From Nageia nagi (taxonomy: Eukaryota > Plantae > Pinophyta), in the NCBI GenBank assembly GCA_050084985.1, contig JBITNC010000002.1:3844001-3908000 (forward strand): a stretch of DNA of 64,000 bases, read 5' to 3'. This document shows positions 1-64,000 of the stretch, in pieces. Under the pieces are notes generated by a model. That model was given only the letters and a program-made list of their open reading frames with translations. It searched no databases and had not been told where the DNA came from. Both the position numbers and the translations under genes were made by a program. Numbering within the stretch: position 1 is the stretch's first letter; each line of letters begins with the position of its first letter.

Positions 1-819
1 TACCTTCTTACCATGTCTAATTCATGACTTTGCATTTGAAGGATAAATGCTATTTATACATATTTGAATGAGGCAAGTGGGTTGTAAAGATACCATAGAT
101 TTTTTATGGAAATTATATCTTTACCAAAATTTGGATTACACCACACATGTCCAAGCATCATAAATGCGGGCGGTATGGTCATATATTTGATACATAAACC
201 AAATCATCACCACAAGTTGTATCAACCAATTTTCGAGAATAGGAGGTGACATCACATAAGTTTATGTGAATTAATTTCAACTATGATGGTGGAAAAATAT
301 CTCACCATGCAATTAATATTTTCCATATAATACCCATATAATTGTTACAAAAAAATTAGTAAGTGACCATATGATCATCCTATTATATTATGTACCAATA
401 TTTTAATTTTTGCAAACATTATATGGCCATAAAGATACGTTATAGGGTAAAGCATGGATTTTCAAAATTTTTGAATAGTTATAAAGGCATCAAGTTAAAT
501 AAGTTACTAACCATACACACATTAGCTATAAATATCTTTTTCTTGTGGGCCTCATGAAAAAGTGGTTTGTTGATACTATTGCCATGAATAGTGATGTGGA
601 GAAATAAATCCCATATGACTAGAATAAAGGTAAGAAGAAAATATAAATAGGTTTTTTATTTTTAGGGTAGTGTGTAGCTTTATTAAGAAGCTACTCCTCA
701 ATTTGGATGAGGAATATAAGTTATGGGCAACAACAAGTGGAACCCGCACAAAGCAGTGGACCAAAATAAGTGGAACCTGTAATAAATTTTATGCAATACA
801 ATATTAAGTGCCAAAATTA

Positions 820-2025
820 TGTCTCCCCAAAATGATTTAAAATAATTATGGATAATAACATCCATGAAAAATCATCCATTTATTTTTGATTCCCTCCAAC
901 AATTAAAATTTAGTCCCTTTATAGGGTTCTAAGGGGCAATGCCCTTGGCATGCTATCCTCGTCACTAGACAAGGCTTCAGAATTTTCAAGAAGGGTAAAA
1001 ATGGGTGTTCCAAAAAATATACTATTTTACTAAGTACACCAAATTAGTAGTTAAGTGCACTTTACTTCACCAAATTAGTAATTTGTAATAAATTTAAGAA
1101 TATCTAAAAGTATTCCCTTATAAATTCTCCTTGATTTGCAAAGTTTTAACATTGTGTGAATACTAAAGAAGAATGTAAATAACTTACCATTATTTAACAT
1201 AGTCCAATAGTCTTCAACAATGATCATTTAGCCAAGCAAGTGCATATATTTATGCATTTATCACTCACAAAAATTAATCTTAATTTGTAAGTAAACAAAT
1301 AATAATTCAATGCATTAAATAGTTGAAAGGTCAGTAAGGTTTAATACATTTGCAAAATTCTTCCTTCATTTATAGTAAGTCACAAAATTATTAAATTCAA
1401 ATGCAAAGGCTCACAAAAATCTACCTTCATTTGTGATGTTTAAAGAGTCTCCTCATTAAATAGTAAGTTTGCAAAAGTCTCTTAATGCATTTGCAAAATT
1501 CTCCAAACCATTAAATGCTAAGTGGAAGAATTCTCCTCCTTTGGGACTTAAAAAATGAAAAAGAAGCTCCGAAAGGGTGTAACATATTAAAGGAGAGCCA
1601 AACCACTTTCATCGGTTAGGAAAAAATAAACATCTAGGTAGTGCATGCAGAGGTAAGGTGATTGGGAAGCAAAGGGCATGGAAGACTTATTATGGATGGA
1701 GCACACAAAGGAAGATGTCCATCATAAGAGAGGTAAACAAAAAATGATTGGAAGTCAAAGGAGCCTCCTAATAGGTGATAGGGGAAGTCACTCATGGTGC
1801 GAGGGAGGAGTGGAGGATGGCCTATGTTGACTGTGTGGAGAGAGGAATTTTGATACTCCATGAGAGTTGAGAAGGGGTGCGAAATGGCAAGGGGTTTCCT
1901 CCATATAAAACAATTTGTAATAGAATGCCCTTCACTTGAGAAAATTGTAAAAAGGGTTTAGAATATATCTATATATTTATAGATCTTTCTTGTTGGTTAT
2001 TTAGGTGTAGTAAAAAACATTAACA
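820..2025 (+). mobile_element. Probable solo/remnant LTR of a Gypsy-type retrotransposon
   Basis: TG at 820, GGGTTCTAAGGGGCAATGCCCTTGG motif (~924-949), TATA-like TATAAAA ~1904, ends AAAACATTAACA at 2025. No matching TSD, so boundaries are uncertain. Confidence 0.3.
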
Positions 2026-2507
2026 CTAGAAAAAAAAATGAAACTATTCCTTAATAATTTTGGACAAACAAATTAAATTTTTTTCGTAATAATAGCACTT
2101 ATTTATGAGAAATGGTAATCCTCATAATAATATATTATAATATTATAAGCATTTCTTATAAGGCAAAATTGCCACTAACATGAAGGTTAGTATATAAAAA
2201 ATATAATAATATAGAGTAATTATATTTATTAAAATATAACATATGAATAATTATGACAAATATATTGTTGCTATATGTTAAATAATTTTAACAAAAAATT
2301 GTTACCCACATAAAATGTTGGAAAAATAACACAACAACAATATATTGTCATTGGAAAGTAAGGTTCACAAAACTAGAAACTAACAACACATAGTATCATG
2401 ATAATCCAAGATCAATAAGAAAGTAAGAGATTATACCTTGACTTGATATTACCTCAACAAGGTTGTAGAAACATCCTCCAAAATGGTGAAAGGGGACCTT
2501 CAAGTAT

Positions 2508-3022
2508 GGCTCTGATACCACATAATGGAATTAAAGTATTCCATACCTAAGATCTCCTTGAAGGATCCATACATCTTCAGCAAAATTAACACATCTAAAC
2601 TACAAACTCAAGAATAAAATAATCACACAAAGTGACAAGTAGAAGTATAGTGGTTCCTCCATCTCTTGGGAGTACATCCATTTTAAACCATCTTTTCTAT
2701 TACTTCTCACAAGACAACTCTCCTACAAATTCTCAAGAATTCTTCTATAAGCATTCCTCTACAAAACTCCTACAAAAGCATTCCTACAATACTACAAGAC
2801 TAGCATTTTCATGAATCTCCAAGTGTGTGTAATGAGAGGGGGGTATCCCTCTATTTATAACATACAACCCTCTCTTTAACCACACTTTAACTCAAGGGTT
2901 AAGTTAACCTTTTCTAATATTTTATTTTCTTAATACTTAAGGTATCTAGATACCTTTAAGTATTAAGTTGGTTATATTAATAAAGAGACGTATTACACAA
3001 TAGTGCATTATAATTTCTAACA
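2508..3022 (-). mobile_element. 5' LTR (2523-3022) plus tRNA-iMet PBS of a truncated LTR retrotransposon, same LTR family as 19811-24427
   Basis: PBS TGGTATCAGAGCC on the minus strand at 2508-2520. LTR starts TGTTAGAAATT and aligns by eye with the 19811-20276 LTR (e.g. AGAAGAATTCTTGA..ATTTGTA.GAGAGTT.TCTTGTGAGAA, GGAACCACTATA). No 3' LTR found. Confidence 0.85.
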
Positions 3023-3599
3023 ATTATGATATATGATGAGAAGTATAAAGAAATAATTATGAAAAAATATATCATAAAATACTTTCTATCATACCAATTG
3101 ACATAAAAACTTGCAAATGATATTAGAGATAACTAAAACTCATATATCTGATGTAAGCTTTAAAGGATGGTTAATTTTTGATAATTAAGAGGATACAATG
3201 AGTGATGGGATGTGACATCATACATTTGCATAAAAAAAGGAAAATTCCTACTTTGAGGTTGTAATTGGATTTAGCTCACTTCGTGGTAGGGGAGTGGATG
3301 GAAATGGAAGGTGGTATGACTGTAGTAGTGAGCGAGATAGTGGAAATGATTTGGCTTGGTTGAGAGCAGATCTAAACTGCATTATATGCGATGGTCTATT
3401 AAAGGAATCGATGGATGACCAGAGGATTCATATTAAGATGAGAAATTCTAATGGTATTCGAAGGGAAGGCTCCAAGCATGATTCAAACCCTAATTCAAAG
3501 GATTCTCCCAAGTGTGGTGATTGGGGATCTTGCTCTCAAAACCTTTCACCTTGGAAAGAGCTTAAGATTGAGATTAATAAAGTGGAATTTGACATTAAT

Positions 3600-4898
3600 T
3601 TCAAGGAGCAAGAGAAACACATGCTTATTTGTAAGATCAAATAAATATGATGTAGCTTGAATGATCTTAAATCTTTTATCAAGAGGTACTAGTCTGTAAC
3701 TTATCAAGCAACATTGCTTCCCAATAATTTATTTTTATTTACTTTGATAATCTTGATAGTAAGAAGTATGTATGGGAGAATTAATGATTTTTTAGTTAGT
3801 GAGGGATTTACATTTGCAAGTTGACTCCAAGTTTCAATCCTTTATCAGATTAAATTTATTACCAACTTGTTTGAGTTAATTTGTATGTTCTCCTAATTGA
3901 ATATTTGGGGGAGAAAATATTCACCAAAATTGGTGATTCATTGGGCCATTATCATTATATGGATGAATACACTAAAGAAAATTTGAAAAGGAGAAATAAT
4001 ATGAACAAAGTAAGATTGGCCATTTTGATGTTTAAAGATGAGCCTTGGCCCCAATCCATCACTCTCTCTTCTTGGAAAGGGGAGTAGACCCAAAAAGTTG
4101 AATATGAAAACTTTTCAATCTAATGCTATGGATGTCAACAACAAGGTCATAAAAGAAAGGATTTTCTAGTCACCAATTCAAAATTTGATACCAATAAGCA
4201 TAAAAATTTGGTTGGGAAAATGGATCTAGATCTAGAGAATAACATCAAGCAGGATGATTTTCATCACTTTACTAATTCATAGATGATTGATTATCAAGCA
4301 GATGATGAAGGCTCTATGCCTTTGGTGGAAACTGAGGTATGCAATTCCAAGGATGGTGGTGGGTGTCCTATCGATTTGGAGATCCTTTTGAACCTATAAC
4401 CAAATGGATGCAACTCAAATAGATCAACTAATTGACACCAAGGAAAGTCAAATCCTTTTCTACAATCAACATGCACAAAGGTGCACAAGTATGTTTCTTC
4501 CAAGAAAGAAGCAATGTCTTTGACTAAAAAAAATCTAGATGGATAATACAAAGCTATAAAGGAAGATAGAGAATGATACACACAAATACTACTTTCAAAT
4601 TCTAAAGTGTAAGAATACATTTTTAGATCTAGCAAAATTATCAAAAGGATAACACAAATTGTTGTAACCATAGTAGTGTGCAATAGTTACAATTGCTACA
4701 ATTACTATATCAAGAATAAACTAAAAAAGTTAGGATAGTCTTCATAGTACTAAGAATTAGATAGAAGATTCTCACAATGGTTTATTCTATGTATCTCATG
4801 ATCATATATTGAATATCTTTCTATGTAAGCACATATTTTGGGGTCCTATTTTTATGAAAACTTGCTAATTATTTTTACCCTTATAAAAAAAAAAAAAC
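3600..4898 (+). mobile_element. Degenerate LINE (L1-type) ORF1 remnant with poly(A) 3' end; ORF2 absent
   Basis: Translates to ...VNLYVLLIEYLGEKIFTKIGDSLG...QKVEYENFSI*CYGCQQQGHKRKD (DUF4283-like region plus degenerate CCHC knuckle) with stops. A-tail at ~4885-4898. Confidence 0.7.
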
Positions 4899-5127
4899 TA
4901 AAAACTCATAAATAAATAAGTTGTAAAACTAAATATATAAAATCATAAGAAAAACATAACATTGATTATGTAAGCCATCCATAAATTATATTTATTACCA
5001 AAAATGTTCAAATTTATAGTCAAAACTAGAAATACCTTCAATAAACCTTTCAATTATAATATATCTCACACAACCATCTACATCCTTTTCCAAAAGACCA
5101 CGTATCATACTAAATTCCATTCCCTCA

Positions 5128-5130
<3 letters not shown>

Positions 5131-5165
<35 letters not shown>
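5131..5165. repeat. (AT)n microsatellite
   Basis: About 17 perfect AT units. Confidence 0.98.
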
Positions 5166-5167
<2 letters not shown>

Positions 5168-5887
5168 CACGCTGTTCAACACGCTTGACTTATTTTCCTT
5201 CCACTTCTTATATATTAAAACTTCTTTCATTTCAATCATTCTACCTTCATCTACATATGTCCCTATGCCAATTGGTTCCTCAATATGTATTCTAAATATT
5301 TATTTACCTCTTAAACAACCTATGTTACTCTATCCAATTCTAAACTTTTCAATATCTTCAACTTTTAACTTTATGTATACCCTTCCTCTAATTTCTAAGA
5401 TTCATGGCTTGATAAACCATTCTATTCAATCTCTTCTACATCCAAAGTACAATATCAAAATTTCACTCCCTTTCACATCTAACCAAGTTAATACCAACCA
5501 TGTAGTTTGAAATTAAAAACCTCTTCTTTAGTAAAATATAACATATAGGATGGTTAACATCATGAAGTGATATAATGCATAATATGATTAAGAAAAAAAA
5601 AAAACAAATTATCATTACATATTCTAATGAATAACCAATTGATAAAAAGATTGTAATTATTTGATGGGAGGTCATTTAAAATACAACATTTCAAACTATC
5701 CATTCTCCCAAAAAAATTATTTTATGAAATAAATTGTAAACACCCAACTTAGGTATATTTGGTAGTTTACTATGTTAAGTATTAAGTAGACTCCTAATTT
5801 ATTCATCTTTAAATCATCATCATGATTTAGTAATCATCCTACGAATTTGTATCATTACCTAAAATACTAAAATAACATGGTGAAAAT

Positions 5888-5974
5888 AGGCTACCAATAA
5901 GGTTTGGTTGGTATATTATTTATGCACTTCTAGGCTATCAATAAGGTTTGGTTGGTGTATTCTTTATGCACTTC
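5888..5974. repeat. Two-copy ~44-bp tandem duplication
   Basis: AGGCTA(C/T)CAATAAGGTTTGGTTGGT(A/G)TATT(A/C)TTTATGCACTTC twice. Confidence 0.9.
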
Positions 5975-7099
5975 CATCCATAGGTAATAGTAATTAAAAT
6001 TCTAAAATAGTAAGTAAAGTTGAGTAGATGTATTGTACTATAACCTACCTTTAAACAAATTCTAAAATACAAATAAAATTGCCTAATCTCAAGTAAAAAA
6101 AGAATTTGCACTACATAACCTTACATAATTCCAAAATAGAATGTAATCCCAACATAATCATACACTATAACCTCTTAATAATAAGGGCAATAACATCCTC
6201 ATCGGTTAAGCTATAAAATACTATGATAAATACTTGAAATATTATTTACTAAGGAGATATTAAAGGAAAACTATGCTAAAATTATATGACCCTTTAGCCA
6301 TCTAGAAAAGATCTATTTATAATAATTTACATGATGGAAGGCTTAATGATCCATTTCTATCCAATCTAAAATTATCATTCAAATATTAATAATCCACTTC
6401 ATGCTAGCCTGATGCTTTAATTTGATTGGATAATAGAAGGAATTTTATTTAATGAAGTAGGTAGTGGGATATCTGTTGAATTCAATATGACATCCTTATA
6501 TTTTTTTTGCTCTATGTTAATTAATGGCAACATCTTTTGGATCCCTAAAACATAGGCATGCTTATCTTCTCGTCGTGTCTTCTTATTCTTCAACATGACT
6601 CCTCTACCCATTGTTAGATCTTTTATTCTCAAATGTTGACATCATTGCTCAATCTTTAGTGACAAAAAATAACTCTTCTTCATATGTCTCTTTTTGATGT
6701 TTCAAACTTCTTTGTCTACTTCCCTAGTTTCTATGTGCATTTATTGATGTTGTGGCATGAATTTACTTGCAGTAGATACATAATACATTATTTTATATAT
6801 TTATAAGTATTTTTAAGTTTATTTATACTTGACTATTATTTAAAATGAACCTAGTACTTTATTTTGTAGCACTTAGCTAAAAAGTACATTGAAACATTTT
6901 GGCAATAATATAAGGTTGACTTCATTAGTGTCTTGAATGAACTCTTGCTCCTTTCCATAAAATGATTGGGTGATGTCATTTAACAACCTAAAAATTATTA
7001 AGAAAGGAAAGAGAGGAATGGGAATATTATAAAATATGATTGAGAAGATAGAAATAGAAATGAGAAGAGGGAAAAATAAGATATCTAATGGAATACAAA

Positions 7100-10000
7100 A
7101 CAATGCTAACAATGTTAATTTGTTAATATTTCTAATGACTCTATGGGAACTTCAACTTGCTAGAGTTGAATCTAAGTTTTCCTTGCCTTGTTTATTTCCA
7201 TCTTGATCTTTTACATGTCCATCTTTATTCTATGAATATATTGGGGCTAGCTCTTGGTTGTGTTGTTCTTCTTTACCCTCAATAATGGAATCTTTCATTT
7301 TTTTTTATAATCTCATTAAAATTCATAACCTCTTGTTTTGAAAATGCTTGTCATTTTTATTCAAGTTTCAACAACTCAACCATTTCATTTATGTCCTTAT
7401 ATATTATCTAAACATTAGAAATTTTGTAGATAGACCCCAACTAATTCCTAAAGTTAATATATGCTTTCTAATTTATTGTTGAAATTTTTTATTAATTGAT
7501 CTTACATAATATAAGTATGTATATTTTTACCCTAATCTTGCATAATTTTATCATTTTTTGTAACATCATTTGTTTCATCCTAGAAAGGTGGTAATGATAT
7601 TTCAACTACTAAGTCAAAGGATAGATGAATATCATCTATCTTGGATTGTAGATTCTCACCTACCTTTTCCCCTTGCTTAACTAAGTTCCCTATGATCATT
7701 ATGTCTATCATTTATTGTACCAATTATGTTATTAAAATTTTTGTGATCTCTAGTATTTCTTTAATATTTTCCTCATCCAACCAATCTCTTATATCTTTTA
7801 TCCCCTTTGGTATGCTCAATATGGGCTGATTCTTATGTTTAAAAGACTAGAATTTATTCATAACCTCCTCCATCTCTTCTTTGTTATTTTTATCTTGACC
7901 AACTAGGGGATTCTTTCCATCATCTCATTAATGAGGGAGATTTTTATTTTTATGGTCTATGAGACCAAAAATATATCTTTTGCTAATTGATGTTGATATT
8001 ACTTTTTTTTTTGTAAGCTTCCCAATAAATTACTCCTCTTTCCCTTCACCTCTTTCCCTTCACCACCATATTTCAGATTTGTCTTCAAGTCTTCATTTTT
8101 CTTTTCATTTGCCTTCAACTTGGCCTTAATTTGTTTCATCACCTTTTTATGACTTTGATTAGCATCTTGCATTTCCTTTTGAAGATCTTCCATATATTGG
8201 TGAAATTCCTTATTTCTAGTTTTCTCCTCTTTATGATCCTCATTATATTAGATTAACAATTTTTTAGTTTTGATCAACTTAGCTTGAGATGCTTCAAGTT
8301 TTATTCCAATGGTATCCATAATATTTAATCCATACATCCTTTAGTCAAGTACTAGTGCTTGTTCGAGAGGAATATCCATTATGGTAGATGGTATTTGTGG
8401 ATCCTCAATTACTAGAATACAAATAATAGATGGTTTCATTTTGTTAATATATTTTTCCACTGCACTAAGTAATCTCACATAATGATCATTAGACTTATTC
8501 AGTTGTTGTACCAAGAGGCCCTAATCAAAACTTAGAATTAAACTTTTATTGAATATATTAGAAACTTGTTAGGGATTATACTTGGAAAAATATTTATTTG
8601 AATGAGAGGTAAATTCATGGATTATATTAGATCAAAATGCTTGATTGTATCACCAATATGATTCTCTCGATACTTGGTGATCATATTCTTTAGTAGCCTC
8701 CATAGTACCTTCACTAGTAGTGATATGTTGTGCATCCTTTTAGGTAGTGGAGTCCTTTTTACCTTGATCACATGAAGTTTATTGTGTACCATCTTGGTCC
8801 ATATTGTATTTTTACTTGACATCCTTTTGAGTCTTCTATGAATCATCATCATATTTCTAATCCCTTGGTGAGATACGTGGGCTATTCTATTATGAAGAGG
8901 AAGATACTAAAAACAAATGTACTTAGGTTGAGAAAAAAGTCTTAAGTAAAGGTTGAAAACAAAGTCTTTTCCTAGGGTTTGTGTTGGTGACTTATCACAT
9001 CCTACATTTCCTTAGCTACTTAGGGAGTTTGGTTCTAACATAGTTAGTCTATTAGGAAGAAGAAATATATATAATAATGTTTTGGGGAGGTGGAGTAGAA
9101 TATACATTGACATTTTTTATAAATGCTTTCTTTACAAGAATAGTTGTAGTTTTGGAAGTTTCCTTACCTTTTTATATAGGTTTCCTTAGAGATGTTTCTT
9201 ATTTATTCTTAAGAGTATTTTATCTCCTCAATATCTTGTTGCTCCCCTTCTTCTTCATATTCTATCAAAACAACTCTAATTCTTTATCTTGGAGTAGGCT
9301 TGGAAGAAGTTTTGCAATATTTTATTTCTCTTTTTAACATTTTTATCATCTTTTGTATTAATTTTAGGTTGTACATCATCCTTTGAGTAAGGATATTCAT
9401 AATGGACTTCTTACCATTATTTATCTTAATTGAAAAGATGAAATTTAGTCCCCCTTGACCATTTGCATAATGGTATATTTGGTATCTAAAAATGTTAAAT
9501 CACTCAATCTTTGTATTTGATCACTTAGACTCCTTTAGTTTTGCTATCACATTATTTTTAAGTGACCATGTTTTTTATATGTATTCCCTTCCATTTCCTC
9601 ATGTTTAGGAACTCTTCAATTGACATCCAATATTTATGAATAGAACTGTGTTGAACTATGGGACTCTTACAACCTTTTCATTCATCATATTTTTATATTT
9701 TTTAATTTATTTTCTCTTTTCATGCCTAAAACTAAATGCATGAGACTTATTTTCTTTACAATATTAGTCATCAAATGTTGGGAATCATAATAGGGTTGTG
9801 GGGCCTCTAATTCTTTCAAATAAAAGGTATTCACCATATACTCCTTGATGGGTTCATTCTTTTGATGCTTATCAACCATTATTGATGGAAATTAAATCAA
9901 TAAAAATAATAATATTTTTAGTTTTACCCCAAAAATAAATTGCATCTTAATCATGTCTATTTTCCTAGCAAACTTTATATCAAACAAATCTAGGGTTAAA

Positions 10001-10600
10001 AAAATAGGAAGAATGAATGTATTACTAAAGAAATCATACTTGAATATCACAATAATATCCTTATTATAATACCAATATGCTATATTTGCATATTTTTTAT
10101 AATAAAACCATGAACTTAGGGGATATTCTATCAATTTGTATCTTGGTCAAACTATTCATAGTTGGTTCAAAGAAACAATTGATGAAATCATGATTCTCTA
10201 AATTATAGTTGGTTCAAAGAAAAATTTGAGAATCCAAGGCATGAAAATAGCCTAAGATAAGATAAGCTTGATGATAACCTAAAGTAGGATGACCAAATAA
10301 AAGTAAGAATACAAATATATATGATGAACTAACATGATGGAGAATGGAGGATTTTAACAAGTGTAGTGATATCCAAAAAGGTGATGACATTTTCATATGA
10401 GACTTGAAGTTGATGCCCCTTGTGTTTAATGCCCTCAACATAAAGTGGTTGAATTCAAATTTAAATAAATCTAATATATATATTTCCCTAACATGATTTA
10501 ATCTATGCATATTATATACATGATTACTATGGTATAACACTACAGGTGGTATTTAAGATAACTTGTAATGCTTTAGGTAATCTCCATTCTTTGAGATTAC
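7100..10600 (-). pseudogene. Degenerate extra ORF(s) downstream of Gypsy pol (accessory, coiled-coil rich)
   Basis: Co-oriented minus-strand ORF fragments (7999-8193 K/E-rich coiled coil, 9685-9879, 10214-10540) 3' of pol. No domain recognised with certainty. Confidence 0.4.
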
Positions 10601-10619
10601 TAATTACCAACCATCCATT

Positions 10620-12192
10620 ATATCTTCCATGTTAAATAAGTTATTATGTAATATACACTCTAACATGAATCAAATTTAATATACTCATTAGGCTTGAGCA
10701 ATACTAATCCTATTTTAACAATAGGTCTCCTTGCCAGAATATTACCAGGAAAGATTTCTTCTTTCCAAATTATCTTTTGATTAGTTTTTTATGATCTCAA
10801 CAAGATGTATAAGATTGATTTAATTTCTCTTTAAGATAAAATAACATGGTAATTATTGAATCCAATTTATTTAAAAGTTTTAGGACTCCCCTATCAGTTA
10901 AAAGAATGCAATTATTTTAACTTCCATGGCCATATATCTTACATAAAGCTCTTCCTCTAACCAATTTTATGGGCTTTATCTCAACATCAAACTAGATTAT
11001 CTTAGAAGCCCTTCCTAATTTCCCTTCATAAAGTTTTTTCTTGGAGAAGATAATGTTTGATATATGAGCATATCGATTACACCAAGATTTTTCTTTGTAA
11101 ACATAATGTTTAAACTTTTGAAGAACTTTCATAATAGAAAAAAAATATTTTTCTATAAATTTGTGACTAGTTTCATAATCATATAGAGTCTGAATGTGAA
11201 ATGCAACTAGATGCTCTTCTCTTTGTTTATTTTTTTAGGTTTTAAGGATAGTAATAATACTTTTATCAGAGTTGTATGCATACAAAATAAAATCTTTTGT
11301 AAAATCATGATTCTTGAAAATTGGTTCCTTTGTAACACAAGGGGAGTACTTGTTAGAAAATGGTAAGTACCATATGCAAAAAAATAGGGGGTATTTTTAA
11401 TATCTAGTTTATTTAGAGGTATATTGGTAAGTATTTTATAAGGGTAGGGGTAGGGGTATTAAAAAAATAGGGAGGGGATAGGGATATTTTAAAAAAGTAG
11501 GGTTGGGGTGGGGTGGGGTGGCAAGGAGGGGAAAGGGGTGCATAGTTGAGGGTGGGGGATTGGGAGGAGGTGGTAAATTTTAAAAATAAGAGGGTTAAAA
11601 TATTTAAAAGGGAGATGGTAAATTTTAAAAATAGGGGGTTTTTTATGAAGCCCATTTTCATATGTGTTTTGAAGGCTTTCTACTAAGTGACCCCCCATGC
11701 TTTGTAAGTACTTGCTTGATTTCTTCAAATTCATCCTTGACTTGTTGAGATAAATAAAAAGGTAAATATTTCTTTAATATTGTAGTAATGGGTTATACAA
11801 TTCTTGACCAATCATTTATAAATCTCCTAACAAAGTTAATCTATCATGAAAATGACTCCAAATATTTCTTATTTGATGGTAATGAAAAGTTATTGATTTT
11901 TATTACTTGATTAGGATAAATTTATAATCATTCTTCAAACACCATATTACCAAGCAACCTTCCTTGATTTACTACACATATAGACTTATTTGGATTTATG
12001 GAAATGCCCAATTGCTTACACTTTTTAAAAATTTTCCCTAGGTGTTTAATGTGAGATTCTTAACCTTTAGAGAATACAATGATATGATCAAGGTAGACTA
12101 GGATGATCTTATTTATCAATTCTATAAATTCTTGATCTACTTTTTGGAAATGAGAATTGATATTTGATAACCCAAAGGGAATCCTTTAGAGA
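10620..12192 (-). pseudogene. Degenerate Gypsy pol (RT and RNase H)
   Basis: Minus strand: RIPFGLSNI (~12160-12186), ILVYLDHIIVFS (YxDD region), KCKQLGISINPNKS, EEHLVAFH...YETSHKFIEK...KFKHY (RNase H), DVEIKPIKLVRGRALCK. Many stops and frameshifts. Interrupted at 12193 by a CACTA end. Confidence 0.85.
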
Positions 12193-12479
12193 CACTATAC
12201 CAAAAATGGACTTTAGGGGTAGGAAATTTGAGGCTTTTTGGTGAGGTAGTTTTAAATTGCATCAATATTGGGTTTTAGTGGTAATTTTTATGGGTTGGTG
12301 TAAAACTACCACCAAAACCTATATAAGGATGTAGGTCAAATCCACCCCTCAATTTCAATAAAGTTTTTTAAAAAAATACATGGAGAACTTATATGACCAA
12401 CAAAAATTATTAAGAATTGAGTTTTTTTCAAATTATGGAGGTGGGGAAGTAGAGAGAGAAATGAATATTTTAAGTTTTT

Positions 12480-12660
12480 TGCAATGATGTTCATAGCTAT
12501 CTCAAGATAGCCTACATAACTAATAAGGTAAATAATGCATGTATATGATTCATTCTAGGAATAATACAATAAAAGTCTTCAATGTTGTTAACATATTCAC
12601 AACCTTCATTCATTGTACCTACATGGTTGCATGCAAGTAGAATATTATAAAAGTTGTTCT
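12480..12660 (-). pseudogene. PLS-class PPR fragment (L2-S2 motifs)
   Basis: Minus strand: ILLACNHVGTMNEGCEYVNNIEDFYCIIPRMNH/TCIIYLISYVGYLEIAMNIIAK, matching the consensus vLsACsHaGlvdeG..yF..M...y.i.P..eHy.cmvdllgraG.leeA. Confidence 0.85.
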
Positions 12661-12889
12661 ATTAGGGTACTTGGAAAATTATTTGGCAATTCTAAGTTTG
12701 AAGAGATGAGGGAGTAGAGGAGAGGAGAGATGGGGTGAGGTAAGGTGACTAGAGACCCTGGTAGATATTCTTCCATATTTTTACATGTAATCTTATCAAA
12801 CAATTTTTGTTCCTTGTATTCTTACATATTTTGTAAAATAAGGCTTAACACCTTATAATTACATTTAGAGTAAAAGTATTTAGAGTATT

Positions 12890-13690
12890 TTTCAAAAAAC
12901 CCATTTTTTGCATATCTTGTAATTATTGTAGTCTTTAAAAATATGAATTTGCATCATGAATCTTATCAAGCACTTCCTAGAAATTATGTATTCTTCCATA
13001 TTTTGCATACATATCTTAGGTCCTTTTATGTGTATTATGCAATCATTACAGACCATGATACTATGTTTGCATCATGCATCTTGTTAAATAATTCCTTGGT
13101 TTTATGTATTCTTCTACATTTTGCATTCCTTATAATAGGGCCTTTTTTAGAAAACCCATTTTATGCATATCTTAAAATCATTGTAGACCATATATTGCAT
13201 CATGCATCTTGCCAAATAATTCCTGAGCCTTATGTATTCTTTCATATTTTGCATACATGTTTATCAGGATATTAACAATCATGTCAAAATCATAACATTT
13301 AATTTACAAGCACCAAGTAGATACATACACACACGTAATTCATGTTTTATGGGTATTTTGGTTGTGAAGTTCAAATCTCTCAAAATAATATTCATGACTA
13401 AGAAGGTCAATAATGCATGTATGATGATTCATTCTAAGAATAATGCATCATGCATCTTGTCAATTTCCCAAGCCATGTGTATTATTCCATATTTTTCATA
13501 CATGTCTTAGGCCTTTTTTCAAAATCCTATTTTTTGCATCTTCTACAATCATTATAGACCATGCAACTATATTTCCATCATTCATCTTGTCATATAATTC
13601 TAATGCCTTATGTGTTCTTCCATATTTTTCATACATATCTATTAGGCATTCAAAGCCACAACATTTGATTTAAAAGAACCAAGTAGACAA
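12890..13690 (-). repeat. Array of PPR-derived repeats
   Basis: Repeated unit reading LINMYAKYERIHKAQELFGKMHDA on the minus strand (e.g. 13195-13267). Also HHTCIIDLLS...LNFTTKIPIKHELRVCMYLLGACK at ~13290-13440. Confidence 0.85.
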
Positions 13691-14269
13691 TTTCATACAT
13701 CTAGTTCATGTTTTGTTTGAAGAAAATTTATTTCCTTGATTTTAATGTTGCAATATTTTATAAATTTGGAGAAATTCAACAATGTAAATTCACCTTCCAA
13801 TAATTATAAAAATTAGGGAAAAATCAAATACATGCATGGGTTTTAAAATGTTCCCTTAGGCACATCCCTCTAATTTTAAATTTGCAATATGCTGGTGAGA
13901 TAATAAAGTCTCCTATACTCTTCCCTAAAGTAATATATCTAAAGGAAATCTACATTAAAATATGGATCACTAGACTAGAAAGGGCTTTTGGTAGCATTCA
14001 TAAACTACCACCAAAAGCATTTTTTGATGGTTATTTGACTACCTCCTATTAGCTTGCCACCAAGAGTACCCCCTTATGGCATTGAGTAATTTACCCATCG
14101 ATATATGGCACATAAAACACCATATAAGATTATAAAGAGGTGGTTTTTAACTACCACACTATATTTTAAGGGGTTTTTAAATTACCTCTTAATAATTACA
14201 ATGAAAAAAGGGCATAAGCTGGAAGCATTCTTCCAAATGGAAGAATGCTTTTAGGATCTACTACCATAT

Positions 14270-14480
14270 GTTACCTAAGGAAACCAAGCTAGATCATAGT
14301 GAGCCTAATTAAAGTATTGTATATGGGATCTCAAAGGATGCCCTAGTGGATTTGACCAAGAATAATGCTTCCAAGCTCTACAGCCCTCAGTTACCCAAGG
14401 TACATAAGCTCGATCATAGTGAGCTCAATTAAAGTGTTAACCATGGGCTCTCAAGGATGGCCTAGTGGATTTGATCAGTC
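14270..14480. repeat. Two-copy ~120-bp tandem duplication inside the CACTA
   Basis: GTTACC(T/C)AAGG...AAGCT(A/C)GATCATAGTGAGC...CCTAGTGGATTTGA at ~14270 and ~14390. Confidence 0.8.
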
Positions 14481-14779
14481 ACTTTTCACTTGCAAAATTA
14501 TAATACTTAGCATAATTGAAAATAAATTTAACTACGAACATAAATAATAAAATTATTTGCACACCATTTCATTATCAAGTAATTACACATAATTATGAAA
14601 GTATAATAGTTTCCTCATACCTGATATCTATAGTGTGGATCAATTGTTTGCTTAATACATTAATGTGAGTTTTTTATATATTTGCAAGATAAGTATTACA
14701 AGCATGTTTTTATCAATTTACAACTTTTGGATTAGTTATAAGGGGAACATGGTGTTACAAGGTGCAAGTAGGTATTCTT

Positions 14780-15290
14780 TTGTAGGAAATAATCTTGTAT
14801 TCTTCTCCATTTTGCATATATGTTCATGCCTTGTATTTTTCTATATTTATTTAGAAAACCCATGTTATGTGTATCTTATAAAATAAATTAAGCTCGAGTC
14901 TTGTGTATTCTTCCACATTTTTCATGTGTCTATGGGCCTTTTCCAAAAAAACTATTTTGCATGTATCCTGTAATCATTACAAACTATGAAACTATGTTTG
15001 CATCATTCATATTATTAAACAAATCCTAGTTCTTATATATTCTTCAATATTTTTTATATATGTCTATCAATACACTCACAAACATAACATTTAATTTACA
15101 GAAATCAAGTTGATACATCCACCCACCCAATTTAGGTTTATGGGTATATTTCCAGTGAAAGTTCAAAGCTCCCTCAAGATAGCCTGCATGAACCACAACA
15201 TTTGATTTAGAAGCATCAAGTAGACACATCCACATATCCAATTAAGAGTTTATTGTTTTGGCAGTGAAGTTCGAAAGCTAAGTTCCCAAA
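14780..15290 (-). repeat. PPR-derived repeats in the left arm (inverted copies of the 111-bp unit and MYAK units)
   Basis: ORF 15044-15241(-) MWMCLLDASKSNVVVHAGYLEGALNF is the reverse complement of the 18780-19810 unit. Confidence 0.85.
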
Positions 15291-15844
15291 AATAATTTCA
15301 TGGATTTCAATGATTAGATGTCTTTACCCCTAGGAGAACCTAAAGGAAAAATCATGAATTAGAAAAGTCAAGGCTATGTACATTTCTTCAACAATATTCA
15401 TAATGTTACAACACATGATCTTTCATACAAGTATCTTGGGGGTAAAGACATCCAATCCAAAATATCTCAACACTTGGATAAGCAAAGCAATTGTTAAACC
15501 CATATGATTGAAGTGCATCATATGATATGATATTATGAAATAAACTAAATAAATCAATATATGATATGAAATAAACCAAACACACTATATATGATATGAA
15601 ACCTCATTGAGTGATAGAAGCATCAAATATGCTATCTAAAACCTCCAAAAACTTCATACCTCTCATTGAAAGATATAAATAGAAAAAATGATATGATGAA
15701 AATAATGGAACAAGTTGTGGGATCCTTCATTTCTTGGAAAATGATATAATTGTTCTCTTCTTTACTAATGGTTATTTTCAATTGTGTTATGAATTGCATA
15801 TCCTTGTTGTATCCATGAATTGTATATCCTCTAGTCTTTGCATT

Positions 15845-16390
15845 TCATGAAACTATGTTTGCATCACATCGTTTCAAATAGTTCTAAGAACTTGTGTATT
15901 GTTCTACATTTTGCATACATATATATTAGGTCATTCAAAATCATAATATTTAATGCAAAACCATTTTGAACTACTATTCAATAGATGTCCATACCTTCTT
16001 CTAGAGATCCCATGGTACCACATGCTAGAAGAATGCTGGCAAAGGTTACAAAGTTTAGCTTTACATTTGATAATTGTATCTTCTTAAAATTATTTAGAGT
16101 TAAAAAAAAAGAACTATTTTGTGTATATCCTATGATCATTACATTCCATGAAACTATGTATGCATCATGCAAATTAAAGAGTTTAAGGGAATCCTTATTG
16201 TAGCCATGAATTACATATCCTCCAATCATTGCATTCCATCAAATTGTGTCTGCATAATGCATCTTTTTAAATAATTCTAGACCTTTGTGTATTCTTCCAT
16301 ATTTTGCATTCGTGCTTATCAAGGCATTCACAACCACAATATTTGATGAAAAACCATTTTCAACTGCTCTTTGATGGATATCCATACCTT
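15845..16390 (-). pseudogene. Captured PLS-class PPR gene fragments
   Basis: GMDIHQRAVENGFSSNIVVVNALISTNAKYGRIHKGLELFKKMHYADTI*WNAMIGGYVIHGYNKDSLKLF, joined to VSWNVMIIGYTQN...FVTFASILLACGTMGSLEEGMDIY (ORF 15978-16229). Confidence 0.9.
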
Positions 16391-16494
16391 CTGCAAGAAT
16401 CGTTCATTCTACAAAAAGCCCATTTTATGTGCATCCAACCCATAAGATCTTGCAACTTAGAGAAGGTATATAATTATTCAACCTATATAGTCTA

Positions 16495-18210
16495 AGTACA
16501 TCATATGATATGAAATGATCTAAATGCAACATGCATATGGTATGAAATTAACCAAGTGCACTATATATGATATGAAATGAATTAAGTGCACTATATATGA
16601 TATGAAATGATTTAAATATACAATCATATGATATGAAACTCATGAAGTGATAGAAGCATAAAATATTTTATTATCTAAAACCTTCAAAAAATTTAGACCT
16701 CCCATTGAAAGATCTAAATAGACCATGTGATATGGAATTTTATAAGGTCAAAAACTGGTCCAAAAGTGGTAAGTTGGCAAAAACATGCTTGTAATGCTTA
16801 GCTAGACAGAAAAATATGTGATTGCAGAGTAGATTCCATGTTGTATATACAAAATGATGAGATAAAAGCAATGGAAAATGTTATGGTCTACTTCATATGT
16901 TCTGAAATGATGCAACTATACCATATGATGTGAAATGACCTAAATACATTATATGATATAAAAAAATGTTACGAGATGATCTAAGTATCTTTGAAACCTA
17001 TAAAATAATGAAATATTTTATGGGATCCTTTATTTCCTGGTAAATGAAATAATTAAGGCTCTCCTTTACTTGTAAATATTTGCTAATTTTATCATGACAT
17101 AATTTGGACTAAGTATCAAAAACTAGTCCAAAAGTGATAAGTTGACCTCATTTACCATATGTTATGAAATGATGCAATTGTACATCATTTAAATACATAA
17201 ATTTTAACCTTCATAACCATTTAAGCTATCTTGAGAAATGATTTAATTCATACCTCCCGTTGAAATATATAAGTAGAACATATGATATGAAATGATTTAA
17301 ATTCTTATCTCATCTCATCTCCTCTCGTCTCACCTTATAAAATGCACCTTTGTCTCCTCTTATCCCTCACTTGGAAAACTCAAAAAAATCAAAATGTCAA
17401 AAATATTCCAAGTGCCTATCTAAGCTCCTTGTAAAATATGGAATAATAATACAAGAGGCTCATGAAACTGTGTCTACATAATGCATCTTCCACATTACAA
17501 CCCATGAAACTATGATTGCATCATGCATCTTCCATATTTTGCATACATTTATATCAGGTTTTATGTTCCATTTCAGCTTTTTAAAAAGTGTATCTTGGCT
17601 ATTTGGATGTATCTACTTTGTTCTTGTGTCATTAAATAATTTTTTAAATTCAAAAACTAGTCCAAAAATGATAAGTGGGTCTCATCCATCATATGTTTTG
17701 AAATGATGCAACTATGCATCATTTAAATGCATAAAATTATTGACCTTATTTTCCATGAAAAATATCATGAGAAATGATTTAATTCATACCTCATACTAAA
17801 ATATCTAAATAGACCATGTGATATGAAATGATTTAAATATAGTACCATATGATCTAAAATGATCTACATGCTCCAATAATAAATAATCTAAGTACATCAT
17901 ATGATATGAAGTGAATATCCAAATGTGCCATATATATGATATGAAATGAACTAAGTGAACCATATATATGATAATAAATGATCTAAAAAATAGTTCAAAA
18001 GTAGTAAGTTAGCTAAAACATTCTTGTAATACATATCCAAACACAAAAAATATGTAGTTCTCAAGTGGATGTGTTGTTGTATATATAGAATGATAAGATC
18101 AAAATAATAGAACATGTTGTGGGTTATTTCATTACCTGGAATGTATAAAAAATTCTTTACAAAAAAATTATGATATGTGATATGAAATGATTTAAGTACA
18201 CCATATGATC
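16495..18210. repeat. Dispersed ~28-bp ATATGATATGAAATGA minisatellite-like units in the CACTA centre
   Basis: Clusters at ~16500-16640 and ~17810-17990, plus ~15515-15600 outside this span. Confidence 0.8.
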
Positions 18211-18779
18211 CAAAATATGTCTTGGAGAAGGAAAAAAATTGTTCAACCTAGAAATTTTCTAAGTATAAAAAATACTTAGCTTGTAATACTTTGCCAAAAA
18301 AGAAATTATGATATGTTGTAGTAGTATTTTATAGCATAATTATGTAATTATTGATCATTATTAAACCAAAAAATGAAATGAGCTTGAAATAAGAACTTAT
18401 TCCAATGAATCTTAATAGGTGAAGGAAATAAGATATATTTATTTGAAACAACATCAACTTCTGCTAGATTGACATCTGCTTCAACTTGTCATAATATAAT
18501 GTTATATAAAATACCATGTCCATATTGGATATCTTCTTTGATCCCTCATTGATACCTAGCCAAATCATACAAAAGGTAAAATTTATTTTTGATTCAACAT
18601 TCTTATAGATTGCAATAATTAGAGATATGCAATTAATGGCTACAATAAGGATGCCCTGAAATTCTAATGTAAGTATGCAAAAACATGTCTGTAATACTTA
18701 GCCAAACCCAAAATAATATATCATTCCCAATTGGATGTCATGTTGTGTAGATAAAATTATGAGATGAAAATAATAGAAT

Positions 18780-19810
18780 ATGGTGTATGGATGTATCTAT
18801 TTGGTTCTTCTAAATCAAATGTTATGGTTTTTGTATACTATCTTAAGGGAGATTTGAACTTCACTACCAAAATAACCCTAAACCTAAATTGTATATGATG
18901 AAGTGTATATTTGGCACTTCAAAATAAAATATTTTCATTTGTATAGGCTATCATGAGGGAGATTTTAACTTCATTACCAAAATAGCCATAAACCCTAAAC
19001 TAGGTGTGTGGATGTGTCTTCTTCGTGCTTCTAAATAGAATGTTATGGTTCATGCATGCTACTTTGAGGGAGATTTTAACTTCATTACTAAAATATCCCA
19101 AACACTTAATTGGGTGTGTAGATGTGTTTTCTTAATGCTTATAAATTGAATTTTATGGTTCATGTAGGCTATTTTAAGGGACCTTTGAACTTTACTACTA
19201 AAATACCCATAAACCCTAAATTGGGTATGTGAATGTATCTATTTGATGCTTATAAATTGAATGTTATGGTTCACATAAGCTATCTTTAGGGAGATTTGAA
19301 TGTCACTACAAAAATACCCATAAACCTTGAATTGGATGTGTCTACTTGGTGCTTCTAAATTGAATGTTGTGATTAATGTAGGCTATCTTGAAGAAGCTTT
19401 TAACTTCACTACCAAAATACCATAAACCCTAAATTGGGTATCTAAATGTGTCTACTTGGTTCTTCTAAATTGAATGTTGTTGATCGTGTAGGCTATGTTG
19501 AGGGAGCTTTGAAATTCACTAATAAACCTTGACTTATGTGTGTGGATTTATCTCCTTGGTGCTTCTAAATCAAATGGTGTGGTTCATGTAGCCTATATTG
19601 AGGGAGCTTTGAACTTCACTACTAAAATACTCATAAACCTTGAATTGGGTGTGTGGATGTGTCTACTTGGTTCTTCTAAATTGAATATTATGGTTCATGC
19701 AAGCTATCTTAAGGGATCTTTGAAATTCATTGCCAAAAAATCTTAAACATTGAATTAGATGTATTGATGTGTCTATTTGGTTCTTCTAAATCAAATATTA
19801 TGGTTCATAC
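18780..19810 (+). repeat. 111-bp tandem array (about 9 copies) derived from the PPR S2/E1 motif
   Basis: Anchor at 18811, 18921, 19032, 19142, 19253, 19356, 19466, 19566, 19677, 19787. Unit translates HAGYLEGALNFTTKIPIKPKLGVWMCLLGASKSNVMV. Confidence 0.92.
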
Positions 19811-20920
19811 TATTGGAAATTGTAATATAATATTTATCTCTAATATAAATTCACTTAATACTTAAAGTATCTTTAATATATCTTAAAAAATTAAGAGAAT
19901 AAATATAGAAATACCTTTAACCTTAACCTTAGGTAAAGGGAAGATTAAAGGATGAATTTCTTCTTATAAATAGAGAGGTACCCTTTTCATTATGTAACTT
20001 GATGAAGCATGGTAATGCTTATCTTATAGAGTTGTAGGAATGCTCTTGTAGGAGGCTTGTAGAAGAATTCTTGATAATTTGTAAGAGAGTTATCTTGTGA
20101 GAAAGTAATAGGAAGGATGGTTCAAAGTGAATATTCTCTCAAGAGTTGAAGGAACCACTATATATGATGTGTTATTATTTGTGTGATTGATTATTACTTT
20201 GCTAGTTAGATGAATGTTAGATTTGTTGGAGAAGCTTTAAGGATATCTTGGTTTATAGAGTCTTTCAATTCCATCAAGTGGTATCAGAGCCTTCCTTATT
20301 GTGGTCTCCTAAACTTTTTACTTAGTGATTTTGAGGTAACCCTCCTTAAATTTAAGGTATACCTATCCTCTAATATTGTTTCAATTTTATTTAAAACTTC
20401 ATTAGTTAATGAATTTCAATTTCTTATTTTTTGAAGTTGAAAGTTGATATCTATACTAACATATTTTTTATCTTGAGGATAATGGGTTCAAATTTAAGGT
20501 AAAATTTTACCTTAATTACATGTTAGTAGTTTTGTTAAATCTAACATTTGCTATATGGTTAGATTGTAAATCTTGTGATTTGATATCTATACTAGCATGT
20601 TTATGCTAAGAGTAATTGGTTAAGATCTAACATCTTATGTTAGAAACATGTTAGAAGTGTTTGAAGTTAGATCTAACATATGGTATATGGTTAGATTTTT
20701 AAGATCTTGAAATATTAGTGCTTCTAATTTTTTTTTTCTTATAGTCAAATCTAATATTAGATTCTAAAACTATGCTACGATCTTATTAAGTTTCAAGCTT
20801 ACAAAAATCTAATTTATGATTTTTGTAATAAAATTTTTTAGCAAGAAAGTTAAAATATTATCTTGCTATGTTTAACAAAGGTACAATTTTTTTTGTAACA
20901 AGTAAGGTTACAAAAGCTTG

Positions 20921-21007
<87 letters not shown>

Positions 21008-24000
21008 ATTGATGAAATTTTACCTTAAATATTTAAAAGGTATTTTTAAATTTAAGTCCTAAAGTTTTTTAAAGTATGGTGCAATTTTTAAGTAATGACT
21101 TAAATTATTGATAATTGCCTACTTTTAAGCATGGAATAAATTGTAACTTATATATAATTTTATATATGAGAATTTTTTTAATTGCTAAATTCTCACGTTA
21201 GTGCAAATTTTATTTATTTAAATGCATGATTATTGCTATGTGGATAAAAGTTCTCTTAAATATTTTTGCTTATGAATTTTTTGTAAATAGAGTAATTTTT
21301 TAAGTATCAAATATTTTATGCTCTACATTAAGTTGAAAAATATTTGATTAATGCCTTGGATAGCCTATTTAATCCTTTAGGAAAATTACTTTGATAATTT
21401 ACAAATTGTATGCCTTGGATAAACCTATTTAATCCTTTGGATATATTCATAGATTATGGTTATTTTTTATGCATATTTTTTATCAATATAACAACATTTT
21501 TTTATAAAATTTTGCCAAGTATTGCAAATCTAAAAAGACTAATGCAATATTTGATTCAATTTATAAATTGATAATTTTGTAAGGAAAAATTGATAATCTT
21601 TTTTTCTTATGTCCTATCTGAAATTAAAAATGTGAAATTTTTGATGAAAAAGAAAAAAAGAGGAAAGTAGCATTGTTGTTATGCTTATATTGTGCTTGGA
21701 TGGTTAATTTATGCACATAATTAATCTCCTTGGTTGGATGAAAATATATAGTGCTTGGATGTGCATAACATAGAAATTTAGGTTAATTTGTTTTTTCAAA
21801 TTTTGATATGCACTATCCTTATTAGTTGCAATGCAATTGTGCATGTTTATGCACATTGAAAATTTGTTATGGATGTGCTAGTGTTTGAAATGAAAATTTT
21901 AAACCTTATAATATGCACTATATTTTATTAATTGTATTTGCATTAATATTGCAAAAGACTTAGTGTGCTTAATGTGCATGAGATTATGAAATTGATGGCT
22001 AATATGAATATTTATTTTGTGCATATTATTTTGAAGTAAAAGTTTGTGCAACTATTTTTCAAATTATCTTCATTTTTTACATACATTATGTTGCATGAAA
22101 ACTTTTTGATTATGTACATATTCTTATTTGTACACATTGATCCTACGTTGTATGAATTTTTTTTTTTTGTTGAGCACAAATTTTTGTAGTAAAGTTTGTT
22201 ATCTTTCTCAATATTAGAATTATTGTGCATTAATCTTTAAAAATTTTATGCACATTGGATAATATACTTATTGGAGTGCAAAGTTTTAAAACTTACTTCA
22301 CAAGATTTATTGAGAATAATTCACTATTGATTACTTTTACATAAGAAAAATCTTTATTTTAAAACAAAAGTATACAAATACCTTTGGTAATTGTACATTC
22401 CTTTCTATGTTTGTAAAGATTAATAATTGCAACAAATTTTTTTAAATAAAGTTACTCTTAAGGGGGAGTATAAAATCCAAACATACTTCTATGTTTGAGA
22501 ATGTTCATAGATTAATGCCTCTATACTTTCATATTTTGAAAGAATATCCATGTTTATGGATTGATGCCACTATACTTCCATAGTTGGAAAGTTTATCTAT
22601 GTTTATAGATAAATTCCACTATAATTTTTGTTTGAAAAATTTATCCATGATGATGGATTGATTACCATATTGCTATTTGTTAGCAAGTTGTAGTAGATGG
22701 AGTAGTTAAAAAGGTTCACCTTTCTCCATAACTAAATTATTGAAGTGGTTAAAAAAGTTTGACCTTCTACATGATTGCACATTATTAGAGTGGTTAAAAA
22801 GGTTTACCCTTATCCAAAATTATAATTGTTTGATAAAATTTGAATTCATATTGATGGATTAATGCTACTAAATTTTACTATATGCTTTTTGACTAGTAGC
22901 ATAGTCAAGTTGGCATTTTATAGCTTGTGCATCTTAATGTGGTAGTCAAGATGGTATTTTATGGTTTGTTCTTCATCTATGCTACAGTATTATTGAAGAA
23001 CTTAAACCTATAAATCAATATGTTTATAAATAAATAAGAACTTATGTATATGGTTTATGCTTTGTTGTGTAAATCTTGGTTTCATGTTTGGTCAAGTTGG
23101 CATTTGTGGCTTATAAATCTTGATTTAGTCAAATGGTTATACCTTTAAAAATATTGACTTAGTAGTTTAGTCAAGATGGCATTTGATCATTTTTTACATG
23201 GTTAAGATAACATGGTCATATAAGTATTTATTTGGTGAAGTTGAAATCAAGGGGGATAATTAAATTATGAAATATTATGATATGATGACACCTTCATATA
23301 CCCTCAACAAATACAAAATAATGATTTAAAATAAACAAAAATGAAAATTAAAAATCAATTTTTTTATAAATATTGTTGATATTTTTTATATCCTTGGTTA
23401 AAAATGTATTTATATCACTTGGTTGATTGTGCATCTGATAGTATTGTGCACATATGATATTATTTATATCATGTTATGGTTGATACATTTTATTTAGTAT
23501 ACACATGTGATATATAGTTGAAGATATATATCATCTTTTATGTTGTGCATATATGATAACTTGGTATTTTTTATCAATTTATGGATGAAATATATCTCAT
23601 ATGAGTGTATATGATGTATCTAATTGATCTTATTTATGAGATGCTTGTAACTTGCAGGTTCATCTTAAGATTGCAGGTTACTTTGGGTATGCAGACTTAT
23701 GGAGGCTCATCATATCAATATATTATTAAATGACTAATTTTTTACAAAGAAACCATTTTTTAGTTAATAATTGTATTGTAAAACTATTTATTAAAATAGT
23801 TAAGTAGTTGAGCCATTGTAGAATCATCTATATTCTATTACTTTCTCAAATATGTAAAAGTTCCCATCTCCACTTGTATCTCTATAGAGAAGAACTCTCT
23901 CTTACTCTTTATTTTTGTTTTTTTGACTCTATACCCAATATTGCATTAAGGAGGAGTGTTGAAAATCATAATATAATATTATATAATATTTATCTTTAAT

Positions 24001-24427
24001 GTAAATTCACTTAATACTTAAAGTATCTTTAGATACCTTAAAGCATTAAGAGAATAAATATAGAAAGAGAAATAAATATAGAAACACATTTAACCTTACC
24101 CTTGGGTAAAAGAAAGGTTAAAGGGTGGGTTTCTTCTTATAAATAGAGAGGTAACCCTTTCATTATGTAACTTGATGAAGCATGGTAATGCTTATCTTAT
24201 AGGATCCTTGTAGAAGAATTCTTGATCATTTGTAAGAGAGTTATCTTATGAAAAAGTAATAGAAAGGATGGTTCAAAGTGGATGCACTTCCAAGAGTTGG
24301 AGGAACCACTATATATGATGTTTTATCATTTGTGTGATTGATTATTACATTTTTAGATGGATAAATGTTAAATTTTTTAAAGAAGCTTCAAAGAGATCTT
24401 GGTTTATGAAATCCTTCAATTCCATCA
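19811..24427 (+). mobile_element. Non-coding (LARD-like) LTR retrotransposon nested in the PPR array
   Basis: 5' LTR 19811-20276, PBS TGGTATCAGAGCC 20279-20291, PPT AAGGAGGAG ending 23956, 3' LTR 23957-24427 (TG...CA). TSD CATAC/CATGC. The ~3.7-kb interior has no recognisable gag/pol. Confidence 0.92.
20925..21002. repeat. (TA)n microsatellite
   Basis: About 39 TA units. Confidence 0.98.
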
Positions 24428-24930
24428 CATGCAAACTATCTTAAGAGATATTTGAACTTCAGTTCCAAAAAATCTTAAACCCTAATGATGTGTCTACTTG
24501 GTGCTTACAAATCAAATGTTATGGTCCACATAGACTATCTTGAGGGAGCTTTGAAATTCATTACCAAAATATCCATAAAACCTAAATTAGATGTGTGTAT
24601 GTATCTATTTGGTTCTTCTAAATCAAATATTATGGTTTGTGCATGCTATCTTGAGGGAGCTTTCAATTTCATTGCCAAAATACCCATAAAACCTAAATTG
24701 GATGCTTCTAAATCAAATGTTGTGATTTGTGTAGGCTATATTGAGGGAGCTTTGTAATTCAATACCAAAATACCCACAAATTGAATACACATAAAATGGA
24801 TTTTCTAAAAAAAGGCTCATAGATATGAAAAATATGGAAGAATACATAAGACTATATAATTATTTGACAAGATGCATGATATAAATATAGTTTCATGGTA
24901 TTGCAAGATACACATAAAAAGGATTTTCTA
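24428..24930 (+). repeat. Continuation of the 111-bp PPR array (about 3 copies) plus a plus-strand PPR MYAK unit
   Basis: ORF 24485-24757. 24816-24925 reads LIDM/KYGRIHKTI*LFDKMHDINIVSW/IARYT*KGF. Confidence 0.88.
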
Positions 24931-27900
24931 AAATGGGAATAAATCTCACACCATCTCACCTCACCTCCTCTCATCTTTCCTTGCAAATGTCTCTCTCTCT
25001 CCTCTAACCCCTAAGTTGGTAAACTCAAAAAAATTGAAATGGAAAAAATATTGCAATTGCCCACCTAATAACCCTGTGTATGCCTTTTTTTTCATTAAGG
25101 GTAAATTTATATCACCTCATTATTCTTTTGGGGGGAGGTTTAAAACTTCCCACCTAATAACCTTATGCATGCATTTTTTTTCATTAAGGGTAAATTTATA
25201 CCACCTCATTATTCTTTTATGGGGAGGTTTAAAACTTCCCAACAAAAAATACCACTAAATCATTCTAATGAGGTGATTAAAAATCACCTTAAAAAAATGC
25301 CTCAATTTTCTTGCCTCCAAAGCTCTTTTTTGGTCTAGTGGATGGATTCCTTCATGTGGATGATCATGATAAACCATCCTTTTGTAGCTTTAGTTAAATA
25401 CTCCATTGCCTACTTCTTTGCAAAAACTCGATTGTATCACATATCCTTGGTAGCTTCCCATTTAATGCATCCATATAATTCCTTAGTCCATATATGATGG
25501 TTGATTCTAGTAGCATTGTTGTTGCTTTAATTTAATGGTAGCCCATGAATGCCTAAGAGCACTATGAATCTCTATTGAAAAGAAGCCAAAAGTAGATTGC
25601 ATGGATGCAACTTGGTGTATTTCTACCCATTTGCACAAATGGACTCTTTTGTAGCTCGCAATATTAGATTTTATAGATCACATAATATAGAGATAATATT
25701 TATTAATTATCTAAGACTTTTGATGGATTTATATACGTTCTCTTTGAAGACCCATGTTTGTAACTAGATAAACCTTACAACTATAATGGTGTATTATTCT
25801 TTCAACCCACTGAGAAGACCATGGGACCATTCTTTGGTCCATGACGATGTGTGGTACCATAGATGCACTAAATTAAGATATTTTGTATGTAAATATCTAA
25901 AGCATGTAATTGTTATCTTTGAAGAACTATATGATATTATTTGAATAATTATATAATTCAATAATACAAATAGTAAGAAATATTATTGTGCAACTCTTTT
26001 CTATGGTTGTGTGCTATATTTTCCATTTTTGAGCTTGTATGTATGAGAAAAAAGTTATAAATATTTACATAGAGAATATGGACCAAAACCAAGGTGATAT
26101 TAATCTATTTGGTGGCATTTTAACTAGGTGGGTAATCATTAATATTACTTTTTATGCATTTTTTCAAGAGTTATTTGTCGTTCTCTCAAACTATCCCCTT
26201 TTCAAATCGATTTTCTTCTAGAGCTATAACTTTTTCTAGACATTATTTTAATGTGATTCTTTTTTTTTTTTGGATATTTAGTTTAAATATATTTTCAACC
26301 ATATATAGCATGCCATTCTTTGTTGCCAGATCACACTTACAATCCATAATTTTTGACATACACTTACATAGTTCTACTTAATAAATCTCATGAAGTATTT
26401 TACTTCCAAATAAGTTCTGACCCATATAATCTCTTATATATGCCCCAAGCATTCCACCATTGGATAATCCTTTTCATGTAATTTCTAATATTATATAAGA
26501 ATATATGATTTTTATATTGTTAAATATATTATTCATCAAGTTTTAGTGACTATATATGACCAAATTTGTTTCTTTCCCACACATAAATTTTGTCTTTACA
26601 TAGGTGTAGATGATAAAATGCAACCCTAATTGATGGCATAACGTTTTGCTAATATATAGTGCATCTACTTAACTTATAAATATGAAGGCTATTGCTTGCA
26701 ATTCCTAACAACATAAAAATAAATATAACAATAATTTAGAATGATAAATGATCAAATAAATAAATTAAATTACCAAATTATATTTATAACACATGAGATA
26801 AGGGATTAGAGAAATATACTTGTTACTTACTTGTTCAATGAAGATACTCCTATATGGAAGCTTATCTATCATTGAGCCTTATATATTTGATTTAAGAGTG
26901 ATATGATACATGTAGCCTAGTGCTAATGCTATGGCAACATTGATTTTGGCATTCCCAAGGATGTAAGCCATAAGGTCCAAAGTCAATGTTTTTTAAGCAT
27001 ATTCTAGTAATATTTGAGAGAATGGATAATGGATAGTTGTTTAATGTAACATATATAATATTTATAGGTGGTGCTTATAGGCATAATCAATATTTTTAAG
27101 AGTATATGCATGGTTATATCTTATCAAGATAAAATCTTCATCATCATCCCATGCATATGTTTCTCCATTTATAGGAAAAACAGATTACTTGAAAGCACCA
27201 TTTTATCGTAGCATTGCTACTTATGATCTTGTGCACAAATAAAGAGAAATAATAATAAAATTTTGCTTATATATATCAACATTTATTGATAATAATAAGT
27301 GATATAATGTTAATGTCTAGATCATAATATCTTGAGATTCATATAATAACTAATTTGGATCCAAAAAAGGGTGCCAAATTAGGTGTAAACTATAGGACTT
27401 GAAGTTTATCTCCATACATGATCTGAATTTTAGCCTTTATCTCTATCCTAGACCTATATATTATATTTCTTATTTCATAATCCAAAAAACACCATGTATC
27501 ATATAATATTATCCATAATATTTACCTAGAAAACTTCATTATATGTTTTAGGCCATAATATATACCTAGAGAACTTCAAATGTAGATTTGTAGAGATTTG
27601 TATCTCCATCTATGACATATGAGTAGTTGTTGAAAATATATCTTTAATATTTATGCAACCATGTATGACGAATCATATTTTGTAATTTAGATTTTATATT
27701 TTGTAGCTCTATCTTTTCTATGTGTAATGCATTGAGAGTGGGGATTTGGGGAATCAATCAATGAGTAAATTGGTAGAGAAGATGAAAGAGTTGGACATGA
27801 ATTGGATCTTTTTATGAAGGAAAATACCTACACAAGGTGTAGAATTAATTCATCATATAGAAGTCAAACCTACACATGATATTTGTATGCCTTATGGCTA

Positions 27901-29019
27901 GTGATGAGTTTCTTTTGCAAAGAAAAGGAAGTCACCTATTTGGAAGCCCACCAAATTGAAGGGGTCTGATGTAGAAGAAGTTTGTTACATAGATAGATAA
28001 GTAACAACATGTGAGGGATATGGATATGTAAGAACTTGAATTTCATGCTTAAAGTTATTAAATAATGACATTAAAGATTGAAGAATGACTCTTTGATGGA
28101 AATGTGTATTATAAGTCTGAGTAGTCTATGTTGGATGCAATAAACAAATGATAACATAAAGGAAAGGAAAAGTCTATGAACATAATAACAAACTAAGATG
28201 TGTTGAGTATCTACTGTATCTACATAGTGTGTAAGTATATTTTTGTAGCAAAGAGAATCATGTAGTTTACACAACTCTACATGAAGAAACTATCATGTGA
28301 GAGATGAAGGCATCAAGTATATTATAATACAATAGTCATGATGTAGAAGTATTAATGTATGATCCTAGAGGATAAATATAAGGATCTTTGTGATATGTGT
28401 GATAAGACTTGCCTATGTTGGTGAATCATGTGAGGAAAAGTTGTAAAAAATCTTACATTGTACTCTTGCTATTTGTAGACATAGTGGATCTATATATTTG
28501 GTGAGAAGGAAATGTTGGATGATGAAGAAATTCCCACCACACTATGAGATTGAGAAAATATGAAGTTTTCCATGGGTGCACCTTGTATCAACATCCATTT
28601 TTGAGTAATAATTTTTGCTAGAATATTGAAATGCAAAGAAGTTTGAAATTTTATTCAATACCATAAACACTCCAAGACCAAATTCAATTGAGAGATTTAC
28701 AAATTACCTTGTCGAGAAGCCATTACTTCCATCATGGAGATTGAGTAGGGATACTAATTTAAGATAGATAATAACTAATTCACTGTGAAATATTCATAAA
28801 AGGGAAGATGACATAGTGCTCACTAGGCATATCCCATAATAAGCAATTGCAATGGAATAACCCTACACATAAGGGATAGAGAGGCTATGTATGTTGTGAA
28901 TGGTTAATATGGAGCATTTAAATAACAACCTATCCATTCATTGAATGAATGTACAATAGTAAAATATATCGAGTTAGAGACAACCTATTGAATCCTTGTG
29001 AGAAGATTTATCATGTTTC

Positions 29020-30740
29020 TTGAAAAGGTTGATTCATGGTTACTTATTGATTGGTGTGATGGAATACAACACTAACTCCTTGTGTGAAGGATTACTAGTT
29101 ACTAAATTTTATGGAGAGAATTATGAATATTATGGCATCAAAATAAAGACATTGCTTACTACAAAAGGATTATGGGACAATATTATTGTTGGTTATGAAT
29201 AACCTGAGAGTTAGAGCATGCTTTAAGTGGAGAAGAGAAGGCTTACCAATGAGAAATAATATCACTTACTTGGTGTGATGGAATACAACACTAACTCCTT
29301 GTGTGAAGGATTACTAGTTACTAAATTTTATGGAGAGAATTATGAATATTATGGAATCAAAATAAAGACATTGCTTACTACAAAAGGATTATGGGACAAT
29401 ATGATTGTTGGTTATGAATAACCTAAGAGTTAGAGCATGATTTAAGTGGAGAAGAGAAGGCTTACCAATGAGAAATAATATCACTCACTTGGAGTGATAA
29501 CATAGAGTTATCTTGAAGAGGAAAAATTATGATAAGCTACATCAAGGAGGAAAACACTTGTTGAAGAATTCATGGTTTCTTCAAGAGTAACAAAATCAAA
29601 GGTACAACATCACTAATTTATGGGAATCATACAACAAGACTTGTCTTCATGGAAATGAGATCCTACTCATGAAGACATTATTAGAAGTGATAATAGTTTA
29701 TTATTTGGTTTATTACTAATGATTCTTTTATTATATATGTTGTGAATATATTGAATGTTGTTGGTGTGAATGAGGAATATCAATAATGTCTTATCAAGAT
29801 ATCATATGAAAGGAATGCAAGTTTTTAATCTTGCCATATTGTGGAGAAAACCTTGAAGAATGTTCTTGGAGTGCAAATGAATTTTGGGATATTAGGTCAC
29901 TTGGAATCAAATGAAGGTAAAGAAAATCATATATTTAAAATTCCTTGGAAGGAATCATGCACAACCATAGTAAAGAGTGAAACATTATGTCAGGAGAAAC
30001 ACTTGGTTGCATATGTAATAAGTCATTTCATGGTCATGATTATCTTGATATTTTGTGCCAAAATATGTGATAGATTTGTATGGTTAATCATTGATCATAG
30101 ATGATTATTATTGTAAATAATCAATAAGAGTATCAATAGAAACTTGGTTTAAAAACCACGATAAATTTGTAAAGCAATGGTTCAAAGACCATATAGAGAA
30201 AGAGTGGTTGTTGAAAAACAAAATTGAAGAGTTTTTTGATGAAGGGGGAATAGCTCATAAAAACGCACTCAATGTTTATTTAGAGAATAAGGCACAAGAG
30301 ATGAAAAATATCCCACATGGAGAGTGGAAGGGGTGCAAATGTCAAAGAAATAATTGGAAGAATCATAAAAGATCATTCAAATAGTTTGTGATTCTTCAAA
30401 ACTTATGGAATTAGTTCTTTTAGAATCAAGGGGGAGAATGTTGGATTTTATCATTTTTCCTAGTTTTAGTTATGGTTTTTTAATAAGCATATTTATAGTT
30501 TTTTGCATGGTCAATGGTTTACCAAAGTCCATGTTTAGCATTTGTAATATTTATGTCTATGTTTAGTTGATTTGTTTGTCATAAGAATATTTTTCTCAAT
30601 AACTTATGTCTATTCTAGTTCTTTCCAATAACTATAAAATCATGTAATAATTCATTTATAAATAGAGTAATTTGATCATTATTCTCATCAAATGCCTAGG
30701 AATCCACTTAATGTGATGCATCTACTAATTATCATCATCA
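29020..30740 (+). mobile_element. Highly degenerate Copia-like remnant (gag N-terminus, PPT, 3' LTR ~30439-30740)
   Basis: KFYGENYEYYGIKIKTLLTTKGLWDNIIVGYE (Copia gag N-terminal motif). PPT AAGGGGGAGAA followed by TGTTGG at 30439. Confidence 0.6.
29052..29489. repeat. Two-copy 219-bp tandem duplication
   Basis: Junction motif TGG(T/A)GTGAT at 29052, 29271 and 29490. About 4-5 mismatches between copies. Confidence 0.95.
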
Positions 30741-31378
30741 ACCAAAATCCTAATTTTTGACCTAATTTTTTTTTGTAACACTCGAATGACCTAGGAATGA
30801 ACCAGGCAATCCCATGAGTTTGATATGCTACTAGCTAGCTCAGCACTCACATGGCAAGATTGGCTAAGAACCTAGGGTAACCAATCCTGATAAAGTTTTT
30901 TGGTGTTCACTTTTCAACACTCACCCTATTGAAAAGATGCCTCAAAAGTAACCTCACCATTCCTATTCCACAACCCATGTGCAATAGGCTTTTTGATTAT
31001 GGTGTAGTGGTTTTCTACTTGAGGCCCATATCACCTAAGAGATCGTAGTTCCACTAAGTTAGTCATCATCTCTTGATGATAACTCTCCATCTCATAGGAG
31101 TAGTTAACTTGTCCTAGGCAAGTTTTCTTATGAGTGGGTAGCATCACCTATGGAATAATCATCATATCCCTATCTACTAATTGCAAGTGATATGAATACT
31201 AATTACCCTCACTTGTAATAGTATCTTTTTTTATTGCTATCTCCATCTAACTCACCTGTCAGAGGATATGAGTGTTAACCTGCCCATAACTATCAGTTAG
31301 TCCCACCATGTGGTTCAGTATCCCTATTCCCATAACTTGGATAGCCATGGATATTAAACAATATCCATGAGTGGTTGT

Positions 31379-33154
31379 TGTTAGAATTTGTAATGAAATA
31401 TTGTGAATATCTAAATTCCTTTTAAATTCAATTAATCACTTAAGGGTATGTAGATACCTTAAGAGATTAATTGAATTCTTTAATATGTAGACTTTGACTT
31501 TACCAAAGTGGTTAGTTGGTAGGTTGAAGTTAGGTGATACATTTAATGTAACCCTAACCTTACCCTTAGGTTAAAGGAAGGTTAGGGAGGTGCTCTCAAG
31601 CTATAAATACAGGGCCTCTCCTCTTGTAACATAACTAAGTTCTTGGAGTAAGATTACTCTACTAGTTGTGTAGGAGAGGAAGAGTATAGTTATAAGAGAG
31701 GCATACTTGAGAATTGAGATACTAGTTGCGGATGTACTCCCAAGGGGGGAGGAACCACATTACACTTGTGTTATCTTGAGTGATTGTGTTATCTTGTGTA
31801 TGATTGAGTTTCCTAGTCTTAGGTCCTTGAGGATTTGTTTAGATCTAGTTCAAATCCTTCAATTGACAACTTCACCTCTAAGAGGCCTTTTTTGATTGTA
31901 CATTCTAGACCTCCATGGTAAGTTTGCTCTGCATGACAAACTTGTTGTACAATTGTTATTATAGAGTGTTGATTATTTTATACCTCAGTGGTAAGTTTGC
32001 TCTGCATGACAAACTTGTTGTACATTTATACCTCCATGGTAAGTTTCCTCTGCATGAGAAACTTGTTGTACAAATTTTGAGCATATAATTAATATACCTC
32101 CGTGGTAAGTTCACTCTGTGTAAAGAACTTGTTGTACATTCTATACCTTCGTGGTGAGTTTGCTCTATGTGAGAAACTCGTTGTACAATTTTTATGCTCT
32201 ATTTAAAATCAACATATGTCTATATACAACAGGTGACTATGAGTGATGGCTTGGCATCTCTGTGATGACTTATAGTGCACCATTGATCATTTATTTGTAA
32301 GATGGCATTATTTGATTCTCTTATTTGAATATATGATGCATCTAACTGATTTTGTTCATGAGTTGATTGTAACATGCAGGATCTTCTTCAGAAATGCAAG
32401 TTACTCACCTTGTGAAAGCAAGCTCATGGAGACTCACATGTCAGCTTAAAGTTGATCGACTACTATGTACAGTGAAACCAGTTGTGGTTAATGATTGTAT
32501 TGTAAACCATTTTTTGTCAAATGGTAATGTAGTGAGTCTCATACTAGTTCTCAAAAAGATTCTCAAATATGTAAATGTTCTCATCTCCACTTGTATCTCT
32601 ATGGAGGAGAACTCTCTCTTACTCTCTCTATTCTTTCTTCTACGCTCTATCCCAATATTGCATTAAGGGGAGTGTTAGAATTTGTAATGAAATATTGTGA
32701 ATATCTAAACTCCTTGTAAATTCAATTAATCACTTAAGGGTATGTAGATACCTTAAGAGATTAATTGAATTCTTTAATATGTAGACTTTGACTTTACCAA
32801 AGTGGTTAGTTGGTAGGTTGAAGTTAGGTGATACATTAATGTAACCCTAACCTTACCCTTGGGTTAAAAGAAGGTTAGGGAGGTGCTCTCGAGCTATAAA
32901 TAGAGGGCCTCTCCTCTTGTAACATAACTAAGTTCTTGGAGTAAGATTACTCTACTAGTTGTGTAGGAGAGGAAGAGTATAGTTGTAAGAGAGGCATACT
33001 TGAGAATTGAGATACTAGTTGTGGATGTATTCCCAAGGAGGGAGGAACCACATTACACTTGTGTTATCTTGAGTGATTGTGTTATCTTGTTTATGATTGA
33101 GTTTCCTAGTCTTAGGTCCTTGAGGATTTGTTTAGATATAGTTCAAATCCTTCA
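31379..33154 (+). mobile_element. Young, short non-coding LTR retrotransposon (TRIM-like)
   Basis: LTRs 31379-31861 and 32673-33154 (TG...CA, about a dozen differences), perfect TSD GTTGT, PPT AAGGGGAG, 811-bp non-coding interior. Confidence 0.95.
31909..32187. repeat. Five ~43-bp interspaced repeats inside the short LTR element
   Basis: ACCTCCRTGGTAAGTTTGCTCTGCATGASAAACTTGTTGTACA at ~31909, 31982, 32030, 32096, 32145. Confidence 0.92.
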
Positions 33155-36100
33155 GTTGTTTAGTCTAATATATTTTTAAATGCATTGATAAAAAGAACCA
33201 CCTATGTCCTATTAACCATAAACTAATGTTTTCAACAATGGATACAAGACATGTTCTAAAGTTTAACACCATTCATTCTTACCCATGAGGAGTACCTCAA
33301 AATTCTTAGTTATAGCTTATGTAGGAAGTCACATATTTTTTTGTTTATCCCATACCAATTATATTACGTATATGGATTTACTTTTTGAAATATCTTTTGA
33401 ATACATAAAGTAACAAGCTATTAGGGAGAATCTTGCCACTATTGCTACAAAAGTAATGCAATGCTAATTGGTCCTTATGCAAGCATATTCCTTTTGTTTA
33501 TCATCTAGCAAGGTAGGTTTACTTGGTAAAGGTTTTTTGTTGCATTTATTACATTCATACAAAAAGAATCTTGAATAATTCCATTTATCTCATGGGGTCC
33601 CACTGATATCCAACTTGATTCTAAGGGTTCCTAAGATATTCCAAATGCTCACAAATTATCATTTGGAACCTTAATTATAGTTTAGTACTAATTCTAAGTT
33701 GTTGGTATAATTTTGGATTTATCAAGATTAAGAACCTAATTCACCTATGACTACTACCTAACAAGTATGAAGTCTTACTCCTATTTATCAAAACATAAAA
33801 CTTAATGTGTAATAAGAGATAGCAATTTTGTCTACCCTTCATTTATCATTCAGTATACTAACAAGAGATTCATACAACATAATCCTCATTAAGCATTTCT
33901 AAATTAATAATCAATTATAAGAAGCTTGAATACATCTCAAAATTTCATTTTTCAACATATATAGTAATGACATAGCTTCCATAAACTTATTACAAGACAT
34001 TAATACATCATAAGGCTAATATACTTTAATGAATTTGGTAACTCATCATCATCATCTTGTAATAAAAATTAAATATAACATTGTTACTTATTAAGTCATT
34101 CTACACCTTTTTGTGGAAATACATCCATAGATCTTCAAACAATGAGCATCGAGCATCTCCATCATTCTTGAAACAATAAGTATTGAACATCAATCATTAC
34201 CTTGGAACTTGATGGTTGGATTGAGTATTAGGAGGGAGGAGGATCATGACTTTTTAAACTTGACCATATGAAAATGAATTTAACTATAGACCTTAGGAGA
34301 AATTATCTCCTTTCCTTGGTCAATGTACATTAATCTATTATTTATTAATCCATCTTAAATAATTAAATCATTCACAATAAGGTTTTGGATACCTTAATAA
34401 TTAATTAATGAAATTGGTACTATTTGAATTATTTTACTAAACATTATACCAATATTGTAATCTCAAAACCATAGTTTATTTAATACAAGATTCTAAAGAG
34501 TTCTTGAATTACTTATTTAAAAATATTAAACATACTTATCACCTCATTAGATACTAATTAGTTTAATTGACAAACTTAGATAATAATAAGAAAACATATT
34601 TTTATTACTCCATTTTTCCCTGCTTTCACATGAATTTAATAATATTTCTTTACTAAACATCTTATTAGGACTTTAATAAAATTCATATCAAAATAAATTT
34701 ATTAATCTCTTGCTAAAGGCATAAAGAGAAATATTTGACTAGTCCCTTTAAAATATCATAAGATACATAATACGATTTGTACATGAAATTTTCTACCCCT
34801 ACATCTAGATAAAAATAAAAGAAGATCCCACTCTACTTTTGTAAATAAAATGACATGGTACCAACCTTTGAATAAAATAACCATTATGTCTCTTCAAAGG
34901 TTACAACATTTCAATCAATAATTAATGAAATTTTATCATTATAATAAACATCATATTAGGAATTTAATAAAATTTATGTCATTTATTAAACTTTAGCTAA
35001 AATCATAAGGAAAAATATTTGACTAGTCTCTTCAAAATATCATAATATAATTTATATGTGAAGTTTTCCACTTCTACATCTAAATAAAAAGAGAATAACA
35101 AAAGAAAATTCTATTCATTTATTTTTTTAAAGAAAATGACATGGTACCAACTTTTAAATGAAATGACCATTATGTCTCTTCAAATGCTACAACACTTCAA
35201 TCAATAATTAATTATATGAAACTTTATCAAATATTCTAATAAACATCATATTAAAAATTTAATAAAATTTATGTCAAAATAAATTCATTAAATTCTAACT
35301 AAAGGCATAAGGGGGAATATTTGACTAGTCTCTTTATAATATCATAATACATTTTGTATGTAAATTGTTTTTCCCCTATATCTAAATAAAAAGAATAATA
35401 AAAGAAAATCCCACTCCTTTACTTTTTAAAGAAAATGTCATGGTAATAACCTATAAATAAAAGAATCGCTATGTCTTTGTAAATGGTTCAACACTTCTAA
35501 CAAACATTAATTCTATGAAGCTTTACCAAACATTATGATAAACATCATATTAAATATTTCAAAATAGGACTACCTAAATAAAAAAAATGTAAAAGAATGC
35601 ACCTTGACTTGAAGAGGAAAGAGAGATTTCTTTTCTTCACGTAAGTCTGCATCAAGATTGAGAATAACCAAAACAAATGAAAATAGCAAGAGATAGATAG
35701 GTAGTTGTTGTTGGTATTTTTCCAATGCTCTACTCCTTTATTTATAGCTAAAGGGGTTCAAATGTGTCTAGATGGATGTCTCCTCACACCCTCAATAATT
35801 TTGTGTTAGCTTTGCTTAAAGTTGGAAATGATGGTTATGGCATTTAATACTTTGAAATATTTTTCAGTAGCTAACAATTTAGTGCCAACTCTTATTCACA
35901 TCTAACACAAAAATACAAAATTAAGTAGGGTCATTTCTTTATTTTTTTTCTAGCTATTAAATATCATGTCATACCATAAAGAGACTGTAGTCTCTATCTA
36001 ATAGTGTTTTTACTATTAGCCCTATGTGGCAATAATATGGACACTCATATTCAACTTTTACCCCATTAAATTTATTTTTCTAACCTTATAATAATTTTTA

Positions 36101-36691
36101 AATTTAACTAAAGGTATATCCCCCTTTTTCCTCCATTTCAAAATTTAATTTTCAAAAATACCAAATAAGGGAAAACACATCTTTACTTGTGATGGTCACC
36201 TCGTCCTGCAAAGTAAGGTTAATCCACATATTTTTGAAAATATATTTTTATCAAGAATTCAAAAATCAAAACAATTATTCTACATGAATCTATATGATTT
36301 ATGATGGTCATAGGGTGTGTTAGTGATTCAACACCAATCATTTCCTCCTCTTATGCTTCTATTCCCATCATCAATTCACCTTTGGTCAATATGGTCTTTG
36401 AGTTGCTTCTCCACTCTATGACCTATGTCAAAACATCTTGAAGCCAGCATCAAATTGTCACAAATGATACATATTCCTATATCAAACTTGTCATTACCAT
36501 AGTATTATGCAAACATAATTCATTCAAATCCTCGATGGTACTCGAGGTCAAACAATGTCTTGAGATGGGTCATGAAATACACCCACCTTTAAAAGGAACA
36601 TAGTCCCCTATGTTCTTACATATAAACACAAACTTATAAATAATTCATAAAATTATTTAAACAAATAAATATCTTGAGGTGGGTCATGATA

Positions 36692-39600
36692 CTTAACTTC
36701 TTCGCAATGACTCTTCCCTAGATTATTGATAAACCTCCTTACAACTCCCACTTATTGCACTATATTTGGTCTGATACCCACTATTGTGTATATTAAACTC
36801 CCAATTATCTAAGCATAAGGAACCTTGTTCATATAATCTTATATCCATTTTGTCATAGGAATTAAATCTTTAGTGAGTTTAAAATATATTGCCAATAGTG
36901 TAGTAATAGGTTTTGTATCCTTCATATTAATACTTTATAGCACCTTTTGAATATAATGTTCTTGAGTTACTTTAGCATGTGGGTTTGTTTGTCTCTAGTG
37001 ATTTTCATTTAAATAATTTGTTTAGCCTCATCTAAATCCTTCATTGAAAAATCTTTAGCCAAGATCAACAATATCATGCATACTAGTTCATGCTACCAAC
37101 ATATCATTCATATACAAAATCAAGATAACATAATTTCTATTGTTTATATTCTTAAAATAAACATAATGATATGATTGAAACATAGTGAATTTATTAATTA
37201 CCATGAAAGTATAATATTTAAGTGACCATTATCTAGGAGCTTATTTGAGGCCATATTAGCTCTTTTCCAACTTATACACATAACCTTCTTTGCCTTTGAT
37301 CTTAAAACCTTGAGGTTATTGCATGTAAATATCCTCATCCAAATCCCCATGAATAAAAGTTATATTTACATCTAGTTGTTCAAGAAACAAATTTTTAGGA
37401 GACACAATACTCAATATTTATTTAATGGAGGTAATTTTTACATCCAAAGAAAAGATGTCATGAAATTATATACCTTTTTTTTAAGAAAAACCTTTTACCA
37501 CAAATCTTTCTTTTTACCTCTTTTGACCATATACATCTTCCTTTAACTTGTACACCCTTTTATTAGTAAGTGCTTTTTTACCTTTAGGAAGCTCAACTGA
37601 ACTCCAAGTTTGGTTTTGAAGTAAAGAGTCCATCTCATCCTTCATGGAAAGCTCCCACTTAATCCATGTATGTTCCATATGCATGGCTTCATCAAAATAC
37701 TCAAGCTCATTATTGTCAGCATAAAATACATAATAAAGAGAAAGATAATAACATCTAGGAGGTCTACTAGCCCTTGAATATCTTCTCACAATTATTGGTG
37801 GATTTTAGGGTTCTAATTGTTGAAGACCTTCACTTTGTTCTTTAGGTTTCTCATACTCATCAACATCATCAATAGTTACAAATCTTTGTTACTCTTCCTT
37901 TTCCTTTTGCTCAACTTGCAACCTATCTTTGTACATGCATTTTGTATTGAATATTAAATCTCTACTTCTAATGATTTTCTAATTATCAACATTCCTTACT
38001 TTGAACCCAAACCATAGATACCATACCTAATTAAGTAGCATTTTTGAGACATTGCATCAAGTTTTTTCCTATTTTTTTTTATCAATGTGTACAAAAGCTT
38101 CATAACCAAAGACTCTAAGGAAGGAGTGATTTACCTTTTTACCTATCCACATTTCCTTTGGAATGCCTCCATCTAAAGCAATAGATATAGATGGACCCAT
38201 TTTAATCAACTAAATAATAGTGTCAACAACATTATCCTAAAGATACAAAGGTAAAACTACATGTATCCTCATACTTCTAGCATGTTCCAAGATATTCTTA
38301 TTCATCCTTTTCAGAACCCCATTTTCCTGAGGCATTCTTGGAACTACCTTTATTATTCTAATTCCATAATGTGAAAAAAATGTTTCAAGCTCTATACTAT
38401 GAAATGCACCACCATTGTCAAATTTGATACATTTCAACTTTAATCCTATTTCATTTTCAACTAATGCATTTCAATTATTAAATGTTTTAAACACTAGACC
38501 TATGTCTTTCTTGTAGAGTCATTAATAAAATTGAAAAAGCAATAAGAACCACCAAGTGAAGTTACTTGTGCAGGACCCCACACATTTTTATGAACCAAAT
38601 CTAACCTCTCTCCTTTTCCTTATCTTTAAATACTTTTAAAAAGCTAAATCTTCTTTGTTTACTATACACACAATCTTCACAAAATCCCATTTCAAATTCT
38701 TTTAGATTAGGAAGTAACATTTTAGAGTGTAGTAATTTCATACCCTTTTCACTCATGCATCCAATTCTATTATGCCATAGAGTTACATCTTCACCTATAG
38801 ATACTAGATTCATGGCGTAATCAAATATATTTGTAAGAAAATAAAGAGTGCCTACCATGCTACCGTTTAGAATCACCATTGAACTCTTTGAAACATTCAA
38901 AGTAAAGTTACCAAATACAATCATATTATATCCTTACTTATCCAATTTACTTGTTGATATGAGATTTATGTTAAGATTAGAAATATGTTTTTCTTCATTT
39001 AAAGTCTCTTGTGTGCCATTAGGTAGTTTCAATATTATGTTGCCAATACCAACAATATTGCATGGATGTGCATTACCTAATAGTACTTGACCATAGTCAC
39101 AAAGAATGTAATTTATAAAGTACTCTTTATGTACTAAAGTAGCATGAAAGGAAGAACCTGAATCAATTATCCAATACTCACTGTTCCTATCAAGAGACAC
39201 TATTAAGGCATCTTGTAGTATTTTACCATTTATATTTTCTTCTTGATTACTAGTACCTTCATTATTAACACCTTCCTTTTCTTTGCCCTTTCTATTCCAA
39301 CATTCTTTTTAAGATGACCTTTTTTACCATAATGCCAACATTCCAATTTTTTTACCTTTATATTTTGATCTCCCTTTAGATTTGCCTCTTGACTTGCTTC
39401 TTCCTATTTTCTTTGATCTTCCCCTTGTCTCAATCATGAGAGCAACATTGGAACTTTCACATGTAGAATTTCTCCTCATTTATTCACTTAGAATGGTTCC
39501 AACAACTTCATCAAAGACTAAATTTGCATTAGAAGAAGTGTTCCTAATAGACATAACAAAGTTATTCCAACTTTTAGGAAGAGAACACAATACCAACAAT

Positions 39601-40049
39601 TTTATTATATCATCATCAAACTCAGTTTTAACTATTAGTTATTTGGTTTGTTATTGCATTAAACTCATTAACATGATCTTGGACTGAACTAAATTCATCT
39701 TCATGTTAAATATTTTTTTAATCATTTATGCCTTGTTTGAGGCTAATGAATTTTCACACAATTTAGTAAGTTTTTCCATTAAGATTTCAGTAGTTTTCTC
39801 ACCTAGAATATTGAAAGCTATACTAAATCTTAAACAAAGTCTAATAACACCTAAATCCTTTCTATCCAATAAGTTCCACTCTTCATCTTTCATGGATGAG
39901 AGTTTCTTAGATTTATCTTCAAAAGGTTGGTAAAGTTTATTTTGATAAATATAGTCATCCATTTGCATTTTTGAAAATTGAAAATCTTTCTCATTAAATC
40001 TTTCCACCTTTAGCCTTCTTTCTTCTACCATTGTTTCCTCTTGGTCCAA
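36692..40049 (-). pseudogene. Degenerate Ty1/Copia gag-pol (Tnt1-like): gag, zinc knuckle, protease, integrase, most of RT
   Basis: VERFNEKDFQFSKMQMDDY (gag), CWHYGKKGHL (knuckle), WIIDSGSSFH (protease), LWHNRIG...CEDCVYSKQ, FDNGGAF...PQENG (integrase), MKDEMDSLLQNQTW..VELPKGKKAL (RT). Cut at 36692 by the Gypsy-type terminus. Confidence 0.95.
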
Positions 40050-40092
40050 ATATACAAATAAGATTCACGAAGTAACTAAATAAAATAACAAT

Positions 40093-40790
40093 ATTTGATA
40101 CTAGACTTTTCATAATTTAGTAATTTCATATAAACTTGACCAATTAGTCCTCTTAGTCAATGAAAAAAGAAATAACAAGATAAATATGAAAAAATAGTAA
40201 GTAAACATAGAACAAAGAGAGGCAAGAGATTAATGTGGTTGACCTAATATGGACTACATCTATGGATAAGCTTTCAAACATTGTATTGCATCAATATTCT
40301 TAGTGCTCTAAGAAATACACCAACAACATAACCTTTCTACAAACCATTCCTTTGGAGTATAAACATGACCTCTCTACAAATATCTCCAAAACAAACTACA
40401 AGCAATTCCAATCTTACAAAACTATATTACATCCTCAATCCAAGCTCCTCGATTCATAAGAGAGATACCATACCAATTTGACCCTAAAATATTAAGGAAT
40501 TAATGGGATAACACCCCAACTTGATTGAAATCCCAACCATGAAATAAAGGCTTGATGAGGTATGATTTTGACTTCTCAAAATGGAGTTTAACACTCTCTA
40601 TTTTTTTATTGGCCTACATCATACCAGTTACCACCTTGTGATTGGCCTTCAATAGATTGATTGATATTACAACACCCAAAATGTCCTTCATTGATCAACC
40701 TATCAGTTGATTGATTAATCAATCAATCCATTCAAGATTCACTTGATCAAAAATAAAGTCTTAAAAATTTGAACTTAGCCCATGAATCAA
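40093..40790 (-). mobile_element. Degenerate PBS and 5' LTR remnant of the minus-strand Copia
   Basis: TAGTATCAAAT (degenerate Met PBS) at 40093-40103. 40220-40275 is reverse-complement similar to 42285-42340 of the neighbouring Copia LTR. Confidence 0.5.
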
Positions 40791-40799
40791 GCTCCATAC

Positions 40800-42450
40800 T
40801 CAACACATGAAAGAATTGGGTGAGATCAAAAAAATTCTTAGTAATAGAATAACAAGGGATAAACAAAACCATATTCTAAAGTTATATCAAGAATACTACA
40901 TTGAGAAGGTGCTAAAGAAGTTCAACATGAAGGATGCAAAATAAATTTACACACCTTTGGAAAATCACTTTAAACTCACCAAAGATTTATGTCCCAAGAC
41001 GCAAGAGGGATAAGAGTCCATGATTAGGGTTCCTTATGCTTCAATGATTAGTAGTTTGATGTACATGCCATGTTTTACACAAGACCAAAAATAACACAGC
41101 AATGGGATTTGTGAGTAGATTTATGAACTATCTAAGAAGAGAGTATTGGAAATAATTTAAATGGATAATCAAGTATTTGAGAGGCACTACCAATTACTCT
41201 TTGAATTTTGGAGATTCTAACATTTGCTTACAAGGTTATGTGGATTTAGATATGGTAAGTTATAATAATGGTAGGAGGAGAACTACAGGGTATGTTTTTA
41301 CCATTGGTGATTCAACAATTAATCGAATCTCCAAAATTCATTAAGTTGTAGCTCTCTTAATCACATAAGTAGAGTATGTAGCTACTACTAAAGCTAACAA
41401 GGAGATGATTTAGTTATAAAGATTGTTGAAGTAATTAGGAAAGAAGAAAGGATATGCTACATTATGGAGTGATAGTAAAAGTGTTATCCATCTTTCTAAA
41501 AACTCCACTTTGTATTCAAGAACCAAATATATATAACTTAGATATCTCTTCATAAGGTCTATGTTGGAGGATGCTTAACTAAATTTGGAAAAGATACATA
41601 CATATAAAAAACCCTATAAATATGATCACAAAAGTTGTAACAAGGGAGAAGTTGAAATTTTTCTCAATTTTGGTTGGCCTTAAGGAATAAGAGTTCATGA
41701 TGAGAAGCTTTCAGTCCTAGATTGTGTTCTATTGTAGTGGGATAAATCTCAAAGTGGGAGATTATTGGGAGTTGAGCCTAGTTAGATATATTTTACTACA
41801 GGTGAAAAATATATGGCATATGTTTCTCCAAATAAGCTAAAATTTAATATATAGATTCTAAACACCAATAAATTTCCATTGGTATAGAGAACATGCAAAT
41901 ATGAGCTATAAATCAAAATTTATGAGGTTTGCAAGTTTATTATTTTGAGAGGAATATAGCTATGAATTTTCAAAGGGAGACTTTTGACCATTGTGTTTCA
42001 AACCACACTTTATGTACCTTAATTGTAGGATGGGATTTATATCTTGCATGTATGATTTTGCATTGATTCTTAGCCTCCTTTATGGAATAAGAAAGGATTG
42101 TAACTAGGTTATAAATGAAAGGTTTTGCAATATAATTTAATGATAGTAAAACTTGGTGAAGTTTGTAGTATTATGTGAAAGAGATAGAGTTTGTAGGAAG
42201 GATTTTTGTAAGTAAGAAGAATTTTACAACATGAGGATATTGGCGTATCTCTTGGTTAATTGGAGATGATTCAATACAAGGACTTGAAAGCTTCTTTGTG
42301 GATGTAACCTACACTAGGTGAACCACATTAAACTTGTCTCTTCTCTTGTGTATTTATTTTGAGCTATCTTGTTGGGATTATTTTGCAAACTAGTAGAGGG
42401 TTTATTGATCAAGTTTTATTTTTATTTATTGTACCTAAAATATACAAATT
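40800..42450 (+). mobile_element. 3' part of a second Copia: RT C-terminus, RNase H, PPT and 3' LTR
   Basis: MKELGEIKKIL...YIEKVLKKFNMKDAK, GYVD...RRRTTGYVFTIG, SDSKSVIHLSKN...SRTKYI. PPT AAAGTGGGAGA 41751-41761, then LTR. Confidence 0.9.
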
Positions 42451-45400
42451 ATTCATAAATTGTATACATTATTCTTTCACCCTTCCCCTTTTCTATTCTC
42501 CCCTTATTCTTTATTCCTATTATTTCTTGCTTTCCCTTATCTATTTTTCCTTCTTCAAATTCTCATTCTTCCATTTTTAAAGGACTTCAATATCTCATTA
42601 TAAGCCTTACCAAGTGCAATAAATTTTTATATCAAGATCTAATTTTAATAAGCTAGGGAATTTTTGTATAATTAATAATTTTTAAAGTGGTAATATTCCT
42701 TAATGAGCCCAATATTTTGTAGCCAACAATGTTAGCAAGATATAAAAAAATTGTAGATCAAATATATAAAATGTTCAATAATGAGCAACAAAGCAATAAA
42801 ACTAGACTTCCACATGAGACACTCCAATATATGTAGCTAGATTTTTTCCTTGAGTGGTGTCAATAATTCATTAAAAATTGTGACCCAAATACAAAAAGAT
42901 GGAAGAAGACCTTTTGACCTGTATATGACAAATTAAAATGCAAATTAAGCCCTTGCCAAATGTCAACTCCAACGTGTTATCATTCCACATGGTGTATTGT
43001 TCAAAATAATGGGTACACTAATCAAAATAAGCATTCAATATATATCAAATTATGAATATTAGGATCATATGTTAATGATCTCAACAATGGTTATAGAACC
43101 AATTTGGCAATAATTGCAAAGAAATGTTAGAGTACATGTAATAGAAGTTGATTGGAGTCATTAATGCAATCCTATTCGTAGAAGATGATGGAGAGTCGAT
43201 TGAGATAGAGCTAAGCATAATACTTCTTTTATTGAAAGTAATTGTAACAATATCATTGTACATAATTTCCATTTAAGAGACTATCTATATTCATTGTAAA
43301 GTAGATAGAAATTATTAAGATAGTTGAGGCAAGCGGTGAGAAATCATACACTAGTTCATCTTGGAACCTATATATATGGCTACACATAGAATTGTAAATG
43401 GTACAAATTTTAATATTATTACCCTTTTTATATTCTATTTCTTCTAAAATGAGAGGTTAATACAAAATGTTTGCCCTTTGCTCCTATTTGAGGTTGTAAG
43501 TTATTTATGTAATGGTGTATGAATGAATGTGAGATTATCTATGGCTATGTGATGTTAATTATTTGGCCATGATTCTATGCCAGATATTTATCTAAATCCT
43601 AGTGCTTAATTGGATTGTAGTACTTCAACTTAATTTTATTTAATCTCTTGTACTTTTTACTCTTTTATTTTCATATTTGTTTGAATATCTAGATACTTTC
43701 AACCTACAAAATATAGGAATCCACCTTCACCAAAGATTGAATATAGGTTAACCATTATGAGTGCATTTTATTACCCTCTCTATTCACTTAAGGGGCTTGT
43801 CTAATCAAGTTATGTTGATATTTTAATGCCATACTATTTTGCATTATTTAAATCAACATCAGTCAAGTTTGCAACTTCTAGAATCAATTGTGGAAACAAC
43901 AAAGTGAAAGGTATCATTGTGGCTTTGAACAATACTAAATCATAAAAAGAATCATTACTTCTTTCATCCTTAGGCACTTTGTCAATGTCTTCTAACATAT
44001 TTAATGAATCTATATGATTCTAGGTTAGATCTCTAATTTTATGTAGATTTTATTTTAAGATTGCTTCTCATAGAGTTCTCCCATCTTTCATTAGTTTAAG
44101 GAAACTCTTCTTTCTTATCTTTTTGCTTGCATTATATGATCTTTTATCATTCACCCTAGTTAACAAGATAAAAAATGAGTTCTTTGACAAATTTAAATGA
44201 ATGAAATATATATATATATAAATTGTAAACTATTTAAATTATAATAAAAGGGAAATGAATTTTAAATTTTATATCCATTGCTAGATTAAAATTTGATTGT
44301 ATCATGTTGCAAATCCCCTTTTTTTTCTTTCCAATAACTCAAATGACATTGAAAATTGAAAAAAAAGTTACTATTCAAAAGTCATAACATTTTGATTTTG
44401 CATAAAAATTAGGTTGCTTTACGAATTTCAATCTAATTACTTATGAGCATTTGCAACCTTTATCCATGAATTGTATGACTGTATGTGATAAAATGCATAT
44501 GAAGGTTGGCTATGCTATTGGTTTGGTTCTCATTAAATCAAAGAGTTAAAAGGATATCTTTATTATGATAATAAATAACATATCCTCCATTTTAAAAGGT
44601 CTTGTGTAACAATTTTTAGATATACAATTGCTCATAGAATACAATCATTGCATTCTCCAAAGTACTTCACAACTTAAATAACAATTCTAGAAGAATCTTC
44701 AATAACCTGAACACAATAGCCACTTTTTGCTATACTAGTAGACAAGTGGTGAAGCATATCCTACCTTCAGATCATCCCCCCCATATGGATGGTTTTTTTT
44801 TTGACACATATAAAACACAATACATGTTAGAAGTTGAAAAACATCATTTTTTGACACCAATAAAAAATCACAAGTTTGTTCTCCTTACTTTTTTTTATTT
44901 TGATGTGGTATAACTGCAAGCTGATTATACCAAACCACCTTACAATTATACCACTTTTTTTTTAATTTTACTCAAGTATACCAAACCACCTTGTGATTAT
45001 ACCCTTCATTTTTAAACATTTGGGTATAATTACAAAGCAATTAGACCAAATTACCTTGCAATTATACTCTTTATTTTTTAAATCTCTCAGGTATAACCGC
45101 ACAATGATTATACTAGATTGCCTTATGATTATACACTTTATTTTTTGAATTTAGGGTGAGATAATAGCAAACTAATTATACTAAACCCTAATGCAATAAT
45201 ACCAAGGTAGTTTGGTATAATCACTTTGTGCTTATACTAGATATTTAAAAAATGATGGTATAATCGCAAGGTGGTTATACCAACTATATTTTTTTAAATA
45301 TTTAAAAGGTCAAACCACATTATGATTATAAAAAAAGTGTGGATATAGAGAATCAAAAATTAAATTTTGCAGATCTTGATGTAGCGATTAACCATTATTG

Positions 45401-47508
45401 AATCTAAATTGTATAATTGTATTTCATTTGAACTTCAAGTTTCAGGAGAAGAGAGCTCTAGGGTTTCAATTTCAATAGCAATGAAGACACTATGGTTCAT
45501 TGCATATCTTATAATTATTCCATTGTAATCCCTCTAAATCCTTGTAATTCTTTATATTCAAAAAACCTTGACTTAACTCTATGTTACTTTCAATTTTTTT
45601 TGGATTCTAGAAGTTTTAAGATAGCTCTAGGGTTTCAGTGGTGCTTGAGTGTTACTAGTTCTAGCTACATTTCAACGAAATTTTCCATTGTAAGTCCCTT
45701 AAATTCTATTATGTCTCCTTTTGTATGCAATAAAAGTTAGGTTAACTCTATTTTAATTTTAATTTTTTTTGGATTACAGAAGTTTCAAAATAGTTCTAAC
45801 ATTTCAGTGATGTCAATTTTCTGAATTGAAGTAAATGGTTCATCATGTGTATGGCATGTTGCATTATTTTTTATTTTTTTGCAAAACTCATGTAGAGGAG
45901 ATGAAGTTGGTAGTTAATAGGGATTATGAGTGGCATAAAATATGCATGGGTATCTAAAGCTTATGATTTAGGAGCATTTTCTTGCTACCTAGGTTATCGG
46001 TTCTTTCGATAATTAAATTGAACTCATTCAATTTGAATTTCTTTAGTACCTAAATTAGGAGCTATAGAAGTAGTAGGAGGATTCATAATGGTTTTAAATT
46101 TTGCAACCATATAAGCAAATAATCCTTAATCTTATGTGTTATATATTGATAATAGTAATAATTATTTAGAAGATTAATATAAAGCACCTATTGTTGGAAA
46201 TAAAACTTAGCAATATTTAAATCAAGTTGCTTTTATACATCATTGGTAAGGTCCACTTTGATAAAGACTTACTTAATAGGGTGAGTAGAGAAGAATTTGT
46301 CCAGTTCAAAGAAAATAAACTTTCCCAAGGGTGCTACCAAGGTGTGCAAAAACTTATAGAGGAGGATAAGAAGACCCAAAAACTCAATCTAAATAGGAAC
46401 TTCATATGAAACATCATTAGATGTAATAAAATTCATATTGTAACTTTTGAAAATCAATAAAGACTTATAGATTATCTACTATCCCTTTTTCATAACTTTG
46501 TAGTGAAATTCATATTGTAGTGAAAACATTTATCCATAACATGTTATTTTTTATTCTTTTCACCAAAGATGCAATCCTACTTTCCATCTCTACTAATGGA
46601 TTATATAGAAAATTATATGTTCTTTATCATTTTTGTGACATATGATAGCTTGTTAACCTTAGCAAAACTAAAGTCATGATTTTTAATACTTTCAAAGATG
46701 TAGCCTCCAAGTTCCAATTTTTCTACAAAGGAGAGCTCATGGAAATCATAACCTCATATACTTGGGGATTATGTTCTCCATATCATATTTCAATTTAACA
46801 AATACCCATTGATTTTATTTTTTCAAGGTCAATGCTTACCTCTTCAAGGTCCAACATAAGATGGTATTATTCTAGTTTAAGAATGAATTAGCTAGGCTTT
46901 TTGTGTGGAGTTTGTTTTCTTTCTATTTAAATTAAAAGTTAATATAACTTTGTTGTGTTATAAACTTTGATGTTTATGGATTAAGTTCATTTTGATATGA
47001 TATTTTGTGAAGGCATGAATGATTGTACTATGTTTAGAAGACATGTATCTACACCTTATGCAATACAATAATTATTGCTTTTAGATGCGTAGCTAATTCT
47101 AGTTCTTCAAGTAATGTGACTACAACTCTTCAAATTCTATTTAGAATACAATGCCTTGTTTGCAACCGGAGTGCAAATATTTATTTCACTGAAAAATAGA
47201 AAAGCACAAAGAACCAATAGTTTCTAATGTAAGATATTAATCAGTTGAAGTGCAAAGGTTAGCCTATTCTTTGATCAGGTTGCATCTTTGAAATATTTCT
47301 ATATTCATTACCTTGTTTACAAAAGGGGTAGAAATGCTTTCTTAAGTTGAAACAGGAAGTTCCATTTACTTGATGGGAATAATTTTTCATGGACTAAACT
47401 ATTTTATTAATAAGTAAAATAGGCCATTGGCCAAAATATCCAAGGAGCATTATATATAAGAAGATGTTAGTAGGATGTAGGAACTTGAATATCATCTTGG
47501 AGCAAATA

Positions 47509-47731
47509 GGACCTTAGTTGATTGTTTGGGTGATTAGGGTGTTTGGACACCCCCAAGGTTCAAATCCCAACCTTGCAATGATGATGTTGGTTCTTTGATA
47601 TGACATCATGGATGATGTTGAAGTGTAGTAATGATATTACTATTTAGAGAATTTAGATGTAGTGATGATTGTGAATTATGCTGGTCAGATGGGTGTCTAG
47701 ATATTACCAAGTTCCCCATTTACTAACAAAA
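47509..47731 (+). mobile_element. Possible tRNA-derived SINE
   Basis: A-box-like TAGTTGATTG at 47515, B-box GGTTCAAATCCC at 47557-47568, ~160-bp tail ending TTACTAACAAAA. Confidence 0.45.
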
Positions 47732-49399
47732 CACTATTATTTAAATATATATCTTAGAGGAGTAACACTATTATTTTAAAAAATCAATTTCAAAAGGCAT
47801 ATCAAGGTTGAAATTAAGATTTATGTGGAATGGTGGAGACAAGAAGATAAGATTGCCTATGAAAAGGTTTTCATAGTTAGCTTGATAGCCTTGTATTACT
47901 TATTTATGCTTGCAAATGTTTAAAAGGTTGAGATTTAATATACTAAATAGTAGGTGATTGGAAAGATTACAATTTTTAACATTTTATGTTGCTTGGTATC
48001 AAAATGATCATGTTGTATTTGTTGCATCAAACTATCTTGCATAACAGTCTTCTAATCACATAGATATACATTCATTGGTTCTACACACCAATTTTACATT
48101 AAGGATATTACAGTTATATAAAGAAATTTGAGATAAGATGATGTGATCAAGAACATCATATGATTGTATATACATTTAACCAATGAATAGGGGAATGACC
48201 CTACAAATCAATTGTTGTTAACTAATTGGTTTTGGAATATTTTCCATACTAAAAATTTATATGATATCACCAATTGTATCATTTTGGTTTTAGGATTCAT
48301 GAATTGGATCAACTTTTCAACGTTAGAATGGAGTCAAACATTTTTTCAAAATTCAATAATTTCAAACTAGTAACATAATAAGACTATCATAGGATTTATT
48401 AGAAGGGTGGTTTCAAATTAGAATACACATTTGAAACATTGAATTTTTTGATATGTGGTGAATTGGGTATCTAGATTTTAGGAGATAATAGTTTTCAATT
48501 TGGGAATGCATTTTATGGGGTGCCTAGAGGTGAACCCATATTATTTAGACACTAAATTATATTCTAAATGGATGAATTGAGTTGCAGGTATTGGAACTAC
48601 AATTTTGGAGGAGATCACTATAAATACATAGAACATCATGATCCCTATTCCTACCATGATATCCACAATATATGATATACAAAAAATAAATATTGCTAAC
48701 ACAAAATCCCCTTATGCTATAGTCATTTGTGATTTACAAACACCAAGAAGAGACATATGCATAGAAAAATTGGATTTTCTTTCCAACAATGCCCCTATTT
48801 TATAGTCATATTACTGTTAGGATTGCTTCCCAAGTGGCTTTGGTTTGGACTCAAAAATATAAAGGTAGTTTCTAACATGTTTATCAGGAACCTATCATAT
48901 TTGTTACATCGCATGTGTCCTAAGCTAAAAAAAACTTTTCCCTCCATGATGACCACAATATCAAGACCTTGATATGAGCATGCTATGTTCCATCAAGACC
49001 TTAATATGCAAACTATTGGTTGGATTATAACAAGAAAATGAGAATACATGTTGAACACCATTGGCAAATTTTGGGCAATGTTATTGAATTTGTAACACTA
49101 TTGAAATGCTTTTGACATTGTTGGAGTTCCATGGTCATTGTCTAGTTTCCATGATATTTTTAGTTTACTTTTTATCTTGGATATATTATTTCTTTGTTAA
49201 AAAATGATATGTTTTATTATTATTTCTAGGAATCAGGTCATCTTCATTTACTGTTATGGTCTATTCGCTTGGTATTTTGGGAATCAAATTGTTACATTAG
49301 GTTTATATGAGTTTCTTATTTTTCATTTAAATTTTAAAAACCAAAAATTGACTGTAGGTCCAATATATTTTTGTCTTATTTTAGGTGGACCAACAATTT

Positions 49400-52300
49400 G
49401 TACATAAGTGTCTTGATGGAACATGGCATGCACATAGAAAGTGTGGAAAGCTATACTTCTATTGCACTGTTAATATATGTCATGCCATAGGAGGTAAAGG
49501 GTTTATTGAATGAAGGCATTTGAATGCACATAGAAGATCACATCACTTGCATATGAATTTACCCAATGTTGATTGCCCATAAAAAGAATGAACAACAAAT
49601 TCTTATGTGAAAGGAAAGTATCTCAAGCAAAGGGAAGATATTGATAAGGTCCTTAAAATGCAATCAAAAAATCATAAAAGGTTCTTGAAAAACATTTATT
49701 GTAGTGAGGAATGTCTATATTCATATGAACAATGTTTAAAATGTAGGCATGATGTGGTTGAAGAGTTAATGCAACAATATGAAAGTGAAGAGAACATAAG
49801 AAAATGTGTAGCTGATTACAATATAGACATGTCTATAAAAAGGCAATGTATACTAATCAACCTTGATGAAGAAGTCACCCATATTCAAGATGAATGTAGA
49901 GAGGAAGAATAATACATTATTATGGATATTGTTGTTGAAGAAAACACTTTTGCATCATGGGTATTAAATTTTATTGGAATTTTTTTGCCAACTTAAAGAT
50001 AGAAAATATAAGTTATTTCAGTTCATTCCTATTTGGTTTTCTTCCATGCAAGCACAAGGGAAAACAAATAAACCTCTTGTGCAGGTGGGTCAAGAGGTGC
50101 TCTTGCAGTACACAAATGGAAAAATAATTGGGAAGGAGACTATTTAGAACATTGATCCAAATGCTATTTTCCATTGTCAAAGGATCGATGAGGACAATGT
50201 TTCATTACAAGTCACCTAGTCTTATGAAGATTATTTTGGTCTACCATAACCTACAAATAGTGAAGAGTCTCTAGGAGAAGCTATAGGAAGCTTTGTCAAA
50301 TGGCCTTATAGTTTTTTGGCACATGTATGCATAGATAAAATTTTTAATTCTCAATAATTTGATACAAGTTTAGTTTAAATTATTTTATGCATATTTTGAT
50401 TTTCATCTTGATAATCTCCTATAAAGGTATGAGTTGTTTCTAATGAAGATGATGTAATAGATGATGTTATCAATGATGTAATCATGGATATTGATAACAA
50501 TGCAAGTCTACAAAATAGCCTTGTAGATGTAATATATCCATAATTGCATTTTGCAATATACTCAACATGGCCTATTAGATACTTGAAATTGATAAATCTA
50601 TTTTCTCCCTTGTAGGAACAAATTGTTTCTATTGAAGAGGATGTTTTAAAGTCTCCTGTAAGTAATTTAGGTATAATTTAGTTAGTTGAGGATAAATACC
50701 ATTTATTTTTATTTTCAAAGTATTGTTGTTGACCAAAAAAAAATGTAATATCAAACACTATTTTCTCCCTTGTAAGAATGAGTTGTTTCTCTTGTGCAAC
50801 CACAAGTTGTTTCTGGTGAAGAGGATGGTTTAAAGTGTCCTTATAGTAATTTAGAGGTAATTTAGCTAGTTGAGGATAAAATTATTATAAACCTAAGCAT
50901 TATTTATTGAAAATTTTATGTTAATCCTTAGCAATCCCAATATAAAATCCAGCAATTTATCTCCCTTGTAGGTACAAGTTATTTCTCCTGTGTAGCCACG
51001 AGTTGATTCTCCCTTGTAGGAACAAGTTGTTTTGGTTGAAGAGGATGTTTTAAAATCTTCTTTTAGCAATTTTTAGGTAATTTTATCTTTTTAATAGTTA
51101 TGCATTTCCTCATCAAGCTAATGAGAATGAAAAATATATTTTATTATTATTTTCCAAGTATTGTTATTGACCAAGAAAAATGTAACATCAAACACTATTT
51201 TCTCCCTTGTAGGAATGAGTTGTTTCTCCTGTGTAGCCATGAGTTGTTTCTAGCAAAGAGGATAGTTTAAAGTGTCCTTCCAATAATTTAGAGGTAATTT
51301 AGTTAGTTGAGGATAAATATCTTGTAAACCTAGTTATTATTTCTTACTAAATTTGGAGGTTATTTAGTTAGTTTCCTTTATATTGCTATATTTGGTTTCA
51401 TTCTTCAGGAGACTTAAATTTTTGCATCTACAAGTTGGACAAGAGCAAAAATTATAAGTAGGGATAATGCATTCAATCTAAGTACACTCATATTAGAGGG
51501 TAACTTAGACCAGTTTCATGAAATTCATGGATTCTCCAATGCATGTAGTAGTATTGCACTTGTTATCTGTAATAACACCCTACAAAAGTAGCTGATGGGT
51601 GTGTGTGTTAGATACACTAATTAGAAATGGTTTTGAATCTTATAAGAATATGTACATAATGGCTTTCAGAAAGATTTTCCCCAATGGTTTACTTGATTTA
51701 AAAACAAGTTTCAAAAAAATGAAACTACCTTTAGATTTGGATGAGATGCCTCCCCTTTTTTTCCTTCCTTAATGCTTACAAAATATTGAAAAGTTTGCAT
51801 ATATTAGAGAGTTTTATATTTTTAAGTATGATACTATTGCACTTATTCTAGTAATCTACATAGTTGCATGGAATGGGAATTTTTTTATGCTTAAGGTCAA
51901 TGAAGATTTTTTTATATAATTGACACCCTAGAAAATAGATTGCGAGAATCTGGAGACAAAGCATATTTCATGAAATTTGATAATAATAGTAGAATATATG
52001 AAGTTGCAACAGATACCATTGAAAATTGGGAGAGGTTGCATAAGCTGGTTTTTGAGGGAAAAAATTATTTAAAAGATTATATTGAATATTTTTTAGCCAA
52101 TCCCTCTTGTAGTTCACTCATTGATGAAAAGGAAGCTCAATCAAATGCTGAACAAAACAAGCGGGTTGCTAACTTACTTCAGATTGATTTTTATAAGATG
52201 ATAAGAAAAATTTTGGTATGCATGTTTCAGATTTATCTTTTAGATTGTCATCTATTTTATGTTTCTTATGACTGTGATTGGTTTATCATAGATAGAGAAG

Positions 52301-52620
52301 GAACCTACTATACATAAACATGTTCAACTAGTCACTGAGGTTACTCTAGAACAATTCAAGAAAGATGATGAGAGCAAATAGTTTTTTCATGACTGCTTTG
52401 AAAATATTGCATGGAACAAAGTAGAAAGAACTTCAAAATTATGAATTTCTTTTATGTTTCTAATATACCTTATCCTGATATTTCAATGCTTTGCATATTA
52501 CAACACATATTACATTTATTTTGTAGGCCTGTTTGGAATCCACAAGGATCTTAGAAATCAAAAGGTCAGGGATCCCAAAAATCAAACTATTGAGGCATAC
52601 ACATGAGCTTGTAAATTTAC
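49400..52620 (+). pseudogene. Intron-containing MULE accessory gene: C2H2 zinc finger, Transposase_23/DUF8039-like domain, repeated mini-exons, AT3G11760-family-like C-terminal domain
   Basis: YCTVNICHAIGGKGFIE*RHLNAHRRSHH (~49460-49550); VGQEVLLQ...SLGEAIGSFVKWPYSFL (50085-50320); FASTSWTRAKIISRD...NLDQ...NACSSIALVI, YIVAWNGNFFMLKV, IIDTLENRLRES..KAYFMKFD, GKNYLKDYIEYFLA (51410-52105). GT-AG junctions visible; several stops. Confidence 0.75.
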
Positions 52621-53270
52621 TCATTGATGGGGAAAACCTAGAGTTTTGTTTGTGAAGGTTGTATGAAGTTTTTGCTGAGTTGTCTTGCCAAGGACTAGGA
52701 TGAGTCCCTGTGAACCTTTTATTTAATTTATTGTTATTTTTATGGTGCTAAAGTACTATTTGTAGGTTTCCATCATGGAAATGAATTTTTGTATGAGAAA
52801 ATTGTAAAATATTCTAGAGAATATATTTCTCATGATAACTGTAAATTATTAGGATGTAATACATAAAATCTAGAAGAAAAAGCATAAGTGTACAATGATT
52901 GTTGTATGTTGATAATATAGATGAACTAGTTTCAAAAGAGTATATTGATAGTGTAGATGTAGTAGTTTTCTTGAATACAAAACCCACTATTTCCTCAAAC
53001 TATGATTGTTGTATGTTGATAGTGTAGATGAAGTAGTTTCTAAAGAGTAATACAATACTTGCTCATATAATTGATGTTGATATAAATGGTAATTTTTGTA
53101 TTCATATTTGTGTTTTTTTTAATGTTGTATGGTAAATATGCATATGAAATATTGAGTTAACCGGTTTCATAATGTATAGTGAAGCATATTTGGTTGAGGT
53201 AGCATAAGATGCTAGCAAGTAATCCCCATAATTCCTAAATAAGTAGTAATATTTTTATCATCTTTGTTGA

Positions 53271-53330
53271 ACTTTGTTCATCTTTGTTTAACTTTGTTCA
53301 TCTTTGTTCAACTTTTTTCATATTTGGGCA
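53271..53330. repeat. 10-bp tandem repeat
   Basis: (T/A)CTTTGTT(C/G/T)A about 6 times. Confidence 0.85.
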
Positions 53331-53439
53331 ATTATTGTTGTGAGTCAAAAACATTGTTCATCTTTGCCACTAAATTACATTTTATAAGTTTGATGCTTTA
53401 GCAAATTAAGTTCACATTTTAGAATTTTATTATGTTTCA

Positions 53440-53940
53440 AGATAACTGCAAGGCAATTTTGAATAATCGTTATAGTTTGACACAATTGCAGTGCGATTCT
53501 ACCAACTTGTAATGTGATTCTACCAAAAACCAATGGTTCACATATAGTTTGGCATAATCGTACTACGATTATACCAAACCATAATGCAATTGTACCAAAA
53601 TGCAATGCGATTATATCAAGCCAGCCTCTTGCTCTTATATCAAAATTTCAAGTGTAGTTTGGAATAATTGCAATGTGATTGTACCAAACTATAATGCGAT
53701 TACACAATCATAGCCTCTTATTCTTTTACCAAAAGTTTAGGTGTAGTTTGGCATAATTGTAGTGTGATTATACCAAACTATAATGTGATTGTACCAAATT
53801 GCAATGTGATTATAGCAAACCAACCTCTTGCTCTTATACCATAGGAGAAGGATAGGTTTTGGTGTAGTTTGGCATAATCACAATGTGATTATACAAAATT
53901 GCAATGTAATTATACTAACCCATAACGCGATTATATTGAC
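53440..53940. repeat. Internal cluster of the TIR motif (GATTATACCAAAC / GTTTGG(C/T)ATAAT)
   Basis: More than a dozen direct and inverted copies of the motif that is reiterated in both TIRs. Confidence 0.85.
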
Positions 53941-55499
53941 GAACAAACATTCATTAAGAAAAAAAATAGTAACCTTGCCATCCAAGGCACTATTATATAA
54001 CTAGTACATAGGAAGTGTCAAGTAAAGTGGAATTAGATAAGAATTTGCAGTTATGATGTTCTTGAAAAGTCTTACCACATTGCAATTTATTAATAAGAAA
54101 AAAGCCATTTAAAATGACACCACACACCTTGGGTTTAGCTATTGTTAAACACTTGTTATTTGTATAAGTTAGCTTAGTGTGCCCCTTACTAAAGAGTCAA
54201 ACTTAGTAATAAACATTTTGCAAAGGAATTTGTAGACTACTGCACCATTATTAGGTTTTAGCAACAAAAATATCAAAAGGTATAGACAAACTTACAAGAA
54301 CCAAAGGTAAAGGAAGATAATTATCAAAGTAAGAAAACAAAAATTTCCATATGAGCTTCAAATCCAATAATCATCATTTGATATGCACAGAAATTTAGTT
54401 ATTTTAGCTATACAAGTATAATTCAATAGCATGAAAACATAATTAGTTAGAAGCCTTTTTGAAGAGACCTTTAGCTATGCAATTTTATATATACATCATA
54501 GAAGTTTCACTTCAAACATTTACTACTGAAGCAAAAATCATTAAGTGTTTGCATACTATAGTTAATACAAGAGTTAAAATAAAACAAATGCATGTAAATA
54601 AAAAACAAAAATGTAAACAATAGTTTAGTAATTCATGCTAGAGGTTAAGTTTGTAGCATGCTACATCAATATGCACATATCATGGAAGGCCTAATTTAGC
54701 ACATACAAAGCATATTTCCCAGTACAAGGGTTCAAACCTTTGTCTAAAAATACACATATAGTGAATGCTTGAGTACCTATGATATAACAAACTTTGAAGG
54801 AAGATTATCGTACTAGGTAACTTTCTAAAATTTCTTTACATAAGAACTTACAAGCATAAATTTAAAAAATATTGATGATTCCAAGTATTGAAATAAATTA
54901 ACAATACACAGAATTTTGGGCATAATAGGAAAGGGTGTTATTCTTTGATAAAATGGAGTTGCATGTTTGAATTAGGAATTTCAATATGAAAATTAAACTC
55001 ATTTTAACTATCTTCTATAAAACAAGGGTCCATAATCTATGTACTTTAGATCTTGTACATAACAATTTTAAGGCTTTTGTACTACAAACAACTTAATGTC
55101 TACATGCACTTCAATATTAGACTATAATTTAGCATTATAAGCATTATCACTGCCAAGTCAATTACCACATAAGTCAAGTGACTTCGACAATAACTACCCA
55201 TCTATCAATCAACCAGTCTGATAATTTTATCACTTCCAAGTGATATGGAAACTAGTTCACAGTTGTATGAAGATATATGAAAGGAAATTCCATTTGAAAT
55301 AGTATACTAATAATTACATTCTTCATGGAACACAAATGTTCTATATCTCAAGAAACATTGAAACAATAAAAACTAAGGGGACATATAATCGATTTTCTCT
55401 ATTAGATGATCCCACTCCAAATTAAATTCTTTGATAAGATGGTTTTGCAGCCTTACCTACAATAGTACCAAAATTTTTTAACAATCATATTTAAGCATT

Positions 55500-58206
55500 A
55501 ACATATGTAGTAAACCATGAAACATATTGAAGCCTCAGCATATAAGCTTATGTTTGTATAGCAAACTCTTTTTCCTTCTCAAATATTGATTAGGATCAAG
55601 TATAAACCTAGACCCAACTGAAGCCTCAACATTTGCATCTTCACATATCTTTGTAACCATATCGATAAATCTATGACCTCTATTTGGTGTTTTAGGTGCA
55701 TTTTGAACCAAACTTTTTAGTAAACCAATATAGTCAATGATTTTCTACTTTGATTATGGAGAGAATACATATACAATATTTTGGAAATGGCTCTTTTGGT
55801 GATACTAGACACTAGGAGGTAACACATTCAAATATCCCTTTGAACCACACTCCATACTACAAGGTGACACATTCAAACTATGAGGCAAAATATTCAAATC
55901 ACAATCAATAATAGGAGGCGACACATTCTCCTCACACTCAACATTATGATGTGACACATTATTAAAGGGCCATCCAAATCAAAGTAGGGTTATGATATTC
56001 ATGGCATGTTTACAAATATTCCCCTACAACACCCACATACAATCACATGCACAAAATTCAAGCCCACAAGTGGTGACAAGGTATATGGTAGAATTTGTAG
56101 TTTGAATCTTTACATAATAAACATTGGTAAGAATTTCATGTGGGAAACAATCAAAATTAGGTATTTTGTGGGATTTTTGAAGTGCATTTTCAACATTCTT
56201 TTCTTTTTTATAGTTGTTCCAGAAACCCATAGTCTTTAGCAAGTCTTTTTTTATGTAGTATGGCTCTACACACTTGATAAGGGTGTAAATCAACCAGTCC
56301 ATCCTCCTTCCACATTTCTTATTCTTATCACCAAGAAATTTAATCTTTAAGAAATAATGGTATGATTCAATGGCTGCATTAGTCTCTTGATTTGTATGTG
56401 AAAAATCATAAAATGACTTGGCCCACATGGCTACAAATCACATGTTATACCCATAATTAGAATACATATAAAAATTTACAACTAAAATGCCAAACCAAAT
56501 ACATATAAAAAAAACTTGTACACATGGTTGCAATTCTTACCGATCTTGTCATGAACTCATGTGTGATGGAAGTATTCTAGAAATGCCTTCTCCTTTTTAA
56601 ATTCATCATAGAAATCATCTAAAAGTGTACTAATTGATGTTATTTTATCATTTGTATACATAATTTGTTCCAACTTGGAGAACATATTTTTAGCAACATC
56701 TTGATAGGATGCATACCTAAAAGTATTTTTTAGCCATGTTCTACATACATGCCACATGCAAAGAAGTTGTCGACATTTGAATACCCTCCTATCACATACA
56801 TCCAAAGATAACATAAGGAATCAATAACTAAAATTTATTTAAAAACTAGAATTGTACTAAAATTTATGACTAAACTTCAAATCTCATACTTGATAGATTC
56901 TATTATAGGGAGAGAATTGTTAGTCATGAAGGCATTCACATGCCAATCAAGATGATACTGACTACCTCGATCATGCAATAACTATAACCATTCTTATATA
57001 TCCTCTATTTGATTATGTTCAGCAACCACCCATGCAACTGGTACACCACTCTCTTGTTCATAAAAAATAAGCAATGTGCATAATTGGAACTACAATTGAC
57101 AACAACAAGACTTTATAAAAGAAAAAAAATGTATTTCAAATACCATAGGTAACGTAACAAGAGCATATGAGACATAACTTACTAGGTACTATTTGGTATT
57201 AAATGTTGCATCCATTACAATAATGCTATTATGTGATAATGTCACCATATTTTCCAACATCCATGGAGTTTGAATGCCAAAAACAAAGCTACGCCTCCTC
57301 CTTATTTGGATGGTAAGTAAAACATTTATCCTTCTCCTTTTTGTACCAAAATTAAACACTTTTTCTATCATATTCATATCTTCATACATCTATTTTTTGA
57401 AGTCTTTTGCATATGTTGGCAACATATCTCTTCATTATAAACTTATCTCTCATTGTTGGCAATTCACCAAACAACTGATTCAAGCACTGACCATCACAAA
57501 TTTTATCAATAGACACACCTATAACCAATAATGCCTCAATCAAAGACACTATCTAATGTGATAAATGTGGTGCAACCAAATGCCTCCTTATGTTTACTGA
57601 TACATCATGAACACCATGGCAAGGATGTCCATTCAAATCAATATGTTTAAAAGAATTATAGACAATGAAAGCAACATCAGGATTCCATTCATAAACCTTT
57701 ACCAAAAAATGACATTGACATCCTCTCTTTTGGATGGAATATCTATTCCTTTTAGGAGGAGGCGGGTCATTCCGATGATCTTTGTACCCAAATGAGCACC
57801 AATAACTACAAATTCACAATATTAGACTAATATCAATATTACATTGAATACAATTAGAAACTAAAATTTACACAACCAAAATAAAGGTTACAATAGAAAA
57901 ATACACTTACATGGAGCATTTTCGTATTCTAGATGCTTTTGGTTGATAATTAATAGAGTTTTCCTCAAAAACATTTTTCAGTTCATGCTTACACACAAAT
58001 TTGCTTTGGGTTTCAAGAACATTTTCTTCACCTCTCTTGAAATCTTCCACTCTATCAATATGTATCACTGCCACCAAATCTATCTTACTACCTCCCATGC
58101 AACATTCATTGCTCCATGATAGGTCAACCCAAGTAAATACCTTTTTTTTATTCATTTGTTGGACAAGTAGGTTGAATAACTTCATCCACTTCTTACCTTT
58201 CACCAT
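55500..58206 (-). pseudogene. MULE DDE transposase with SWIM zinc finger (degenerate, about 5 exons)
   Basis: VDLSW...VAVIHIDRVEDF.RGE, YWCSFG, RGCQCHF...KH...GHPCHG, VMDATFNTK, GVPVAWVV, AFMTNN (expected acidic residues decayed), LLCMWHV, ETNAAIESYH, SWIM CACDCMWVL*GNICKH. Confidence 0.92.
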
Positions 58207-60664
58207 TATAGCAAATTACCACTATGAAAAAGATGAACTTTTAATTAGAATGATATAAAATATGATCCACTTGTCAAAATTTTTATTGCATTTGTGTTAC
58301 AAACATTTAAAGGTATTGACACTCAAGATCCAAATTAGCCTCAAAACATAAGCTATCATATCCTTTTATATATATATTTTTTATATATCTCTTCTTCAAT
58401 GTATCATATTTGCTCACAACCTTGTTACAAGTAATTTACCAATGTAGAGATTCCTTTTGGATTGAAAGCTAGCACATTTTCATAATAAGTGGAAAGAGAT
58501 AGATCAACAATTATGTATTTGCATAAAATAAATGTTAGCTATTACAATAGAAGTGTGTGGTAACTTGGTATTGCACATATGAATGTATATAATTGTATGG
58601 TTGAAATGGAGTTGGTTTAATTTTCTACATATTCTTAGGTGAGAATGAAATCACTTGTGAAACAAAGAAATTTTTTATTAATATGCTCAAATGAAATATG
58701 TAGGTCAATGGGACTACAGAGATGGAATCATTTTTCATACACAATATTATTTTGTTAAGTGGTCCTAATATCTACAAATATATAAATATAAATTATGAAA
58801 GTAGGAACAAAGTACAATTATGAAGGAAATATGTGAGTAGCATTGAGTGGAAGAATAATGTAAGCCTTGAAAATCTAATGCTTTTGTGTCTACTCAAGTA
58901 CCAAGAAGAGGAAGAAAACTAATTATTGCTAGCATTTCAACCATCCAAAGTTGTTAAATATATAGAAGAATTTTGAATGTTGGTATGCATGCTTATTATA
59001 TTGTTTAGTTCTAGGAAAGGGTGGGGAAATTTCCTTGGTGTTGAGTTTTCTCCTATCTAGCAAAAGAAAGAGAGGTTGTGGAGATGCTAGGAAATTGGCA
59101 GGAAGGAGGAAAATGTTGTACTAATAAGCTATTAATTATTTGAGTAGCAGTAGCAACAATAGGACATTTAGAAACTCTAATAATAGTTGTAGAGACCACT
59201 ACACCTCAAACTAAATTGAAAGCAAGTAGACCTCCTATTAGATAGAAACTGGTTTTTTGTTAGATTTTTCTAAATAGATAAATTAGCTTTATCTACTAGA
59301 CAGGCCATTTAGAATGAAAAAATAGAGATCCAAAACAAAATATCTTGGATCTCATTTCCCAAAAGAAAATGCATGAGAAGCTATGATTGAGCAAGGTAAA
59401 ATTCAATACATTGCTAAATTATCAATTTATTAAGCATTATGCAGATATTTACATAACAATGTTACTATTACATTGCAATTAACATAGGTGGGTAGTTACA
59501 TAAAAATGTATGTCATATAATGGGAGTAAAGCTACCATTTTCTATGCTTTATAGGTACATTTCTACCCTATGGAATTTTACATGTAATGGAAATATACAG
59601 ATTGATAAAGTAAAGGAGGTATTGAATCCACTATTTAGCAAGATATAGAGAACAATCATCTAGTTGTAGAAAGATGCATGCATTTATACAAAAATGGAAA
59701 GCAGACAGTATACCATGTCATGTCTCAATTCACATCATTTCTTCATCTTTATAAAAACTATAATGTATACTAGTATTTGTTCTAAATTAGTAAAATGATG
59801 TATAAATAATAGAGTTAATTATCCTTTGATTGAGCAGAGCCCAAGAATATATAATTTATCATTTGGAAATCATATGTCATTATGAGTTTCTTTTATTTCA
59901 GATAAGTAAAATAACTACATTTTATGTTACAAATCAAAGATAGTGGTTTTTTATCAGATTTTACTTAACACATAAGTTAGGTTTATCTACTAGAAAAGCC
60001 ATGTAGAATGAAAAAATAAATGTATATCAAACCAAGAAATAAATATACAAGAATGGACAAGAAACCCATTAGGGTTACACCAAAAAATAAATACTTTCAA
60101 GGTTAAAAATAACATTTTTTCATGGAAGGCACTAGAAACTCACCCGTAAAGCTCTGAGATCACAAACATCAAATTCAACATCCTTCCCCTACTTCAAATG
60201 ACATAACAAATACTTGAGGTGGTGCATTAAATTAATGATGTAGAGATTCATGCCCATGCATGCATGAATAATCGTAAGGTAGTTTGGTATAATTGCTATG
60301 CAGTTACACCTAAGAGATTTAAAAAATAGAGAGTATAATTGCAAGGTATTTTGGTATAATCACTTTGTGGTTATACCCAAATGATTTAAAAAATTAAGGG
60401 TATAATCACAAGTTGGTTTGGTATAATTGTATACCCAAGTAAAATTAAAAAAAGTGGTATAATTGAAAGGCAGTTTGGTATAATTGCCTTGCAGTTATAC
60501 CACATCAAAACAAAAAAAAGTAAGGAGAACCACCTTGCAATTCTCTATTGGTGTTAGAAAAATGACTTTTTCTGACTTCTAACATGTACTACATTTGACA
60601 TGTGTTAGAAAATACCATCTATGTGGGGGGGGGGCGTGATGCGAAGGTAGGATATGCTTCATCG

Positions 60665-62050
60665 TAGAGAAGCAATCCTTTATTGTTAGTCTCTACATCA
60701 CATAATGTATGCATTGTATTTGGAATATACCCCTATCTCATCATCCCATTTGATAATTTCTCTAATAATTTTCCATAAATGTTATGATTGTATAATTTAG
60801 GAGCTCTACAAGACATATTGTCAAACAATTCATAGGCATGCGTTTCAACATCTCTTCATACATGTTTATTAGAGAATTCATCACAACAACATCATAATGA
60901 AAACCATTTCTTGCATCTCCATTTTGACGAGGAATTTCATCAAACAATGTGTAAGACTGTGTTATCCAAATAATTTGCTACATTCAATGGGGTATTTTTT
61001 CAAACAATGCACAATATTTGATAGGGTATGACTGTATTTTGAAGGGTCCTTTTGCTTCATAAGCTCTCCATCCATCCATGATTCAATTTAAACAATTCAC
61101 AGGTACTATGTCGTGAGCAAATTTTGATGAGACATCTTGCTATACCTCTTCAACTTAAAGTTCACTCTCCAAAGTAGCATACACATTACCTACTTCCAAA
61201 TTAAACAACTTTCATTTTATATGTTTAGATAATGCTTCTATAATTTACAATTACTGTATTTTCATAATCATACAGTATCATTAATTATCCATCAAAATGA
61301 TAATCTTTACATTGATATGAATATCATTCTCTACATAATTTTTTCAAGACAACACATTAAGGCACACAATGTGTATTTTTCTTACTATGAATAGATACAC
61401 ATTATTATCTATTACCTTCGCATGTCTTCAACTTTGCAAAGACATTCAAACCTATGTATTTCTTTTTATATCATACTGACATTGTATTCCATGAAGCATC
61501 ATTTTCAATGGGTATTTTTTCAAAAAGTTCATGTGTATTCTCTATGCAACAATCTTGGAAATATACCTGGTTGGAATATGGTAGTCAATTCATACTCGAA
61601 GGTTCTTGAGAACCCTAATAATAGCTCTAGAGAGTCTTTAATAACCTGAACATAATTGCTCACTTTCAGTATGCTAGAAGAGAAGCAATTATTTATCATC
61701 AACCTTCTTCATCTTATTCCATAATTCTTCCAATAGATCTCGAGTTTGTATGTGTGATGTCTCTCTTTGAAAATATTTGTAACACATTTTGATTCAAGGT
61801 ATTTGCAACACAATTTGATTCATAGGCCCTTTTAATATTTTTATCTTAGGATTCCTTTTGGTGAATCATTTTGTTAAATAATGCACTAGCACTTATTGCA
61901 TTTACATCTCTTCAAACAATTTGTGGGTTTTCTAATGCACTTTAATGAGGTATTTTTTTTAAACAATTCAACATTCCCCTTTTGTGTCTACATTTCAAAG
62001 AGGCATTTTGTTAAACAGTGCATAGGTCTTTGTACGTAACATGCCAAAAA
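60665..62050 (-). pseudogene. Patchwork of PLS-PPR fragments (also 44380-44746 on the other side of the MULE)
   Basis: FDEIPRQ..NGFHYDVVVMNSLINMY (ORF 60762-60947), CIENTHELFEKIPIENDASWNTM (~61478-61550), YALFNKMP (~62000-62025). Confidence 0.75.
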
Positions 62051-62522
62051 AAAGTGTACATATCTCTCTTGGTGAATTTGCTTCAATAATATCAGAATGA
62101 GCTCCATCCATTATCTTTGATGGATGGCAACATTCTCTATCACTTGAGGTAGCACATAAAGAACAACAATGGAAAAGGTGAATTCATCAGGTTAGATGCT
62201 ACTTCCAATTTGTTGTTTTTGGTGGAAGGAGTGAACTGTTATCTTATATTTCATCCATTTCAATTAGAAAATGGGAAAAATAAAAATGGGAGCATATAAC
62301 TTGAGCTGGTCATGTGTTGATCTTGTTATGACCTATATCCCATATTCCATTCCCACAACTAGACATACATACTATGTAATAGCCTACTGCAAGTTGTCTA
62401 TTTCATAGATCAATTGGTCTCTAATGGATGTTACTATATAGTATGTTAGTTGATTTGTTCATGATATGACCCTATTTCACAAATTGTCCCATGTTCAAAT
62501 CCCATTAAGAGTGATACAATGT

Positions 62523-64000
62523 TGTCATGACCCACCTCAAGACACTATTTGACCTTGAGTACCATTGAGAATTTGAATGAATTATGTTTGCATAATACTA
62601 TGTTAATGACAAGTTTGATATGGGAATATGTATCATTTGTGACAATTTGATATTGGCTTCAAGATGTTTTGACACAGGTCATAGAGTGGAGAAGCAACCC
62701 AAAGACCCTATGAACCAAAGGTGAATTGGTGATGGAAATGAAAGGATAAGAGGAGGAAATGATTGGCGTTGAATCGTTGACACACCCTATGACCATAGTA
62801 AATCATGTAGATGATTGTAGAATAATTATTGTGATTATTTAATTCTTGATGAAAATATATTTGCAAAAATATATGGATTAACCTTACTCTACAAGATGAG
62901 GTGATCATCGTAGGTAAAGATGTGTTTTCCCTTGTTTGGTATTTTTGAAATTCAAATTTTGAAATAGAGGGAAAAAGGGGATATGCCTTGAGTTAAATTT
63001 GAAAATTATTATAAGGTTAGAAAAATAAATTTAATGAGGTAAAAGTTGAATATGAGTGTCCATATTGTTGCCACATAGGGCTAAGAGTAAAACCATTATT
63101 AGATAGAAACTATGGTCTCTTTATGGTATGACATGATATTTAATAGCTAAGAAAATAATAGAGAAATGACCCTACTTAGTTTTGTATTTTTGTGTTAGGT
63201 GTGGATAAAATTTGGTACTAAATTGTTAGCTAATGAAAAAGATTTCAAATATATAAATGCCATTATCATCATTTCTAATTTTAAGCAAACCTAACCCAAA
63301 ATTATTGAGGGTGTGAGGAGACATCCATTTGGACACATTTGAGTCCCTTGAGCTATACATAAAGGAGTAAAGCATTAGAAAAATGCCAACAATAACTACC
63401 TATCTATCTCTTGCTATTTTCATTTTATTTTGGTTATTCTCAAGCTTGGTGTAGAGTTACATGAAGAAAAGAAGTCTCTCTTTCCTCTTCAAGTTAAGGT
63501 GCATTCTTTTACATTTTTTAGTCCTATTTTGAGATATGTAATATGATGTTTATCATATTTTTTGGTAAAGCTTCATAGAATTAATGATTGTTAGAAGTGT
63601 TGAACCATTTGCAGAGACATAGTGGTTCTTTTATTTACAAATTGTTACCATGCCATTTTCTTTAAAAAGTAAAGGAGTGGGATTTTCTTTTGTTATTATT
63701 ATTATTTTTTAAATATAGAGATAAAAAAATTTCACGTAAAAATTGTATTATGATATTTTAAAGAGACTAGTCAAATATTACCCCTTATGCCTTTAGTTAG
63801 AATTTAATAAATTTATTTTGACATAAATTTTATTAAATTCTTAATATAATATTTATTATAATATTTGATAAAGTTTCATATAATTAATTATTGATTGAAG
63901 TGTTGTAGAATTTGAAAATACATAATGGTCATTTCATTTAAAAGATGGTACCATGTCATTTTCTTTTAAAAAATAGAGTGGAATTTTCTTTCGTTATTCT
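62523..64000 (+). mobile_element. Second copy of the long LTR (runs off the window), inverted relative to 35092-36577
   Basis: Starts TGTCATGACCCACCTCAAGAC. Collinear reverse-complement match to 36577-35092 over ~1.5 kb, clearly diverged. Confidence 0.9.

Follow-up and report, generated by a model that had tools for sequence, protein, structure and literature searches.

We read positions 12193-25340 of the window (the whole 64,000-nt stretch of DNA that was analysed) as a complete CACTA transposon at 13968-25340 and a truncated neighbour, with a right-end module that would derive from one captured, tandemly amplified piece of a PLS-class PPR gene, and we give this full account a probability of about 0.8. 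The element is a complete, decayed, non-autonomous CACTA (En/Spm-type) transposon, non-coding and old, with a length of 6.8 kb once a nested LTR element is subtracted. Our comparisons support the view that its PPR pieces, far from being a variable passenger, form a reiterated structural module that is inherited as part of the family's end region.

CACTA superfamily termini (5'-CACTA...TAGTG-3', short TIRs) are present at 12193, 13968 and 25340. The left-type terminus (CACTAGACTAGAAAGGGCTTTTGG...) with its subterminal region (13968-14200, plus strand) is colinear with related loci at L014:3350, L008:1671 and L022:1614 (reverse complement); the right-type terminus (CACTAGACCAAAAAAGAGCTTTGGAGG...) occupies 25185-25340 on the minus strand. 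The two types of end region are distinct, and each is conserved between loci. Since the GAT at 13965-13967 is identical to that at 25341-25343, the complete element extends from 13968 to 25340. A perfect 3-bp TSD was also detected for the L008 element (TAC/TAC), while the flanks of L014, the left end of which is decayed, differ (ATA vs AAG) and give no TSD match. Subterminal repeats of the kind expected for CACTA elements were found at both ends: the right subterminal region (24940-25241, plus strand) contains a CT-rich piece (24940-25068), an 89-bp repeat present twice (25060-25241) and GGGAGGTTTAAAACTTCCC dyads, and the left end contains GGTGGTTTTTAACTACC-type dyads. Neither a transposase ORF or domain nor any ORF longer than 110 aa was found in the element, and the missing DDE transposase (TnpD / Transposase_21 type) fits a non-autonomous copy. 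We found no autonomous partner and therefore assign the superfamily from the termini, the TSDs and the structure of the subterminal regions.

The sequence-only reading had treated 12193-25340 as one element with the TSD GAT. Its termini at 12193 (plus) and 25340 (minus) were confirmed and can be aligned over ~155 bp; the single element was not, since 12193-13720 is a different, truncated copy. The 12193 terminus is flanked by AGA, and GAT borders 13968 and 25340. A single 13.1-kb CACTA with mirror-image PPR arms as its two ends is quite improbable: both outermost termini are right-type and face outward, and the order TIR, CT-rich piece, P1/L1, S2/E1 is mirrored at both ends, but the flanks disagree, a complete left-type end with a matching GAT flank lies at 13968, the other complete copies (L008 and L014) pair a left-type with a right-type end, and 13793-13992 is low-copy, unlike the surrounding family sequence. 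Instead, a second family copy, inverted and adjoining the complete element, is represented from 12193 to ~13720 by one truncated end, and no partner end for its terminus was found within the window. This copy begins with a right-type terminus (CACTATACCAAAAA..., 12193-12350, plus strand), followed by a contiguous L2-S2-E1a PPR fragment (ILLACNHVGTMNEGCEY..IIPRMNH.. then VGYLE..; 12469-12680, minus strand; P0139 residues 340-384, E 7e-7), a GA-rich piece (12700-12760, minus strand) corresponding in reverse complement to the CT-rich subterminal stretch 24940-25068, and an arm of P1/L1 and S2/E1 units (12900-13716, minus strand). The arm consists of three P1/L1 units (12900-13260), an S2/E1 unit with an S2 piece (13291-13447), two further P1/L1 units (13443-13637) and a partial S2/E1 unit (13656-13716). 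The truncated copy may be the leftover of an element hit by the insertion of the complete copy, or a later neighbour.

Searching the window by tblastn with 150 PLS-class PPR proteins gave 1,387 matches (best E 2e-39), compared with 0 for the reversed window, which confirmed the PPR origin proposed for the arm repeats. Matches were confined to the minus strand at 12503-12673, 12738-13669, 14936-15307 and 15717-16634 and to the plus strand at 18946-19035 and 24662-24910. The closest PPR relatives are proteins of Taxus chinensis and Cryptomeria japonica, which points to a gymnosperm host. The strands expected for the arms, minus on the left and plus on the right, agree with these matches and with nhmmer unit maps, in which the S2/E1 unit (110/111 bp) occurs 5 times on the minus strand, always left, and 14 times on the plus strand, always right, and the P1/L1 unit (~105 bp) 12 times on the minus and once on the plus strand. 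Overall, PPR-derived DNA spans 12469-17548 on the minus and 18597-24922 on the plus strand. PPR motifs are degenerate and ORFs of the S2/E1 array have no Pfam match, but chance resemblance, or a PPR pseudogene cluster merely lying between CACTA-like words, has a minimal likelihood; both are contradicted by the reversed-window control, by the sharp borders of the family termini and by the TSDs.

The S2/E1 unit comprises 37 codons (consensus VGYLEGALNFTTKIPINPELGVWMCLLGACKSNVMV) and aligns with the ~30 residues directly preceding the start of the Pfam E_motif in five PPR proteins; the P1/L1 consensus is MYEKCGRIHKT.DLFDKMHDANIVSWSAMIVGY. The right module starts with an L-motif piece (..YAINGYNKDALKF..; 18597-18720) and continues with part 1 of the S2/E1 tandem array (18776-19810, ~9.5 units, period 110-111 bp), part 2 (24428-24781, ~3.5 units) and a P1/L1 unit (YEKYGRIHKTI*LFDKMHDINIVSW; 24820-24922), all on the plus strand. 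Between the two parts lies a nested LTR element of 4,617 bp that is foreign to the family (19811-24427, plus strand; TG..CA ends, TSD CATAC/CATGC); its LTRs (19811-20276 and 23957-24427) are 81-88% alike and a long ORF is absent from it. The right arm, previously drawn at 18620-24930, includes this insertion, which is no part of the arm proper. On the left, the right-end module recurs as a partial, inverted copy (14737-15287, minus strand), which matches L022 at 80% over 1.25 kb and is composed of a spacer (14737-14848), two P1/L1 units (14870-15062) and two S2/E1 units (15083-15287). Further inward lies the longest PPR pseudogene fragment, S1-P1-L1a-[P1b/L1a]-L1b-S1-P1-L1a (15717-16420, minus strand; tblastn E 2e-39), in a single frame with a few stops.

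The expectation that nearly all units would be PPR-derived held for the right arm (96% with the LTR element removed) but not for the element proper, where the share is 46% and several repeats are not PPR-like. These include a 119-bp direct repeat present twice (14240-14477, plus strand), common to L014, L008 and L010, a 30-bp repeat present four times (16503-16638), the 89-bp repeat described above, and the pairs 16484-16896/17804-18132 and 17092-17302/17629-17838. The central region (16430-18590) is mostly non-PPR, has internal direct repeats and no transposase ORF, and also contains a third CT-rich copy (17307-17423, plus strand) and small P1/L1 pieces (17459-17548, minus strand). The PPR-derived parts are pseudogene pieces, not a gene: only scrambled, stop-rich fragments are present, with no ORF in the native order (P1-L1-S1)n-P2-L2-S2-E1-E2(-DYW), and searches with PLS-PPR proteins returned no E2 or DYW matches inside the element. 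The proposed PPR HMM check succeeded for an 83-aa ORF (15978-16229) within the longest fragment, which matches Pfam PPR with 26.8 bits, but not for the S2/E1 array ORFs.

For comparison, 16 related loci were retrieved from metagenome contigs using the S2/E1 array as query; because of this query, arrays are found in them by construction, and the independent evidence they provide is the relation of array to terminus. The loci contain 13 independent right-type ends (CACTAGACCAAAAA.GG.CTTT.G.GG..AATTTGAGG), all with different flanks, and the left-type ends comprise four colinear sequences (the window and three in related loci). Twelve of the 13 right-type ends carry the module with unchanged orientation and position relative to the terminus, in the order PPR fragment, S2/E1 array, P1/L1 units (2-3), ~0.45-0.55 kb of subterminal DNA and CACTA terminus. 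Within 3 kb of these ends, S2/E1 units number 68 on the plus strand vs 1 on the minus strand, and P1/L1 units 51 vs 2; 356-553 bp separate the last unit and the terminus, and the number of units ranges from 3 to 13. The exception, L006:8202, is a family end without S2/E1 or P1/L1 units in its inner 3 kb. In L016, L006 and L021 a colinear S1...S2-E1a fragment, corresponding to P0139 residues 148-418, passes directly into the array. Contigs at ≥85% likeness number in the tens of thousands across four runs from three studies. The gymnosperm family to which both window copies belong is thus of high copy number, and its left-type ends differ from its right-type ends. A transposase ORF was not found in the 16 loci, where the long ORFs are copia gag/pol. 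Mirror-image arms, a further claim made from the window, are a partial feature: an inverted partial module faces the right-end module in three of four informative copies (window, L022 and L014), but its absence from L008 means that the layout is not universal.

The S2/E1-to-P1/L1 junction is common to different loci and to both arms in the window, which indicates one ancestral capture and, together with the 12 module-bearing ends, bears out the proposal that the captured pieces have become reiterated arms of the family and not a single passenger. Ordinary Pack-CACTA cargo, with PPR fragments captured independently and repeatedly by different copies, is very improbable; Pack-CACTAs do acquire flanking genic DNA (PMC6379663) and the great number of PPR genes makes repeated capture conceivable, but independent capture is contradicted by this shared junction and by unit boundaries and module order that are identical in 15 loci and in the window's two arms. 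Under the single-capture account, the family ancestor would have taken up a 3'-truncated part of a PLS-class PPR gene without introns (...S1-P1-L1-S1-P2-L2-S2 plus about the first 13 E1 codons). Two ~105-111-bp pieces straddling motif borders (S2/E1 and P1/L1) would then have expanded to tandem arrays, probably via unequal recombination or slippage among the internally repetitive helices. The module would have been fixed as part of the right end and spread by transposition, with the transposase presumably provided in trans, since no autonomous partner was seen. A subfamily including the window copy has, in addition, an inverted partial module ~0.8 kb inside the left end, creating internal long inverted repeats.

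Both units evolve neutrally, as non-coding DNA: divergence from consensus at the three codon positions is 0.134/0.137/0.111 for S2/E1 and 0.200/0.184/0.184 for P1/L1. Most likely, the arrays fill the subterminal region as selfish or neutral DNA and do not serve a host function. Their co-option as cis-acting subterminal repeats, i.e., putative TnpA-like binding or spacing sites or a transposition-aiding structure, appears rather unlikely. In 12 of 13 ends the arrays do not vary in position, orientation or distance to the terminus, CACTA elements require subterminal repeats, and Chenopodium CACTAs also have tandem arrays near the 3' end (PMC8978399); descent from one master copy could alone give this constancy, however, unit number varies, no short conserved core stands out above the overall neutral decay, L006:8202 has no units in its inner 3 kb, and the left-type end of L008 works without adjacent arrays.

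The inverted arms, or the entire family, might also be a putative source of dsRNA or siRNA targeting PLS/E-class PPR editing-factor genes, as a hairpin (proto-miRNA-like) locus or through trans-acting 24-nt RdDM ('epigenetic conflict'), a reading we consider unlikely. Against it, those angiosperm PPR genes that are known small-RNA targets are mostly P-class, not PLS. Inverted arms do exist inside one element, the copy number is very high, and a native-order PPR pseudogene (L024 6301-9016) has 181 of 2696 21-mers in common with 12 modules and the window taken together and 36 when only the window is compared, against 0 for a reversed control; in addition, spruce PPR loci yield phasiRNAs (PMC4651229), and methylation in gymnosperms is higher at genes from which TEs captured fragments (PMC13477047). 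On the other hand, a search of sequencing runs found the stretch in no RNA run. At least 3.3 kb (7.9 kb counting the nested LTR element) separate the nearest inverted arms, which are ~74-78% alike, have six complementary 21-mers in common and reach 24 nt in their longest perfect complement; Rfam gave no match, and the units evolve neutrally. The close, foldable, highly complementary arms of a hairpin small-RNA or proto-miRNA locus were not found in the window element. At the level of sequence, the prerequisites for cross-matching exist. There is a slim chance that tens of thousands of PPR-derived units feed putative small RNAs acting in trans on PLS/E-type PPR genes. If so, a gymnosperm's repertoire of organellar RNA-editing factors would be shaped by the transposon family in its methylation, its expression and its turnover. 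The small-RNA types proposed are 24-nt RdDM siRNAs, or 21/22-nt siRNAs made when transcription reads through the internal inverted repeats, and the proposed targets are PLS/E-type PPR editing-factor genes having 21-24-mers in common with family units.

The PPR-array CACTA family is well supported as an oddity of transposon anatomy. Pfam PPR thresholds are reached by the P1/L1 and the longer fragments, and public protein collections already contain S2/E1-array ORFs as entries without a name (P0156, P0157); therefore, one TE family can distort counts of PPR genes, pseudogenes and captures when conifer-type giga-genomes are annotated. The inflation of PPR gene counts foreseen by the sequence-only reading is plausible for the longer fragments, but not for the S2/E1 array ORFs, which lack a Pfam PPR match. 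MiRNA genes of the miR161/miR163 type reportedly arose from inverted target-gene duplications, with PPR sequence in the case of miR161, as Allen et al. are said to have described in 2004. Those are short foldbacks with close arms and proven small RNAs, whereas the arms here are kilobases apart, much decayed, transposon-borne, of PLS and not P class, and at most a putative source of small RNAs.

Pack-CACTA / Pack-TYPE elements of Arabidopsis (Catoni et al. 2019, PMC6379663) are alike in being non-autonomous, with CACTA-type termini, host gene fragments and mobilisation in trans. Family TIRs and host gene fragments are present here as well, but not independent, copy-specific cargo: the gene DNA is one inherited, tandemly amplified family module beside the right terminus and not variable mid-element cargo, and the elements are 6-8 kb long, with a subfamily carrying an inverted second copy. 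The Chenopodium CACTA 'Jozin' (PMC8978399) shares the superfamily, captured gene fragments and a tandem array near one end, and a satellite derived from a CACTA tnp2 domain (PMC7320549) is likewise coding sequence that became a tandem repeat. Arrays in those systems are of unknown or transposase origin, whereas the monomers here are captured host PLS-PPR gene pieces, from the S2/E1 and P1/L1 borders, and the array has remained next to the fragment that it came from. The family thereby links gene capture with satellite birth, a captured coding fragment having become structural DNA of a transposon end. Gymnosperm TEs carry ~400,000 captured coding fragments per genome according to a Platycladus study that discusses 'epigenetic conflict' with donor genes (PMC13477047), an idea for which this family offers a test bed, as the target gene family has a clear phenotype, organellar RNA editing. 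That survey is statistical, leaves PPR unmentioned and describes no specific family with an end structure built of a captured fragment, in contrast to the one described here.

Long ORFs are absent from the window, which is AT-rich (GC ~0.30). A minus-strand ORF at 15978-16229 matched the Pfam PPR model (26.8 bits, E 5e-6), and with this ORF as query we retrieved 150 full-length PLS-class PPR proteins; the four whose source organisms were checked came from Taxus chinensis and Cryptomeria japonica, which makes a gymnosperm host probable. When the 150 proteins were compared with the window by tblastn (E<=1e-3), 1,387 HSPs were obtained, lying on the minus strand at 12503-12673, 12738-13669, 14936-15307 and 15717-16634 (best E 2e-39) and on the plus strand at 18946-19035 and 24662-24910, against 0 HSPs in the reversed window. 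The strand arrangement, PPR-derived arms on the minus strand at left and on the plus strand at right, is thus genuine and far exceeds what chance would give, as the sequence-only reading had proposed. Its statement that nearly all arm repeats are PPR motifs was too broad: PPR units do occur on those strands, but PPR-derived DNA makes up only 46% of the element proper, the complete, decayed CACTA copy. Outside the element, tblastn also hit two minus-strand patches near 60.7 and 61.5 kb; DYW-deaminase-domain PPR pseudogene fragments with stops were observed there, at 61548-61790 (-) and 60664-60789 (-), matching residues 754-853 of protein P0007 (E 1e-7).

Two kinds of tandem unit dominate the arms; their motif names (S2, E1 etc.) follow the scheme of Cheng et al. 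2016. The S2/E1 unit has a period of 110/111 bp (TRF calls at 18782-19808 and 24615-24780), and a profile search of the whole window found 19 copies, 5 minus, all left of 15300, and 14 plus, all right of 18770. Translated, the unit matches GYLEE.LN.I.KMPIKPD.VVWMCLLGACR of several PPR proteins, and the aligned stretch stops 0-2 residues before the start of the Pfam E_motif in all five proteins checked. It therefore covers the final part of S2, the last PPR-like motif, and the first helix of E1. The family-wide consensus, from 69 units, is VGYLEGALNFTTKIPINPELGVWMCLLGACKSNVMV. A Pfam scan of the S2/E1-array ORFs returned no PPR domain. The units straddle motif borders, and their origin was revealed only by tblastn with full-length PPR proteins. 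The P1/L1 unit (~105 bp; consensus MYEKCGRIHKT.DLFDKMHDANIVSWSAMIVGY) joins helix B of P1 to helix A of L1; there are 12 minus copies between 12900 and 17548 and 1 plus copy at 24820-24922. Longer minus-strand fragments comprise the longest one at 15717-16420 (S1-P1-L1...S1-P1-L1, in one frame over 15760-16420) and a contiguous L2-S2-E1a piece at 12469-12680. Divergence from the consensus by codon position was 0.134/0.137/0.111 for S2/E1 and 0.200/0.184/0.184 for P1/L1; given the lack of a third-position excess, the units decay as non-coding DNA. The S2/E1 units of the window are equally diverged within and between arms (74-78% pairwise identity). An S2/E1-array ORF also matched P0156 and P0157 in public protein collections, unnamed predicted proteins of 67-73 aa that each consist of two in-frame S2/E1 units with the same 37-residue repeat as the array; both probably represent ORFs of this transposon family that were called in error.

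The boundaries of the element differ from those first proposed. Position 12193 begins CACTATACCAAAAA, the reverse complement from 25340 begins CACTAGACCAAAAA, and the two ends can be aligned over ~155 bp; both are of the right type. An additional CACTA end at 13968, CACTAGACTAGAAAGGGCTTTTGG, belongs to a distinct terminal region of the left type; this region can be followed colinearly for ~200 bp in the related metagenome loci L014:3350, L008:1671 and L022:1614(rc). The target-site duplication GAT had been assigned to 12193-25340; it is instead the three bases before 13968 and the three after 25340, with AGA preceding 12193. The complete element thus spans 13968-25340, a length of 11,373 bp that falls to 6,756 bp once the nested LTR element is subtracted. 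At 41078, a third TIR-like word with one mismatch was rejected as chance since its similarity ends at 14 nt and it has no profile match.

The segment 12193-~13720 represents the outermost 1.5 kb of a different, inverted copy, and the window yielded no partner end for it. In the read data, repetition is lowest at 13793-13992. Weak matches of 26.6-27.4 kb to the related locus L019 hint that the complete copy inserted into this other copy, while a neighbouring copy that was truncated later is the alternative. No empty site was found in a search within the window for paralogues of the flanks.

Within the complete element, 14737-15287 is an inverted right module lacking its outer ~0.35 kb (spacer, two P1/L1 and two S2/E1 units), followed by the minus-sense PPR fragment 15717-16420 and opposed by the plus-sense right module at 18597-24922. 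The right module is interrupted at 19811-24427 by a nested LTR element (~470-bp direct repeats 81-88% alike, TG..CA ends, TSD CATAC/CATGC) that splits one S2/E1 unit. This insertion is non-coding, strongly AT-rich (GC 0.23-0.25) and includes an (AT)42 tract at 20924-21007; it has no match in the family loci, and LTR-like relatives occur elsewhere in the window at 2502-3022 (-) and 32317-32770 (+). The right arm hence does carry plus-strand PPR units, but not over this interval. The left arm is shared with locus L022 (80% over 1.25 kb), the left half of L014 contains S2/E1 units on the minus strand, and L008 lacks such units. With the inverted arm present in three of four informative copies, the internal long inverted repeat is a subfamily trait; mirror-image arms are real in this copy but are not family-wide. 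In mid-element, a third, direct copy of a CT-rich right subterminal piece (17307-17423) lies beside minus-sense P1/L1 pieces, which points to internal rearrangement.

To characterize the family, we scanned JGI metagenome contigs with an alignment of the S2/E1 array and obtained 24 loci, 16 of them distinct, with GC ~0.30 and matching segments ~78-85% identical to the window. Thirteen independent right-type ends, CACTAGACCAAAAA.GG.CTTT.G.GG..AATTTGAGG, were identified, the flanking DNA being different at each. At 12 of the 13, both kinds of unit occur in the inner 3 kb, S2/E1 with 68 plus copies against 1 minus and P1/L1 with 51 plus against 2 minus, with the coding sense toward the terminus and the last unit 356-553 bp from it. 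The expectation that other copies with these termini share PPR-derived arms is borne out by these ends, where the presence of the array follows from the array query but its constant placement relative to a sharply defined CACTA terminus does not. The junction from the last S2/E1 to the first P1/L1 unit (...LLGACKSNVMV | LSVLIDMYKKYGRIHK...) is shared across loci and by both window arms, with a 70-nt deletion in one subfamily. In L016, L006 and L021, the array begins exactly at the end of a colinear S1-P1-L1-S1-P2-L2-S2-E1a fragment (residues 148-418 of the protein P0139). The relation to the termini, the common junction and the array abutting its parent fragment together argue for one history: a family ancestor would have captured a 3'-truncated PPR gene once, the array would then have grown in tandem in place, and array-bearing ends would have spread by transposition.

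Neither the element nor the 16 related loci yielded a transposase. The L008 element at 1672-8064 has the TSD TAC/TAC; L014 (3350-11484) was considered as a third TSD case and rejected, its flanks not matching. At L014 11484-11984 and L018 4333-4751, family ends abut P1/L1 arrays of other copies; such elements sit within or beside one another's arrays, as at 12193-13967 in the window. L021 carries a variant array at 9781-11049 made of alternating S2/E1 units and copies of another PPR piece (period ~227 bp); its 153- and 178-codon open frames gave no PPR match in Pfam. In L010, Ty1/copia gag-pol remnants (Pol_BBD, gag_pre-integrs, SH3_retrovirus) at 2754-6445 and 16940-20357 lie either side of a family array.

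Tens of thousands of contigs from four DNA runs in three studies match the PPR parts at >=85% likeness. Far fewer contigs fall on the termini than on the PPR parts, and 13793-14192 receives the fewest; these figures are summed depths rather than copy numbers.

Between the arms of this copy, the longest complementary stretch is 24 nt and six 21-mers are shared, and a gathering-threshold Rfam scan of 12000-25500 found no family. Locus L024 contains a native-order PLS-PPR pseudogene (6301-9016 and 9246-10670) whose P-L-S triplets recur every ~300 bp. Each of these triplets is picked up by the P1/L1 DNA profile (E 1e-13 to 1e-18), indicating that transposon units and gene motifs are still close at the DNA level. 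Its 6301-9016 part has 181 of 2696 21-mers in common with 12 modules and the window, 36 with the window alone, and 0 in the reversed control. Cross-matching of family units to PPR genes could, judging from sequence, occur in principle. Most likely, the arrays are subterminal filler, either neutral or selfish; a putative function in cis during transposition and a putative small-RNA role both appear improbable. The finding is solid as anatomy, while a regulatory reading of the arrays would be speculative.

Our literature search retrieved no paper joining pentatricopeptide with Pack-CACTA or describing PPR-derived arrays in transposons or at CACTA ends, which is not proof of absence. The separate ingredients are known: gene capture by CACTAs (PMC6379663), CACTAs that carry captured fragments along with tandem arrays close to the 3' end (PMC8978399), a satellite that arose from the coding domain of a CACTA (PMC7320549), and mass exon capture in gymnosperms (PMC13477047).
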